IMG/VR virus record: IMGVR_UViG_3300014638_000002
Coordinates: 1-62,941 of that record
From: a virus
Taxonomy: Duplodnaviria > Caudoviricetes
DNA: 62,941 nucleotides
Direction: 5' to 3' (one strand)
Shown here: one piece after another, positions 1 through 62,941 of the stretch
Numbering within the stretch: the first letter of the stretch is position 1
Layout of the letters: each line of letters opens with the position of its first letter
Made by a program: the position numbers and the translations under genes
The notes under the pieces: generated by a model
What the model saw: the letters and a program-made list of their open reading frames with translations, nothing else
What the model was told of the DNA's origin: nothing
Database searches by the model: none

Positions 1-14
1 CCCGGCGGTATGAT

Positions 15-251
15 ATGACAGAAGCAATTCTTCGAAAAATATATGACGTCTTTATGCGGGCAACAGAAGCAGGCACTGTGCCATTTGGTTACTATGGGCC
101 TGAAACTTGTCGGTGGGCAACACATAGCGAAACCCAACGATTTGGTCTTGAAATTGCCCCATTAGTGCATTTTGATGAAGCCGGATCAATTGATTGCTAT
201 TTTACGGAAACCAAGGCAGTTGTTGTAGGGCCAAATGGAAAGGTTCATTAA
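15..251 (+). CDS. hypothetical protein
   Basis: 78-aa ORF whose TAA overlaps the next ATG (TAATG). Confidence 0.5.
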   Translation: MTEAILRKIYDVFMRATEAGTVPFGYYGPETCRWATHSETQRFGLEIAPLVHFDEAGSIDCYFTETKAVVVGPNGKVH

Positions 252-673
252 TGCCACGTATTCATGGTGAAGCATGGCCACAGACGTCGCGATATCGGTC
301 GTGGGCTAAAATGATGGACCGGTGTTATAATCCGCACCATAAATATTATAAAAATTATGGTGGCCGCGGTATAAAAGTTTGTAAGCGATGGCATAAGTTT
401 GAGAATTTCGCCGCCGACATGGGAGAGAAGCCTGGCAAGGATTGGTCGTTAGATCGGATAAATAATGACGGTGATTATGAACCATGTAATTGTCGGTGGG
501 CCACTCGTTTAATGCAGGGGCGCAATACGCGTCGCAATAAATTGACTGAGGCTCTTGCTGCGGAAATACGTCATCGTGTGCTTGCCGGAGAAAACGGTGC
601 GGCTTTAGGTCGTGAATTTGGCGTAGGTACAGACACAGTTTCCCTTATAAAACGAGGGAAACAATGGGCATAG
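251..673 (+). CDS. free-standing HNH homing endonuclease
   Basis: RCYNP..YYKNYGGRGIKVCKRW..F..F..DMG...SLDRINNDGDYEPCNCRWAT..Q.RN motif and a C-terminal HTH-like tail; start reassigned to the coupled ATG at 251. Confidence 0.85.
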   Translation: MPRIHGEAWPQTSRYRSWAKMMDRCYNPHHKYYKNYGGRGIKVCKRWHKFENFAADMGEKPGKDWSLDRINNDGDYEPCNCRWATRLMQGRNTRRNKLTEALAAEIRHRVLAGENGAALGREFGVGTDTVSLIKRGKQWA

Positions 674-2568
674 CGCATCGGTTTCTATATTGCGACCTGG
701 AAAGTTTTTACGATCAGGAATACAGTTTGCGGAAGATGACCCCGGCCGAATATATACTTGATCCGCGCTGGGAAACTCATATGATGGGCGTAGCGTTTGA
801 GGATGGACCGATTGAAATTATAGACGCGCCAGATATACAGGCGTTTTTCAATAATGTCGATCCTGCGCACACCACCATGTTAAATTATAATTCCCTCTTC
901 GATGCATGTGTCATTGCGTGGCGATATGGTTTTGTACCAGTGCGTCTTCTTGATGTTATGGGCGTCGTGCGCGTTTTGCGGGGCCATGTTTTAAAGGGCG
1001 TGTCGTTAGAAACTGTTGCAGAATATTTTCACTTAGCTCCAAAGGGGCATACTATTGTGCAAGTAAAAGGAATGCGACGCGCCTCGATCATGGGCAACCC
1101 TGTGTTGTGGGCACAGTACAAAGATTATTGCCGGCGCGACGTTTATTTGATGCGTTCAATCTTTAACAAGCTGGCGCCTGAAATGCCAAAGAGCCAATGG
1201 AAGGTCATGGATCTGGTATTGCGCGCTGCGGTTGAGCCGCAATATGTGATCGACTATGATATGCTTAAGGCGCACTATGATGATGTGGTCGCCGAGAAGG
1301 AAGAGCTTATGCGTGCGGCCAACACTGATCGCGATAACCTTATGAGTAACGACAAGTTTGCAAAACGGCTAATTGAATTGGGCATTGAACCTGGCATGAA
1401 GCCGTCTCCATCTAATCCAGCGATCGAAACCTATGCGTTTGCCAAGACTGACGAATTCATGTCGGACTTGCAGGAGCATAACGATCCACAAATACAGGCG
1501 CTCGCATCGGCAAGATTGGGAGTGAAGAGCACTCTTGAAGAGAAGCGATCCCAACGCCTGTTAGCTATTGCTAATCTCCAATGGCCTACTACATTGGGCG
1601 CAGAGGTAACGCGCCTCATGCCAATCCCGTTGCGCTACGCCGGCGCCCATACGATGCGCCTAAGCGGAGATTGGAAGATTAATATGCAGAACTTGCCTAC
1701 TGGGAGGGGCGGCAAAAAGACAAAGTTGCGTCTTGCGCTAATGGCCCCGCCCGGGTACAAGGTAGTAGTCGGCGACCTTGGACAGATGCACGCGCGGATA
1801 ACGTCGTGGTTGTCCGGGTCGCCGCTGCTACAGCAATTCCGTGAGAAGAAGGATCCATACAATGCCCAAGCAACGAACATCTTCCAAAGACCGATTAACC
1901 GTAAGTTTCCGTCAGACGAGATCGAGGGGCAAATTGGTAAAGCCGCTGTACTTGGACTTGGTTTTGGTGCTGCCGCTAAAAAATTCTATGGGATGGTTAT
2001 ACGGGCAACACGGGCAGCTGGTGGGGATGTTGAAGCGCTCAAAAAGGTCTGGACCCTCGAGCTCGCAGAAAAAGCAGTACGCGCGTATCGTCGAGCGGAA
2101 AGGCAAACCGTCGACCTCTGGTATAAGCTAGACTTGGTGCTAGAGACATCGTTTTGTGGTAAAGGCAACCCAGTCAGGCTAGGCCCCGTCGAGATCGGTC
2201 ACGGGTACGTGAAGGGCCCCAGTGGTCTGAAGATGCAATATGTGGTGCCGGAAGACTTTGGCGGCCGCGACAAATTCTATCTGTACGCCAAGCGCCACCA
2301 TAAGATATACGGCGCGGCGTTTCTCGAGAACATTGTGCAATTCCTCGAGGTCGAGATCATGCAGGCCGCGGCTACGCGATTAGCCAAACGCGGCATTAGG
2401 TATGCTTCTCAATCCCATGACGAGCTCGCCTACGTGGTGCGCGACGAGGACGTTGACAAGGTGAAGGCAATCGTGGTAGAGGAACTGACTAGGCCGCCAT
2501 CGTGGGCCCCCGATCTTCCGTTAACCGCAAGCGTTAGTCAAGGACAGAGCTACGGAAAGGCGAAATAG
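664..2568 (+). CDS. polA: family A DNA polymerase with N-terminal 3'-5' exonuclease domain
   Basis: Exo I DLES, QNLP, motif A D..Q..AR, motif B GK...LGLG.G, motif C HDEL; several pocket residues are atypical (see findings). Confidence 0.9.
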   Translation: MGIAHRFLYCDLESFYDQEYSLRKMTPAEYILDPRWETHMMGVAFEDGPIEIIDAPDIQAFFNNVDPAHTTMLNYNSLFDACVIAWRYGFVPVRLLDVMGVVRVLRGHVLKGVSLETVAEYFHLAPKGHTIVQVKGMRRASIMGNPVLWAQYKDYCRRDVYLMRSIFNKLAPEMPKSQWKVMDLVLRAAVEPQYVIDYDMLKAHYDDVVAEKEELMRAANTDRDNLMSNDKFAKRLIELGIEPGMKPSPSNPAIETYAFAKTDEFMSDLQEHNDPQIQALASARLGVKSTLEEKRSQRLLAIANLQWPTTLGAEVTRLMPIPLRYAGAHTMRLSGDWKINMQNLPTGRGGKKTKLRLALMAPPGYKVVVGDLGQMHARITSWLSGSPLLQQFREKKDPYNAQATNIFQRPINRKFPSDEIEGQIGKAAVLGLGFGAAAKKFYGMVIRATRAAGGDVEALKKVWTLELAEKAVRAYRRAERQTVDLWYKLDLVLETSFCGKGNPVRLGPVEIGHGYVKGPSGLKMQYVVPEDFGGRDKFYLYAKRHHKIYGAAFLENIVQFLEVEIMQAAATRLAKRGIRYASQSHDELAYVVRDEDVDKVKAIVVEELTRPPSWAPDLPLTASVSQGQSYGKAK

Positions 2569-2811
2569 ATGCCCTACATAAATGAGGAACGCCGTGACGC
2601 CATTAAGTCGTTCAATGATCCGCGAACGGCTGGGGAACTGAATTACGTGCTTACAGGTATCTGCCGCGATTATTGGTACGAACATGGACCCAATTACGCG
2701 ACAATCAACGATATCGTAGGGGCGCTCGAGGGCGCCAAGCTGGAGTTCTACCGTCGCGTAGCGGCGCCGTACGAAGACGAAAAGATCAAGGAGAACGGTG
2801 ATGTCTACTAA
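2569..2811 (+). CDS. conserved phage protein (DUF6899-like)
   Basis: MPYI...GELNY...[29 protein letters not shown] pattern. Confidence 0.7.
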
Positions 2812-3001
2812 CACTAATCCGTCAGGCGGTTTGAGTTTCTTCAGTCTCTTGTTTCTGCTCTTTCTCGGGCTCAAGCTGACCGGATACATCGACTGGTCCT
2901 GGTGGTGGGTCACAGCGCCACTATGGGGCGGATATGTCGCAGTATTCAGCATCTTATTTATGGTCTTACTACTCGCCGCGATCGTCCAGGTGAAAAAATG
3001 A
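2801..3001 (+). CDS. small two-TM membrane protein
   Basis: [26 protein letters not shown], a common phage membrane-protein motif. Confidence 0.7.
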
Positions 3002-3126
3002 TTGATTGGTGGTTCGATTTCCTGGCGCCGCTGTTGGAAGCGGAGCACCGCTGGAACAGGAACACCTGCGATGTAGTGCACGATCTAGACATTGCACTGC
3101 ATGCACTGGAAGAGGCACTACGATGA
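2998..3126 (+). CDS. small hypothetical protein
   Basis: 42-aa ORF with ATGA overlaps at both ends. Confidence 0.5.
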   Translation: MIDWWFDFLAPLLEAEHRWNRNTCDVVHDLDIALHALEEALR

Positions 3127-3458
3127 GAATTTACCTCGCAGGGCCAATGAGAGGTTATCCGCGGAACAACTTTCCGGCTTTCGATGAAGCCGCGGCCCAG
3201 CTGCGGGCCGACGGCCATGAGGTTTTCAATCCGGCGGAACGCGATCGCGAGATATACGGGGACGAAATTGAATTCATGGATGGAGCACAAGCCAAAGCTG
3301 TCGGGTTTAGCATTAATGATGCTCTGAAAGCTGATTTGGTATGGATCTGCGACAATGCCGAGTGCATCGCGCTTCTGCCAAATTGGGAGCACAGTCCTGG
3401 CGCCAAGACCGAATGGGCGTTATCGGTTGTGCTTCGATTGCATTTCTGGTATCTCTAA
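3123..3458 (+). CDS. DUF4406 / nucleoside 2-deoxyribosyltransferase-like protein
   Basis: MRIYLAGPMRGYP..NFPAF..AA..LR..G.EV.NPAE...LLPNWE.S.GA..E. Confidence 0.8.
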   Translation: MRIYLAGPMRGYPRNNFPAFDEAAAQLRADGHEVFNPAERDREIYGDEIEFMDGAQAKAVGFSINDALKADLVWICDNAECIALLPNWEHSPGAKTEWALSVVLRLHFWYL

Positions 3459-3502
3459 TGTGCCTGAACGGTTTCGGCAAACCTCAGAGAAGGATACGAC
3501 CT

Positions 3503-3889
3503 ATGGAGAAAGTTAATATGGTGCAAGCAGCAGCATCCGATCCTCGACGTATCTTGACGTCACTGTTGGACGGTATGACCTCCGCACAACGGAAGGAATA
3601 TCCAATCACCACCGGCTGCCTCGACTATTTTCGCGATGCGTTGCTCCTAGTTTCGCATGTGTCGTACAAGGGCAATCAGAAACATAATCCAGGCGAGCCC
3701 CTCCATTGGGCCCGCGGTAAGAGCTCCGACGAAGAGGACGCTATGGGCCGGCATCTATTGGGCCGATACGATATGGACACGGAGATCGGCCTTGAGGAAG
3801 CGGCGCAGCTGGCGTGGCGCGCGCTGGCTTTCCTGCAGAAGCTGGCCGAGAAGACACGCCACATCAAGCCGCCGGTAGGTTGCAAATGA
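3503..3889 (+). CDS. dATP/dGTP diphosphohydrolase-like protein (DUF5664-type)
   Basis: RK..P..TG.LDYF.DAL..V..VS..GN.KHNPG.PLHWARGKS.D..D...RHL...AWRALA.LQ. Confidence 0.7.
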   Translation: MEKVNMVQAAASDPRRILTSLLDGMTSAQRKEYPITTGCLDYFRDALLLVSHVSYKGNQKHNPGEPLHWARGKSSDEEDAMGRHLLGRYDMDTEIGLEEAAQLAWRALAFLQKLAEKTRHIKPPVGCK

Positions 3890-4551
3890 GTTTTAGTTGG
3901 TCTTTTTCTCAATTACAATCTTCAGAAACATGTCCACGTCGATATAATGAAGTCGACTTACTCAAGAATTATCGGGACGAAGATAGAACCGCCCTTGATT
4001 GGGGTAGCGCCGTACATAAAGCGTTTGCGCGGGCCTTATTAAACGAGGATATACCGTTGCCAGCGGAAATGTCACCGTGGGCCCATTGGGTCGACGAATT
4101 TAAGGAGTCGCCGGGGCAAATTATCGTTGAAGCAAAGTGGGCTCTTGATAGAAATTTTAACAAGTGTGCATGGTCTGCGCCTGTTGCATGGTATCGTGGC
4201 GTTGCTGATGCAACGCGGGTCGATGGGCCGGTAGCGGATGGCGTAGACTGGAAGACCGGCGGCATCAAGGAAGACGAGACGCAGTTGCTGCTGATGGCGC
4301 AGCTGGTTTTCGCCCATTTCCCTGAGGTCAAGCGTTGCCGGCAACGGTTTGTCTGGCTCAAGCACGACTGTGCGACCACGCGCACCTATAATCGATCCGA
4401 CATGGCGCAGCAATGGCTTGGTATCCTGCAGCGTGTGAAAACGCTTGAGGGAATGAAAGAGACTAAAACTTTCCCGCCGCGCCCGTCTGGCTTGTGTCGG
4501 GAATATTGTCCCGTAACGTCGTGCGAGTTTCACGGGAAGAGCTTCCATTAG
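3886..4551 (+). CDS. PD-(D/E)XK (Cas4/RecB-like) exonuclease
   Basis: WSFS.L...ETCPRRY, G..VH, E, D...DWKTG, QL, C-terminal C..YCPV..C; ATGA-coupled start. Confidence 0.85.
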   Translation: MSFSWSFSQLQSSETCPRRYNEVDLLKNYRDEDRTALDWGSAVHKAFARALLNEDIPLPAEMSPWAHWVDEFKESPGQIIVEAKWALDRNFNKCAWSAPVAWYRGVADATRVDGPVADGVDWKTGGIKEDETQLLLMAQLVFAHFPEVKRCRQRFVWLKHDCATTRTYNRSDMAQQWLGILQRVKTLEGMKETKTFPPRPSGLCREYCPVTSCEFHGKSFH

Positions 4552-4705
4552 GTGCGACATCCTGTCGCATGGTAGTTCACATTAGCCTGTGTTACAAACC
4601 ACGCTATGAGCAAACAAGATCGTGCGGCCGCCATCGCGCTGATATTCGCCGGCACCCTTGTGGGCCTGACTGGTCTATCGCATTTCTTCAAAGGAGTGAC
4701 GGCCC

Positions 4706-4993
4706 ATGAACAGCGACCAATTCAAGTCTCAATTAAACACGATGCCCGCTGGGACAAAGATGGTGTATTTCACCGGCTCCCTGATGTTCGCCCGCGAGTT
4801 CAACAAAGAACTCGATCGGCTGGCCAACACCGTGTGGAACCTCGCCGGCATGCAGTTCATTCGGCACGCACATCCCACAGCAAAAGCCGACTGCACCGAT
4901 CAGTGGATGCCCACCGGCGAACGCCGCATTATACTCACGCAGCGAAAGTTAAGCGAGCCGTTTGGGTACGAGTACATCGCTACCAAGGTTTAA
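4706..4993 (+). CDS. hypothetical protein
   Basis: AAGGAG RBS; YFTG.L...R...LTQRK....YEYIA pattern. Confidence 0.6.
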   Translation: MNSDQFKSQLNTMPAGTKMVYFTGSLMFAREFNKELDRLANTVWNLAGMQFIRHAHPTAKADCTDQWMPTGERRIILTQRKLSEPFGYEYIATKV

Positions 4994-5003
4994 AGGCGAA
5001 GAA

Positions 5004-5243
5004 ATGGCGACCAACTCACACTTTTGGAATGAACTACAAAAACAAGAAGCTCGCGCGGCGGACGCACACGACGAACGTGCAAAAGCGAACCCATATTACT
5101 CGGCATATACATGGTGGTTCCAAGACGCTGGCCGCGAGTTCGGCCCATACGAAAGCCAAAGTGAAGCACTCAAAGCATTACTCCAGCACTCGGTTGCGAG
5201 GGAAACATGGCTACACCAGAGGGAAAAGTCAAAGCAAAAGTAA
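5004..5243 (+). CDS. hypothetical protein
   Basis: WWF.D....FGPY.S..EA motif. Confidence 0.55.
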   Translation: MATNSHFWNELQKQEARAADAHDERAKANPYYSAYTWWFQDAGREFGPYESQSEALKALLQHSVARETWLHQREKSKQK

Positions 5244-5497
5244 AAGCCGCACTAAAATCGCTGCCGATGTCGTTCCAACATTGGCCGGTGCAATCAGGGA
5301 TGGGGTCGCCCATACTCGACTGCATCGCCTGCATCAACGGACGGTACATAGCGATCGAGACGAAGGCCGCTGGCAAACATCCAACACCGCGCCAGCACAT
5401 GCTGATCGAACAGATCGAGCAGGCTGGTGGTTTGGCGTACGTAATAGATGGTGACGCTTCAATAGCCGCCATGTTAGAAGATCTCAAATGCCTGTAA
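5207..5497 (+). CDS. VRR-NUC domain nuclease
   Basis: TPEGKVK..VK..L...G.G...LD.I.C..G...AIETKA....PT.RQ...I..AGG. Confidence 0.9.
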   Translation: MATPEGKVKAKVKAALKSLPMSFQHWPVQSGMGSPILDCIACINGRYIAIETKAAGKHPTPRQHMLIEQIEQAGGLAYVIDGDASIAAMLEDLKCL

Positions 5498-7035
5498 TCG
5501 TTTCCAAAACTAACAAGTCGCTGGTGTTGCCTGCGTCTTTGCAAGCGATGTTTCCAGATGCACCTTTACTTGATGCGGCACATATAGTGGTGCCCCATGG
5601 TATGAGGGAAATGCTTTTATGCCGTCATGCCGGTTTCAAGGTGCCAAACCCGATGGAATTGTATTATGCCTATCCGCACCCGCCAGAAGAGCCCCCGTTC
5701 CACGTCCAGCATGTTACCTGTCAACTCCTCTCTGAAAATCCAAGGGCCTATGTCCTTAACGACATGGGGACCGGGAAAACACGAACAGTATACTGGACCT
5801 GGGATTATCTCTATACGGAGAAGCTTGCAGGGAAATTACTCGTTGTATGTAAGCTTTCCAACCTTAGAGATCCATGGGCAGATGAAGCTTTCAAAATTAT
5901 TCCGGGCCGAAAGGTAAATCTCCTGCACGGTAGCCGTAAGGTCCGCTTGCAGCTGCTCGAGGATCCCGCCGACGTCTATGTGATCAACCATGACGGTCTC
6001 AAGGTTATCTACAAGGAGCTCATGGCCCGCAAAGATATCACAGTATTATGCATAGACGAGCTTAGTGCATATCGCAATAATTCTGAACGCACGCGGCTGA
6101 TGAAGCGGTTCGCCAAGAATTTCGACACCGTGTATGGCCTGACCGGTAACCCGCGGCCGAATGCGCCGACCGATATCCACCATCAGGTCAAGATCGTGAC
6201 GCCTGGCCGCGGCGTAAAGACGTTCAAGGCGGCGCAAGAAATGCTGATGACGAAGATCAGCAATTATGTATGGAAGCCAAAGCCGGGCGCCAACGAGGTT
6301 GCCTTCGAATGGATGAAGCCCGCAGTCCGGTTCCCTTTGGATGCAGTAACGGAGTTGCCAGATGCCATCACGCGCCCGATCCACGTCGAGCTCAGTAAGC
6401 AACAGGAGAAGATCTATGACACCGTCAAAAAGGATCTTGTGGCGCAAATCCGTGATAAAAAGATTACTGCGCTTAATGCAGGAGCTGCAATGGGTAAGCT
6501 CTTGCAGATTTCCGGAGGATGGGTCTACACTCATGCCCCCGACTATGTGCGCCTTGATGCGAGCCCTCGAGTGGGAGCTCTCATCGATCTTATTGAGGCT
6601 TCCAGCCACAAAGTAATCGTCTGCATTCCCTACCGGCATATGATCGAGGGCATTAACGGTATCTTCGAACGCCTGAAAGTCGATTTCGACTGGTTCGTAG
6701 CGCATGGCGATACGAAGAACCGGTCGGAACTATTTACTGCGTTTCAGCACACCGACAAATACCATGTTGCGTTGGTGCATCCGGTGGTGGCCTCGCACGG
6801 GTTAAACTTAACGGCAGCCGATACGATTATTTGGTACATTCCCTTGACAAGTTACGATACCTATGAGCAGATGAACGCACGGATCAATCGAACCGGCCAA
6901 AAGCACAAAACGCAGATCTTGGAAATGCGGGCAACGCCAATCGAAGAACGGCTCTACCGTCTCTTGAGGACAAAGGAGACGGGCCAGAACAAGCTGTTGG
7001 AGTTGTTCGAAGAGGACACACGAGGGCTAGTATGA
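5488..7035 (+). CDS. SNF2-like SF2 helicase
   Basis: DMGTGKT, IDE, LTGNP, HGLNLTAA, Q..ARI.R.GQ. Confidence 0.9.
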   Translation: MPVIVSKTNKSLVLPASLQAMFPDAPLLDAAHIVVPHGMREMLLCRHAGFKVPNPMELYYAYPHPPEEPPFHVQHVTCQLLSENPRAYVLNDMGTGKTRTVYWTWDYLYTEKLAGKLLVVCKLSNLRDPWADEAFKIIPGRKVNLLHGSRKVRLQLLEDPADVYVINHDGLKVIYKELMARKDITVLCIDELSAYRNNSERTRLMKRFAKNFDTVYGLTGNPRPNAPTDIHHQVKIVTPGRGVKTFKAAQEMLMTKISNYVWKPKPGANEVAFEWMKPAVRFPLDAVTELPDAITRPIHVELSKQQEKIYDTVKKDLVAQIRDKKITALNAGAAMGKLLQISGGWVYTHAPDYVRLDASPRVGALIDLIEASSHKVIVCIPYRHMIEGINGIFERLKVDFDWFVAHGDTKNRSELFTAFQHTDKYHVALVHPVVASHGLNLTAADTIIWYIPLTSYDTYEQMNARINRTGQKHKTQILEMRATPIEERLYRLLRTKETGQNKLLELFEEDTRGLV

Positions 7036-7457
7036 CCCAGTTCATCAAAGGCGACGTCCAAAAATGGATAGGGCAATATGTGAAGGTGCGCGATCTGAAG
7101 CGCGGGCTCGAGGCGAAGCACAAGGAAGAGCTTAAGACATACACCGATATCCTTAATCAACTTGAGGGCCGTCTTCAGAATTTCTTCAGTGAGACTGGTC
7201 AGGATAGTGCTCCCACAGGTGCCGGCACGGCGTATCTCTCCACGACGTATCGGGCCTCTATCGCCGATAAGGAAGCATTCAAAAAGTTTGTCCTTGATTT
7301 TGCTGAATGGCAAATGCTTGATTGGAAGGCCAACGCAAAGGCTGTGCGATCCTTTGTGAAGGACAAGAAGGCGCCTGTCCCTGGCGTCAACTTGACAGGG
7401 ATAACAAAAGTGCGTATCAATCGGCCTGGAGAGACGGCCGACGAAGATCAGGAGTAA
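7032..7457 (+). CDS. conserved phage replication-module protein
   Basis: Coiled-coil N-terminus, T.AGTAY...D...F..FV...PVPG; position between helicase and SSB-like gene. Confidence 0.6.
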   Translation: MTQFIKGDVQKWIGQYVKVRDLKRGLEAKHKEELKTYTDILNQLEGRLQNFFSETGQDSAPTGAGTAYLSTTYRASIADKEAFKKFVLDFAEWQMLDWKANAKAVRSFVKDKKAPVPGVNLTGITKVRINRPGETADEDQE

Positions 7458-7461
7458 CCCC

Positions 7462-8595
7462 ATGGCCCAGGACATCGTAAATCTCGAAGCGTTTAAGGCC
7501 CAACGTACGGCCGATCCAGATCTGCCGATGGACGAAAGTCTGGCCGGCGGTATTGGTACCAGCTATGGCATCATAGGCTATAAAGGGAAAGTTTGGAGCC
7601 TGCGCTACCGCGGCGACACCTACCTGTTCAAGAACGCCAAGGGCGAGCTCTTGCAGAGCATCAACGTCGTCATGTTGCATGCGGCGCCGGGCAAGTCCAA
7701 GTCTTATTTCCCCAGCTACGACGAAGGCAGTGGCGACCCACCGCTGTGCGCGTCGATCGACGGCATCGTCCCCGACGCCGGCGTGGAGCAGCCGCAGGCT
7801 GAAGCTTGCGCGATCTGTCCACACAATGAATTGAAGACGCTGCCAAACGGGCGCAAGGGCAAGGAGTGTACCGACTACAAACGACTGGCGGTAGCGCTCA
7901 TGCCTAACGTCACAGCGCTGATGTTCGGTGAGCCGTTGCTGGAACCGGTGTTCCTGCGCGTGCCGCCGGCGTCCTTGAATTCCTTGGCCATGCTCGAGCA
8001 GCGCATGGGTCCCAAAGGTCTTGGTTATCACTACTCGGCCTATCTGACACGGATCTCGTTCGTGGCATTAGGCAAGGACGGCAAGCCGATGGCGTACCCG
8101 CAGATGGAGTTCTATGCGGTGCGGCCGCTGACGCCGGAAGAAATGATCCCGATCAAGGACATGCGGAAAGACCCGCAGTGTGTACGGATCACGGGTGAAG
8201 GGGGTGACCAGCGGCTGCTGGCGGGCCCTACGAGCTCGAACGTCAATCTCGGCGCCTTCAGAAGCGAGGCCATAAAGCAGATCGCACCGTCGACACCGAA
8301 CCAGCCCTCCGCGGCTGTGACTGGCCAGCCTACTGCCCCGGTTGCCGTGGCGCCCTCCGAAGACGAGGGGACGGGCTTAGGGTCGGCTCCTGCGAAGCAA
8401 CCGGGTGTGCCGACGGCATCCCCTTCTGAGGATACCGGTTTCGGTAAGCCGCCGTCTTTAGCAGAAACCGGAGGCAAGCCTACGATCGTGGTTTCGGAAG
8501 CACCAACCACGACGGTAGCGGACACCGGCGAACCAGAGGAGAGTGACGCGGAGCTCGACGCTCGTATTGCCGGCATTATCAATAAGGCAAAATAG
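7462..8595 (+). CDS. putative ssDNA-binding/annealing protein
   Basis: P.C.S.DG..P...CA.CP.N...GK.C...RLAV...LRVPP.SL; low-complexity acidic tail; CAGGAG RBS. Confidence 0.55.
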   Translation: MAQDIVNLEAFKAQRTADPDLPMDESLAGGIGTSYGIIGYKGKVWSLRYRGDTYLFKNAKGELLQSINVVMLHAAPGKSKSYFPSYDEGSGDPPLCASIDGIVPDAGVEQPQAEACAICPHNELKTLPNGRKGKECTDYKRLAVALMPNVTALMFGEPLLEPVFLRVPPASLNSLAMLEQRMGPKGLGYHYSAYLTRISFVALGKDGKPMAYPQMEFYAVRPLTPEEMIPIKDMRKDPQCVRITGEGGDQRLLAGPTSSNVNLGAFRSEAIKQIAPSTPNQPSAAVTGQPTAPVAVAPSEDEGTGLGSAPAKQPGVPTASPSEDTGFGKPPSLAETGGKPTIVVSEAPTTTVADTGEPEESDAELDARIAGIINKAK

Positions 8596-11500
8596 GTGTC
8601 GGAAATTTTGGAGTTCATTTCCCGCGTAGCTCCGTGGGGCCAAGATCTAGTCAATCTTCACTGGAAAGTGCCGGGCAAACCATTTATGCCCGGCTTGCCG
8701 TTCAAAACTCCTGAAGATTTCTTGGCGTACGCGCAGTACGCCAACACGCGACCGAAGCTGTACGGCGATTTGTATTACTGCCTGTCCAGCCAATTGAAAA
8801 CTGGACCTGAGAAGAACGGTCGCGTTACTGCGCTACGTGTCGGTGACAACGTAGCAGCCTTCAAAGCGATCTGGTTGGACGTAGACGGCTATAAAGCGGA
8901 GAAGGGATATGCGAACCTCGGCGCAGCGTTGGAGGCAATTAAGCAATTTGTTTCAAACGCGAAACTACCAGCCCCCACTGCGCTTGTATGTTCGGGTGGA
9001 GGCTGGCACGTCTACTGGATCTCCGAAAAGCCCCTCACAGAGGACGAGTGGCGCCCGTACGCGGAAGGCCTTTGGGCGCTCGCGGTAAAGCACGGCCTAA
9101 GGGCCGACGCCGGGGTAACGACGGACAGCGTCCGCGTGCTGCGGGTTCCTGGCACCCTTAACCATAAGCCAGACCACACGGCCACCGTCAAACTAGTCGC
9201 TTTAGCGGCGACCGACTATGCCTTTGAGAGCACCTTATATGCAATAAAGGCCCCTGAAGGGCTAATTTCTCATATGAACCGATCCCGCGCGCCGCGCGCC
9301 GCGGTCTGCAATGAGGACAAGTTCATTCAACAGGCCCCTGTGGACGGGCTCGAGACGATCGGGCTGGCCTGGGATTTCGACCTGCCGCTGGCCTGGGAGC
9401 CCCTGCTAGCGGCTTCCGGCTGCCCGCACCTGCTGGAGGCCTATCAAACAGGGGGAGCGCACTACGCGCAGCCTCTGTGGCACCTGGACGCCCTCCTATC
9501 GACCTTTCTCCAGGATGGTCAGCAGATTTTCCGGCTCATAAGTAAAAGCCATCCGGCCTACGATCGCGGAGCGGCCGATGCGATGTTTGACCGTAAGGTT
9601 AACGAGAAGGAAAAAAGGAGCTTGGGGTGGCCTAGCTGTGCAGCGATCGAGTCGGCCGGATGCACGTCCTGTAAGGCGTGCCCCCATAAGGGGCAGATCC
9701 GGTCACCACTAAACTTGACGCGCCCGGCGGCCACCCCTTTTTTGCCAAAAACAGATGACGTTTCCGGAGGTATATATACCACCGGAAATGTGATACCGTT
9801 TCCTAAACCGTTCGAGCCTAATCCGAATCGACTCCCTCGCCATTACAAGATGAATGAAAAAGGTCAGGTCTGTGAGCGGATTGCCAAATTCGATGCCGCC
9901 GGCAAGCCACATGACGTGTGGGAGCCACTGATTGAAAACAAGATATGGGGACCATATATCGCATCGGATCCGATCGCGCTAACCAGCACGTTAAATTTTA
10001 CCGTAATCACGGACCTGGGCAAGACGCGTGATATCGCCGTGCCGTTCCAAGCCTTGCGAAACAAAGACACGTTTGCGATTTCGTTATACGACCAACAAGT
10101 GATGATCGTTACGGGAAAAGAGGAGGCGGCTGTGAAATTCGCTAGAGCATGGACAACGATTTTGCGAGAAACGATCGAAGCTAGTGAAATGGCGCCAGAC
10201 GGTTGGGTTACTGCGGAAGGCGGCGACCCGGTCGGGTTCATTTATGGTGGCCACCTGTATAAGAAGGATGGCACGGAACGCCCGAGTGGCCGTGACAGCA
10301 AATTCAAAGCTATCTATTCGCCCTATGGCAAAGAAGACGTGTGGTTTAAGGCTCTGGATCTTGTCACGCTGCAGAAGCGCATGCCGCTGGAAGCCGTTGT
10401 GGCATCATCCTTTGCCTCACCGTTGCTTTACATGACCGGTCAACGCGGCGGTGTTCTCGCTGCTATTGGCAAAGGTGGCGGCAATAAGTCGACCGCGGTC
10501 GACCTGGGTAACGCTGTGTGGGGCAAACCAATTTTGGCGAAAGCGATCCTTGCGGCGTCGAACAAGGGTATCACGAAACAAATGACCGAGTTGCATAATT
10601 TGCCGGTATACTGGGACGACATTAAGAACGATCGTCTAGTAGAAGCGGTTAAAATGATCAATCAGGCCACCGAAGGCCAAGGCGGCATTCATCTGAAAAG
10701 CAATCGCGAATTCGCGGAGAATGGCACCTGGCAGTCGATCTTGACGGTTTGTGCGAACGGCAACATCATTGATACGTTATTGAAGACCAGCAAGACCGAT
10801 GCCGCTTCGCTGTATCGCGTGTTTCAATTTCATGTGCCCAAGGTGCCCGATGATTGGCCCGGTCGCGTGTCCAGTACCATCGCGAAGCCACTGCAAGCGT
10901 TGCTGGATTACAACTATGGCTGCGTGGGCGCCCGTTATGCTAAATGGCTTGGATCGCATCCGGATGAAATTCGGGCCTCGGTTCTGGCGAAGCAAGCGCA
11001 GTTTTCAGAAGCGATCGGCGAGAAGCAAGAAGAACGCTTTTGGGTTGCGCTATGTGCATCAGTGTATTGTGGAGCTCAAGCGGCGAATGAAGCTCTTGGC
11101 GCCAATTTCCACCTACCGGAATTGTGGGACTTTTTGGTTGACGCTTTCTTGAAACTACGCGAGCGCGTCGAAAGCGAGCATTTGGAGGGCGGCACGGAGA
11201 TCAACACGGAAGCCTATTTAACCGGCTTTTTGAAAGGACAAGGGCGCTATACATTGATCACCTGGGATATGGTCAAGGGCGCCGGCAAACCGCTGCAGCA
11301 GCTTCGCATTATAGATCAACCGGATTTTGTCCGGTACCCCGACGCTCATGTGGACGTGCATTGGGTTTACGATGACAAGCTGCTGCGGATTTCTAAATCG
11401 GCGTTCAGAAAGTATTTGGAGGAACAAAAGGTCCTGCCGTCGTTCGTTTTGGATGGCCTCAAGGACCATTTCGACATGTATGAGAAACAGAAGGTTCGTC

Positions 11501-11664
11501 TGCACGCGGGCGTGCGTGCAGCGGGCGGCCAGGAAGCGGTGTTGATAATCCCGATCAAGCCGGGAACGTGGCTGTGGGACGAACTCGAGGCGAAGCGGCC
11601 TAAGCCGTTAAAGGGTGAGGATCATCAGGTTGGTCTTGCCGTGAGCCCAGTCGAAGGTGCCTAG
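8596..11664 (+). CDS. primase-helicase (RepB-like primase plus DUF927-type NTPase)
   Basis: WLDVD, SGGGWHVYW, RVLRVPGT.N.K, C..C.H Zn motif, degenerate Walker A GKGGGNKST, Walker B YWDD. Confidence 0.85.
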   Translation: MSEILEFISRVAPWGQDLVNLHWKVPGKPFMPGLPFKTPEDFLAYAQYANTRPKLYGDLYYCLSSQLKTGPEKNGRVTALRVGDNVAAFKAIWLDVDGYKAEKGYANLGAALEAIKQFVSNAKLPAPTALVCSGGGWHVYWISEKPLTEDEWRPYAEGLWALAVKHGLRADAGVTTDSVRVLRVPGTLNHKPDHTATVKLVALAATDYAFESTLYAIKAPEGLISHMNRSRAPRAAVCNEDKFIQQAPVDGLETIGLAWDFDLPLAWEPLLAASGCPHLLEAYQTGGAHYAQPLWHLDALLSTFLQDGQQIFRLISKSHPAYDRGAADAMFDRKVNEKEKRSLGWPSCAAIESAGCTSCKACPHKGQIRSPLNLTRPAATPFLPKTDDVSGGIYTTGNVIPFPKPFEPNPNRLPRHYKMNEKGQVCERIAKFDAAGKPHDVWEPLIENKIWGPYIASDPIALTSTLNFTVITDLGKTRDIAVPFQALRNKDTFAISLYDQQVMIVTGKEEAAVKFARAWTTILRETIEASEMAPDGWVTAEGGDPVGFIYGGHLYKKDGTERPSGRDSKFKAIYSPYGKEDVWFKALDLVTLQKRMPLEAVVASSFASPLLYMTGQRGGVLAAIGKGGGNKSTAVDLGNAVWGKPILAKAILAASNKGITKQMTELHNLPVYWDDIKNDRLVEAVKMINQATEGQGGIHLKSNREFAENGTWQSILTVCANGNIIDTLLKTSKTDAASLYRVFQFHVPKVPDDWPGRVSSTIAKPLQALLDYNYGCVGARYAKWLGSHPDEIRASVLAKQAQFSEAIGEKQEERFWVALCASVYCGAQAANEALGANFHLPELWDFLVDAFLKLRERVESEHLEGGTEINTEAYLTGFLKGQGRYTLITWDMVKGAGKPLQQLRIIDQPDFVRYPDAHVDVHWVYDDKLLRISKSAFRKYLEEQKVLPSFVLDGLKDHFDMYEKQKVRLHAGVRAAGGQEAVLIIPIKPGTWLWDELEAKRPKPLKGEDHQVGLAVSPVEGA

Positions 11665-12033
11665 GCTCTTGAAGCCGTAGGCCATGTAGATGTTCGGCAC
11701 CATGGTGCCGCAGACTACCGACTTGAAACCCGCAGCCCGGATGTCAGCAAGCCGAAAATCAGTAAGCAAGCGACCGATACCCCGACCGCGGAAGTCCGCA
11801 AGGACATTACACCACACAAATTCAGCAACATCATAATCGATGTGAGACTTGGCCCAACCGGCAAAACCGACAACGCGACCTCTGGCCAGGGCCACGCAGT
11901 AATGGATATCCGGGTTCTGGAGCTCGTCATGGATGCTTTCGGTTACACGTTTGTCCCCAGGCCAGTTTGCCCGAGTGATCATTTCGCACATGTCGCGAGC
12001 GCCCGGCTGCATCGGCTGGATATCGAAGGCCAT
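11608..12033 (-). CDS. GNAT family acetyltransferase
   Basis: V...FRGRGIGR.L acetyl-CoA motif; Y...GF. Confidence 0.85.
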   Translation of the reverse strand: MAFDIQPMQPGARDMCEMITRANWPGDKRVTESIHDELQNPDIHYCVALARGRVVGFAGWAKSHIDYDVAEFVWCNVLADFRGRGIGRLLTDFRLADIRAAGFKSVVCGTMVPNIYMAYGFKSLGTFDWAHGKTNLMILTL

Positions 12034-12039
12034 GGGACC

Positions 12040-12294
12040 TCACAGTTTCGGGCACCGCAATGTCTTTCGTTCTACTATGGTTGACTTAAGAATGTACTGC
12101 AAGCGACCGCTTTCATGGCCATGTTGATCTGGCGGCGAACAATCGCCAATGATCGTAATGCCTTCGTCGTCTTCCTTACCAAGCCACCCAATAGAAAAGC
12201 AGATGCCGGGGCCGTGAAATTTTTCGATGTCGCCCCAACCTCCTTCCGATGTCGCGTCTTTCCATTTGACAAAGAGAAGGGGCTTCGTGATCAT
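12040..12294 (-). CDS. hypothetical protein
   Basis: V.W.DA...GW...C.S.GWL..ED, a common small phage family. Confidence 0.65.
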   Translation of the reverse strand: MITKPLLFVKWKDATSEGGWGDIEKFHGPGICFSIGWLGKEDDEGITIIGDCSPPDQHGHESGRLQYILKSTIVERKTLRCPKL

Positions 12295-12392
12295 CGAAAA
12301 TACTCCGGATAATCCATGTAAACGGCAGACGCAATTAGGATCAGCAGCGCGACAATAATCCAGACTTGGATCGCTGTCAACGGTTTGTCCAC
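12291..12392 (-). CDS. 33-aa single-TM peptide (absent from ORF track)
   Basis: GTG start; MDKPLTAIQVWIIVALLILIASAVYMDYPEYFR; fills the gap exactly and is ATGA-coupled to the next gene. Confidence 0.5.
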   Translation of the reverse strand: MDKPLTAIQVWIIVALLILIASAVYMDYPEYFR

Positions 12393-12395
12393 GGA

Positions 12396-12821
12396 TTATC
12401 TCCGTGGCTTGACAGGTGCCTCAGACTTGTCGGCCGGCTTAGGATTGGCTTTGCCGCTGCCCTTGCCGAAGACGTCATCGGTTGTGACTTTGCCGCCGGC
12501 GACCGTGGCCTTATGGCCGGTAAAACGGTCTACGCCACCCAGCAAGTCGTCGTCAGGCTCTTTCTTGAAATCACGCGATCGAGGGAGGACGCTGCCGCCC
12601 ATCGCGTAGGAAGCATCATGCAAGCCGCTAGATTTACTCATGGTAGACCCTCCTTGGAAGTAACTCTTCTCGGGGTAGTGGCCCCCATGCTTGGCTTCTG
12701 TCCGCTCTTCGCTCTTCATAATGGCCACGGCTTGCTTTTGGCTAGTCACTTTGGGGCCACCAGGGCCACCAGAGTGCAGTTTGCCGGTCTTCCATTTATG
12801 CATGACCTCGGAACTGGGCAT
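12396..12821 (-). CDS. basic virion-associated protein (DUF6496-like N-terminus)
   Basis: VMH.WK.GKLHSG...KVTS.KQA.AI..SE; YFQGG and YAMGG motifs. Confidence 0.65.
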   Translation of the reverse strand: MPSSEVMHKWKTGKLHSGGPGGPKVTSQKQAVAIMKSEERTEAKHGGHYPEKSYFQGGSTMSKSSGLHDASYAMGGSVLPRSRDFKKEPDDDLLGGVDRFTGHKATVAGGKVTTDDVFGKGSGKANPKPADKSEAPVKPRR

Positions 12822-12833
12822 GACCCTACCCTA

Positions 12834-15800
12834 TTAACCACCGGTAAATTTATTGTAAGCAGCCTCGCCCAGCCCGGCCGGATGCCGCAGTCGCTCCTTG
12901 GCCAGTTTAGCATTCTCTTGCGGTATTCTTGCCATATAACGCGCGCTGGCCTCGGATGGGCTCTTGATGCCGGTCATACTGCCGGCGAATTTCCCTGCCA
13001 CTGTAAGCGGGTTGGCGCCAGGCTGGATAGCGGCATTGCTAATCGTCCCATAGGGAGGCACCAGCGTGCGACCGGCGTAGTCAGCGGCCTGGACACCGGC
13101 TTTAACGGGCCCTGTACCGCGGGGGATGATCGGTCGACCGGTCCAATCCTGGTTACGCATGACGCCGACCGCGGCGCTGACAGGTAACGACGGCGTGTAG
13201 ACCTGGGGAACCAGGCTCTCATATCCGGCTTTACCGGTCGCGATCTTGCCTAAAGTCGATGGAATGGTAAACGGCCCTCGGGCTCCGACCTCGGCCGCTG
13301 GGTTCCCGGTAACCTTCTTGGCAAATTCGTCGAGCAGCGGGGAGAGCCCAAAGCCTATGACGCCCATCACCATTAACTGTCCGAAGGCTTTCTGGCGTTC
13401 GTCTATGGAGCCGGCCGCCAGATTGGTAAACATGTCGCCCATGGATTTCCACAGGCCGGCATGGTAGCGGCCGAACGCGGACAAGCCCTGAGTGCCCAAC
13501 AGCTGGGCCAGAAATCGATTGCCGAGAAGCGTGCTGCCGATCCGGTAGTTCGAAATGAAACTCTCCGTATCCTTAATGGCGTCGACCGGCGACATGCCCT
13601 TGGCCTTGTTCTCGAGGTATCGTTGCACGTACATCATGTCGGCCGGCGCCCACATCATCTTGGTTGACATGTCGTAGACCTTCTGCGCCATCTGCGGCAC
13701 GTCCCAGCCCATCTTTGCAGCGATCGGTCCCCACAGCTTGGAGTCCTGCACCATGTTCATGCCGGCTCGACGCATGAAATCCTGATAGGCCTCGCGCGTC
13801 AAAACGGAGCCGTACATCAGGTTTCCACCGTTCTCGAGGATCTCGTGGTAGATCGGATCGCCTTCGCCGGCTTTCAGCACCGCATGGATCGCCTTTGGCG
13901 TGTCTTGTGCCATGCTCTTCAGGCCAGCTGGCGTGATCCAATCCCAGCCGCGGCCGACGGCCCACAATGCCGCCTCGTTGAGGACGTGGACAAAGCCGCC
14001 GAAGGTGTAGAGCGTCTTCAACGTGTTGCCGGCGAGGCGATCGAGTTGCGCCGGCGTTTGGAAGCCCTGGTGAGCATAATCGTCCAGCGCCCAGCGTACA
14101 CCGTCAGGCAGGTATAACGGTCGATTGCCCTTCTCGGCAAACTGTGGAAGGATCGTTTGCTTCCAGCCGTTCTCGCGCGCGACGTCTGCATTCGTGGTAC
14201 CAGCCTCATGGATATCCGGCGTGATCTTGTCCAGCAGCTTGAGCGTATTGTAGGTCTTGTCCAGACCTTGCAGTGAAGCAACGCCGCGCATCAGACCATT
14301 CTTGATGTACTGGATTGGCGGTCCATCGGTTCCGTTCGCCGGGATCTTGGCAGCATGGATTTCGTCGACGGTTGCGTTGGAGACTGTATAGGTTTTACCA
14401 TTGATCTTTATCTTGCTGCCAACGGTCGCCAGATTGTCTTTCTCGCCGACCGGCTCATAGTCAAATTGCGGCTTGCTGGCGCCCCACACTTGCACATTGC
14501 CGTGCCCGTCCTCTTCTTCGGATGGCCCAAGATCCCGCGCCACAAAGCGCTCGCCTTTACCATCTGACAGGGCCATGTAGTCGCGGCGCATAATTGCGGG
14601 AGATAACGTACCCAGGTCACGGACTAATGGATCGTCGCTTTCTGGAGCCTCTGTGCGATCGGTCGTACGCAGACGCGGCACGAACCCTTTCTCAGGATCT
14701 TCGGACCAATCCGGCAGGCCAACTCTATTCTTCGGATCGATCTCGCGGATTTGATCAATACGGGTTTGCAGTTTGCCGGCGATCTCCTTGTAAAGGTCCG
14801 CAGCTGGCTTCAGTTCATCGGGCAGCTGGTCGACCGTCTTGTTTTCGAACGCATCGGCCACTTTGCCCCAGCCGGCGTCATCGGTGAGCGATAGACCGCG
14901 CATGTATAAATCACGACGCTTCAGCGCCTGCGACAGATTGGTCGTCTTGAAAAGGTTAAAATTGTTGCCTAGCCCCTTGCCGAGATCCTGCGCCGATGCA
15001 TCGGCGTCTGGCGACAATGGATCTTCGGGGCGATGCTGGAGCTCGTCCGGTAATGGCGGCTTGGCGGCACTACCGTTGAACATCTTATCCCAGGCCCCGC
15101 GCAAGCTGGCGGTCGCTTGATTAAGGTTCTTCGGCATATTGCCGCGGCGCATAGCCTGCATGGTAGGCTGACCGGTGCTCTGCGCGATAGCTTCCTGCGC
15201 GGCCGCCGGTTGCCGGCGAAGGAAATCCGGTATCTCGTTGAGATCAGGTGCATTTCCACTCGGAGGGGCAATTTCTGCCCCAGGAGTGGAAAGATCAGGT
15301 GATTTAAGGGCTTGCTCCGTGTCTGCCGCAATATCCTTATTAGTATGATGTCCGATGTCCGTATAAGGATCGGAAGCGAGATCGAGATGATCCCATGTAT
15401 CTGGCATGATCTTCTGTGCTTCGATCTGTGCTGAATGTTGGGCAAACCAATCGGTGTACTGAAGCCAATTCATGCCCGCATGCTCGACCGCGGTTTTTTC
15501 GGCCATCGTGGCAATTTGGTGTGATTGAGGGTATTTCATGCCAAGCTTTTCAAGCTCGCCTTCAACGGTTTCGTGGACGGCCAACGGCTTTTCAAATTCC
15601 GGTGGCACGGTAGGATCTATAACAACGGGACCGGTAATGTCTTTCGACGAGTTAGCGATAGACGGCATGGGCTGGCGCACGATCGGGCGCTGTAGCGCGG
15701 CAACCATGGCGTCATTGATCACTTTTTGCGCGTTAGGCACTTGACCCGCCAGGCCAGTTGGTGTAGGACCTTCTGGCGGTGTAGCTTCAGGAGGCGCTAA

Positions 15801-17009
15801 TGGCGGACCTTGTTGGGATTGAGGAGCGGGTTCGACAGCTTGTGGAACGGGTTGGGGTCCGCGTGGAAGCGCTGAAGCGGGATTGGGAGGCGGCTGCGGC
15901 GCAGGAGCAGGCGCATTCGATTGAACTGGCGCGGGAGCGGGAGTTTCTGCGGGCGCTTGAGCAGTGGCTGCAGCAACATCAGCCGGTACCGGAGCCGTAT
16001 CCACAACAGTTGAAGGGGCGCCCTCAACGCCCTCTCCCGGACGCCCTGGGCCTACGTCCGGTTTCAGACCCTGTCGATTGGACTGGACTACGTCCAAAGT
16101 CTCGCCGGGGAGCACCGTCGCCTGATCAACCTGAGGCAGACGGCTGCTAACCGGCCGCGGCTGCTCGCCGGCCGTACCCATCGCCGGGCTAGTATTGAAC
16201 GGAGCAGATTTTTGACCTTGCGTTTGTTGTTCAGCCAATTGGGCATCAGAGGCTGGCATACCTACCGGCGTTTCTTTTTGTTGGGCGCTCGTGCGTGCCG
16301 TCATATCGGCAGCTTCTGTGCCAGCTGGCGTAACACCTTCTTCCCCTACCGCGGGAGCTCGCGTAACCAGTTGTGGCCGCGCACCACCGGCCCACTCTCT
16401 AGCCTGGGGCAAGATGGCGCCAGCAGCGGCCTGGGTCAGCGCTTCAGTGGGACTGATATTGCCGAAGCCCTTCTCGATACCTTGCTGCATGACGTCTACG
16501 CCGCCCATGAGGCCGGCACTGGCGGCCCGCACGAGGGGAGTGACATTGCCGGTGGTCATGCCGGCGGCGATCGGCGCTATCCTGCCGACGTTATACGCAA
16601 GCGGCTGCTGTTCAGCGGCCGCTGCCTCGTACGGTTTACTCAGGGGCCCAGTGGTGGGCCCGTATTGATCGCGGAGCCAATCTTGGATTTTACCGACGAC
16701 CCCGCTAGCGATCAGGCCGGCGCCTAGACCCGCGGGAATGGACACCCATGGGCCAAATTCTGAAGTAGCAGCCATGGTCCTGGCACCAGCAGCGATAGCA
16801 GCTGTGATCGGGGCGGCGGCAGGCGCCGCTCCCGCAATAGCTGCTCCAATAGGTCCTGGCTGTGGTTGTTCTTGCGGCGGCTGGATTTGGTTGAACTGGA
16901 CTGGTCCTGCATTGAGCGCCTCCTCAGGCTGAATATCATCAAACTGCATAGGAGACGAATTGTCAACCATGCCGCCATCGTCAAATGCTTGGATTTCGTC
17001 GAAACGCAT
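12834..17009 (-). CDS. large internal virion (ejection) protein
   Basis: 1391 aa, last of three large Ala/Gly/Pro/Gln-rich genes after the tail genes; hydrophobic Ala/Gly segments. Confidence 0.65.
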   Translation of the reverse strand: MRFDEIQAFDDGGMVDNSSPMQFDDIQPEEALNAGPVQFNQIQPPQEQPQPGPIGAAIAGAAPAAAPITAAIAAGARTMAATSEFGPWVSIPAGLGAGLIASGVVGKIQDWLRDQYGPTTGPLSKPYEAAAAEQQPLAYNVGRIAPIAAGMTTGNVTPLVRAASAGLMGGVDVMQQGIEKGFGNISPTEALTQAAAGAILPQAREWAGGARPQLVTRAPAVGEEGVTPAGTEAADMTARTSAQQKETPVGMPASDAQLAEQQTQGQKSAPFNTSPAMGTAGEQPRPVSSRLPQVDQATVLPGETLDVVQSNRQGLKPDVGPGRPGEGVEGAPSTVVDTAPVPADVAAATAQAPAETPAPAPVQSNAPAPAPQPPPNPASALPRGPQPVPQAVEPAPQSQQGPPLAPPEATPPEGPTPTGLAGQVPNAQKVINDAMVAALQRPIVRQPMPSIANSSKDITGPVVIDPTVPPEFEKPLAVHETVEGELEKLGMKYPQSHQIATMAEKTAVEHAGMNWLQYTDWFAQHSAQIEAQKIMPDTWDHLDLASDPYTDIGHHTNKDIAADTEQALKSPDLSTPGAEIAPPSGNAPDLNEIPDFLRRQPAAAQEAIAQSTGQPTMQAMRRGNMPKNLNQATASLRGAWDKMFNGSAAKPPLPDELQHRPEDPLSPDADASAQDLGKGLGNNFNLFKTTNLSQALKRRDLYMRGLSLTDDAGWGKVADAFENKTVDQLPDELKPAADLYKEIAGKLQTRIDQIREIDPKNRVGLPDWSEDPEKGFVPRLRTTDRTEAPESDDPLVRDLGTLSPAIMRRDYMALSDGKGERFVARDLGPSEEEDGHGNVQVWGASKPQFDYEPVGEKDNLATVGSKIKINGKTYTVSNATVDEIHAAKIPANGTDGPPIQYIKNGLMRGVASLQGLDKTYNTLKLLDKITPDIHEAGTTNADVARENGWKQTILPQFAEKGNRPLYLPDGVRWALDDYAHQGFQTPAQLDRLAGNTLKTLYTFGGFVHVLNEAALWAVGRGWDWITPAGLKSMAQDTPKAIHAVLKAGEGDPIYHEILENGGNLMYGSVLTREAYQDFMRRAGMNMVQDSKLWGPIAAKMGWDVPQMAQKVYDMSTKMMWAPADMMYVQRYLENKAKGMSPVDAIKDTESFISNYRIGSTLLGNRFLAQLLGTQGLSAFGRYHAGLWKSMGDMFTNLAAGSIDERQKAFGQLMVMGVIGFGLSPLLDEFAKKVTGNPAAEVGARGPFTIPSTLGKIATGKAGYESLVPQVYTPSLPVSAAVGVMRNQDWTGRPIIPRGTGPVKAGVQAADYAGRTLVPPYGTISNAAIQPGANPLTVAGKFAGSMTGIKSPSEASARYMARIPQENAKLAKERLRHPAGLGEAAYNKFTGG

Positions 17010-17012
17010 TGG

Positions 17013-19802
17013 TTACCCCGTCAGATTTTGGGGTCCAAGATATTGCGCTGTACCGTCTGCCATTTCCTGGTAGGTGCCAAGGCCGGCATGACCGCGACCA
17101 TAGACACGTCGCGGACTTCTAGCGGCTCGCGGTGCTCGCGCTCGCGGTGCAGCGCGTTGTGCTCGAGGAGCTGCTTGGCGTGCTCCGCGTGTAGCAGCGG
17201 CGCCTTCTGCCGCACCTTCACCGCCGCCATCGTTGCGGGACGGAATAGCCGCTTGCCCGGCTTCCGCGCTACGTTGCGCTTGCAAGGCGTTCCCTTGATT
17301 GACGCCGTACCGGTTCACATTGATACCAGAATTGGTTTCTGGACCTTCCGTCTCTACAGGATTTGTGGTTCGCTCGCCGGCACCATACGTAACATCAGGT
17401 TGACCACCGGTAACCGCAGGCTTTTCACGCGGGCCGGGATTGACGATATCCCGATAATTCTGGTTAAAATAGGCCGTTGTCACCGTTTTCCAACTATCCG
17501 GATTGGCAGGATCCGGGATCCTGACTGGCGTAGCTGGATTTTTGCCGCGGATTGCATCATACTCTTCCGGAGTACTGTCGTCCCATTTACCGGTCTTCGC
17601 GTTCCAGACTTGAATTCCGGTATCGGGCGTAGTATCGATTGGACCCCAATTGGAATTGGCGGCGATTTGCCGTGCTTCACCTGGTGTCGGTTGGCCCGGC
17701 GAAGTAGTTGATCCGATTTCCCCATGTTCGCCTAATTGCAATTGGCCCCCTGGGCTAGTTGCGCTGATGCCGGCGGTCGATTGCCCCATCTGTGCGGCTT
17801 CATTAGGAGACGGCTGGCCGGGCGATGTAGACAATTCAGAACCCGGAGTACCGCCGGGTAAACCAGCTTGTTTGGTTTGCGTCCAATTCGGTTGTGTCGT
17901 GCCACTAATGTCGGCTTCACCAGGTGGATTGCCTTGATTGCTTTGGCCGGCGTTCATTATGGCGGACGGGACCAGCTTACGTAGCCGGCTTCCAACCGTT
18001 CCTTCAGGTTGCTGGATCGGTCCATATACACCACCAGCTTCACCAGTCGCTTGAGCTTGTTCAACTGCCTGTGCCAATGTCTCAGAAGGATGTGCTACGT
18101 AGCTATCAAACGTACCAGATACTAGTTTCTGCAAGTCCTGCGGCGTTACATCCTGACTTTGCGTCTGTCCGGTTTTCAGATCGGAAATATTCATGGTGAT
18201 GGGCGCACCTGCGCCAGCCATTTGATTAATCGGATCATACTGAGCATTTTGATCCGTGGTGCCGGCATCGGGCTCTACACCACCGCCATCGTCGAACGAT
18301 TGAATAGCGCCACCGCGTGCCGCCTTATTGGTCGGCTTCCCCTTACCTTTCAGCGCGAACGATACATGGTATGGTGTCGGCTGATATTCGAATTTCTTAT
18401 TGGCGAACATCACCGCATGCGGCAGACTAGCTGGCTGCTTGCCGTTACCAGTCAGGCTTACCTTGGCATGCGTGGCCGCGTTGTCGGAGAGACGGCGGAA
18501 TGCTTGCAGCGTCTGATATTGCTGCTGTGGGCCGCCGGCGCCGGCGATCGTGTGGATCGTGCGCGCTGTAGCCGGTAGAGACGGATCGTGGCTCTTTTGC
18601 CGTTGCAAGACTTGCGGAATAGGCGCAGCGTCGGCACCGCTCAGATAACGCATGATGTGTGGCGGCGCACCACCAACCGGACCTGGAGCAGGAGCTCCCG
18701 CAGCAGAAACTTGCGGCGGTGTGGCAGTATTCACTTGCGGCGGTACACCCCCGCCAGGCTGGAACGACGGTATGCTGCCGCCTCGTGCGGCTTGTGCGGT
18801 TGAACCGTCGTCCTCTGACGACTGTTGTTGGCCCGGCAGATAATCGCGTGGGTTAAACGGTTTCGGCGTGGGCTGCAGTACGCCTTGCGGCACGCTACCG
18901 GGCGCCCCTGGCGCCGGCGGGATCGGCCGCGGCGCATTGGAGTTGTCGGCCATCTGCTGGCCACCGCTCATCTGTTGCAGCCCGTATTGGTAGGCCTGTT
19001 GTACTTGCGACAGCGCGCCGGCTAGATCGCCGGTTTGTCCTTCCTGGCCTTGAGACGGATCGACACCACCTGGATCAGATACTTCGCCGCCATCATCGAA
19101 TGCTGGAATAGAACCGCCTTTCGAACCCATCGGTCTGTAGGATGCTCCATAGCCTTGCGGGGAACCAGGATAGTCGGCAAGGTTTCCACCGAAACCGCCA
19201 GGCACACCAATTGTGGCACCAGGCAATGGCGTGTACCCACTGCCACTAGACGCGATATTGCCAACAGGTGATGTTCCGGGAGTTGTGCTGAATGGCCCGG
19301 CAGTCGCCGGCGCAGTGTAATTGCTGTACGAAGACGCGCCAGGCGTGGACTGTGAAATCGCGTTCGCCGCATTGGCGCCACCCCAAGAGCCGTATTGGTT
19401 CGTCTCGGTCGTGCCGCCAGCCGCATAGTGCTTCGGCGCGTTTAACATTTCATCCATCTGTAAGTCTCGTAAATTTTCCCGTGCCGAAACCGCTCCCCCG
19501 CGTTTCATACCACTGCCAGAAGGCACTTGGTTCAGTGACGCAGGTGTAGACGAGGCGCCGGCCGAACTGGCTGCTGGAATAGAACTTGGAGCGCTGGCCG
19601 ACATACCTGCGCCGGCGCTAGGCGATGATGCCGTGCCAGGTCCGCTAGCAGAGAACGGGTTAGGTTGATTGGGCGGTGTCGTCGGTGTAACGGTAGGACG
19701 CCGTGCCGCTTGGTTCTCCAAATAATTCCCTTGCGAAGCAGTCGCGGTTTTAGGACCGCGCTTGGCGGCACCAGTCTGTGGAGCATTAACGGGGCGCTTC
19801 AT
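17013..19802 (-). CDS. internal virion protein, low complexity
   Basis: 929 aa, Gly/Pro/Gln/Ser-rich, many xxGG motifs. Confidence 0.6.
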   Translation of the reverse strand: MKRPVNAPQTGAAKRGPKTATASQGNYLENQAARRPTVTPTTPPNQPNPFSASGPGTASSPSAGAGMSASAPSSIPAASSAGASSTPASLNQVPSGSGMKRGGAVSARENLRDLQMDEMLNAPKHYAAGGTTETNQYGSWGGANAANAISQSTPGASSYSNYTAPATAGPFSTTPGTSPVGNIASSGSGYTPLPGATIGVPGGFGGNLADYPGSPQGYGASYRPMGSKGGSIPAFDDGGEVSDPGGVDPSQGQEGQTGDLAGALSQVQQAYQYGLQQMSGGQQMADNSNAPRPIPPAPGAPGSVPQGVLQPTPKPFNPRDYLPGQQQSSEDDGSTAQAARGGSIPSFQPGGGVPPQVNTATPPQVSAAGAPAPGPVGGAPPHIMRYLSGADAAPIPQVLQRQKSHDPSLPATARTIHTIAGAGGPQQQYQTLQAFRRLSDNAATHAKVSLTGNGKQPASLPHAVMFANKKFEYQPTPYHVSFALKGKGKPTNKAARGGAIQSFDDGGGVEPDAGTTDQNAQYDPINQMAGAGAPITMNISDLKTGQTQSQDVTPQDLQKLVSGTFDSYVAHPSETLAQAVEQAQATGEAGGVYGPIQQPEGTVGSRLRKLVPSAIMNAGQSNQGNPPGEADISGTTQPNWTQTKQAGLPGGTPGSELSTSPGQPSPNEAAQMGQSTAGISATSPGGQLQLGEHGEIGSTTSPGQPTPGEARQIAANSNWGPIDTTPDTGIQVWNAKTGKWDDSTPEEYDAIRGKNPATPVRIPDPANPDSWKTVTTAYFNQNYRDIVNPGPREKPAVTGGQPDVTYGAGERTTNPVETEGPETNSGINVNRYGVNQGNALQAQRSAEAGQAAIPSRNDGGGEGAAEGAAATRGARQAAPRAQRAAPRARAPRAARSPRRVYGRGHAGLGTYQEMADGTAQYLGPQNLTG

Positions 19803-21058
19803 TAGATCCCTCCACCGCCATATGCTTCAGACGTGAATGTCGGTTGCTGACCCGGTGCTTGCGGTGGGCCGGCCGTCGGTCCAACCGTTGACGCCGCCTT
19901 TGCTCGAGCCGCGCGCGATTTGGCGATTTCCTTATGCCAGAACTCTTCACCTTTCCAACGCGCAACATCACGCGGGATCACGAACTCTTCGGCGTTCAGA
20001 TTGGCCGGCACATCATCGACATTGACGCCGCCACTCGGGCTGGCGCTTTGGTCGACATGTCCGCCTTGTGTCGCGTCACCGCCGCCGGAAAAATCACTAA
20101 TGGTGCCGCCTTGTTCTACCTGTTGCATATTTTGACTAACTCCCATCATAGCTGTACCGGGAGTAAGACCGCTTCCATAGGCTCCGTAACTACCGCCACT
20201 GCTGGGCTGTGTCATTGAGCCAACTGTTTGTTGCGATTGTGGTATATTAGTACCCTGGCTGGTATTCTGTGACGATGATGCCGACGCATTTCCGATGCCC
20301 GGGTATTTCAGGCTCATGGCCGTTGTCATGTAGGGATCAGCGCTACCAGTCAAAGCCACTCCGGTATTGGCGTTCGCCAGCGTGGCATTTTGCGCGCCGG
20401 CTATGCCGGTGTAAGCCGCATTGGAAGCATTGATGGCTTGGCCGGGCAGCTGCTGCCCCGTAGCGATCGACGAGGCAAGCAGCTGACGGCCAGTCGCCTC
20501 GGTGGCGAGCTCTGCCTGCTGACCGGCGCCGGCAGCGGCTGCTCCCCCCGCGGTTTTGTTAGCCATCGTCAATTCTTGATACTCACCGCTATTCGGGTTG
20601 ATGCCGTAAGACTGCAAATTCTGTTTGGCGGCTGCGAGCGCTTCATTGGTGCCTTGTTCAGATTGCGACTCGGCGGCGCCCATATTGATGCCGATACGGC
20701 TGGGGCTTGTGTATTGAGCCGCCATGTTGGCTTGCTGATTGATCTCGGGAACCGTGGTCTGCTGATACTGTTGCATCGACTGGTTGGCCAGGTTCATGTC
20801 TTGCTGGCTGGCCGTCAGATAATTATCGACTGATGCATTCGTCATGGCCGAAGTATCGGCGTACTGGTTCAAGCCCCATTGATATTGATACGCCCCTAGC
20901 TGGGCTGCCTGCTGCGCGATCTGTTGTTCGAGTTGAGATTGCGGAGTTTGGATTGCGGACGGGGTCGACGCGCTCCACGAGCTCCCTTGTGAAGTGTTTT
21001 GCGAACCCGGCGTAGCTACGCCTGGACTGGGCGTCGGGAGATTGATATTAAAAGCCAT
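19802..21058 (-). CDS. internal virion (ejection) protein
   Basis: Gln/Ala helical region with YGINPNSG motif; C-terminal DDVPANLNAEEFVIP domain. Confidence 0.65.
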   Translation of the reverse strand: MAFNINLPTPSPGVATPGSQNTSQGSSWSASTPSAIQTPQSQLEQQIAQQAAQLGAYQYQWGLNQYADTSAMTNASVDNYLTASQQDMNLANQSMQQYQQTTVPEINQQANMAAQYTSPSRIGINMGAAESQSEQGTNEALAAAKQNLQSYGINPNSGEYQELTMANKTAGGAAAAGAGQQAELATEATGRQLLASSIATGQQLPGQAINASNAAYTGIAGAQNATLANANTGVALTGSADPYMTTAMSLKYPGIGNASASSSQNTSQGTNIPQSQQTVGSMTQPSSGGSYGAYGSGLTPGTAMMGVSQNMQQVEQGGTISDFSGGGDATQGGHVDQSASPSGGVNVDDVPANLNAEEFVIPRDVARWKGEEFWHKEIAKSRAARAKAASTVGPTAGPPQAPGQQPTFTSEAYGGGGI

Positions 21059-21085
21059 TCATGCAATCCCTGATCAGGCTTTCAG

Positions 21086-21117
21086 AGATTACAGGGGCAT
21101 TCTTTGTAAATGGTTAA
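21086..21117 (-). promoter_or_regulatory. CtrA-box-like promoter for ejection-protein genes
   Basis: TTAA-ccattta-CAAA-N11-TAATCT. Confidence 0.6.
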
Positions 21118-21118
21118 C

Positions 21119-21526
21119 CTATGAACTACCTTGCGTCCATTGGATAAGCTGGCCGCTTCGATTAGCGAAAGCAAGCCCGGTGATCTGTTTGACGTCAATA
21201 TAGGTTTCCTGGGTCGGATCATTGGGATCATAAATACGCGTTGTGGTGGTTACCCGGCGTTCCGGTAATTCAGAAAAATTGCCGACAGCGCCTGGATAAT
21301 TGTTCGGGTTGTTCGGATTTCCCTGTTGATTTGGGTTGAGGATAAAGGTGGTGTTGCCGGCGCCGGTAGGAGACTCGCTGCGAAATTGCAGGATCCACTG
21401 TCGAATAGCGTTAACGGACGCGATCAGAGAGGCCAGATCGTTAGCCAGCGGAATAGACGGCAGTGTCGGCGCCTTCGACTGCGGCGGTGGGTTCTTCGGG
21501 TTGATATTGCAGACGGGTGCGCCCAT
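21119..21526 (-). CDS. hypothetical virion protein
   Basis: Coupled to the tail gene (TAATG); TTRIYDPNDP...YIDV. Confidence 0.6.
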   Translation of the reverse strand: MGAPVCNINPKNPPPQSKAPTLPSIPLANDLASLIASVNAIRQWILQFRSESPTGAGNTTFILNPNQQGNPNNPNNYPGAVGNFSELPERRVTTTTRIYDPNDPTQETYIDVKQITGLAFANRSGQLIQWTQGSS

Positions 21527-24369
21527 TAGACATTCCCCAATTCTTTGACACTGGTCGCGATTTGCACATTGCTGATGTTAACCACGCCAAGAAATTCGAA
21601 CTGCCAGTTCTCGGCTTTGAAGCCACTTTCTATGCGTAAGATTCCCCCCGATCGGGTGATTTCTCTACACGTTACAAGCTGCATATCGCCGTCTTCATCC
21701 TCATCAGCGCGATCGGCGTATACCTTTACAATAGCCCGTTGATTACTTTGCAATGCGTTCCAGCTGGGATCGTCGGCCGGCGCCTCGTTCGGACAATCGT
21801 TGACCGGCGGCATATTGGGACCGACCATGAAGAAGACCCGCATGGCCGCATAGCTGCGCTTGGAAGGTTGCTGATACACCTTGCTCATGTAGTCGTAAGG
21901 CATAATGGTCGGAGACGGATCCTGGAAATCGTAGTAGAGGACCTGGCCGTTCTGAATGAGCATGCCGAAGCCGGTCCACGGGTCGATCTCCATATTGATA
22001 ATGTTCTGGTTGTTTGGCGCCGTCATATTGTTAAAGCCAACTCGGTGACCGCCCGGCTGCGGCCAGATTGTGAAGGATGAAGAATCAGTGTTGAGCTCGA
22101 TATTGTAACCCTGTTGGGCAACAGACGTATCCGCGCCATTGACCGTTCCAAACGCGAAATAGCAGCCGACGAGAGGGATAGCACAAATGTTCTTTTGCGG
22201 CGTAAGCGCCGCCCATTTTTCACGAGTAATCCATAGTTCCGTGACGTTCGAAGATACGCCCGAATTTGTGACTTGGATAAGTCCGTTTGTGGAGGCATAG
22301 AATACTCCGATATCGGTGCCGACAATACTGCGGTGTGACAGGCAAGGTTCGGGCGGCGCACATTTGATCATCGACATCTGACCAGGAATGGTGCCATTGG
22401 CCACGTACGCATTGGCCGCGGTGCAAGCAACAACGGCCCCGCTGGTAAGCCCCAATCCCAGGATCGGGAAATCCGTTGTAATGGTGTAGCCGGGAGGCCA
22501 CGCATGCAGATAATATGGTTCACAGAACCAAATCTCGTTCTCGGTCCAGCTGGCCACCATGCCGTTAGGCATGACCAACAGACCTAACAGGTTAGGCGGC
22601 GGCGGAAAATAGTTGGTGGCCGGCAGCTGGATATTTAGGGCAATCTGTGCATCGGTCTGTGTATCGGTATAGCTTGACGCTGGGGGTAGGCATCCTGTAT
22701 CTTGCGCTACGAACGCAATCGCATCTGGATCGGAGGACCCCAATGATATGTCGGTCACAAAAAAGTACACGGTTGATCCTGACGTGCCAGGAACTGTGCG
22801 ATATAATCGAAGCACTGCCAGATTACGATTTCCGCCAAGATCTTCGGGATTGGGTTGCCAAAGACCCACGGTCCATGTACCGTTCGACCATCCGTTTTGA
22901 AGCGTATACGGCGAAGGCGCTGACTCCTCGCCGTAAGCCGAGATCCACGTATAAACGTAAGCCCGTGCTTCCTCCGGAGACGACGTGGCCAGATCCGCGT
23001 ACATGTAAAGGTTCGGCTGTCCATAAGTCGCGGATGGCGCGTTTAAGGGCGGCCCATTCACAAACGTGTTCGTGAAAAATACAGATCCCGTTGTACCGTC
23101 GCCTTCCTGGATCAATTCCGACGTGTTCATCGAAATGCCGATCCAATAAGTCTGATTGGCGAGCAGCGTCGGCGGATTGAGGAAGCTCGATCCTGCCAAC
23201 GTACCACTGATAATGCCTTGATTGATCTCGCCGGCACCGTTCTCGATGAGCTCGCCCGGGCTTGTCGGCGTGTTACCAATCGTCGCGTCCATGTAGACAA
23301 CGGCAGAGAACAGCACCAGCTGATCGGTGCTCGCCGGCATGAAGGTGACGTCGGTGAGTTGCATCTGGCCGACAGGCGTGATCGGGATCAGATAGACGGT
23401 GTTGGCGCCGACCGTATCGGTGTTACCATTGGAAAACGTCACGCCAAGGGTCGCTGAACCCCCACCGCCGGTGACTGTCACCGTCGGCGCACAGCCCGGA
23501 GGATTGATCCCCAGGAGCCACGGCGATTTGCCAGCCTGTATACGTGCCAGCGTGTTGTACTGGGGTGGCTCTGACGGGCTCGCCCAGTAATACCGCTGGT
23601 AAATGTCGTTGACAACCTGGTTCTTTATGACTTCGGTGTCGGGGTCGAGGAATTCGAGCCATGTGGAGTTTCCTGTGATCTGGCTATTGAAAGATGGATT
23701 TGTTCCTCCACTAAACGCAGACACTTCTGGAGAAAGCGATGCAAGGGAAGCAAGCCAGACAAGTCTGGCAGCAGCAGTAGACTCGGCGACTGCAGTAGCG
23801 TTGAAGGCAGCGCCGTAATCTGGACTATAGACTTGGAGATATGTGTACGGATTTCCTCCAATTGTTGTATTTCCAACAGTATTGGTTGACTGACCGTTGT
23901 TGTGACCGGCGTAGGCGACTTGGCCATTAACGATCGTGTTGAATGAGTATGTGATGCCGTTGTTGGTTCCAGCACCGTTGTCAAATGTAATGGCGGCAAG
24001 AAGGTTTTGCGCTGTGGCATTGACGTTGGCTCCGATCAGCACCGAGTAGGGCGCGGTGGTAGGCGTGATACTTGTAACAAACGTATAGGTATCCTCACCG
24101 ACCGTAGTTGTATCCCCCGGATTGGGCTGTGTCAAGAAGACCTGGAAGGCGGTCGCAACCGATTGGGAGACGGTGGGGATCCGGTAGACGAATTGGGCAG
24201 CAGAGTTCGTCAGGTTCCGAAGAAACTTCGGAAGCCTCCATCCCTGGAGAGCGCCAGAGAAAAGATAACAATTTGTAGCACTAGCTGCCTGCCCCGGCGG
24301 AAGCAAGAGCTAATGCGGTTCCCAGGCAGGCAACATCCCGCCCATTTGCTCGAGCTTAATAGCTGGCAT
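21526..24369 (-). CDS. tail tubular/nozzle (stabilisation) protein with in-frame TAG at codon 20
   Basis: Beta-rich; EARAYVYTW.SAYGEESAPS, RLYRT, NE.WFCEPY..HAWP..Y. The natural N-terminus MPAIKLEQMGGMLPAW has an RBS and is in frame but interrupted by TAG at 24310-24312. Confidence 0.75.
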
Positions 24370-24434
24370 TGGAACCGCAACCCCCTTTCTTAGAAGCTCT
24401 GTGCCTCTATCACAAGTTCCATCAAGGAGGGTTT

Positions 24435-24466
24435 ACAATAGCCGTCTGGCGTAAGGTTTTCGTTAA
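24435..24466 (-). promoter_or_regulatory. CtrA-box-like promoter for tail gene
   Basis: TTAA-cgaaaac-CTTA-N11-TATTGT. Confidence 0.6.
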
Positions 24467-24487
24467 GGTCTGCCATACCAGAAATCA

Positions 24488-24712
24488 TCACCGCCCCGAT
24501 CGAAACAGGTTCTTCCCGTGTCCTATAGAACCTGGTGATCCCGGTGTCACCTTCATACGCTCTTGACTACCAGACCCATCCGGTGGCCGATAGACTGGCT
24601 GCATGACATGGTCCCACTTTTCCGGCTGCGGCCGTCGCACCGGCATAGCAGCGAACCGGGCCGAATTGGCCGCACCGGCTGTCATTTCCCTTACGGTGCG
24701 CGGTGACGTCAT
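24488..24712 (-). CDS. hypothetical protein
   Basis: ATGA-coupled; T..EM.AG motif shared with the upstream gene. Confidence 0.55.
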   Translation of the reverse strand: MTSPRTVREMTAGAANSARFAAMPVRRPQPEKWDHVMQPVYRPPDGSGSQERMKVTPGSPGSIGHGKNLFRSGR

Positions 24713-25413
24713 TGAACCCTCGGCATGATCGGTACATGCGCCGTATGACTGAATTCTTCAGAGCGTTTACGGCCGGCTTCCATTTCCAGCCGGGTTTGTT
24801 CGGAGATCGCCGGCGCGATTGGCTGTGGCCGGTGAACGGTCGTCTCCGGTCGACGAGCAGCCATGATCCGTTCCTTGAATTGCTCTTTGGCGATCTGGTT
24901 GGACTCCTTCTCAGCGAGTTCCTTCTGGTAACGCCGCTGCCGTGCGGCTTCTTGTCGCATGGCCACGACCTCTTCCCATGTCTTGCCGGCATACTGCGGG
25001 TCGGTTAATACGTTAACCGGTCCGCCGGCCGGTGCACCGCCGTCTCGTGCCGCACGAGCGTCCTCTTGTGCTTGACGTCGAGCCAAGAGCTCTTCCCGGG
25101 TCGGTAAGACGTCCCGTTCATTGCTTGACACCTTGAACGGAGACGCGGCTCGAGCTTCGGCCGCCGCATGCTCTTCAGCCTTGGCTAGGAGGGCCGCTGA
25201 GACTTCCGGAGGCTCGCGGAGGGTCTTCCCCTGCGCGGCCAATTCCGCCTCCTTGGCGGCCGCCTCTGCTCGAATGGCGGCTACACGCGCGGCACGATCG
25301 GCTACCAGTGGGTCTATGGGTGCCGGTTCAACGGCTGGCGCGGGGACCGCGAGGCCCGCGAGCCCCGTCTCGTCCTCTTCCGCCGGCTGGGAGTTTTGCG
25401 GGTTCTGATCCAT
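24709..25413 (-). CDS. hypothetical Ala/Glu/Arg-rich protein
   Basis: CAGGAG RBS before MDQNPQ; helical composition. Confidence 0.65.
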   Translation of the reverse strand: MDQNPQNSQPAEEDETGLAGLAVPAPAVEPAPIDPLVADRAARVAAIRAEAAAKEAELAAQGKTLREPPEVSAALLAKAEEHAAAEARAASPFKVSSNERDVLPTREELLARRQAQEDARAARDGGAPAGGPVNVLTDPQYAGKTWEEVVAMRQEAARQRRYQKELAEKESNQIAKEQFKERIMAARRPETTVHRPQPIAPAISEQTRLEMEAGRKRSEEFSHTAHVPIMPRVQ

Positions 25414-25510
25414 TTGCTGCTCCTGCAGTTGGGGGTATTGTAACTTTCGCATGCCCGAGGTTATTCAAAGAGCGCTGTCTGGTCGGCTGCCCGGCCAGCG
25501 CGCTCTCTAG

Positions 25511-25542
25511 ACTATGATACGCAGAAGTTAATTTGGACTTAA
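25511..25542 (-). promoter_or_regulatory. perfect CtrA box promoter
   Basis: TTAA-gtccaaa-TTAAC-N10-CATAGT. Confidence 0.65.
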
Positions 25543-25697
25543 CCTTTGACACGCTTGAGCCTGGGATTGGCGTGCTTGGCGCCGGCACTCGCTTTGCGCG
25601 TCGATGCAGCCAGGATCGCGCCGGCGCGTTCCTTGCCGACTCCTGACTTTTTAGCGATGCTTGCTTGAACGGCCTTGAACCCGGGATGTTCTGCCAT
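25539..25697 (-). CDS. 52-aa basic protein (absent from ORF track)
   Basis: MAEHPGFKAVQASIAKKSGVGKERAGAILAASTRKASAGAKHANPRLKRVKG; AAGGTG RBS. Confidence 0.65.
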   Translation of the reverse strand: MAEHPGFKAVQASIAKKSGVGKERAGAILAASTRKASAGAKHANPRLKRVKG

Positions 25698-25935
25698 AGG
25701 TCACCTTATACTGCGGGCAGTGGAGGGCTTGCCCAATCTGGTTCCGGACCTTCAGGTCCAACGCTAGGACGTGTCCGGAGTACCGGCCAGACGTTGGGTC
25801 GTAGGTGTTATAACGGATTGGGCCTACCAGCGCGTTGCAGATGGTGTTACGCTGGACCGGTGTCAGGTCTTCGGGCGTGCAACCGGCCAGTACACCTAAC
25901 ATGCACAAAGCTGCAAAAAGTGATACTTTATGCAT
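25651..25935 (-). CDS. o-spanin-like lipoprotein (Rz1-like)
   Basis: Signal peptide with lipobox LAG-C, directly downstream of the Rz-like gene. Confidence 0.65.
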   Translation of the reverse strand: MHKVSLFAALCMLGVLAGCTPEDLTPVQRNTICNALVGPIRYNTYDPTSGRYSGHVLALDLKVRNQIGQALHCPQYKVTYGRTSRVQGRSSKHR

Positions 25936-25936
25936 G

Positions 25937-26260
25937 TCAATAATCCTTCCTGTTCCACGGGTCGACGGCCGCACGAGCCTTCTTGGTTCTGGTCTTAGCC
26001 ACGGCCTTATGGACCACCTTGTTGATCACCTTGGTGGCGGCGATGTTCTGTGCGCGGCAACGAGCATCAGCCTGGTGAATGCCATACTGGTAAACACCTA
26101 GACCGATTGCCACGACTATCGCGGCCTCAATAAAGAACCGTTTCCCAATAGGACTGATATATGCGATCAGTAATAGACAGGCAATAATCGCAATTGCAGT
26201 AAGTGCCGGCCACCAAATACCCCATAATCCAGCGGTAAAAACAGTCAGCTGCCCTATCAT
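25937..26260 (-). CDS. i-spanin-like membrane protein (Rz-like)
   Basis: N-terminal TM segments and basic helical tail ending DPWNRKDY, in the lysis cassette. Confidence 0.55.
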   Translation of the reverse strand: MIGQLTVFTAGLWGIWWPALTAIAIIACLLLIAYISPIGKRFFIEAAIVVAIGLGVYQYGIHQADARCRAQNIAATKVINKVVHKAVAKTRTKKARAAVDPWNRKDY

Positions 26261-26640
26261 GCCGGCCCTCGTTGATTGTGTTGGCCCCTTGTACGCCACA
26301 CAGCTAATGCTTTTGCAATTTGTGTTTGGCGATACGGCGACATGAGGGAATATAAGGTCATCATAACTCCAGGAGCCCCTTTATATAACATCCACCGATA
26401 GACGGGACCGCCTATGCCGTTACTTGCCCTTTTTTGCAAATGAATATTTCCACCAAATAAACCTTTCAATTTTTCTAATGACGGTAAATGTTTTTGCGAT
26501 GCTTGCACCGAAGGTACGTTTCCCGAACAAGCCGCAAAACATCCTTCGCCTTCCAAAAAACCAGCGGCCCAATACAACGATCGCATTGAAATCGGCGTAT
26601 TAGATTTCGGAGGCACATAGACTGGAAGTTTAGCGACCAT
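26257..26640 (-). CDS. free-standing single-motif LAGLIDADG endonuclease-like protein
   Basis: WAAGFLEGEGCF...Q....L..L...FGG.I....YRW; visibly more AT-rich than flanks. Confidence 0.75.
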   Translation of the reverse strand: MVAKLPVYVPPKSNTPISMRSLYWAAGFLEGEGCFAACSGNVPSVQASQKHLPSLEKLKGLFGGNIHLQKRASNGIGGPVYRWMLYKGAPGVMMTLYSLMSPYRQTQIAKALAVWRTRGQHNQRGPA

Positions 26641-26641
26641 G

Positions 26642-27139
26642 TCAGTCGTTCCTCATACACATCACGTACTCAGCTTGTCGCCGGCGTGTAAGTCCCGCAA
26701 CCACTCGTCCAGATGCGTGATTATACCCTTTAAGAGCCGCACATCCGCCGGCGACGTCGTCCGCGTTAAGACGTCGAGCGATCGGGCCTTTGCAGATCGC
26801 ACCTGATCCAAGGTTATACGCGGCATCGACAATGGCGGCCTTCCTGTGCGGGGGCATCCCCGGGATGCATTTCTCGATCGCAGGACCATACACCGTATTC
26901 AGCTTGTTGGCAAGGTCCCCTTTACATTCGGCCTCCGTAAAGGTAGCGTTCATCGCCGGCACGGGGCCGTCCGCTTTGGTTTCACCGTAACACCATGTGA
27001 TCGGGTGCCCTGTCCCAACGCGATCGACATACGGGTGCGGCGCGTAACCTTCAAACGCGGCCGCCATCACGACGGCGAAAGTTAACCACGCAGCGCCACG
27101 CCCTTGGTTCTTCGTCGTTAACCACGGCAGATCAGGCAT
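26642..27139 (-). CDS. SAR-type endolysin, GH24 lysozyme
   Basis: Weakly hydrophobic N-terminal helix, then FEGY...PY.D..G...TWCYGET; AYNLG; GL..RR..E..C. Confidence 0.9.
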   Translation of the reverse strand: MPDLPWLTTKNQGRGAAWLTFAVVMAAAFEGYAPHPYVDRVGTGHPITWCYGETKADGPVPAMNATFTEAECKGDLANKLNTVYGPAIEKCIPGMPPHRKAAIVDAAYNLGSGAICKGPIARRLNADDVAGGCAALKGYNHASGRVVAGLTRRRQAEYVMCMRND

Positions 27140-27395
27140 TGGGGTCGCCCTCTACTCGGGTGGCCGGCTGATCGATCATGCGTGCTACCACAACAGCGAC
27201 CGAGACGCCGATGCAAAAACAGACATACGGGATAGGCGGGATCAGGTATTGGAACGCCGGTATCGCGACCCACAAGCCGCTCAGGATCCCGCCGGCGATC
27301 GAGATCTCGACACTGAAGAATTTGTGCGCGTATTTCCAATCGGGAATGAACGCCCACTTGGCCGCCTTAGTGACGGCGGCTTGCGGCGTCTCCAT
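27132..27395 (-). CDS. holin (two TM)
   Basis: IPDWK.A.KF.SV, two TMs, ARM.DQP; immediately upstream of the endolysin. Confidence 0.7.
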   Translation of the reverse strand: METPQAAVTKAAKWAFIPDWKYAHKFFSVEISIAGGILSGLWVAIPAFQYLIPPIPYVCFCIGVSVAVVVARMIDQPATRVEGDPNA

Positions 27396-27661
27396 TACGC
27401 TTTTGGGGGTGCGGCGGCAGCGACCGCCTGCGCCGCTGCGGCGGCTGCGGAAGCAGTCGCTATCGTCTGCGCCTGGGCGAGCGTGGCCTTTGCGGCCTCT
27501 AGAGCCTTGGCATCGGCTTCGGCTTTGGCGACGACGGCTTGGGCCGCCTTCACCGCACGCGAGGCGGACAGGTTCTTCAGCCAGGTCTGCAGGGCCGGGC
27601 CCTCAATAGCGCCGGCGACGAACGCGGCCACCAAACCAATGAAAACCAGGACATAAACCAT
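27395..27661 (-). CDS. membrane-anchored Ala-rich protein
   Basis: GGAGG RBS; N-terminal TM. Confidence 0.6.
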   Translation of the reverse strand: MVYVLVFIGLVAAFVAGAIEGPALQTWLKNLSASRAVKAAQAVVAKAEADAKALEAAKATLAQAQTIATASAAAAAAQAVAAAAPPKA

Positions 27662-27682
27662 GAGAGATCCTCCGTTGTGTGC

Positions 27683-30143
<2,461 letters not shown>

Positions 30144-30437
30144 TTAACTACCTGCAGCGGCAACATTGACAGCGATCGTGTCCGTCCGCTGTTCCCCGAA
30201 ATTCGTTGTCGCGGTTGCTAGAATGTTGTAGTTGACGCCTGCTGTACCACCGTTCACAAAAAACCTACATTCGGTTTCATCAGGCGAATAGGATACGTTG
30301 GTAATGGTAGCCGGCGGCGTGTCAACAACGAAGGTGACGCTAGTCAGCACTTCACCCCTCTGCAGCCACGACCGATAGTCGATCCCATATTGCAATTTAT
30401 TGCCCGCCGCGGAATTGAGAACACCTAAAAGAGCCAT
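30144..30437 (-). CDS. fibre-tail adaptor-like protein
   Basis: [13 protein letters not shown]....SYSPD.TE.RFF.NGGT; paralogous to the fibre N-terminus. Confidence 0.7.
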   Translation of the reverse strand: MALLGVLNSAAGNKLQYGIDYRSWLQRGEVLTSVTFVVDTPPATITNVSYSPDETECRFFVNGGTAGVNYNILATATTNFGEQRTDTIAVNVAAAGS

Positions 30438-30556
30438 TATGGATTGCCCCCTGTAGGACCGGCGGTCGGCGCCGCGTTCTCCGGAACCACAAATTTCGGC
30501 GGCCGCTGTGGAGCGTCGAAAGCCGGTGGTCTTTCCGGAACAACGAATTTAGCCAT
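30437..30556 (-). CDS. 39-aa peptide (absent from ORF track)
   Basis: MAKFVVPERPPAFDAPQRPPKFVVPENAAPTAGPTGGNP; fills the gap exactly and is TAATG-coupled. Confidence 0.55.
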   Translation of the reverse strand: MAKFVVPERPPAFDAPQRPPKFVVPENAAPTAGPTGGNP

Positions 30557-30557
30557 G

Positions 30558-31313
30558 TCAGTGTCCTATCGCGAACCAATAAATATAGGTCCCGTTTGAC
30601 GCCCCAGTAATTGTCAGGGTAGCCCCAGTCCTTGACGTATTTAAAAGCCCGTTCGTTGTTTGACTGGTATTTTGTGACGGTGTAAACAACAACATATCAA
30701 GCGCAGTAGGAAATGGCGTTGGAAATACTAATGTCCAAGTTCCTGTGCTACCAATATTTGGTGTAATACCCCATTGAAAATAACAACCAGTGGGTCCATG
30801 AACAGACGTAATATCCATATAACCGGTAGTACCCTGTGACCCGGTTGCAGTAACGGTACCGGCCCCCGCGTCACCTTGTGGCCCGGTCGGGCCGGTATTA
30901 CCGGTCCCGGTGAATTGCGCGCCGGTTGGGCCTGTGACACCTTGATTGCCTGACGGACCAAAAGGACCTTGCGGCCCAATAGGACCAGTCGACCCCGTAT
31001 TCGTCGATGTACCGGGAAGACCCGTCGGGCCGGTCGGTCCCGGGACTGTGCTCCCAGGACCCGCGGGACCAGTTACCGAGTTACCAGGTGGTCCAACAGA
31101 TCCTGAGACACCTTGTGAACCAGTGGGACCCGTGATGGTGCTCGCGGCACCCTGCGGCCCAGTCGGGCCTACACCAAATGGACCTGTTTGGCCGATTTGG
31201 CCGGTAGGTCCGGTCGATCCGGTTGGTCCGCCGGCCGGTCCAGTTGGTCCTAAGCCACCGACGACAACGGGGAAAGCGACGACCTGTGCGGGACCATTAA
31301 CTAATGCAACCAT
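30558..31313 (-). CDS. collagen-like fibre with gp53-like C-terminal domain
   Basis: (GPT)n tract then GY.....G..FQWG......FP.PFP...YWFAIGH. Confidence 0.75.
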
Positions 31314-31314
31314 C

Positions 31315-31755
31315 TTAGACCCCGTGTCTCATTTTGTATTTGCCGTGCAGAAGCTCGATGATATTCGAGCCTTGCGTCATACGCAGTGCATGACGATATT
31401 CGCCCGGCAGCAGACCAGGGCCAGTAGCACCAGCAGAAGCAGTTGCTCCAGTTAAAACCGTCGGTGGCACATTCGCATGAAGAATGAGATTAATTGGATC
31501 GTCGACAACGATAACCGTACCCGTAGCACCATTCGAAGACAACGAAAGTGACGGCTCCGGTGACGCAGCGTTCCAGTTGTTGGCCTTGATATCCCATTGG
31601 AAGGTTCCTGTCAATGTCCAATTCGCTCCTGTTGCTCCCGTGCATCCGCAAGGACCGGTCGCACTCGCGAATTGGAAAGCATCCAACCAGGTGACCTGAT
31701 CGTTGGTGACGATATCAATGTATGCGGAACTGGATGGACCTTGCTCTTCGTACAT
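31315..31755 (-). CDS. Ig-like fibre-attachment (BppU-like) protein
   Basis: Beta-rich; G.Y...L.....I..LL.G.....GV terminus; short GAT/GPC inserts. Confidence 0.5.
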
Positions 31756-31758
31756 GCA

Positions 31759-32412
31759 TCACCAACTCGTTGGTGTCGGGAACGGCGTGCTCACGCCGCC
31801 GCGTTGTGAAGTGGTCCGGAACGAGTTCGGAAAGCGCCAGGCTTGACCCCCATACAGATTTGCTCGCTCAGAGGCCACTCGCGCTTGCATGATCCCGTCC
31901 CGGAACCTACGCAAATGATACGTGGAAAGCGCTTCATTTGAATAACTTTTCGTGGATTGGCCCATCATCTTGCCGAGAACGCCGTCAAGAATCGTCTCGT
32001 GATAGACAGGCAAGAGCCACCGCGGTGCATCCGGTAACATGTCCTCCGTTGTCGGCTCGACTATTTGTTTGGTCACGACTACGCGGGCTGTCATATTGAC
32101 GTTCTGCGGATAAACGAGCTCGAGTTCGGCCGAAGGCGGATCGAGGCGAGGCAGGATCGCCGGCAGAGCAATTCGATTGCTGTCCCATATAGCGACTAAC
32201 CGCAAGATCATGCCACCATATGCCGGCGTGATACGGTACCATTGTGTACCGGCGATGATCGGAATGCTGATATGCTCGTACCAGCTGTTTGAGTCCTTGA
32301 AGAACTCGCGGCAAACATCGTACAGTTGTCCCTTGATACCGGCATCAGACGCACCGAGAAGCTCTGTACGAGCTAGGTTCAGCAGACGTTCAACGTCACG
32401 GTCTTCCATCAT
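31759..32412 (-). CDS. head-tail adaptor protein
   Basis: REFF..S..W...I.DG.LG.MM....K.YSN....YH...F; position downstream of the capsid gene. Confidence 0.65.
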   Translation of the reverse strand: MMEDRDVERLLNLARTELLGASDAGIKGQLYDVCREFFKDSNSWYEHISIPIIAGTQWYRITPAYGGMILRLVAIWDSNRIALPAILPRLDPPSAELELVYPQNVNMTARVVVTKQIVEPTTEDMLPDAPRWLLPVYHETILDGVLGKMMGQSTKSYSNEALSTYHLRRFRDGIMQARVASERANLYGGQAWRFPNSFRTTSQRGGVSTPFPTPTSW

Positions 32413-32825
32413 GCCTGTGGGCTCCCAGGTCCTTTATTGCCGCCCTGGATCGGCGGCCGCTGGATCCCAATAAGAATGGAGTAGAATTGCGAAGTGAACG
32501 ACGCAGCGCGCTGATCTTGGACATCTTCATCGTCGCGCTCGAGGACATGACCGGCGATCCCGTAGACGAAGGCAAGACGGAATTGGGTGTCGATTGGTAC
32601 CGTTTCGCCCGAGATCGCGGTGAAATATGGCACGTGGTTCCCATGACGGTAAACGAAGAGATCAGCACGGAGGCGTCGGGCTTCGGCCAGGGATGTGTTA
32701 AGGGCCGTCAGGATCTCGGAGTCGCTGTAGCGATATGGTTTACGCTTGTCGAGGAGGAGGGTTCGAACCTCGTCGACGTATGACTGGACACTATCGAGGC
32801 GTTCGTCTTCGGGATTGATCGGCAT
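32409..32825 (-). CDS. adaptor-like virion protein (DUF6682-like)
   Basis: R.LL.D...PYRYSD.E...ALN......RLR.DLF. Confidence 0.65.
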   Translation of the reverse strand: MPINPEDERLDSVQSYVDEVRTLLLDKRKPYRYSDSEILTALNTSLAEARRLRADLFVYRHGNHVPYFTAISGETVPIDTQFRLAFVYGIAGHVLERDDEDVQDQRAASFTSQFYSILIGIQRPPIQGGNKGPGSPQA

Positions 32826-32854
32826 AGAAAAGGCCCTGGTAATTACCAGGGCCT

Positions 32855-32886
32855 AGAGTATGGAACGGGTGTTAAGATTTGCTAAA
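32855..32886 (-). promoter_or_regulatory. CtrA-box-like promoter for adaptor/fibre genes
   Basis: TTTA-gcaaatc-TTAAC-N10-TACTCT, followed by a 24-bp perfect palindrome at 32831-32854. Confidence 0.65.
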
Positions 32887-33405
32887 CCAGTCTGCCGCTA
32901 GTCGCAAGAGAGCCGGATCGTCTTTAAACTTACCGCCGCCTGTATTGCATTCGCCACATAATATACCGCGGATAAAGCCCGGATCGCCTTTTTTCTTGGA
33001 ATGATTATGGTCAGTATGCCAACCCTTGGGGCCTGGATCCGTTGTACGGCAAATGCCACAGCGCCCGCCTTGGGCAGCCAAACGAGCGGCCTTATCTTCA
33101 AGCGTTTCACCGTAATTAGCTTTATACCGGCTACGGCGTACCGTCGCCCGGCGCGGCTCTGGATTTGCTTTTATTAATTCAGCCTGCCGGGCAATCTTTT
33201 TCTGTGGGTCTGCGGCATACGAAGCCCGCTTTCGGGCATTATATCCTTCCCGACAACGATCTGCGCTACGCTGTGTAACCGCTTTCTTGTGCGCCTTAAT
33301 TTGTTCCGACGTCCAACCAGTAAAATCAGTTCGGGGGGCCCTCACTGGCTTCTTCCTCAACGATGTCTGCTTTTTCCTTGACGGCTTGTGCCTTGGCTTC
33401 GTCAT
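32872..33405 (-). CDS. endonuclease VII-family homing endonuclease
   Basis: Q.GRC.IC......HTDHNH....IRGILC..CN...GKFKDD. Confidence 0.85.
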   Translation of the reverse strand: MTKPRHKPSRKKQTSLRKKPVRAPRTDFTGWTSEQIKAHKKAVTQRSADRCREGYNARKRASYAADPQKKIARQAELIKANPEPRRATVRRSRYKANYGETLEDKAARLAAQGGRCGICRTTDPGPKGWHTDHNHSKKKGDPGFIRGILCGECNTGGGKFKDDPALLRLAADWFSKS

Positions 33406-33562
33406 CCAAGCGTCCCCAAACGTCAATGGCAAACGAAAATGCTTGATCGGCCGCCCGGAGATCCTCGATATCGCCGTCATTGTATAACACTTCAAAGATC
33501 GCATCGTCGCGTGCTTCTAACATCACAGCAACAGCGGCGTCCGCTTCTGCAAGAGTAGTCAT
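33326..33562 (-). CDS. small acidic protein
   Basis: AAGGAG RBS and own sigma70-like promoter; very Asp/Glu-rich. Confidence 0.6.
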   Translation of the reverse strand: MTTLAEADAAVAVMLEARDDAIFEVLYNDGDIEDLRAADQAFSFAIDVWGRLDDEAKAQAVKEKADIVEEEASEGPPN

Positions 33563-33587
33563 GGGAGTTCTCCTTTGTTGAATATGA

Positions 33588-33616
33588 TTCCTAGCACGTC
33601 CCTAATCTGCTGTCAA
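33588..33616 (-). promoter_or_regulatory. sigma70-like promoter
   Basis: TTGACA-N17-TAGGAA. Confidence 0.55.
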
Positions 33617-33626
33617 GCAATCAAAC

Positions 33627-33659
33627 AAAAAAACCGCCGGATTGTTGGTCCGGCGGTTT
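33627..33659 (-). terminator. intrinsic terminator after capsid gene
   Basis: AAACCGCCGGA-loop-TCCGGCGGTTT ending in a T7 run on the minus strand. Confidence 0.85.
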
Positions 33660-33701
33660 GTAGTATTCAACAAGTAGTTTCAAGTATTGACAGCAAACAA
33701 A

Positions 33702-34712
33702 TTAGCTTGCTGGAGTAACCTGGGCCTGAACTAAAGCTTTCCCATCGACAACCTGATATCCGTATACTTGCAGGCCACGCAAGATCTGCCCAAATGTGAG
33801 CTCGGAACGCAGGGTCTCTACTTTACTAATCTGTGACGCGAAAGTAAGTCCATGAGCGTGACCGGCGAAGATTGGCCATTCACCACTATTGAACTGTGCG
33901 CTGTCCGAACTGTTGTTCGGCAGCAAGTTGCTGACGTAGAGCGTGAAACGGTCGATCATTCCAAGGCGACCATTCCGAAGCATCGAGACGCTATCACCAG
34001 ACAGATATGCCTGACGGAGCTCTGACTGCTTGATCATGCGGCCAGCCCACGCCGGGAAGACGACCCACCGGCCGACCTCCGGAATGTTCTGTTCGTCAAG
34101 GACCTGGCCCATACGCATGAGCACGTCCAGGAGCTCGACCTGGCCAGAGCCGGCATTGCGGCCGACCACCGCCAGAGCGGAGCCCTGTACGCCCAGGTTC
34201 AGCGAGCCAGTGATGACACCGGCCGCCGTACCCTGGTTTGCCGCAGCCATCTGGCCGACGATCCCGGACAGTACATCCGTGTCGACGGAGATCTTCAGCT
34301 GCTGGGCTGCGTCATCCGACCACATGCTCAGGATGTTCAGATCGCTCTGAACTTCCATGACGTCATCGAGAATCACGGAAAAGTACTTACCGTTCCCGAT
34401 GTAGAGCTCCACGGTGCCGCCAGTCGGGCGATCGAGCCCAAGCAAGCCGTCGGCGTCGTAGTTGTGGATGGTGATAGTGGGCTTCGTGCGGATCTTGACG
34501 CGGTCGCCCTTATTCTTGATCTCACCTTCGTAGTCCGTGTTGCTGATAGCAGCAAGGACCGTCGAAGCGTAGAACTTCTCGACCAGCTTGCCCGACCAAA
34601 TCTCGGGGATGAACCCAGTGGCCTGCAGCTGGTTGCCCGAACTACCGGTGGGGTAGATCGCGGGAGTGGTGGTGCTGGTTGCACCAGGAAATGCGCCTGT
34701 CGGAATGCCCAT
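33702..34712 (-). CDS. major capsid protein
   Basis: FIPEIWSGKL...FY..TV...I.NTDYEGEI...GD.V.I...R...FG...RGL.VYG..V (P22-coat-like family). Confidence 0.9.
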   Translation of the reverse strand: MGIPTGAFPGATSTTTPAIYPTGSSGNQLQATGFIPEIWSGKLVEKFYASTVLAAISNTDYEGEIKNKGDRVKIRTKPTITIHNYDADGLLGLDRPTGGTVELYIGNGKYFSVILDDVMEVQSDLNILSMWSDDAAQQLKISVDTDVLSGIVGQMAAANQGTAAGVITGSLNLGVQGSALAVVGRNAGSGQVELLDVLMRMGQVLDEQNIPEVGRWVVFPAWAGRMIKQSELRQAYLSGDSVSMLRNGRLGMIDRFTLYVSNLLPNNSSDSAQFNSGEWPIFAGHAHGLTFASQISKVETLRSELTFGQILRGLQVYGYQVVDGKALVQAQVTPAS

Positions 34713-34753
34713 TTGAGCCCCCAGTTAGTGGGGGCCAAACGTAAGCCCCCTGG

Positions 34754-35839
34754 TTAACGAACGCGCCCTTCTCGTTGGGCGGCAAAGATATCAGCCTCGA
34801 TTTGCTGCTTCAGCTGTTCTTGACCTACGTAAACGCCCTTGCGGACGTAATCGTAGAAATCGCTGATATCCTTGTGTGTGTAGACTGGCTTGCTATCGGG
34901 CACCTGCGTATTGCCGGTCGCCGGATTGGGCCTGCCAGGGGCTGCCAATGTCGTCAGCGGGACCGCGGCGGGCCGAGGCTCCGGATTAGGAGGCTGCGGC
35001 GGCTGCGGGGCTGGCATCTGGCCCGTGGCCACTTCCTCAGAGAGGAAGCGCTGGAAGAAGTCGAGGACACGAGGGGCATCGGCCGCTTGCATCGCTCTAT
35101 TCAACTGTTCCTGTCTTAACGGTGCGGAGTTAAAATCTCGTAAACGTAGCCATTGGATCCAACGCGGATTAGTGTTTATTTCGCGCCAAGTCGGCAATCC
35201 CTGATCGAGACGCTCATAGATATCGTGGGTTCGCTGTTGCGTAACCTGTTGATTTAACCTACGATTTTCCTCCTGGAGGGCCGTCAAAGCCGGCGCAACA
35301 GCCTCGAGCGCCGCACGTTTGGTGACTTCAATAAGGGGGTCACCAAAATTCGTCCGATCCTCGTCCGTGACGTATGCCGGCTTGATATCGGACGGCAAAG
35401 TGGAAATAGGGTTAACATTGCCGCCACGCATAAGCTGTTGGGTTCGCATGAGCTCGTCGCCAAGCTGCTGCATTTGCTCCTGCATAGCCCCGATCGTCCG
35501 CGCAGAAGCGTCGTACCGCCCCTTCATAGAGTTGTACATGTGCTCGTAGTTCGGGGGCTCCGGGGGCGCTGCCGGCGCTGGCGCAGGCTGCGGGGCAGGT
35601 TGGGGCGGCTCTGGAGCGGCCGCAGGCGCAGGAGGCTGTAGTTCCCGAGCGGGAACAGGTTCCTGGTTTGTTGCCGGTTGCGGTGCCGGTTGTTCCCGAG
35701 CGGGAACGGGCGGTTGCGCGGGATCCGGCGCTGGATTTGCCGGTTGATAAAACGCTTCGGCTTTCGCCGCGGCACGCTTCACTGCATCAGGAACTTTGAC
35801 GTTGGGATCGATGGGGAGGGTCGAGTCTTTGGGGGCCAT
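34754..35839 (-). CDS. capsid scaffolding protein
   Basis: Pro-rich N-terminus, Y.S.KGRYD coiled coil, C-terminal E.DIFAAQREGR, directly upstream of MCP. Confidence 0.75.
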   Translation of the reverse strand: MAPKDSTLPIDPNVKVPDAVKRAAAKAEAFYQPANPAPDPAQPPVPAREQPAPQPATNQEPVPARELQPPAPAAAPEPPQPAPQPAPAPAAPPEPPNYEHMYNSMKGRYDASARTIGAMQEQMQQLGDELMRTQQLMRGGNVNPISTLPSDIKPAYVTDEDRTNFGDPLIEVTKRAALEAVAPALTALQEENRRLNQQVTQQRTHDIYERLDQGLPTWREINTNPRWIQWLRLRDFNSAPLRQEQLNRAMQAADAPRVLDFFQRFLSEEVATGQMPAPQPPQPPNPEPRPAAVPLTTLAAPGRPNPATGNTQVPDSKPVYTHKDISDFYDYVRKGVYVGQEQLKQQIEADIFAAQREGRVR

Positions 35840-35857
35840 TTGGTACTCCGTCGGCGC

Positions 35858-36175
35858 TTACGGCGACGGTGGACCCGCCTGCGGTAAGGGCTTCTGCTTT
35901 CGTTCTACAGTGCATTCCTTAAAGGTTCGTAACAAAGCAAAAATGGACTGCGCGCGGCCTTGTGCGACCATGACCTCTTCGGCCGGCGCCTGAACCACTT
36001 TCATGGTTAAATCTTCATAGTAGCCCTGCATTCGTATGAGAAATTCATCCCATGCGTCCGGATTACCATTCCGAAGCCGCAGAGCTAAGTCACTGAGAGT
36101 AGGGGGTTTATTGTCCAATGCCGGGCCAATTCCCGGAGCCGAGGCCGTCAGTGCCGCCACCCGTGACCGTGGCAT
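35858..36175 (-). CDS. hypothetical protein
   Basis: Helical, AQGRAQ motif; start uncertain. Confidence 0.55.
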   Translation of the reverse strand: MPRSRVAALTASAPGIGPALDNKPPTLSDLALRLRNGNPDAWDEFLIRMQGYYEDLTMKVVQAPAEEVMVAQGRAQSIFALLRTFKECTVERKQKPLPQAGPPSP

Positions 36176-36326
36176 CCGGGGTGGGATTGGCCATCGGGGT
36201 CGTTTTGGCGTAATTGCCAGTCGTCATACCGCTAGGCATCGGGCCAGCCTGCGATCCCTTGCCCGCATGCTTGGTGATTGTTCCGCCTTTGGTTAACGGT
36301 GTCAAGTGCTTCTTGAAAACGGTCAT
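36108..36326 (-). CDS. small basic protein
   Basis: ATGA-coupled; LTKGG and NYAK.TP motifs. Confidence 0.6.
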   Translation of the reverse strand: MTVFKKHLTPLTKGGTITKHAGKGSQAGPMPSGMTTGNYAKTTPMANPTPDATVTGGGTDGLGSGNWPGIGQ

Positions 36327-36532
36327 CCGTTGTAGTCCATCGTGTCGCCCGGGCTCGCGCCGGCCGGGTTCGGCGTTATCGGTTTGCCGTAGTCTGTGGT
36401 CGATGCCGCAGCAGGCTTAATGCGCGGAACGGGCGCTTGTCGAAGGGTACCGGGTCTAGATCCCAGTACCCAAGAGGGCGCTTTACCAGGGCTAGGGACC
36501 GACTTGGAACCTTTAAACCCGGATTTGGCCAT
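36323..36532 (-). CDS. small basic protein
   Basis: AAGGAGG RBS; T.DYGK motif. Confidence 0.65.
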   Translation of the reverse strand: MAKSGFKGSKSVPSPGKAPSWVLGSRPGTLRQAPVPRIKPAAASTTDYGKPITPNPAGASPGDTMDYNG

Positions 36533-36541
36533 GTGGCCTCC

Positions 36542-36850
36542 TTACCGCGCGCTGGAGATACCGGATCGCGCAGGAACGGAGCCTTGGAAGCCGAACATCT
36601 TGGTCGTGCCGCCTTCAGCGAACTTCTCGCCGGGGCCGCTCGAGTCGGGCTTGCCGGTCGACGGTGACTTGTCGGAAGCCTTACGGGATCCGGCTTCCTG
36701 TTCACCGAACATCGGCGTGTCGCCACCCTTGGCAAACTCAACGTCATGGGTTTTCTCGGTCGCAGAGCCGGCGTCACCTTTGCCACGCTTTGAACCGGTG
36801 CCCGTGTCGACGTTGCCGCCTTTTGCGCCCTTCTTTTCCCCATCAGCCAT
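36542..36850 (-). CDS. small Gly/Lys-rich protein with two FAxGG.T.MFG repeats
   Basis: CAGGAG RBS; EFAKGGDTPMFG and KFAEGGTTKMFG. Confidence 0.7.
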   Translation of the reverse strand: MADGEKKGAKGGNVDTGTGSKRGKGDAGSATEKTHDVEFAKGGDTPMFGEQEAGSRKASDKSPSTGKPDSSGPGEKFAEGGTTKMFGFQGSVPARSGISSAR

Positions 36851-36878
36851 CGTAAATCTCCTGTGCATGCACAGGGTG

Positions 36879-36910
36879 ATCATGCCGCTAGAAAGTGAAG
36901 GATTACTTAA
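36879..36910 (-). promoter_or_regulatory. CtrA-box-like promoter for head genes
   Basis: TTAA-gtaatcc-TTCAC-N10-CATGAT. Confidence 0.6.
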
Positions 36911-37650
36911 TTCGGTTCACACTGCAATTGCGCGATTTCCTTGAATTTGAAACCGGATTTTAGCAGCCACAGCGGATAAACGCGCTCCATGACGTAGTCC
37001 ATAACCCGTTTCTTGTAGGCTTCATTAGTACTGTCCAGCCCGTTGCAACGCTCATGTAACTCCAACCGCAACGGCTCCATTTCCCACATCATGCGATTGA
37101 ATACCGGCCAATGGGTAATAAAGAGCCAGTGATAGATCCGATTACCGTTGAACCTGTAGAACCCGTGTTTCTGTACCACGTCAAGGAGGGCCGCGGTGTC
37201 ATTGGCAGAACCGGAGGCGCCGAAGTCGCTAATGACATCGGCGCCATAGTCGGCGGCGCTTAAATAGCAGGGCGCGGACTGCAAAATGTCGCAGTGTTCT
37301 AATTGCTGCTTGATTTCGGCGCCGTCCCACGTAGACCAAAATGAGCGGTACGCTTCAAACTCGCCGCGCGATGTTCCCAGCCAATTTGGCGCGTTGTCCT
37401 TGACGCGGCGGGTCGACAAAGGAAACCAGGACGGATCCCACAGATAATAGCGGTAGGCAAAGAAACCGATCATATCAGGAGGGTTACCAAAAGCCCGATA
37501 ATTAAGCCAGGTCCCATAATGGGCGCGCCAACCGGCATAATCCTGGCCCGGATAATCATTCGGCGAATTCGGCCAAACTCGAATGACAGGTCCTCGCGTT
37601 TGATGATCATGGTCGCGATGATCGTGAACCCATATTTCTAGGCGCGCCAT
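36907..37650 (-). CDS. DUF4422-like glycosyltransferase-associated protein
   Basis: IGFFAYRYYL, DIL, FIT.W.VFNR.M, R.MDY.MER.Y.LWL; paralogue of 39581-40303. Confidence 0.6.
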   Translation of the reverse strand: MARLEIWVHDHRDHDHQTRGPVIRVWPNSPNDYPGQDYAGWRAHYGTWLNYRAFGNPPDMIGFFAYRYYLWDPSWFPLSTRRVKDNAPNWLGTSRGEFEAYRSFWSTWDGAEIKQQLEHCDILQSAPCYLSAADYGADVISDFGASGSANDTAALLDVVQKHGFYRFNGNRIYHWLFITHWPVFNRMMWEMEPLRLELHERCNGLDSTNEAYKKRVMDYVMERVYPLWLLKSGFKFKEIAQLQCEPN

Positions 37651-38294
37651 GTGACGTCCGCCGCATCATTCGCATGTTGTTCAACAAATTCCCGGCGTTT
37701 AGTTGGGAAAAACAATTCAGCTATTTCCAATACAGTAAGCTCAGTTCCCTCGAGAATGTCCAAAGTACCGGGCGGCGCATCCGCGGCTTGTATGAATGCC
37801 GCAACCGCGCGCTCGACCGAGGCATAGGTTCTCTTTTGACTGCCGTCACCGGCAATCTTCAAAACGTCGGCCTTCGCAAACGCTTCAATAACACCGCGGC
37901 CGCCGATACCGGTAATATTGCACAACCGCACCAGGCGCGCTCCGTACAAGCTACAATAATGCTCACATGCATGCTTGGAAATCGCATAGGGGGTCACCGG
38001 GTTAGTAGCCGGCCATGCCGCGGCGAACACTACTTTGTCGCGGTAGTGATCCAATATACGCAAGGTGGCACCAATGTTCATGCTCGCGTCTTCTATTGCA
38101 TCTGTGGTTTGTGCCCGCGTTTGAGCCGCCAAATGGAAACACACATCAGCTGGAGGAAGTGGACATAATCGGATATCTTCGTGCCCACCACGCTGCAAAT
38201 CGAGACCAATAACATGATATCCTTCGCCCCGAAGAGCGCGACAAAGATGCTGCCCTATAAACCCAAGATCGCCGGTCACGAGAGCGGTTTTCAT
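37638..38294 (-). CDS. NAD-dependent epimerase/reductase (extended SDR)
   Basis: LVTGDLGFIG, FHLAA, YAISK, GDGSQ.R.Y. Confidence 0.85.
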   Translation of the reverse strand: MKTALVTGDLGFIGQHLCRALRGEGYHVIGLDLQRGGHEDIRLCPLPPADVCFHLAAQTRAQTTDAIEDASMNIGATLRILDHYRDKVVFAAAWPATNPVTPYAISKHACEHYCSLYGARLVRLCNITGIGGRGVIEAFAKADVLKIAGDGSQKRTYASVERAVAAFIQAADAPPGTLDILEGTELTVLEIAELFFPTKRREFVEQHANDAADVTWRA

Positions 38295-38295
38295 A

Positions 38296-38967
38296 TCACA
38301 AATCCCTGTAATCACGCGCGCCGCGGTCATGGACCAGCACGTTGTGCAGATTGCCCTGATACGTGGTCGGCGACGGCCACTCATTCGGCTCGATGGCTCG
38401 GTCTTTCTCCACAACGAACACTTTTAGACCAGCCCGCATAGTCTGTATCGTGAGGCCATTGGGACCATGTTCAAACTCGAGCGGACCCGTCCTGGATTTT
38501 TCTTCCCAGTCGAATTGATCCGCGACCATGAAATAGAATTCCCGGTCAACCAGGAACGCTGTGTCCCGCACATGCAGATTGGCAACGCGGGATCCCGTGC
38601 AGCCGACCAAACCGACACCCGGCTGACTGAATACGTCATAGAGTTTTTTCAGCCAGTCATCGTGCATGATCTCAGACGACGAGTTAAGATGGCATAGGAT
38701 TGGCTCTGTCACATCGGTACGAACTTCTGTGCAGCCGGCCAGCGCTTTGGAGTCCAGATGATTGAATAACTCACTTGGCCGCAAAGCCGCCAGTTCGGTG
38801 CGGGCCCATTTCAAATCATCGGGCGAAGCAAAATTTTTGTACAAAACGTACAACTGCTGATCGATCCCCGCCGGATGGCGCACGTAAGATGCAATGAACC
38901 GTGTTAGGCGTTCCCGCCAATTCGGGTCCAGGCCGCGCGCCGTGTAGACGACACCTATTTGCGGCAT
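38296..38967 (-). CDS. putative glycosyltransferase-like protein
   Basis: F..SY..HPAG, LNS.S....DWL, VGLVG.TGS, H.R.TAF, FE.G...LT; within the glycan cluster. Confidence 0.5.
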   Translation of the reverse strand: MPQIGVVYTARGLDPNWRERLTRFIASYVRHPAGIDQQLYVLYKNFASPDDLKWARTELAALRPSELFNHLDSKALAGCTEVRTDVTEPILCHLNSSSEIMHDDWLKKLYDVFSQPGVGLVGCTGSRVANLHVRDTAFLVDREFYFMVADQFDWEEKSRTGPLEFEHGPNGLTIQTMRAGLKVFVVEKDRAIEPNEWPSPTTYQGNLHNVLVHDRGARDYRDL

Positions 38968-39584
38968 AGGTCTTTCTCCATCATGAACATCGTATGTTCA
39001 TCGATCATCCAGTTCGGTTCGTAGACGCCGGTACCGCGGCTCAAATGTTCCGTGATGGCGCCTTCCGGATAGGACTGTTCCCAGGACCAATAGCGCGGAT
39101 CGTGGGTAGGCAATATGCGGGCAGCGCGCACGACGTTGCCTACCCAGCGGTCCTCATAATCAATACGTGGATCACCAGCGATTACTGCTTCCATCGCGCG
39201 CTTACTCAACCAATAGCCCGAACCACCGCCAATGTGACCTTCACATGGAACTTGGTAACCAGTATAATCGTGTTTCTCATAACCAGATGCCAACAACCGC
39301 GGCACGATGATGTAGCAATCAGTCGGCACGATGAACACATAATCGTGGCCGTGCTCGAGTGCCCATTTCACGCCAAGTCGCGTCTTGAAAGCCCCATTCA
39401 TAAAACCGGTCGGAGAAAGAACACTCAATTCATCGCCCAGCATATCGTCCCAACGCAGACTATCCAGGACAAACATGTGCGGGATCAAATGTCCCCATTC
39501 CTTCAGATAGGTCTCATAAATGGCAGCGTGATCCCCGCGATCTTTTGAACCATGATAAGTCGAAATCAAAATGATCGGGTTCAT
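38955..39584 (-). CDS. GT31/fringe-like glycosyltransferase
   Basis: KT....WA....DYVF...TD.Y, DYTG, GGSGYWLS..AM, ED.WVG. Confidence 0.7.
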   Translation of the reverse strand: MNPIILISTYHGSKDRGDHAAIYETYLKEWGHLIPHMFVLDSLRWDDMLGDELSVLSPTGFMNGAFKTRLGVKWALEHGHDYVFIVPTDCYIIVPRLLASGYEKHDYTGYQVPCEGHIGGGSGYWLSKRAMEAVIAGDPRIDYEDRWVGNVVRAARILPTHDPRYWSWEQSYPEGAITEHLSRGTGVYEPNWMIDEHTMFMMEKDLCRK

Positions 39585-40303
39585 TTTACGTCCCAACATT
39601 GCAACAGGGGAACTTCTACCATGCTTAAGCCGGAACTGTCAAGCCAGAGCGAATACATACGTTCCGAAAGATACGCCATCGGCCGGTGCAGATACGCGGG
39701 ATCCGTCGCGTCCTTCGACTCAATGCCTACCCGGATGGCCTCCGCGAGCGGCCACCACCATTCCATGAATCGATTGAACACCGAGGCCCGCGTAACGAAA
39801 TGCATCGGACGAATGTACGGCCGGGCCACATATGGTCTGACATTAGGCGGCAGCAAGTCCATGAACACATCCCAGTCATGGGAAGATCGGGACCGACGGA
39901 AATCGATCTCCATGTCGAGATTGTACGCGCAGTTGAACGTCGGCGCCACGATGATATCATGTTGGGCCAGGAGCTCTTGAATGTACTGCCCATCATATTT
40001 TGCCAACCATTCTTGGTAGACACGAAAATCACCAATGCCGACCTCGTACCAAGCCGGCACCCGCAGTAGATTTTGGAAATCCAAAAACTTACGATAACCA
40101 TGGAACCCAATAATGTCGAGATCGTCCCGGTTTTTCCAGATCCAATAGGGGGCCCGCATGTCGGCGTATGTTTCAAAAGATGAAATACCAACACCATGTA
40201 GATCGTCATAACCGCAAATAAACTGTTTCGAAATCCCACCAAATATTGGCCGGATGCCTCGTGGACGTACGTGATCAATCGCATAGATCTCAATCTTACG
40301 CAT
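39581..40303 (-). CDS. DUF4422-like glycosyltransferase-associated protein
   Basis: YWIWKN...DIIGF.GYRKFL, HDII, F..F.EWW, R..AYLSER...LWL. Confidence 0.7.
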   Translation of the reverse strand: MRKIEIYAIDHVRPRGIRPIFGGISKQFICGYDDLHGVGISSFETYADMRAPYWIWKNRDDLDIIGFHGYRKFLDFQNLLRVPAWYEVGIGDFRVYQEWLAKYDGQYIQELLAQHDIIVAPTFNCAYNLDMEIDFRRSRSSHDWDVFMDLLPPNVRPYVARPYIRPMHFVTRASVFNRFMEWWWPLAEAIRVGIESKDATDPAYLHRPMAYLSERMYSLWLDSSGLSMVEVPLLQCWDVK

Positions 40304-41322
40304 TAGAAGGGTCTAAGCCATTCCGGGTTACGCTTGTACCATGCCACCGTCTCGCGAAGGGAGTCTTCCAAGGAGACTGGCGGCTTCCAGCCCAAAGAGG
40401 CAAGCTTGCTACCGTCCAGGCCATAATGAGGATCGTGACCCGGCCGGCTTATATCACCGGGCTCTATCTCGTACTTGAGCGGCTTGCCCCAATATTCTGC
40501 TATCAACTCAGCAAACTCGAGATTGGAAATGCAACGCTCCCCGACGACGTTGTAACGGTCTGGACGATCCATAGCACCATCAACATGTATCCGTGGCGGC
40601 GAATATTTCAAAAGATACATGATCGCGTCGGCAGCGTTGCGGGAATGAATATAAAACCGTGATCCGATATCGCCATGGGTGCCGTGGATCTTCACTGGAA
40701 ACCCATCGTTCAAAGCGTTCATCACAATCAGCGGAAACTTGTACGGCGATTGCATTTCGCCAAAGTTGTTCATCAAATTGACGATGATAAGCGGCACATT
40801 GTAAGCCCGCCAATATGAAATCGCAATGTCTTCCTGGGCGGCCTTCGACGCCGCATAGGGACTAGATGGCAGCATTGGGGCCCATTCCGGATGAAACGTA
40901 CGGCCGTCGGTCGCCCCATAGACTTCATCCGAGGATATATGCAGGAACGCGGCCGGCCGCGCAATGCGCGTATGTTCGAGGATGGTGAGCATCGTTGAGA
41001 CGTTCGTATGGATGGTTTGCAGCGGCGCCTTAATGGAGTCAAAGACATCGGTATAGGATGCCATATTGACAATGTAGTCGACGGCGCCTATTTTATTTCG
41101 CAACATATCGGATATGGGCGCCTTCAAATCATGCGTGAACACTTTCAGCCGTGGCAACGTCTCCGGATGCTTATGAGTGACGCGCCAGATGCGATCGGTC
41201 AAACCTTTATGCCGGAACGAGTCAATCGCGATCACGTCCCAGTCGGTGTTCTTGAGAAAATGCCGCACGACATGGCAACCGATCGAACCGCCGGCGCCGG
41301 TGATCAAAATACGTTTTACCAT
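40303..41322 (-). CDS. rmlB: NDP-glucose 4,6-dehydratase (RmlB-like)
   Basis: ITGAGG.IG, V.DSI, SSDEVYG, PSSPYAASKAA, NNFGE.Q...KF, RPGHD..Y.LD. Confidence 0.85.
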   Translation of the reverse strand: MVKRILITGAGGSIGCHVVRHFLKNTDWDVIAIDSFRHKGLTDRIWRVTHKHPETLPRLKVFTHDLKAPISDMLRNKIGAVDYIVNMASYTDVFDSIKAPLQTIHTNVSTMLTILEHTRIARPAAFLHISSDEVYGATDGRTFHPEWAPMLPSSPYAASKAAQEDIAISYWRAYNVPLIIVNLMNNFGEMQSPYKFPLIVMNALNDGFPVKIHGTHGDIGSRFYIHSRNAADAIMYLLKYSPPRIHVDGAMDRPDRYNVVGERCISNLEFAELIAEYWGKPLKYEIEPGDISRPGHDPHYGLDGSKLASLGWKPPVSLEDSLRETVAWYKRNPEWLRPF

Positions 41323-42002
41323 TTGGGTTCATATCCTGTGAACATACGGGGATTGTGATCGGCCTCGTACCAACGCAAGTTAGGGATATTAGTCTGTTCA
41401 ACCAGCGCCAGCATGTTAACCTCGAATGACACCATCTTCATCGTCCGAATGAACGAACGCGTAACCGCTTTGAAAGCTTTTGTCAAGTTGTGAATGTCCC
41501 TTCGGGGCACGATCAAGACGCTGCCGCAGAACCGCCAACACGGGCTGTTGTAGTCGTCGATCTCGCATTTCGGCCAGCAGCCTGGGATCGCGAAATCGTT
41601 CTTCACAATGCGATCTAGAAAAGACGTCAAATAATCTCCGTTCATCCCCGGCAAGTGCATGATGCCGTAGTCGACCCACACAAAGGTATCGGGCTCTTGG
41701 TTAAGATTGGCCGCGGTCGCCAACCATTCGATCTTTTGGTGCTGCACGCAATGGTACTCGAGCGTGTTCTTGGCTGGGTTGTCATAGGTGGCCCATTTTA
41801 ACGGCGGCTCCATCGGCGGCAGTTTCTGCAGGAACTGCGTCAGCCATAAATCCTGAATATCATAATAGAACGCCTGGATAGACCGCACGCCCATAGCGCT
41901 CTTCAGCCGGTTACCGAGTTCGACATATTCCTCGGTCTTGCGCGGATGGTTTGGGATCTCGGTGAACCCGGTAACGACCTGGACTTTGGCTTTCTTGCTC
42001 AT
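41316..42002 (-). CDS. HtrL/YibB (WlaTC)-like glycosyltransferase
   Basis: VVT.F, Y....K..W, FVWVDYGI.H, WRFCG, EVN..A. Confidence 0.65.
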   Translation of the reverse strand: MSKKAKVQVVTGFTEIPNHPRKTEEYVELGNRLKSAMGVRSIQAFYYDIQDLWLTQFLQKLPPMEPPLKWATYDNPAKNTLEYHCVQHQKIEWLATAANLNQEPDTFVWVDYGIMHLPGMNGDYLTSFLDRIVKNDFAIPGCWPKCEIDDYNSPCWRFCGSVLIVPRRDIHNLTKAFKAVTRSFIRTMKMVSFEVNMLALVEQTNIPNLRWYEADHNPRMFTGYEPKW

Positions 42003-44002
42003 TCGCCCAACCACATAATCACGTCATCATCGGTCACGGTAGCTAGGCGCGCCTCGCAATCCTTGAAACCGTACGAGATCACCAAGCGCTTGCCCTCCGG
42101 ATGCCAACACAATCCCATGGCATACTCAATGGTCTTCTCATGGAAGCCGAAAGGTTTGCTGATCTTGACGACGTTGAATTGATCGTCCCATGACACAAAT
42201 CGATGGAGATAATACCTGGTGGGTTGCCCCGGGATCTGGCGGGCCTCGTGGACGATCGCCAGATAGCCCTGATGGAATGGGATCACCTGGGTGCCGCCGC
42301 CTAGGGCGCTAATATCCCATTGACATGGATGTTTAGTATCCGCGCCATGTCCGTCCGTCGTTTCATCAACATGATACATCCAACGGCTGGTCTTATCAAT
42401 AATCGGCATCCAATTCTTTTCACAGGCGAGCGGCGCGTGCGTCAATCGTTTCAAATTGTCCAACGTACCATTAGCCGTAATCTGCACGCAGACCTGTTCC
42501 GGCAAGCCATCTTGCCGCAACTCGCGAACCGTTGCCGAGGCGTATAAGTCGTTACCCATATTGAACAGCCGCATGTCCTCTAAGCCGATGACAAGCGGGT
42601 ATGCCGGCGGCGCAGTCAGGACGTCGCTGCCTTTCAATTCCGACGTGAGCCGCGGCACGATATCGAGCGCACCGTCGAAGCCGACGAGGAAGTTGCGTGT
42701 GTTGATCGGGTTTGTGTTGTTAACAGAACCATCCGCAAGGCCGCGGATAAGATAACGGCCATACTCGTCAATTCTATAGTTAACCGTGCGAACGATCGCC
42801 AAGAGCTCGCCGTCTCGATTGATGACCGATGGGTTGAGTGGGATCCAATTCTCTTCCGGATGGAAATTGATCCCTTTCCATTCAAACGACGGGCAGACCT
42901 CTTTCAACATCGGATAATAATGGAAGATGTTCGTGCGGTTTAGATCGCGCGAGAACGCATATGGGCTCTTTTTCAACGTGAGCTCGTTGCACACGTCGAA
43001 ACCCTTAGCGCGTTTAGTCGGCATGTAAAACGCTGAGACTGCAAATTCATCCTTGACACCGCATTCGTAAACGTAATCATTCACGAACAACGCATCCTTG
43101 GTATGGGGGATTTCCATGCCAGCTTCTGAATACAAAACGGCGAGCGCGTTCTGCCCTTTTTCCCGGTGATATTTGGCGAGCTCGTACAGCGTCTCGGCTC
43201 GATGCGGCCGCATGTTATACGCAATCTGCATATTGAGTATAAAGCCAGCATCGTCGCCAAGCGTCCTGAGGCATTGGGCATAGCTCAATTGAGCGTGCCA
43301 GACCTCTTCATCCCAACCACCGGCATCGACGCGGCGCTTGTACCACTTAGCCGCTTTGTCGACCTTGCCGGCGTCACGATAGGATTGTGCGAGATAATAC
43401 ATATAGCGCACATTGACTGGTAATTTGTCTTTTTTGTCCACTTCCATGGCGGTCTTAAGCAGCTTGATATCGCGCTTGAACTTGTCGGGGCGATTGGCAC
43501 CGTCGGCGTGATCCGTGAAAAATGCTTTCTCGGGCGGGATACAGCCCCCTGTGGGCAGGTTCAAATATTCATGCGTGACACCCATATACATTCCGGTGGT
43601 GTTCGTTCGAGCCAGACGCCGGTTCTGATACTTAAGCGTACCAGACACCTGATACATGTCAAAGCTTTCGTCCTTGACATCATCGAGCCAAGTCGGATCG
43701 TTGACTTTCAACTCCATATCGGCGTCCATCAACAGAATGTACTCCGACTCTTCTGCAAACGCACGAGCCGCTTGTAGTGCGATATTCCGCGCCTGCGAAA
43801 AATCCTTGAATTCGGTTTGACCAATGCGGCCGGGGATCTGGCGTTCTGCGAAGAACTTTGTGATCTTAGTAACCGTGTCGTCGGTGCTACCGGTGTCGAC
43901 GATCACCCAGTAATTGATGTATGGGGCAGCGCTGGCCAGAGCCCGCTCGATGCGCGCGGACTCGTTTTTCACAATCATATTCAAACAGAGCGTCTTAGCC
44001 AT
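41999..44002 (-). CDS. GT2-TPR glycosyltransferase with C-terminal beta-propeller
   Basis: LCLNMIVKNE, VDTGSTD, DF..ARN, DADM, HE, YYLAQSY TPRs; then NPS, GLED.RLF, EKNW, IEY..GL. Confidence 0.85.
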   Translation of the reverse strand: MAKTLCLNMIVKNESARIERALASAAPYINYWVIVDTGSTDDTVTKITKFFAERQIPGRIGQTEFKDFSQARNIALQAARAFAEESEYILLMDADMELKVNDPTWLDDVKDESFDMYQVSGTLKYQNRRLARTNTTGMYMGVTHEYLNLPTGGCIPPEKAFFTDHADGANRPDKFKRDIKLLKTAMEVDKKDKLPVNVRYMYYLAQSYRDAGKVDKAAKWYKRRVDAGGWDEEVWHAQLSYAQCLRTLGDDAGFILNMQIAYNMRPHRAETLYELAKYHREKGQNALAVLYSEAGMEIPHTKDALFVNDYVYECGVKDEFAVSAFYMPTKRAKGFDVCNELTLKKSPYAFSRDLNRTNIFHYYPMLKEVCPSFEWKGINFHPEENWIPLNPSVINRDGELLAIVRTVNYRIDEYGRYLIRGLADGSVNNTNPINTRNFLVGFDGALDIVPRLTSELKGSDVLTAPPAYPLVIGLEDMRLFNMGNDLYASATVRELRQDGLPEQVCVQITANGTLDNLKRLTHAPLACEKNWMPIIDKTSRWMYHVDETTDGHGADTKHPCQWDISALGGGTQVIPFHQGYLAIVHEARQIPGQPTRYYLHRFVSWDDQFNVVKISKPFGFHEKTIEYAMGLCWHPEGKRLVISYGFKDCEARLATVTDDDVIMWLGE

Positions 44003-45231
44003 CAGAAAATCTCCAATTCGGGAATAGCCGTTACGAATTTCCCGCCCCAGGATCGAACCTGCTCGCCGATCCGGCCAGCAATTTCTTTTTTCAAGTTCCA
44101 TGGAAATAGGAGCAAATAGTCTGGTCGATCAGCGAAGATATGGTTTTCATTGAAAATCGGGATTTGCACGCCTGGAATATATTTCCCTTGCTTGTACGGC
44201 GTCGTGTCGACTACGTATGGGAGCAGGCCTGTATCGATGCCACAGTAATTCAACAACACAGTAGCCTTGGCTGGCGCACCATAACCGCCAACGGTTCGCC
44301 CGTCGCGTTTAGCATCGATCAACAAGTCCAACAGGTCACACTTGATCCGCACGATCTCTTTTTGGAACGACATGTACGTGCGCGCATGATCGAACCCAAA
44401 ATACGTTTCTTCCAACAATAGGTCCGAGACAGACTGATCACTAGAACGCAGGTCGTTCCAATGGGAAATGAAAACCCGAAGAGAACCGCCGAGATTTGGC
44501 AGCTTTTCCACACTGAGCACTCGCAAATCGTGCTGCTGCAAGATATCGAGGATAGTATGTAACCAGAAATACGAATAATGCTCGTGGTAGATCGTATCAA
44601 ACTGCAGATCTTTGATTAAATTGAGCAGATGGGGGCACTCGATCGTCGCGGTACCGCCGCGCTTCAACAAAATGCGAATACCTTCAACAAAATCATGGAC
44701 GTTTGGCACATGGGCAAACACATTGTTGGCCACAATAAGATCGGCAGCTTTGCCTCGTTGCACCATGCTTGTTGCAATCGCGGCGCCGAAAAAAGCTACC
44801 TCCGTAGGAATGCCTTTCGCTTGCGCGGCCGCGGCGACATTGGCAGACGGCTCAACCCCATGCGCCGCAAGGCCCAGCTCCTGGAAATACTGCAGCAGAT
44901 ACCCATCGTTGCTGGCGATCTCGACCACCAGCGGGTTCTCCGTGAACGCCAACATTTCAGACATGCGATTGGCGTAGCGCTCGCATTGCGCCAGAAATCC
45001 CTTGGAATTAGATGAAAAATATGCGTAGTGTTCATTGAAAAGCTCTTCGCGTCGAACAACCGCCGGTACCTGCACCAGCCAGCATTTCTCACAGACATAC
45101 GCGCGCAAGGGATAGATCATTTCACCCTGTTCGAGCGATGCGTCAATAAGAAGAGCATTGGATGGCGGTTGACGTCCTAGGTCGGCAAAGGTCACAGATA
45201 ACGGGGCAGAGCAATTTCGGCAAAAATGCAT
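44002..45231 (-). CDS. NDP-sugar C-methyltransferase (NovU/TylC3/TcaB9-like)
   Basis: CR.C...C..C.LVQ Zn site, EIASNDG.LL, NNV.AH, FDTIYHEH.SY, GYGAPAK...LN, KQG.Y.PG. Confidence 0.9.
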   Translation of the reverse strand: MHFCRNCSAPLSVTFADLGRQPPSNALLIDASLEQGEMIYPLRAYVCEKCWLVQVPAVVRREELFNEHYAYFSSNSKGFLAQCERYANRMSEMLAFTENPLVVEIASNDGYLLQYFQELGLAAHGVEPSANVAAAAQAKGIPTEVAFFGAAIATSMVQRGKAADLIVANNVFAHVPNVHDFVEGIRILLKRGGTATIECPHLLNLIKDLQFDTIYHEHYSYFWLHTILDILQQHDLRVLSVEKLPNLGGSLRVFISHWNDLRSSDQSVSDLLLEETYFGFDHARTYMSFQKEIVRIKCDLLDLLIDAKRDGRTVGGYGAPAKATVLLNYCGIDTGLLPYVVDTTPYKQGKYIPGVQIPIFNENHIFADRPDYLLLFPWNLKKEIAGRIGEQVRSWGGKFVTAIPELEIF

Positions 45232-45278
45232 GGGGGCCTCCTGCAGCCCCCATTGCATAGCACTCGGTCAGTGCCCTG

Positions 45279-45521
45279 TCAAGCCGGCGCCGTAAACCCC
45301 GGCACATAAATCGTCGGAAAGCCATTCTTAAATGGGCCAGACCCGGTTGCTCCTGCAATGACTTCAGGAAACTCATTCCTCGGCGCCTTACCAGAAGCTT
45401 GGGCATACTGTTTCCAGTGATTGGCGAAATGCGGCACTGTCGAGACGTTAACCGTCTTGCATCGCGTAACGCGGTCAACCGCGGTATTTGCGATAATCCG
45501 AATTGTCGGAAGCGCGGCCAT
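45279..45521 (-). CDS. hypothetical protein
   Basis: TAATG-coupled to the collagen gene; contains GATG. Confidence 0.55.
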   Translation of the reverse strand: MAALPTIRIIANTAVDRVTRCKTVNVSTVPHFANHWKQYAQASGKAPRNEFPEVIAGATGSGPFKNGFPTIYVPGFTAPA

Positions 45522-46429
45522 TAGCCACCGCCAGGAGTACCGGGCGATACCTGAATGCCTGCAGTAGCGCCCAAGACTGGGTTCCACCATACCGCGCCCG
45601 GGATCTGCGGATCCACAGTTGGCGGGAAGAAGATTGAGTTCTGGATAATACCCATTGGACCGGGCGGCCCGCCAAGCGATGGAATAGCAGCAAGCGCATA
45701 TCCAGATTGTCCTGTCTGGCCGGTATAACCAGAATAACCAAAATTAGCGCCCCCAGTGCCCGGGCCGTACATGTAGCCATATGGGCCCGTAATACCCGTG
45801 CCAGCGCCTACCGGCATCCAATTGTATTGGAGAACACCGGTTGGACCAGTCGGACCAGTCGGACCTGTTGCGGCCGTCGCTCCAGTCGCGCCAGTAGCGG
45901 CTTGCGGACCTGTCGGACCGGTAATACCCGTTCCGCTCGTTGGACCAGTTGCGCCGGGAATGCCGGTCGGTCCTGTCGGGCCCGTTACCCAAAGAGGTCC
46001 CTGCGGACCCGCTACGCCCGTATTACCTGTGGGACCGGTCAAACCTGTCGGACCGCTCGGGCCAGGCAAACCGATTACACCCGTGTAACCGATCGGGCCA
46101 GTCGGACCAGTAATGGAATAACCGCCGGGAGGACCAGCAGGACCTTGCCATACAGACCATCCCGTGAAACCAGTCGTACCTGTGATGCCAGTGGCATAAT
46201 GAAACAGCACGCCGCCGGTCGGACCAGTTGGACCGGTCGTACCTGTACCTGCTATAGCGGGGCCAGTTGGGCCAAGAGGACCAGCAGGGCCAGTCGCCTG
46301 GTTGGCATTGAGAATAGCTGAAATCTCCGCGATGACGATCGACAGCTGATTGTCGTCAATCGTATCTAGTGGCCCAAGCGTGTAGTTGAGCGCGTTGATC
46401 AAGCCGGGTTGTTCTGGGCCAGTTGCCAT
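45521..46429 (-). CDS. collagen-like protein C
   Basis: Interrupted (G-X-T)n; C-terminal PPT.DP...G.VW.N...VS.G. Confidence 0.85.
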
Positions 46430-46432
46430 GTC

Positions 46433-47086
46433 TTACCCCGATGAAACCGTAAGCACGCCGCTATTGCTCCACATCTGTCCTTTGACGTGTGGATCAGATG
46501 TCGGCGGCGTGAACGAATAAAAACTTCTGCCCGTCGGACCTGTCGGTCCAGTCGCGCCAGTCGGCCCCTGTGGACCCTGCGGACCCGCAATCGAGCGCGC
46601 GGCACCAGTAGGGCCAGTCGGTCCTGGAATACCAGTAGGACCAGTTTTGCCCACTGGAACCGGCCCTGCAGGACCTACTCCGGTAGGCCCTGTCGGCCCC
46701 GTGTATGCCGTAGCCCCAGGCAGCGTCAACGGGCTGATACCTGTGAGGCCAGTTGGACCTTGAGGACCAGTCAACCCGGCCGGTGACGTACCAATAATGC
46801 CCACGGTACCAGTGGGACCAGTGACACCTGTCGCACCCATAGGCGCCCAAACCGTCAGCAAGCCAGCGTTCGGATTACTCGCCGGGCCCGTAGGACCGGT
46901 TGTGGTATTTGTGGGGCCAGTAGGTCCTGTAAGATTAGCTAGGCCCGTCGGACCCGTCGGTCCGGTAAAACCGACAGCCGCGCCAGAATTCACATAGTCG
47001 ACCAACCCCTTCAACAGGGGGCTAATCTGATTTGCATCAGCGTTCTTAATGACTGGAAGCGGGCCATCAGGAAACGGATTTGCCAT
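46433..47086 (-). CDS. collagen-like protein B
   Basis: (GPT)n; C-terminal [24 protein letters not shown]. Confidence 0.85.
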
Positions 47087-47087
47087 C

Positions 47088-47777
47088 TTATGTCCCCGGT
47101 CCCTTCGACACGATCAGCGTACCCAACGTGCCGGCCGAACCTGTTGCAGCGCCAGAAAATGGTTGGAACCAAACCTGTCCCGTAACACCTGGACTTGAGG
47201 TCGGTGCGATGAACAAGTCGCCGCCCGTATATCCAGAATAGGGCACGTTCGGCGAAACAAGCGGCGGCAATTCAAGTCCTGTCGGGCCGGTCGGACCAGT
47301 CGGACCAACAAATCCAATGAAGCCAGTTGGGCCCGTAGGACCGGTCGCGCCGGCGGGACCAGTTGGACCCGATGTACCGGCCGCAGGGCCGGTCTGTCCT
47401 GTAGAGGCACCAGTGGGGCCTGTGGCGCCGCTAGGACCGGTGGCGCCCGTCCAATTATAGAAGGGTGCTCCTGTCGGACCAGCGATGCCAGGCGGTCCCT
47501 GTTGGCCCGTGATGCCTGTTGCGCCCGTGGCACCTTGCGGACCTGTTGGACCTTGGAAACCTAATGGACCAGGCGGCGCGGCACCTTGAATTTGTGGGCC
47601 AGCAGGGCCGGTATAACTGAACCCTGCAGGACCGGTCGGGCCGGTCGTTGCTCCCGTCGGACCTGTAGGGCCGACAGACGCGCCCGTTACGCCCGTAGCG
47701 AGCGCAGCTACAACCTGTGAAAGGATAAGGCCGCGCTGACTGTGGTCATAGTTGAAGGAAGAGGTAATTGTCATCAA
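47088..47777 (-). CDS. collagen-like protein A
   Basis: (GPT/GAT)n; C-terminal [13 protein letters not shown]...LIVSKG. Confidence 0.85.
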
Positions 47778-47800
47778 GAAACCCTTGCAAGGTCATTTGA

Positions 47801-47832
47801 ACTCTAATCGCCATCCGTTTTTAATTCCTTAA
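47801..47832 (-). promoter_or_regulatory. CtrA-half-box promoter for collagen/glycosylation genes
   Basis: TTAA-ggaatta-AAAA-N11-TAGAGT. Confidence 0.5.
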
Positions 47833-48601
47833 CCCAAAAGGCGCGGGGGAGGCTGTTCAAAATGGCTGGCGGCAAAATGGATTGCCGCGGGGCGTATTCT
47901 ACTCGTTTTTTCAGGAAATGCAAGCCCGGGGTGCCGATCGACTGATCGAAGAGCTCCGCGCCAGGGATCTGTTCAATAGCGTCAAAAGTATAATCAAATG
48001 CCGGCAGTTCAAGTTTTTCGTGAATTTCGGTCATTAGCTTGTCCGGAAACCGAGCCAGATCGTCATAGTTAATGATCACGAGCCGGTCCCGGTGCGGCCC
48101 ATAATAGGCTTCCTGCACAGCCTGCCACGCATATCCGACAAGGCCTAACGGGTCCATTAGCTGCTTGACGCGCCGAAAAATGGTCGTATTGGGTTCGAGC
48201 CCGATGATCGTGCTCAAAGTCAGCGGATGGGCTTGCAAAAGGCGCTCGATGCTATCGACAACCGCAATCGGATCCCGCACACAGCACAGAACCCATGCAT
48301 CGGGGAACATGCTTCTCACCAACGCCATGTTCGCACACCATCTTCGGTTCGCGTCGAACACGATGTCCGCTTCAATGTCCGCATAGTAGGCGGCGAATAC
48401 AGCCCGCAAACTCCGCACGCGCTGCTCGTCCGAAATGAACCAATGCGCTTCGTTGACGCCGCTCATAGCCCGATGAAGATCGGTCACGCATTGGCCGACT
48501 GGGGATTGAATGTTCGCATAAATGTGAGGATTTTGCCTTAGAATAGCAGCAAGCAGAGTGCTACCACTCCTAGGCAAACCACTAATAAAGTGAACTCGCA
48601 T
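47804..48601 (-). CDS. PAPS-dependent sulfotransferase family protein
   Basis: 5'-PSB loop GLPRSGSTLL, 3'-PB VRDP....DS, YDDL..P. Confidence 0.85.
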   Translation of the reverse strand: MRVHFISGLPRSGSTLLAAILRQNPHIYANIQSPVGQCVTDLHRAMSGVNEAHWFISDEQRVRSLRAVFAAYYADIEADIVFDANRRWCANMALVRSMFPDAWVLCCVRDPIAVVDSIERLLQAHPLTLSTIIGLEPNTTIFRRVKQLMDPLGLVGYAWQAVQEAYYGPHRDRLVIINYDDLARFPDKLMTEIHEKLELPAFDYTFDAIEQIPGAELFDQSIGTPGLHFLKKRVEYAPRQSILPPAILNSLPRAFWVKELKTDGD

Positions 48602-48632
48602 GGGGTCCAATACGGGTCAGCGTCCAGATACA

Positions 48633-50984
48633 TTAACCCACTCCAGCGCTAATCGGCTTCGCACCGGCCCCTGGAGTGTTGCCGGCGGTATTGGCCACCG
48701 TAGGCCCTAAACCGCCCGCTGTCAAGGGCCCAGGCTGGTTACCTTGTGATGCCGCTGCTCGCGCTGCCATCGGGCCACCCGGTCGCGGAGGACCGGGCAG
48801 GGGCGGCCCGCCGGGGCCTGCAGGGGCGCCGCCAGGCGCTCCCATACCCGGTGAGGCGGCCGGCGTCCCAATATGCGTCGGCATGCCCTCAGGCATTCCG
48901 GCACGAGTAGCAAGGATACCAGCAGTGAGTTCGGTAGCGATCCGCTGTACGCCCATCTTGACACCGCTCTGCACGCCCTGCTCAACATGCTGTTGGAGCG
49001 CTTGTTGCTGCGGATTGGCCTGTTGCGCTTTCGCCTGCGCGTCCATCTGGTCCAAAACTTCATCGGGCGGAACGATTTGTTCGCCAGATAATCCCAAATT
49101 AGAACTCGTAGCACGTAGCACAACGCCACGACCTTTAATACCCATAATATGCATGTCAGTAGGATTATTAGTAGCTTGTAACCACTCGATTTGGCGTTGA
49201 CGCATCGTCTCTTTTTGGATGGCAACCTGAACACCTTGGACACTGATCTTCTCCTCGCCGGTAAGCAGACCCGTCGTGTCGGTCAGCATGATCAGGTCAG
49301 CAAGCTGGAGAAGAGCCGGCTCCATAATTTCACGATCGATGTTCGCGGAAACTGTCTGCAAGATCTTCGAAGCATTGCCCATCAACATAGCTAGGCCAGA
49401 AGCTGTCCGTCCCGCTCCACCAGCACCCGCCTGGCCACCAACGTATTTCGGGATAGCCGAAATGTCGTCCGCCATGGAGATAAACTGTTGGTACGCCGCC
49501 ACTAGCGCTTGTGTATTGCTCGTAGGCATGAAGAAATCCACCGGCGGCCGCGCGTTGTTCCCCACCGGATCGTTCCGGGTGTGCCATCGTTTCCATGGAT
49601 AGAGGTCCTCTCCGGTTTCGTCGGGACTCAGGCGATCGTCGTTAACTACGACTTGAGGTCCTGAACTAATGCTCAGGTTATTAACCAAACCCCGAACCGT
49701 GGCGTTCGATACAACTTGTAGATCTTCAAGGATGTCTGTAAGGCCGTTTCCAACCGGCGTGCCCGGCACCTTTTCAAAACTCGTGATGTAGTAAGGAGAA
49801 CGTTGCCGAGGACTGGGGGAAAGCTGACATTTAATAACGTGCGGTCCAATGCACCAGGCCTGGACATGATAATCACGCAGTTCGTCTGGCACAGCCAGAC
49901 CATAATCCTGAAGCATTCGGCCCTGAATGTTACCATTGAAGGCCATCATTGAAATCAGGCGCGATCGGTTCCACGCGGGGTTTTCCTTGTTTTCCAGAAC
50001 AGCTCGTTCGGCATCAGTAGTATCCCAATTGTCATACAGACCGCCACGTCCATATTCATCAAGAACAGCCCGTAGCTCTTGTTGATTATATCCTGGCAGA
50101 TCGAGAAGATCATTGAGTTCGGCTCGAGTGAGTTTGAGTTTTTCGATGATGTCTGCATTGGCTATATCCGATACACCTGGAGTCCACCAGATGTCAAACG
50201 GCGATACGCGCCGCCACATCAACTTGGGTTTTTGCTGGACCGTAGGCTGCCCACCCCCAGGCGGCCAGACGACTTCCGGCATGATCTTGACTTCGGGTCC
50301 ACAGACCACACCGAACGGAAATATGGGCAAATCGACCAGAAACTCAGCGAAAGCTTGATAGAAATTGCCTTCACGTAAGATATCCTCGATCTTGTCGTCT
50401 GAGTCGCGGGCCTGTTGCACGGCCTTCTTTTTGGCGGCGTCAAGCGCGCTCTCAAGTAAGGACGTGCGACGTTGCTGTTCGTCCGTCGGATCCGGCGGTT
50501 TACCCTGCTGCCGGGTAATCATCTGCCGTTCAAGCTGCAGCAGCTGATCTATGTTTTGCTGGATTTCATCCGGGATTTTGGGGGCAGACGGAGGCTTAAC
50601 GGCCCAAGGTCGAGTATCCCCGAGGTAGATGTCCCGAAGCAACGACGAAGCCGCGCGACACTTTTGGGCGATAACACGAGCGTAAACTTCACTTCCACCG
50701 AACCGTCGGATTTCTCGCAGCTGGTTTGCGTCATACTGTCCATTGAAGGTCCTCAGGCAGACCAGCAGGCGCTCCGACCAGCCGGCCGATGTGTTGCGGT
50801 GATTACGAAAAATTTCCCACTGGCCCTTAATATAGGCGGCTAATTGCTGGGGATCTTGCGCCGGCGGCTGTTGGGCCTGGACCTGCATTTTGGCGCGGTC
50901 GGCCTCTTGCTGTTGGAGAACGTCCTCCGGGATGACCTGCAAGACGCCTGATTGGCCCAAAGCCATATCACTCATTGTGGACAA
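48633..50984 (-). CDS. portal protein
   Basis: 783 aa, first gene of the late operon; RVSPFD.W..P, G.GL, NN....SGPQ; Gln/Pro-rich tail. Confidence 0.85.
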   Translation of the reverse strand: MSTMSDMALGQSGVLQVIPEDVLQQQEADRAKMQVQAQQPPAQDPQQLAAYIKGQWEIFRNHRNTSAGWSERLLVCLRTFNGQYDANQLREIRRFGGSEVYARVIAQKCRAASSLLRDIYLGDTRPWAVKPPSAPKIPDEIQQNIDQLLQLERQMITRQQGKPPDPTDEQQRRTSLLESALDAAKKKAVQQARDSDDKIEDILREGNFYQAFAEFLVDLPIFPFGVVCGPEVKIMPEVVWPPGGGQPTVQQKPKLMWRRVSPFDIWWTPGVSDIANADIIEKLKLTRAELNDLLDLPGYNQQELRAVLDEYGRGGLYDNWDTTDAERAVLENKENPAWNRSRLISMMAFNGNIQGRMLQDYGLAVPDELRDYHVQAWCIGPHVIKCQLSPSPRQRSPYYITSFEKVPGTPVGNGLTDILEDLQVVSNATVRGLVNNLSISSGPQVVVNDDRLSPDETGEDLYPWKRWHTRNDPVGNNARPPVDFFMPTSNTQALVAAYQQFISMADDISAIPKYVGGQAGAGGAGRTASGLAMLMGNASKILQTVSANIDREIMEPALLQLADLIMLTDTTGLLTGEEKISVQGVQVAIQKETMRQRQIEWLQATNNPTDMHIMGIKGRGVVLRATSSNLGLSGEQIVPPDEVLDQMDAQAKAQQANPQQQALQQHVEQGVQSGVKMGVQRIATELTAGILATRAGMPEGMPTHIGTPAASPGMGAPGGAPAGPGGPPLPGPPRPGGPMAARAAASQGNQPGPLTAGGLGPTVANTAGNTPGAGAKPISAGVG

Positions 50985-51012
50985 AACCTAGGAAAAGCCT
51001 TTGTTCCGTGTC

Positions 51013-51072
51013 AGAATAACCGGCATCCCTTTGCATTTCGTTAACGAATTGGCCACTTGACACCGCTATAAT
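51013..51072. promoter_or_regulatory. symmetric bidirectional promoter (portal / terminase)
   Basis: Central CGTTAACG with TATTCT (minus strand) and TATAAT (plus strand), each 22 nt from the TTAA. Confidence 0.7.
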
Positions 51073-51091
51073 GGCGGGTTAGGAGAACCCC

Positions 51092-51604
51092 ATGTCCGAA
51101 GACGACACCGGTTTAGCAACTCTCGCCATTGCAAAGCCAAACTTGACAGAAGACACTATGGTCAAACTGGCCAATGAGCTCGCCAAGGCACAGCGCGAGC
51201 CCGAAGATGTGCTAGAATCATTCAGTCTATCCGTCTCCCAGTTTACCACACATATCGAAAACAACCCTTTTTTCCAACAGGTCTATGCGGCCGCGGTGCA
51301 GGACTGGAACAGCGCCACATCGGCTGCTAAACGAATAAAGATCAAATCGGCAGCTTCTCTCGAGAGTAGCCTGACCACCTTGCATCAGCGCCTCAATGAC
51401 CCGCAGTCGGCGTTACCGGCGGTAGTTGACACGGCCAAGCTACTCGCTACACTGGCCGGCGTCGGTGATACGAAGCAGGCCCCCGCGGGCAGCGGAGAAC
51501 GGTTCTCAATCAACATCAATATCGGTTCGAAAAAGATCGAGAGCGCGGTCGAACCGACGATAGATCTTACTCCTCAACCGGCCTTGGAGAAACCTAATGA
51601 CTAG
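51092..51604 (+). CDS. terS: putative terminase small subunit
   Basis: AGGAG RBS; helical, G.RFSININIG tail; upstream of terL. Confidence 0.6.
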   Translation: MSEDDTGLATLAIAKPNLTEDTMVKLANELAKAQREPEDVLESFSLSVSQFTTHIENNPFFQQVYAAAVQDWNSATSAAKRIKIKSAASLESSLTTLHQRLNDPQSALPAVVDTAKLLATLAGVGDTKQAPAGSGERFSININIGSKKIESAVEPTIDLTPQPALEKPND

Positions 51605-52346
51605 CCCCCGCGTAGCGTTTTTCGACATTGAAACGGCTCCGTCTCTTGGCTACTTTTGGGGCAAACTCTATGAAACGGATATCATCGACATCAAAGAGGC
51701 ATGGTACATGCTATCCTACGCCTGGAAATGGCAGGGGGAGAAACACGTTCATTGTAATGCGCTATGTGATTATCCGGAATACGATGCCAACTTAGACAAC
51801 GACTTTTTCCTCGTCAAGGATCTCCGCAATCTGTTCGACGAAGCGGACGTCCTGATCGCGCATAATGGTGACCGATTTGATATCCGCAAGGCGCAGGCGC
51901 GCATGATCCGCTACAAGATGCAGCCGCCGTCGCGCTACCAGACGATCGATACGCTCAAGGCAGCCCGCAAACATTTCCAATTCGATAGCAGCCGGCTGGA
52001 CGCTCTCGGCCAGTATCTCGGTTTAGGTAGGAAACTACCTACAACGGGGTTTAACCTGTGGAAACGCACCATGGCCGGCGACCGCAAGGCCTGGGCTACG
52101 ATGAAGCACTATAATAGGCATGACGTCGAACTGCTGGAAAAAGTATACGAAGAATTACGGCCATGGATGACAACGCACCCCAACCTAGAGCTCTTCCATC
52201 GGCCGCATGTTGGTGTGGTTTGTCCAAATTGTCAGAGCACGCATACGAAGCGGCGCGGCACTTGGTACAACAAAACGCGCAAGTATGTACAACATAGCTG
52301 CCGCGACTGTGGTCACTGGTTCAAGGGAGAGTTAATCAAAACTTAA
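51597..52346 (+). CDS. DEDD/RNase H-like exonuclease with C-terminal Zn ribbon
   Basis: FDIET, HNGDRFD, DTL, YN..DV; CPNC...C.DC. Confidence 0.85.
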   Translation: MTSPRVAFFDIETAPSLGYFWGKLYETDIIDIKEAWYMLSYAWKWQGEKHVHCNALCDYPEYDANLDNDFFLVKDLRNLFDEADVLIAHNGDRFDIRKAQARMIRYKMQPPSRYQTIDTLKAARKHFQFDSSRLDALGQYLGLGRKLPTTGFNLWKRTMAGDRKAWATMKHYNRHDVELLEKVYEELRPWMTTHPNLELFHRPHVGVVCPNCQSTHTKRRGTWYNKTRKYVQHSCRDCGHWFKGELIKT

Positions 52347-52370
52347 GACCAACCCTTCACTTTCGGAGGC

Positions 52371-53843
52371 ATGGGTGGCTTCACATTCACAGCGCCAGAC
52401 GGCACCGTCCTCGCCAAGTTCATGGCCTCGAACGCCTATGGACGCATCATTGCAGGACCCGTTGGTTCTGGAAAAACTACTGCAAGCATTATGGAACTAC
52501 TTCGGCGTGCCATTGAACAAGAGCCCGCGGACGACGGCATCCGATATACTCGCTTCGCAGTTGTACGCCAGACTCTTAAACAGCTTAAAGACACGGTACT
52601 CAAGGAATGCGAGAGCTGGCTCTCGAGCGATGGCGGCCCTGGCATCTGGAAAGTCTCGGAAGGCACGTTCCACGTAAAATTCAACGATGTGGTGTCAGAA
52701 TGGATCTTCATTCCCCTCGAGGATGCACAGGACCAGGCCCGCTTACTTTCGATGCAGCTGACAGCCGCGTGGTTATCAGAATGTATCGAGATGAATTTGG
52801 ACGTGGTGGGGCCGATCTCCGGACGGCTGGGCAGATATCCTTCAGGACGACGTGGGGCTCCGACGTGGCACGGGATGATAGCCGACACGAATATGCCAAC
52901 GGAATTGACACCGTGGCACAAATTTATGGAAGACTTGCCACCCAACTGGCAGAAATTCATTCAACCATCTGGACTCTCGCCAAACGCGGAGAATTTGAAC
53001 TGGCTACTGCAGACAGCGGAAACCAGGAAGCTACCGATCGATCATCCGCGCCGGCTCGAGCAGGGACGGACGTACTATGACAACTTTGTCAAAATGTACG
53101 GTGAAGACCATCCATGGGTCAACCGGTATGTTAAGGCCCAGTACGGCGACGACCCATCGGGAATGGCAGTTTTCAAAGCGTCTTTTCGGCCGAGTTTTCA
53201 CATTGTACCTGAGACGCAACTCGTACCCGGTTACCCGCTCCTCATTGGTCAGGATTTCGGTCGAAATCCCTGGTCAATTATCTGCCAACCAGATCATATG
53301 GGCAGGCTCGTTGTACATGAGGAAGTTCCCGCGACAAATATCGGACTAGAAAAGCATGTCCTCCAAAATCTCAAGCCGCGCCTCCTCTCCAATCGGTACA
53401 TCCAGTTTAAAGTGGCTGTCGTGGGCGATCCGGCCGGAATTACGAAAGACTCGCATTCAGAGGAAACATCTTTCGAGCTCATTAAGCGCCTTGGCCTCCC
53501 AGCTTTCCCAGCCCCAACGAACGAGATCGATGCAAGGCTACGATCTGTGGAGGCTTTGCTTGGTCGTCAAACAAACGGTGGACCAACGCTTCTTATCAAC
53601 GGAGAACGGTGCCCTATGTTATGTCGCGCTATGTCGGGAGGCTACCGCTTTGCAAAGGCGAAGCAGGGCGGGCTCAAGCCGAAGCCGGAAAAGCTCGACG
53701 AAGAGGGTTACTCGCACGTAGCTGATTGCCTGCAGTATGTCGCCCTGGTTGTTCATGGCAACATGATCAACTACATATTCCAACGGATCTATGAGAAGAA
53801 GCGGCCGGCAGCGCAACCGCCATCGTCATTGGGATGGACGTAA
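52371..53843 (+). CDS. terL: terminase large subunit
   Basis: GPVGSGKT, WLSE, DTN.P, QDFG..P, GDPAG, SH.AD.LQY. Confidence 0.9.
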   Translation: MGGFTFTAPDGTVLAKFMASNAYGRIIAGPVGSGKTTASIMELLRRAIEQEPADDGIRYTRFAVVRQTLKQLKDTVLKECESWLSSDGGPGIWKVSEGTFHVKFNDVVSEWIFIPLEDAQDQARLLSMQLTAAWLSECIEMNLDVVGPISGRLGRYPSGRRGAPTWHGMIADTNMPTELTPWHKFMEDLPPNWQKFIQPSGLSPNAENLNWLLQTAETRKLPIDHPRRLEQGRTYYDNFVKMYGEDHPWVNRYVKAQYGDDPSGMAVFKASFRPSFHIVPETQLVPGYPLLIGQDFGRNPWSIICQPDHMGRLVVHEEVPATNIGLEKHVLQNLKPRLLSNRYIQFKVAVVGDPAGITKDSHSEETSFELIKRLGLPAFPAPTNEIDARLRSVEALLGRQTNGGPTLLINGERCPMLCRAMSGGYRFAKAKQGGLKPKPEKLDEEGYSHVADCLQYVALVVHGNMINYIFQRIYEKKRPAAQPPSSLGWT

Positions 53844-54122
53844 ATCATCATGTGATAAATCAGGATCGCGTTTCTTCTGTTGCGCGCGCAATTGATGAAC
53901 CCGGGCAGTGTAATAAGCAATTTTACGTTCACGTCTAGTGTGCAACCAATTTTGCACCGTGTGGCTTTCCCAAATCTGAATTGAATACCATGTAAACGCG
54001 ACAACTGCCGCAACGGCCGGGAGCCAGCCCATAAACGTCCCAACGATGGCGCCAAGGGAAACGATATTGCCGGCCCAAGCTAACGGATTGAAATTATCCA
54101 TTCCCATTTCTCGAACTGACAT
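53826..54122 (-). CDS. small membrane protein
   Basis: One or two TMs then a basic tail; preceded by the motif promoter at 54204-54235. Confidence 0.6.
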   Translation of the reverse strand: MSVREMGMDNFNPLAWAGNIVSLGAIVGTFMGWLPAVAAVVAFTWYSIQIWESHTVQNWLHTRRERKIAYYTARVHQLRAQQKKRDPDLSHDDLRPSQ

Positions 54123-54224
54123 AATTGGCGCCCATAGCCAAATACGAGCCCGCCCCCCTACCTCCAGCCCCGTCTCGTTTTCGGGGGCCAGCTCAACCGC
54201 ACAACGATGGCATAAATAGGTTAA

Positions 54225-54590
54225 TTAGTGCTTGGTGTCCTCGTCCTCCGGACATTGCATGAAGAGGGTCACATCATGGGCCAAGGAATGGCGATGTGTT
54301 TCCGCAAAACTGGTGATTTTTGTCAGGGCTTCCAGCAGCATTTCAGCTGACAAAGTGCCCTTCGTGAAAGAGGCATTAATGCCGGTGGTGCTCTCGAGCC
54401 GTCCCAACATTTCGCACAGCTGCACGGCTGTCTTGGCGGTCTTGAAAAATGCCTCGCGTGTTACCCGGCGATCGTAGGCATCGAGAAGAACAAGGAGCGC
54501 GGCAGTGCGGAGATCAGGGCCGCTCTCGGCCGACGGAGGAACGGCTAACATGCCGACTAGAAGCTCTTCGTTAAGCAGGGTGCTCGACAT
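54225..54590 (-). CDS. hypothetical protein
   Basis: Helical ORF overlapping the endonuclease 3' end. Confidence 0.55.
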   Translation of the reverse strand: MSSTLLNEELLVGMLAVPPSAESGPDLRTAALLVLLDAYDRRVTREAFFKTAKTAVQLCEMLGRLESTTGINASFTKGTLSAEMLLEALTKITSFAETHRHSLAHDVTLFMQCPEDEDTKH

Positions 54591-55008
54591 ATGCTTTGAT
54601 CCTGTCTTCGCCAACCTGCGCCATATTCCCTAACATAGAATTACAACGATAGCAAATCCAGCCGCGAAAGCGACCGGTATCATGGTCGTGATCGGCGTGT
54701 AAGGATTTACTCTTAGGCAACTTACCACATAATTCGCAACGTTTATCGTCGGGATACGGATGAATGGTCAAAGGATCTATAGGCGCATGGCCGCGTTTCA
54801 AGGCCCGGGAATAAGAACAACTAAGAACGTAACGTATTTTACCAACCACAGACAAACGACGAGCCCGGGTTTCATTAGCGGCGCAAACAATACATGAACC
54901 ATTCGCGGTATTTCGTTTTGCAATATGCCCGCGCTTACAAGATTCTCCTGTAAAAAACCGCGTTTGTCCTAATCGTTTTGCTGTGGCTTTGGCTTCACTG
55001 ATTTTCAT
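54571..55008 (-). CDS. endonuclease VII-family homing endonuclease
   Basis: FFTG..C.RGH...R....G.C..C N-terminal module; CELC..LHADHDH.TG.FRGW.C..CN..LG. Confidence 0.85.
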   Translation of the reverse strand: MKISEAKATAKRLGQTRFFTGESCKRGHIAKRNTANGSCIVCAANETRARRLSVVGKIRYVLSCSYSRALKRGHAPIDPLTIHPYPDDKRCELCGKLPKSKSLHADHDHDTGRFRGWICYRCNSMLGNMAQVGEDRIKAYVEHPA

Positions 55009-55579
55009 GTAAATCAGTTTGCGCCACCGCTCTAATTTTGTCAAGGGCTATATCGCGATCAGCTTTTTCCATGTAGTAGCCATGGCCCCACAACGTCTTA
55101 ATCGTCTCATGCCCGGTAACCCAATATGGTCGTAACCTCTTGCGAAGATTACAAATTACGACGTCAACCATTTTCGGGTCCGTACACTCAGGGTTGTCGG
55201 GTTGATTTCTACGTATCGCACGTTGTGACTCAATAACGTGATGCAACGTGTCTTTGTCCGCTTCCTCTCTCTTCAAGAGCACGAGCATGAAACTGGCTTG
55301 AAGTTTAGTCACTGCAAACGCTCGCATGCAGGCTGTCAATAGATGGTCGTCTTGCTCCTTGGCCAGCTGCGACGGCAAGTGATCCGCACGGCGCGCGGTC
55401 GGCGGCCAGTCGTCCCGCGGCATTTCAGTGACCTTGCCGCAGTCAATAGCAGCTTGGATCGTCTCACGGATGACATCTGACGGTGCGTCGAGGCCGCGGG
55501 CAAGAACTGCTACCGGTATACCCTCGTTGGCAAAACGGGCGATCGAAGCGGCAATATCAAAGGGTTGATGCTCACTCAT
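54995..55579 (-). CDS. receiver-less OmpR/CtrA-like winged-helix transcription factor
   Basis: PKMVDVVICNLRKRL....IKTLWGHGY resembles CtrA KIIDVFICKLRKKL...IETVWGRGY; the N-terminus is not a receiver domain. Confidence 0.8.
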   Translation of the reverse strand: MSEHQPFDIAASIARFANEGIPVAVLARGLDAPSDVIRETIQAAIDCGKVTEMPRDDWPPTARRADHLPSQLAKEQDDHLLTACMRAFAVTKLQASFMLVLLKREEADKDTLHHVIESQRAIRRNQPDNPECTDPKMVDVVICNLRKRLRPYWVTGHETIKTLWGHGYYMEKADRDIALDKIRAVAQTDLHENQ

Positions 55580-55586
55580 AATGACC

Positions 55587-55618
55587 AGAATATTACCGGG
55601 AGGTTAACAAATAGTAAA
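55587..55618 (-). promoter_or_regulatory. CtrA-box-like promoter of the wHTH gene
   Basis: TTTA-ctatttg-TTAAC-N10-TATTCT, with an extra TTAAC just upstream. Confidence 0.65.
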
Positions 55619-55720
55619 GAGGTTAAGGAGCCCGGGGAACAACACCCCCATTAGGCGATTTGAGGCAATCTCACGCCCTGCCGCTCGACCCGGGCCCATA
55701 TCCATTACCTCACAAGTTGG

Positions 55721-56797
55721 TTAAGAAAAGTTTTGCTGCACCGTGAAATTCATCGATTTGGGATAAATCGTAAGCGTGTTCGTGCATGCAGTGGGATTGG
55801 CACCGCCCGACATCGCAGTTGTAGTACGGAGCGGCTTGACCGCAAACGATCGCCCTTTGGAACTGACTTGTGACACAGCACCCAGCGTAGCGTTCGGGTT
55901 AACTTTGAAATTATTCGCCCGGCGCCAGCTTCTTACCGTGAAATTCCAGCTACAGAAGCCGGGAGGCGGCGGCGACGGCGCTATGGCCCATTGGAACGTG
56001 TCGACGTAGCCTGGCTCGGTCGTGCCCATGTCGATCATGTTTTGAATCTCTTGCTGCGCTTCGGCCTGGGTAGATGGCCCCGGAGAAAAGTCGATGCCCC
56101 ATACCGCCTTGTATTGCGTGTAAAATGAGCCGTCGCCAAAAAACATGTCGCACAATCCATAGCCGCCACCTTGTGCGCCATAATTTGACACTTGCGCCGG
56201 CGACGTTGGGTCAACGCTCGGCGGCAAAAATCCCGATTGATCCAAAAAGGATTGAGTGCCAATATTTCCGGTAGCGATAATACGTGGACCTGGGAAACTT
56301 TGTCCCACTCCGGTTAGATACAAATACCAAATATACTGCGGCGGCGTTGGTGGCAGGCCAGTTCCATGTGCCAATGTGTCAATGAGGATCTGAAACGATG
56401 TCGGATTGTTCAGTGCTGTGGCAATATTGTCGATCTCGAGAAACAAAATGCCGCCGGCTTGGTTTTCAGCGGATGGCAGAAACAGTGGGACCGGTTGTTC
56501 CCAGGCATAGAATCGGTTCATCATGTCAGCGCTGAACGGGCTCGTGATTTTTGGCGCAGTGGATGGCGGGATCTTCCAGGCCTGGAATGAAGCCAGGGAA
56601 CCAGGCGTACCGATCCCCACGATCGATCCACCACCGATCGGATTAGGCGCGAAAAAATTGAAGGGCTCACCGTTATACGAATAGTTCCCCGGCGGGCATG
56701 GACCACCATGAGCTTCAATAGTGATGATGCGCGGCTTACCGGGAAAGCTGATCCCTTTAATCGAAGATGGGAACCCAAAGAAATATGGTTTGGTCAT
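55721..56797 (-). CDS. hypothetical protein, possibly structural
   Basis: 358 aa, Gly/Pro/Thr/aromatic-rich, ATGA-coupled. Confidence 0.6.
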   Translation of the reverse strand: MTKPYFFGFPSSIKGISFPGKPRIITIEAHGGPCPPGNYSYNGEPFNFFAPNPIGGGSIVGIGTPGSLASFQAWKIPPSTAPKITSPFSADMMNRFYAWEQPVPLFLPSAENQAGGILFLEIDNIATALNNPTSFQILIDTLAHGTGLPPTPPQYIWYLYLTGVGQSFPGPRIIATGNIGTQSFLDQSGFLPPSVDPTSPAQVSNYGAQGGGYGLCDMFFGDGSFYTQYKAVWGIDFSPGPSTQAEAQQEIQNMIDMGTTEPGYVDTFQWAIAPSPPPPGFCSWNFTVRSWRRANNFKVNPNATLGAVSQVSSKGRSFAVKPLRTTTAMSGGANPTACTNTLTIYPKSMNFTVQQNFS

Positions 56798-57120
56798 TCA
56801 TCGAGGACCACTTCATTGGGCCAGTCGCGAAAGGCGTCGTCGGCTTCATCGTCTTCACGGCCAAATTGATACCAAATAACCTTGCGACGGGTCTGGTCAT
56901 ACGCCACAATCAAACAGGCTGAAGGATCGATCAATCCCCGACGAATATCCTGCCGGGCCTTCCATAGGACCTCGTCCACCGAATGAAAATCAACCGGTAC
57001 GAAAGTGGCGCGACCTTCTCGTGGCGGCGGCGGTACGTGTTTGCGTGGAAACGCAATAACTTCGTGTCCGGTAGCCGGCGGTTTATCTACTCTGGTTCGG
57101 TTACCAAAAAGCCACCCCAT
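56794..57120 (-). CDS. hypothetical protein
   Basis: AGGTG RBS; coupled to the downstream gene. Confidence 0.55.
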   Translation of the reverse strand: MGWLFGNRTRVDKPPATGHEVIAFPRKHVPPPPREGRATFVPVDFHSVDEVLWKARQDIRRGLIDPSACLIVAYDQTRRKVIWYQFGREDDEADDAFRDWPNEVVLDE

Positions 57121-57246
57121 GCATCACCTGTTGGGCGGGGCCGGTCGTGCCGCTTCGAGCTGCTCAAACCGGCCGGCCCCCCGTTTTGCGAGGGAGTCCT
57201 CGCGCTACCCACTCCAACCTGCTACGAGCCAGAGTGGTGACCAATC

Positions 57247-57278
57247 ATTATGGTACTCAAAACTTAACTGTATGTCAA
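57247..57278 (-). promoter_or_regulatory. CtrA-box-like promoter
   Basis: TTGA-catacag-TTAA-N11-CATAAT. Confidence 0.6.
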
Positions 57279-57613
57279 CTCTTCTCGCCTGGCGCTGGCG
57301 GCTGTTGGCAATCGATCGTCACTTGGGTGTCGGGGCCAAAATTATCTTGGGCCGATTTAATGAGATTGACTGTCGCATGGGCAAACTCTTCAGTCGGTTT
57401 CCAAGCGATGCAAGCCTCTTTGGTGTCGAATTCGCCGGCTGGACGATAAGCAAATTGCGCGTATTTGCGCCCATGAGCGTCGGAGACTGTTGCCGTGATG
57501 TAGAACTTGGTCACGTCGACCGGCGGATATTTACTGCCCTCTTGCGGGTACGCGAATGCCGTCCAAAAAGCTACCACAGCCAGCACCAGCATTCCAATGG
57601 TATACGTCTTCAT
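57275..57613 (-). CDS. putative exported protein
   Basis: AGGAGG RBS, signal peptide ending AFA, two Cys. Confidence 0.65.
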   Translation of the reverse strand: MKTYTIGMLVLAVVAFWTAFAYPQEGSKYPPVDVTKFYITATVSDAHGRKYAQFAYRPAGEFDTKEACIAWKPTEEFAHATVNLIKSAQDNFGPDTQVTIDCQQPPAPGEKS

Positions 57614-57649
57614 TGGTCGTCCTCCTGGTAAAACGGTTTCATCGGCATG

Positions 57650-57868
57650 TCAGCGCGGTGATCCATCAGGGTGCCGAGTGAGAGCGACGATGACCCACAT
57701 GGCCGTCTCGCGCACGCGGCGCAGGATATAGGTCTTGTCCGGACCATCGTCCAGTGCCTGGTCGAGGACATTGGCATAGTGCTTTGTTTCCTCGCGCAAA
57801 GCGTTCATCACTTCGATTTGTCCTTCGCGCGGCTTCAGGTAGTCAAACGTGGAAGGGTGCAAACTCAT
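57650..57868 (-). CDS. Acb2/Tad1-like helical hairpin protein
   Basis: F.Y..P.EGQ......R...K.YA..L......G.DK......RE.AMW...A..R; TAATG-coupled start. Confidence 0.6.
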   Translation of the reverse strand: MSLHPSTFDYLKPREGQIEVMNALREETKHYANVLDQALDDGPDKTYILRRVRETAMWVIVALTRHPDGSPR

Positions 57869-58131
57869 TACAGATCCCCCTTGATCTCGTCGATCAGTTT
57901 CTCGATGACGTTTAGAACTTGGTGGGCATCGCCGATACCTGTGGCAATTGGCGATACCATGTTGATTGTAGCCGGGGACGCAGGAGATGGAGGCGGTGGT
58001 GAGGACCCATGGACCTTCGTCAAGATATCTTGTAGCGATCCGCGGATATTTTGCAATCGAGAGACGACAGCATCGATACGAACACGAAGATTTTGCTGGG
58101 TAGATGTGGGGCCTTGAGCATTCTCTGACAT
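57868..58131 (-). CDS. hypothetical protein
   Basis: AGGAG RBS; helix, Pro linker, helix. Confidence 0.6.
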   Translation of the reverse strand: MSENAQGPTSTQQNLRVRIDAVVSRLQNIRGSLQDILTKVHGSSPPPPSPASPATINMVSPIATGIGDAHQVLNVIEKLIDEIKGDL

Positions 58132-58154
58132 GGGGATCTCCTATAGGGATACCG

Positions 58155-58424
58155 TTATACCGCCTTACTGTGTTTGTCAAGTGCTCGAATACGGATGCCG
58201 CGGCGCCGGCGCTGCTGTCCAGTTTCGCGATTGGCGCGTTCGACGCGCTGCAGAATATAAAACCGACTGGGGCGCGGGCCGGGCTTATACTGTTTACCTG
58301 TTTTGCGCTCTACAATTTGATGGGTGTACCGATGAACCAAACCACAATCGCAGCACGCGATATAGAGCACCTTGCCGACTGAATAGATATCGCCATTCGT
58401 TGATTGGACATAAGAGGAGCGCAT
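58155..58424 (-). CDS. hypothetical Zn-binding protein
   Basis: IACCDCGLVH...R..R.T...RRR. Confidence 0.6.
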   Translation of the reverse strand: MRSSYVQSTNGDIYSVGKVLYIACCDCGLVHRYTHQIVERKTGKQYKPGPRPSRFYILQRVERANRETGQQRRRRGIRIRALDKHSKAV

Positions 58425-58789
58425 GGTTTTACCGTTACACCTATGTTCGAGAGAAGTCAAGCGCCGGCTACTCGATTTTTACATCGTGGTTTAGCCGGCG
58501 CCCGGTTCCTGACCTGTACCTAGGACTCGGCCCCTGAACCTCGATCGCTGCTTACCGAAGCGCTTGCTAGCCGTGACAGGAAGCTATACCTTCTCGCGAG
58601 GATCGTCAAGTCGCAATCGCGCAATTGCAGTGGCGTCGGCTGGCGTCATCAGGCGCCAGCCCTGTTTACCATCCGACCAGGCCGCGGCCCACACCCATGC
58701 CGGCATGTCCGGATCGCGCCAGTCGAGCCGATCGTCGGGCCGGAACCGCTCGCGCCGACGTCGGGCCCAGGGCGCGGTCATGGCGCGCA

Positions 58790-58969
58790 CTATTTGTTAA
58801 CATCTTCCCGCACGATGCAGGAGCCACCGCCCGTGTTAATAATCGTGCCGGTCGGGTAACCAAGTTGGCCGGCTCCCCGGATCATGGTTACCGCGGCAGG
58901 ATTGATCCAGCAGGCATGTCCGTCGATCGCGTGGAACATGATTAACGTGAGTAGGAGGATCAAGGTCAT
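58790..58969 (-). CDS. 59-aa protein (absent from ORF track)
   Basis: MTLILLLTLIMFHAIDGHACWINPAAVTMIRG...SCIVREDVNK; ATGA-coupled. Confidence 0.45.
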   Translation of the reverse strand: MTLILLLTLIMFHAIDGHACWINPAAVTMIRGAGQLGYPTGTIINTGGGSCIVREDVNK

Positions 58970-59208
58970 GCAGGTGCCGGAATAGGTGATACGCCAAATG
59001 AGGCGATCGTTTTTCCAGCATCATTCATTAAGTAAGCGTTTCCTTCAAGTATGAACTCTTCACAATCATAATTATCAAAATGGACAAGGACAGTCGCGGC
59101 ATCTTTTTTCCGTGCGAACCGCACACTCTTAACATCGCCATGGGCAGTGAATATTTTTCGGCTGTCCTCGTCCGGCGCGTTTTCGGGACCCATCAATTTG
59201 AGGTACAT
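58966..59208 (-). CDS. hypothetical protein
   Basis: AAGGAG RBS; AYLMND.GKTI motif. Confidence 0.65.
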   Translation of the reverse strand: MYLKLMGPENAPDEDSRKIFTAHGDVKSVRFARKKDAATVLVHFDNYDCEEFILEGNAYLMNDAGKTIASFGVSPIPAPA

Positions 59209-59232
59209 GGTCGTTCTCCTTCTTGTATGAAT

Positions 59233-59264
59233 AGTTTCACCGTCATACCTTAAGCAAAGGTTAA
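59233..59264 (-). promoter_or_regulatory. perfect CtrA box
   Basis: TTAA-cctttgc-TTAA-N11-GAAACT upstream of the accessory block. Confidence 0.6.
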
Positions 59265-59269
59265 TGAGT

Positions 59270-59890
59270 GATTTTTTAGGCTCGGTCTGGACGACTGCCC
59301 CTTTATCTTATAGACAGGGGCCGGCCTGTCCAGCATGGGTGGGGGGTCAAACCCTCAAACCGTGGCACCCATACCAGCGTCACATTGCCGCAGTATTTAT
59401 TCACGGTTTAAATATGGCAAGACTATGACCTAGATCAATGATCGGTAATGATCCAAAAACGGCGCACATTAGATTGTGCGGCGCGCGCAATAGGTTACAT
59501 GGTTAAACCTTGATAAATATGATTGGATCATTAAAAATGCGAATGATATTCATAGGTTACACCGTGAAACCGGCCTAATGATCCAATGATCCGACGATTT
59601 TGACAGAGAGAGGTCCTTTTGAACACTAGGGTCGTGTATAATGTATAATTTGTGACAGTTATATGACAGGTATCACGGTATGACGCAATCGCGTGTATAA
59701 TCGTGTATATTATAATGTATTGATATCATTATAGAATATGCTAATATACACTCATACCCAATATACATATATATTTTCTTTAGAAAGATAGATATATATA
59801 AGTACTGGATCATTAGGATCAATTAACAAATTGTAACCGTTCAACCGTTGCGCCGGCGCTAGACATGCCGACGAAATCATGCTAAGGAAA
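59270..59890. other. AT-rich non-coding region with AATGATCC repeats (candidate origin or packaging/terminus region)
   Basis: About 620 bp with no ORF at a strand switch; 7 exact or near copies in both orientations; (TA)-rich core. Confidence 0.55.
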
Positions 59891-59894
59891 CGCC

Positions 59895-60311
59895 ATGCCA
59901 CGCCAACACCGTTTCATTCTCTATCGGCATTTCGACGCGGACGACAACTTGCTTTATGTCGGCAAATCCTGCCGCTTGCGCGATCGTATAGGCGAACACG
60001 CAAGCCAGGCGCACTGGTTTGACGATATCAAGTGGATACAACTCGAGCATTTCCCTGATAAGCAATCGCTTCATATCGCCGAGCTAATGGCAATCGGCAC
60101 GGAAAAGCCATGTTATAATATCCAATGTAATGATGATCGCTCGCAATCGCCTTTTGGCCCGGCGCCCACGACCATAATGGCACGGAAACGCCGCAAGCGG
60201 CAAGTGCTTGCCCTTTACACCGGAGAGCCCGTTAAACTCGGCCGGCCACGCAAAGACGAACCTGATCTAGACGCGCAAATTGCCGCGGTCTTAGCGAATT
60301 GTAAATCATAA
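59895..60311 (+). CDS. GIY-YIG-like nuclease domain protein
   Basis: LYR.FD....LLYVGKS.....R..EH....W...E..AI..EKP.YN; GRPRK tail. Confidence 0.75.
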   Translation: MPRQHRFILYRHFDADDNLLYVGKSCRLRDRIGEHASQAHWFDDIKWIQLEHFPDKQSLHIAELMAIGTEKPCYNIQCNDDRSQSPFGPAPTTIMARKRRKRQVLALYTGEPVKLGRPRKDEPDLDAQIAAVLANCKS

Positions 60312-60324
60312 TCAAGTTTTTCAC

Positions 60325-60353
60325 TTGACGCATAAACCTATGGCGCCCATTGT
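60325..60353 (+). promoter_or_regulatory. sigma70-like early promoter
   Basis: TTGACG-N17-CATTGT. Confidence 0.55.
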
Positions 60354-60397
60354 TCTAGGCGCAAGGCGCAATACCGCGCCGCATAGGAGTGTTACAA

Positions 60398-61384
60398 ATG
60401 GCACACGAACTCTCTACCGTTTCCACTGGAAGCGGCGCGGCTATCGTCTGCATTGGCGACGCTTGGCACGGGCTTCAAAACCCGTTCACGGGCAACGTTG
60501 ACAAAGACCTGGCACAAGCCGGGCTTAATTTCGACGTCGTAAAGCTTCGGCTATTCGCCGAAAAACCCGGTACCGATACAATCGACGGTATGATGTATGT
60601 CCCGGGACGTTGGTCCAATGCCAGATCAGACACGTTTGCCAGTCTTGGCATATCGGCCGACGGCTACAAGGTGCACCAGCCTTCGGACCTGCACAAGATG
60701 GTTACAGGCTATTTCGCCGATCAGGACGGCTGGCAGTTATCATCTATGGGCAGTCTCAAAGGCGGCCGCGAAATATGGTTCGCCGCGCGGTATAAAGACC
60801 ATATCGTCGGCGGAATGAACCATCACCGCTATGCGCTGTTGTCGACGTCATTCGACACAACACAAGCCTCAAGGTTACAGCCGACCGACGTCAACGTGGT
60901 CTGCAATAACACCTTGCGCGCGGCGTGGTCCGGCGCCGATTGCGTGGTCAAGTGGAACCATAGCAAGACTTGGGACGCAAAGGCAGTCGCCGGCGAGTTG
61001 TCCCGCGTCCTCGCGGGTTCCGAGCGTTACAAGGTGATAGGTGACGCATTGGCGACTGTCGCGGTAACGGATGAATTCAATAAGACGTTTTTCAAAACGC
61101 TTGTTGGCATTGATCCGAAGGAAACGGATAAAGACAAAATCGCCACGCGAACCATGAACAACTATGCGGCTTTGTGGGCCGCATATAAAACATCAATGGT
61201 TGAACGTAACGGCGATCAATCGGCGTTCACGGCGCTTAATGCCGTGACACGGTATGTCGACCACACAAAGACCGTGCAAGGCGGTGACCGTATGTCCTCT
61301 GCTACATTCGGTGCCGGTGACCGTTTCAAGGGACAAGCGCTTTCCTTGCTCATGCCGCTGATCCAGGACAAGGTCGCGGCGTAA
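60398..61384 (+). CDS. DUF932 family protein
   Basis: MAHEL..AWHGL..AGL.F, GSL.GGR.IW, T.V.VVCNNTL, NAVT.Y.DH. Confidence 0.85.
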   Translation: MAHELSTVSTGSGAAIVCIGDAWHGLQNPFTGNVDKDLAQAGLNFDVVKLRLFAEKPGTDTIDGMMYVPGRWSNARSDTFASLGISADGYKVHQPSDLHKMVTGYFADQDGWQLSSMGSLKGGREIWFAARYKDHIVGGMNHHRYALLSTSFDTTQASRLQPTDVNVVCNNTLRAAWSGADCVVKWNHSKTWDAKAVAGELSRVLAGSERYKVIGDALATVAVTDEFNKTFFKTLVGIDPKETDKDKIATRTMNNYAALWAAYKTSMVERNGDQSAFTALNAVTRYVDHTKTVQGGDRMSSATFGAGDRFKGQALSLLMPLIQDKVAA

Positions 61385-61458
61385 TGGCGAAACACGGCGC
61401 TAAGGCGCGCCGTGTCTACTGGTCGAACCAGTACTGAAGAGCCATAGGAGTTTATGCA

Positions 61459-61752
61459 ATGCGTACGAAACCCCGCACAATCGCAATGGACGATATCCCC
61501 TTTGCGCCGTTGCTCGCCGATACGGTCCCGCCGGTTGAGCCGCCCGGGGCGCCCTTGCCAGTGAAGCGGCCACAGTCTTGCCGTGTCGTGGCATGGCGCC
61601 ACGATGGTGGATTAGACAATACCACGTTCGGCACGATCGAAAGCGCCACCGCGTTCGCCAAGGCCTTACACTGGGCGATTTATTGGAAGTACGCTATCCA
61701 GTGCCAGCGCGATATGGTCACGCGCGCACTGATCGAAGCGCCACAAGGCTAA
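61459..61752 (+). CDS. hypothetical early protein
   Basis: AGGAG RBS; followed by a hairpin at 61763-61790. Confidence 0.5.
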   Translation: MRTKPRTIAMDDIPFAPLLADTVPPVEPPGAPLPVKRPQSCRVVAWRHDGGLDNTTFGTIESATAFAKALHWAIYWKYAIQCQRDMVTRALIEAPQG

Positions 61753-61815
61753 GGTTGCAGTTTAGTGCGGGGCTCACAAACCCCGCACTAGCCGGCAATC
61801 CCGCCGATAGGAGCA

Positions 61816-62034
61816 ATGACAATGTTTACCGTAACAATGGGCGCAAGTTTGCCGAGTAAGCTTGATCCCGCAAGTCGCATGAAACATGTTTGTTCATGTG
61901 GCGCAACATTCGCTTGGCGCGGTCCTCTTGTCGCGCATATCATGGGCAACGATGCAAGCCATCGCATCAATACGCATGTCAACCGCAGCGTGCTAGAAAC
62001 GCTGTATGGCAAGCGTTGGAATTGGAGCAAGTGA
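61816..62034 (+). CDS. hypothetical C2H2-like Zn finger protein
   Basis: AGGAG RBS; HVCSCGATF.....L.AH....H. Confidence 0.55.
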   Translation: MTMFTVTMGASLPSKLDPASRMKHVCSCGATFAWRGPLVAHIMGNDASHRINTHVNRSVLETLYGKRWNWSK

Positions 62035-62293
62035 CATGACACGCCTCGGCAGATTATCAACGTGGCTGGCACGGCATAGGCGCCTAGCGTATGTGCTAGC
62101 GCGTGTCGGCTTGCTTGTGCCTATCGCAGTCTTAGTGGAGTAGAAACCATGACGCGAATATCTGAGAACGATCGCGCTTTTAGGCTTGTAGCCACGGCGC
62201 GCGCCGTGCTAGCATCCCCTGAGAATGTAACGTGCTTGCCTTGGGTCGAGATTGCCAAGGCTGCATTGCTGGAACACGCGAAGGAACAAACCC

Positions 62294-62605
62294 ATGTTGC
62301 AGCTAATAGTCAAGGGTAACGCTAGTGAGGCGCGTGCAGCGTGTGCCTACAATGGTATCACGGTATCATCCTTGCACGAACATGATCGCTTTAACGAAAC
62401 GTTCGTTAGCGTGGATGACAAATTTGAGCATGACGCGCAAACGTGGTTTGTCGCGGCATGTCGGGACGATGACCGCAAACCGTATCCCGTGGGGACGCTG
62501 CTATGGTATGGTGACGTTGGTCCGGATAATAGGCGCCACGGTCGCCATGGGCACTATGGCATGGTCGATCGCAATTGTGATCAGTGCATAGAAAACGGAA
62601 CATAA
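62294..62605 (+). CDS. hypothetical early protein
   Basis: AAGGA RBS before MLQLIVKG; PYPVGTLLWY. Confidence 0.5.
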   Translation: MLQLIVKGNASEARAACAYNGITVSSLHEHDRFNETFVSVDDKFEHDAQTWFVAACRDDDRKPYPVGTLLWYGDVGPDNRRHGRHGHYGMVDRNCDQCIENGT

Positions 62606-62630
62606 GCGCGTATCAAAGGGAGTAAGTGAT

Positions 62631-62941
62631 ATGATACAAATTTTACATCGCGATACACAAGCGATTTTATGGGAAGATAAATCGCGCACCGATCTTTCGG
62701 ACGCCAATCTTTCGCGCGCCTATCTTTCGGACGCCAATCTTTCGGGCGCCAATCTTTCGGGCGCCAATCTTTCGCGCGCCAATCTTTCGCGCGCCAATCT
62801 TTCGGGCGTCGATCTTTCGGACGCCAATCTTTCGCGCGCCTATCTTTCGGGCGTCGATCTTTCGGACGCCAATCTTTCGCGCGCCTATCTTTCGGACGCC
62901 AATCTTTCGCGCGCCAATCTTTCGCGCGCCAATCTTTCGCG
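62631..62941 (+). CDS. pentapeptide-repeat protein (3'-truncated)
   Basis: MIQILHR... then (A-N/Y/D-L-S-R/D/G)n encoded by 15-bp tandem repeats running off the window end. Confidence 0.85.
   Translation, partial: MIQILHRDTQAILWEDKSRTDLSDANLSRAYLSDANLSGANLSGANLSRANLSRANLSGVDLSDANLSRAYLSGVDLSDANLSRAYLSDANLSRANLSRANLS

Follow-up and report, generated by a model that had tools for sequence, protein, structure and literature searches.

A phage gene island that may encode the glycosylation of its own collagen-like fibres

Background

The cuticle collagen of Riftia provides a precedent for a collagen triple helix that is stabilised by glycosylated Thr at the Y position of its triplets. Among the enzymes acting on collagen-like sequences, SgtA of C. 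difficile comprises a GT-A domain and four TPRs and is described in PMC7157674 as transferring beta-O-GlcNAc in vitro onto the Thr of GPT collagen-repeat peptides. A related combination of collagen-like genes and glycan enzymes is analysed here in the genome of an uncultured tailed phage. The window, i.e. the whole stretch of DNA analysed, corresponds to an entire virus record (62,941 bases) with a completeness rating of 100%. An earlier sequence-only reading had described about 12 kb of same-strand, mostly overlapping or abutting genes between the portal and the head genes, and this organisation was confirmed: 14 abutting or overlapping genes occupy the minus strand at 36907-48610, with the portal gene on one side and the scaffold and capsid genes on the other, forming an accessory stretch of 11.7 kb inside the portal-to-capsid operon. 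The collagen genes precede soluble sugar-adding and tailoring enzymes and, because of this arrangement, the phage probably sugar-coats its own fibres. The favoured reading, to which we assign a probability of roughly 0.55, is that the island enzymes O-glycosylate the collagen-like fibre proteins of the phage in the cytoplasm.

Results and Discussion

Island borders and transcription

The backbone features that border the island are as follows.

48633-50984, minus strand: portal gene, the upstream border, sharing 54% identity with the portal annotated in Rhizobium phage RHph_TM3_14A
35858-36883, minus strand: small conserved backbone ORFs separating the island from the scaffold gene, with homologues in relatives with and without the island
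34754-35839, minus strand: scaffold-like gene
33702-34712, minus strand: major capsid gene (PF25209), 67.7% identical to the RHph_TM3_14A capsid protein
33631-33659, minus strand: strong terminator ending the unit after the capsid gene (11-bp stem and T-run)

The SU10_portal family (PF23899) matches the portal at 26 bits, under its cut-off of 30. RHph_TM3_14A, the nearest named phage, has about 0.7 kb between portal and scaffold and matched none of the 14 island genes, so the island is considered accessory. The stretch from the portal to the capsid gene, including the island, appears to form one late transcription unit, since its genes adjoin or run into one another and there is no excess of terminator-like sites ahead of the capsid-gene terminator (18 from portal to capsid gene vs 18.4 in shuffled sequences). 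The island would thus be expressed late in infection, alongside the portal and capsid genes.

The collagen-like proteins

All genes of the island and the two collagen-like genes of the tail module lie on the minus strand.

47088-47777, minus strand: collagen-like A, 229 aa, PF01391 36.3 bits, 12 GPT triplets
46433-47086, minus strand: collagen-like B, 217 aa, PF01391 29.0 bits, 15 GPT triplets
45521-46429, minus strand: collagen-like C, 302 aa, PF01391 31.6 bits, 13 GPT triplets
45279-45521, minus strand: 80-aa ORF, its ATG overlapping the collagen C stop
27711-30143, minus strand: tail-module collagen-like gene, 810 aa, 34 GPT
30558-31313, minus strand: tail-module collagen-like gene, 251 aa, 10 GPT

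The three Thr-rich collagen-like genes proposed for the island are thus real, all exceeding the Pfam Collagen (PF01391) cut-off of 27.2 bits, as are the two further GPT collagens proposed for the tail module, which may be additional substrates for glycosylation. Counted over runs of at least four triplets, Thr occupies about half of the Y positions in the island collagens (15/29, 17/28 and 19/35 triplets in A, B and C, respectively). Their collagen tracts contain many interruptions, with no uninterrupted run exceeding 13 triplets, and each protein carries 5-10 charged residues, with 5 in collagen A. With so few charges, such short runs and Thr in about half of the Y positions, the helix would plausibly need extra stabilisation. 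A C-terminal cap is common to collagens A, B and C and their relatives, in which the N-terminal helix of collagen B also recurs along with its cap. The 810-aa tail-module collagen has an N-terminal adaptor that resembles a small gene from the virion module of RHph_TM3_14A. The 80-aa ORF gave no match in family searches and has homologues of 43-57% identity in three related portal loci or locus pairs (L084, L088, L004/L089).

It had also been suggested that the collagens build a hairy coat on the capsid. Nothing connects them with the capsid; in other phages, collagen genes adjoining GH130-like genes are of the tail-fibre type.

The fusion enzyme

41999-44002, minus strand: fusion enzyme, 667 aa, a conserved core gene with a GT-A (GT2) domain, a TPR array and a GH130/GT108-like five-bladed propeller

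The fusion enzyme likely starts at ATG 44002, overlapping the stop of the methyltransferase gene, and its homologues begin aligning at residues 30-38 of a longer 700-aa reading. PF00535 was matched at 2.9e-08 and the TPR matches were weak. The AF2 model is confident (pLDDT 94.1, pTM 0.90), and its N-terminal half finds its best Foldseek matches in the peptide glycosyltransferases SunS/ThuS, at E 2.8e-15 with a TM of up to 0.68 to the target. This fold and the SgtA-type architecture agree with the earlier suggestion that the GT2-TPR enzyme modifies proteins. They also bear on the idea that the transferases glycosylate hypermodified bases of the phage DNA, as DNA-modifying phage glycosyltransferases are known (cited in PMC12619734). 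That idea appears most improbable: a SunS-like architecture bearing TPRs indicates a peptide substrate, the island lies within a late structural operon, and a search for base-hypermodification genes in 10 other, non-structural ORFs, five of which had no match at all, revealed no thymidylate-synthase-like or hydroxymethylase family.

For the C-terminal half, the matches are mannoside enzymes of the GH130/GT108 kind (E 3e-10 to 1e-7), among them GH130 phosphorylases and the GDP-Man-dependent Leishmania enzyme MTP-2. The Pfam GH130 search gave no match for the propeller segment of the window and weak matches in 19 of the 41 members of the propeller family. Elsewhere, the propeller is fused to GT17 and GT2, to GT2, to an FkbM methyltransferase and a radical SAM domain, or to TPRs, and these partners in other phages mark it as a glycan-active enzyme. 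In L004, the closest full-length relative, several frameshifts break the propeller part, reflecting either an assembly error or dispensability. Phosphorylases are reversible enzymes able to build glycans. It is nevertheless conceivable, at very long odds, that the propeller is catabolic, attacking a host mannoside as a GH130-type phosphorylase or hydrolase in an auxiliary metabolic or depolymerase role. The fold matches to GH130 phosphorylases (E about 1e-10 to 1e-8) point that way, as does the annotation of stand-alone cyanophage homologues as mannosylglucose phosphorylase under 'mannan degradation' in PMC12801897; its location in a biosynthetic gene set, its fusion with glycosyltransferases and methyltransferases in several phages and the fold shared with the transferase MTP-2 argue against it.

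Other transferases and sugar-tailoring genes

The remaining enzymes and candidate enzymes of the island are listed below.

47804-48601, minus strand: sulfotransferase, variable, 265 aa from ATG 48601, PF13469 1.5e-15
44002-45258, minus strand: NDP-sugar 3-C-methyltransferase, variable, PF08421, PF13489 and PF08484
41316-42002, minus strand: GT-A-fold protein, 228 aa, a core gene conserved in most relatives, with homologues in 18 loci
40303-41322, minus strand: dTDP-glucose 4,6-dehydratase-like (RmlB-like) SDR, variable, PF16363/PF01370
39581-40303, minus strand: DUF4422 protein of glycosyltransferase type, variable, PF14393 66.5 bits
38955-39599, minus strand: 214-aa ORF, homologue of 64% identity in L004
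38296-38967, minus strand: 223-aa ORF, homologue of 65% identity in L004
37638-38291, minus strand: short SDR, 217 aa from ATG 38291, PF01370 1.8e-15
36907-37650, minus strand: distant DUF4422 paralogue, 247 aa, 32% identical to the L004 DUF4422 homologue

The GT-A-fold protein belongs to no Pfam (even at E<=5), PHROG or NCBIfam family, leaving its earlier label 'HtrL-like' without sequence support. Its AF2 model (pLDDT 93.0) has a GT-A fold, and Foldseek returned the capsid-glycosylating glycosyltransferase 2p73 of PBCV-1 (1.2e-05, TM 0.47-0.59), followed by GT6 enzymes. The DUF4422 protein at 39581-40303 weakly matches WbbM 6u4b (1.1e-05). A second DUF4422-like gene had been proposed at 36907-37650, for which the identity to the L004 homologue provides weak support, while PF14393 (14 bits, E 0.047) stays below its cut-off of 25. 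ORFs 38955-39599 and 38296-38967 gave no match in Pfam, PHROG or NCBIfam. The proposed GT31-like nature of 38955-39599 is a possible lead, as its nearest ESM Atlas clusters are viral, with 26-49% of their proteins bearing PF01762 (score 0.98); the nearest Atlas clusters of 38296-38967 are unnamed viral proteins, and no assignable family supports its description as glycosyltransferase-like.

The 3-C-methyltransferase has full-length PDB matches to 5t64 (1.6e-68), 4rv9 and TcaB9 3ndi. The dehydratase, which is missing from L004, matches PDB 6bi4 (6.1e-38) and TIGR01181 at 1.2e-54, yet scores 185.6 bits there, where the cut-off is 365. The short SDR, with weak NCBIfam matches and homologues in L099 and L113, is possibly a sugar ketoreductase or epimerase. 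The sulfotransferase ORF opens at TTG 48610; the gene occurs in seven loci of the portal clade, including the L004/L089 pair on one contig, and its weak PDB matches are protein-tyrosine sulfotransferases (0.03-0.16) and a PKS sulfotransferase domain.

None of the ten island enzymes has a membrane-type hydrophobic segment, the maximum KD19 being 1.39 as compared with 1.76-2.50 in three ORFs that probably encode membrane proteins, and family searches found no flippase, polymerase or lipid-priming transferase. These results weigh against the enzymes remodelling a host envelope glycan (LPS, EPS or capsule) for superinfection exclusion or release, with the collagens as unrelated fibres. Solubility in itself fits such a role too, since O-antigen synthesis on lipid carriers at the inner membrane face also involves soluble GT-A enzymes. 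The sulfotransferase has a weak likeness, far under the cut-off, to the Nod-factor enzyme NoeE (5.4e-08), and the wall-teichoic-acid enzymes RmlT and TarS are among the Foldseek matches of the fusion model at low TM (0.2-0.3). Envelope remodelling is also the usual interpretation of phage glycosyltransferase and sugar-nucleotide genes in PMC7029224 and PMC10202952. It is considered unlikely here, as the best fold matches are peptide glycosyltransferases with TPR substrate-binding domains, expression would be late, with the portal and capsid genes, and the linkage to collagen genes is conserved.

Conservation of the island among relatives

The fusion enzyme is present in 25 of 80 related portal loci, and collagen genes lie directly upstream of it in all 25. 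Among loci with the entire portal-to-scaffold interval, 13 hold an island of 4.7-8.9 kb, and the 29 without collagens also lack the fusion enzyme. Another 11 portal loci with collagens end less than 4 kb past the portal. The islands preserve the order collagen(s), fusion enzyme, GT-A protein, and the smallest consist of these alone, the sulfotransferase, methyltransferases, dehydratase and DUF4422 genes being variable. The co-occurrence may derive from one acquisition inherited jointly, and the 25 loci are therefore not 25 independent events.

For stand-alone propeller genes outside the clade, 24 of 77 loci have a collagen ORF on the same strand and no more than 3 kb upstream, as against 37 of 446 for other ORFs of at least 250 aa in the same loci (odds ratio 5.0; both counts non-dereplicated); dereplication gives 17 of 40 clusters. 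Synechococcus phage DSL-LC02 is a cultured example. Upstream-adjacent collagens were not significantly richer in Thr at Y than the remaining collagens of their loci (medians about 0.28 vs 0.11, Mann-Whitney p 0.20). The expectation that collagens and enzymes are gained and lost together holds in the direction from enzyme to collagen within the clade; the reverse link is weak, as a single one of the 80 viral loci that contain a (GPT)4 tract has a GH130-like propeller gene (stretches averaging about 9 kb).

The enzymes could instead have their glycosylation targets elsewhere in the virion (capsid, tail or tail-module fibres), with the island collagens as mere neighbours. The location in the head operon and the two further GPT collagens of the tail module would suit this, as would the 38 of 77 propeller loci with no collagen ORF within the available stretch. 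A GT2-TPR homologue of 41% identity in Tunturiibacter phage Tunturi_5 is likewise neighboured by four paralogues without collagen repeats, and mycobacteriophages are reported to encode glycosylation of capsid and tail-tube C-termini (Freeman et al. 2023, as cited in PMC12619734). We regard this as doubtful, considering the invariable position of collagens immediately ahead of the enzyme throughout the clade, the minimal islands that hold little else, and the activity of the biochemically defined GT-A-plus-TPR enzyme SgtA on GPT collagen repeats (PMC7157674).

Conclusion

Under the favoured reading of self-glycosylated fibres, the small, nearly uncharged, Thr-rich collagens would be modified by soluble enzymes ahead of virion assembly or in its course. 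Within the fusion enzyme, the TPR array would grip the collagen chain while the GT-A domain, by analogy with SgtA acting on BclA3, attaches the first sugar to Thr (or Ser) in the G-P-T repeats; the propeller and the neighbouring GT-A-fold protein would lengthen the glycan, with more sugars from the two DUF4422-type and one possible GT31-like transferases. The dehydratase, the 3-C-methyltransferase and the short SDR could convert host dTDP-glucose into a C-methyl-branched 6-deoxyhexose donor, and the sulfotransferase may add sulfate to the glycan or to tyrosine. Literature searches found no description of such a module. C. difficile SgtA shares with the N-terminal half of the fusion enzyme the combination of a GT-A domain and TPRs, a likeness of architecture.

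Gene order and transcription of the island

The window corresponds to the record of an uncultured virus, complete at 62,941 bases. Among named phages, four Rhizobium phages from the RHph_TM3_14A group come closest to it in their capsid (67.7% identical) and portal (54% identical) proteins; it is solely from these nearest named relatives that a rhizobial host may be deduced. Gene order in combination with family searches confirmed the gene set, the position between the portal and the head genes and the common strand that had been read from the nucleotide sequence.

Genes of the island and its portal border (coordinates, strand, description)
48633-50984, minus, portal gene, upstream border of the island
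47804-48601, minus, sulfotransferase
47088-47777, minus, collagen-like protein A (Pfam Collagen)
46433-47086, minus, collagen-like protein B (Pfam Collagen)
45521-46429, minus, collagen-like protein C (Pfam Collagen)
45279-45521, minus, 80-aa ORF
44002-45258, minus, sugar 3-C-methyltransferase (PF08421, PF13489 and PF08484)
41999-44002, minus, 667-aa GT2-TPR-propeller fusion enzyme (PF00535, model)
41316-42002, minus, 228-aa protein with a GT-A fold in the model
40303-41322, minus, RmlB-like dehydratase (predicted)
39581-40303, minus, DUF4422 protein (PF14393)
38955-39599, minus, ORF assigned to no family, with a GT31-like lead
38296-38967, minus, ORF assigned to no family
37638-38291, minus, short SDR
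36907-37650, minus, distant DUF4422 paralogue (PF14393 below cut-off)

The island genes overlap or abut and are followed by small backbone ORFs, a scaffold-like gene and the capsid gene. Terminator-like sites between the portal and the capsid gene number 18, against a shuffle mean of 18.4, and a terminator with an 11-bp stem lies directly 3' of the capsid gene (33631-33659). Since the genes abut and terminators are not enriched until the one behind the capsid gene, the island is most simply regarded as a part of the late head operon. CtrA-type boxes (TTAA-N7-TTAA) are absent from the island, with three present in the whole window.

Four small Gly/Lys/Pro-rich ORFs (35858-36883) occupy the gap between the island and the scaffold gene and are kept in both island-bearing and island-free relatives. 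Directly past the capsid-gene terminator lies an endonuclease VII-like ORF (32872-33504; PHROG 2914, 1.4e-24) that has no counterpart in RHph_TM3_14A. At the very end of the record (62692-62939) a 15-bp unit is repeated 16.5 times with 86% matches; a terminal repeat, one related to packaging or the edge of an assembly may account for it.

Collagen-like proteins

The collagen-like proteins A, B and C all score above the Pfam Collagen threshold, with Thr at the Y position in 15/29, 17/28 and 19/35 cases, respectively, and Pro at about half of the X positions. They carry 5-10 charged residues per protein, their longest unbroken run is 13 triplets, and they have in common a short helix at the N-terminus and a cap at the C-terminus, both of which recur in the collagens of related phages. 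The two further GPT-rich collagen genes claimed earlier for the tail module were also found.

A 66-bp tandem duplication (29153-29307; 2.3 copies, 93% matches) within the gene for an 810-aa tail collagen (27711-30143) suggests a recent expansion of the collagen tract. A 97-aa ORF (30144-30437) is a duplicate of the N-terminal adaptor domain of the same tail collagen, and this ORF and the adaptor both match one small gene of RHph_TM3_14A.

The fusion enzyme

The fusion enzyme was modelled with AlphaFold2 from 57 sequences (pLDDT 94.1, pTM 0.90). Its GT-A domain is recognised by PF00535 (2.9e-08, residues 42-134 of a 700-aa reading), by the GT-A fold in the model and by a D-A-D motif in the sequence, which is of the acidic D-x-D type seen in GT-A domains like that of the C. 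difficile enzyme SgtA. Right behind it the model places a TPR array of helical repeats (residues 174-362) that is matched in Foldseek by the GT-A and TPR part of SunS and by designed TPR proteins, the matches to TPR_14, TPR_16 and TPR_12 being below the Pfam cut-offs. The best Foldseek matches in the PDB are the SunS/ThuS glycocin peptide glycosyltransferases (7msn, 7msp and 7msk; E 2.8e-15, TM to target at most 0.68). As this fold match is strong but the score against NCBIfam SunS (TIGR04195) is 26.1 bits for a cut-off of 350, the enzyme appears to work like SunS without being a member of that family. There is no glycocin precursor gene near the fusion gene, the neighbours being collagens, a methyltransferase and a GT-A protein. 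Of 8,000 scored candidates, 5,734 are homologues at E<=1e-5, and many of these lie on contigs of 60-70 kb. When the GT-A-TPR half (residues 1-372), with an alignment of its own, was predicted in complex with collagen B, the score was 0.00, which is evidence neither way.

The C-terminal third is matched in Foldseek by GH130 mannoside phosphorylases and by the GDP-Man-dependent Leishmania MTP-2 (E 3e-10 to 1e-7), and its five-bladed beta-propeller is recognised in 1vkd, 4udk, 7fip, 9gph and 6q4z (TM to target 0.5-0.65). The propeller of the window has no PF04041 match at E<=1, and 19 of the 41 aligned family members match Pfam GH130 weakly (best 4e-06). Two motifs, G-L-E-D-x-R and C-E-K-N-W-M-P, are invariant in the family; the former aligns weakly (profile E 0.15 and 0.72) with G-(V/L)-E-D-P-R of two GH130 enzymes, and the Asp of E-D-x-R would be the catalytic acid. 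Most members of the C-E-K-N-W-M-P subfamily are viral: over 596 loci were confirmed in viral contigs, compared with 32 in one genome from each of 185,579 species, many of the 32 being MAG contigs. The chromosomal copies of this subfamily (in the set of loci L007-L083 and L284-L315) form a cluster in Ferrovum-like Betaproteobacteria, and no collagen lies close to them.

In other phages the propeller occurs as a stand-alone protein (~320-335 aa) or is fused to GT17 and GT2, to GT2, to an FkbM methyltransferase and radical SAM, or to TPR, and because of these partners it is considered to be an enzyme of glycan chemistry and not a chaperone. A catabolic role of the GH130 kind would agree with the annotation of cyanophage copies as mannan-degrading enzymes in one report (PMC12801897); we regard such a role as highly improbable for this propeller. 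GH130-like propellers are also described in giant viruses, with no collagen link in the available portion of that account (2026 preprint).

Other enzymes of the island

The sugar methyltransferase combines the Zn-binding N-domain (PF08421), the SAM domain (PF13489) and the C-domain (PF08484) of 3-C-methyltransferases of the TylC3/TcaB9/KijD1 type and matches 5t64 (1.6e-68), 4rv9 (2e-67) and 3ndi (5.1e-65) over residues 8-417. The product of 40303-41322 is similar over its full length to solved RmlB enzymes (6.1e-38) and scores 185.6 bits against RmlB TIGR01181, below the equivalog cut-off of 365.1; it is predicted to be a divergent NDP-hexose dehydratase. DUF4422 (PF14393) is matched by 39581-40303 with 66.5 bits for a gathering threshold of 25, and 36907-37650 stays below that threshold with 14 bits.

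The 228-aa protein adopts a GT-A fold in its model (pLDDT 93.0), and its nearest structures are those of PBCV-1 A64R (2p6w, 2p72 and 2p73; E 1.2e-05, TM ~0.5, identity 13-16%), with GT6 enzymes scoring almost as high. The sequence-only reading had labelled this protein HtrL-like and the ORF at 38955-39599 GT31-like. The first label found no Pfam match at E<=5, the GT-A fold alone being supported, and the second no Pfam Galactosyl_T or Fringe match at E<=5; Atlas neighbours of the latter ORF carry PF01762 on 26-49% of their members, which serves as a lead only. For the sulfotransferase, weak PDB matches were obtained to protein-tyrosine sulfotransferases (0.03-0.16) and to a PKS sulfotransferase domain (0.0033), the NoeE match being far below the cut-off; either the glycan or tyrosine may be the target of the enzyme.

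Distribution of the island among related phages

RHph_TM3_14A has the same backbone order, with three tiny ORFs only between portal and scaffold, and none of the 14 island genes is matched there. A megablast search with the island as query gave no match in 50,697 phage records. Among 80 related portal loci from viral contigs, the fusion enzyme was identified in 25, and in all 25 collagen genes lie directly upstream, so that the arrangement of the window, in which three GPT-rich collagen genes precede the enzyme in the same operon, is kept. A further 11 loci have collagens and end less than 4 kb past the portal, 29 contain the whole interval with neither collagens nor enzyme, and 15 were too short to score. 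Portal identity is ~62-91% for island-bearing and ~45-63% for island-free loci, and the distribution of the island in the clade could be explained by one acquisition.

The island is accessory to the backbone and keeps a core of genes around which its content varies. The smallest islands hold a pair of collagens, the fusion enzyme and, after these, either the 228-aa protein (as in locus L006) or a methyltransferase (as in locus L092). Additional genes in other islands are for a lectin-like protein, a phosphoesterase, the dehydratase, DUF4422 or class I methyltransferases, the last making up 4 of the 10 largest cargo ORFs without an assignment. A dehydratase is missing from the closest full relative (L004/L089, capsid 96%), whose island has the sulfotransferase, a set of three collagens, the small ORF and the C-methyltransferase.

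In L004 (IMG/VR, 70.3 kb) the fusion gene (10001-12130) shows several frameshifts in its GH130-like part, the GT2-TPR part being intact; either an assembly error or decay of the propeller would account for these. The portal-to-scaffold slot of island-free relatives holds 4-6 kb of other cargo (L131, 8352-13917; L151, 10916-15134; L157, 2233-8191), in which 0/10 ORFs match a PHROG family of known function, and the slot has the look of an accessory-gene hot spot.

Collagen linkage outside the clade

Outside the clade, the propeller gene was considered in 77 viral loci (not dereplicated), where it stands alone or has other fusion partners. Within the stretch examined, a collagen-like ORF of at least 8 triplets is present in 39 of the 77 and no collagen in 38. 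A same-strand collagen ends at most 3 kb upstream of 24/77 propeller genes as against 37/446 other ORFs of at least 250 aa from these same loci (odds ratio 5.0), and at most 300 bp upstream of 9/77 as against 13/446, both comparisons being made on loci that were not dereplicated; on clustering at 70% identity, 17 of 40 propeller clusters have an upstream collagen. Several propeller-linked collagens presumably end in tail-fibre-type chaperone domains. In the reverse direction, the propeller gene accompanies 1 of the 80 viral (GPT)4 stretches listed (at least 120 matches; short stretches), and GPT collagens thus mostly occur without a propeller, as far as such short stretches can tell. A GT2-TPR homologue is also present in Tunturi_5, where the four paralogues next to it contain no collagen repeats. 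These results, like the Thr contents given below, speak against a strict link. A reading in which the enzymes glycosylate virion proteins other than the collagens is judged unlikely.

Thr enrichment in the propeller-adjacent collagens was striking per locus, but once the loci were dereplicated to 40 clusters the difference from other collagens did not reach significance (p 0.20). In the cultured Synechococcus phage DSL-LC02 (locus L317; OR032571, 44755-51199), a 'collagen-like protein' that is Pro-free and Thr-rich, with Thr at Y in 51/116, is encoded beside a GH130-like 'beta-mannosyltransferase' and two FkbM methyltransferases, the set being flanked by tail-fibre genes. In nine otherwise unrelated viral loci out of the 77 (L008, L009, L032, L037, L042, L043, L048, L051 and L072), a homologue of the sulfotransferase (22-28% identity) is encoded near the stand-alone GH130-like gene.

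Proposed mechanism and its alternatives

By analogy with known systems, the phage enzymes probably glycosylate the phage's own collagen-like fibres, a reading to which we assign a probability of roughly 55%. Membrane-type segments are absent from all ten island enzymes (their 19-residue Kyte-Doolittle means peak at 1.39, against 1.76-2.50 in three likely membrane ORFs of the window), and the island has no flippase, polymerase or lipid-priming transferase, which favours cytoplasmic O-glycosylation of the collagen chains; O-glycosylation is further favoured by the N-terminal half of the fusion enzyme, which shares the SgtA architecture and sits beside GPT collagens. Remodelling of host envelope glycans is a rival reading. 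A membrane-embedded flippase with transferases of the GtrABC type is absent from the island, and such remodelling is considered about as unlikely as the modification of other virion proteins. Glycosylation of DNA is the least supported of the four rivals and very remote, because no base-modification family was found among the 10 other ORFs scanned.

In the glycosylation of collagen fibres, the GT-A-TPR part would prime the collagen chains, and the propeller together with the 228-aa GT-A protein would extend the glycan, further sugars being possibly added in this phage by the DUF4422-type and perhaps the GT31-like proteins. The donor could be derived from host dTDP-glucose by the dehydratase, the 3-C-methyltransferase and the short SDR. 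The earlier glyco-collagen interpretation is thus supported in part, the capsid coat that it included being suggested by gene position alone.

A wider and more tentative reading, credible though held with less confidence, is that many environmental phages run cytoplasmic O-glycosylation of collagen-like fibres around a mostly virus-specific propeller transferase, which is joined here in a fusion to an SgtA/SunS-like priming part, and that in this clade the glycan, methyl-branched and sulfated, stabilises a marginal triple helix in place of hydroxyproline or charge pairs. The module appears to be widespread. If the proposal is true, a phage module with its own collagen substrates and a priming-and-extending enzyme would link virion glycosylation to the GPT collagens of spores, and glycoproteins on virions would be a common feature of phages from soil and water rather than a mycobacteriophage curiosity. 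It could explain how triple helices that are free of hydroxyproline and poor in charge are stabilised, and would give a function to a large viral GH130-like family whose present annotation is 'mannan degradation'. The system bears on phage adsorption, stability and antigenicity, and is compact enough to be tested with one collagen and one enzyme in E. coli.

Comparison with known systems

Glycosylated GPT collagens occur on bacterial spores. In BclA of Bacillus anthracis the GPT repeats carry O-linked deoxysugar oligosaccharides, with a dedicated deoxysugar pathway nearby; this is a bacterial spore nap and not a virion. PBCV-1 A64R resembles the 228-aa protein as a virus-encoded GT-A enzyme that acts on a virion protein; it belongs to a eukaryotic virus and the glycan is an atypical N-linked one. 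GH130 and GT108 enzymes have the same fold as the propeller, whereas the mostly viral subfamily of the latter has its own invariant C-E-K-N-W-M-P motif.

To our knowledge, self-encoded glycosylation of virion proteins in tailed phages is documented for some mycobacteriophages only, and no description linking phage collagen-like fibres to a dedicated glycosylation enzyme was found in the literature searched, supplementary gene tables lying outside the search. In the mycobacteriophage case (Freeman et al. 2023, as cited in PMC12619734), phage-encoded transferases likewise decorate the phage's own virion proteins, the glycans reportedly being on the C-termini of capsid and tail-tube subunits; unlike the present case, no collagen-like substrate figures in that account.

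SunS and ThuS, which are S-/O-glycosyltransferases of glycocins, share the GT-A and TPR fold and glycosylate a peptide substrate, but are without a propeller. The closest parallel in architecture is SgtA, which consists of a GT-A domain and four TPRs in 358 aa, is encoded alongside its substrate BclA3, and puts beta-O-GlcNAc on Thr of GPT collagen-repeat peptides in vitro (PMC7157674). Compared by architecture as published there, both systems have a GT-A domain followed by TPRs and a gene beside that of a GPT-rich collagen-like protein, whereas SgtA is a bacterial spore enzyme without a propeller and the phage encodes a 667-aa enzyme fused to a GH130-like domain, and the phage collagens, as distinct from BclA3, are small and soluble with their own end caps. 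By these analogies, the phage module would work like the SgtA-BclA3 pair and like peptide glycosylation of the SunS type.
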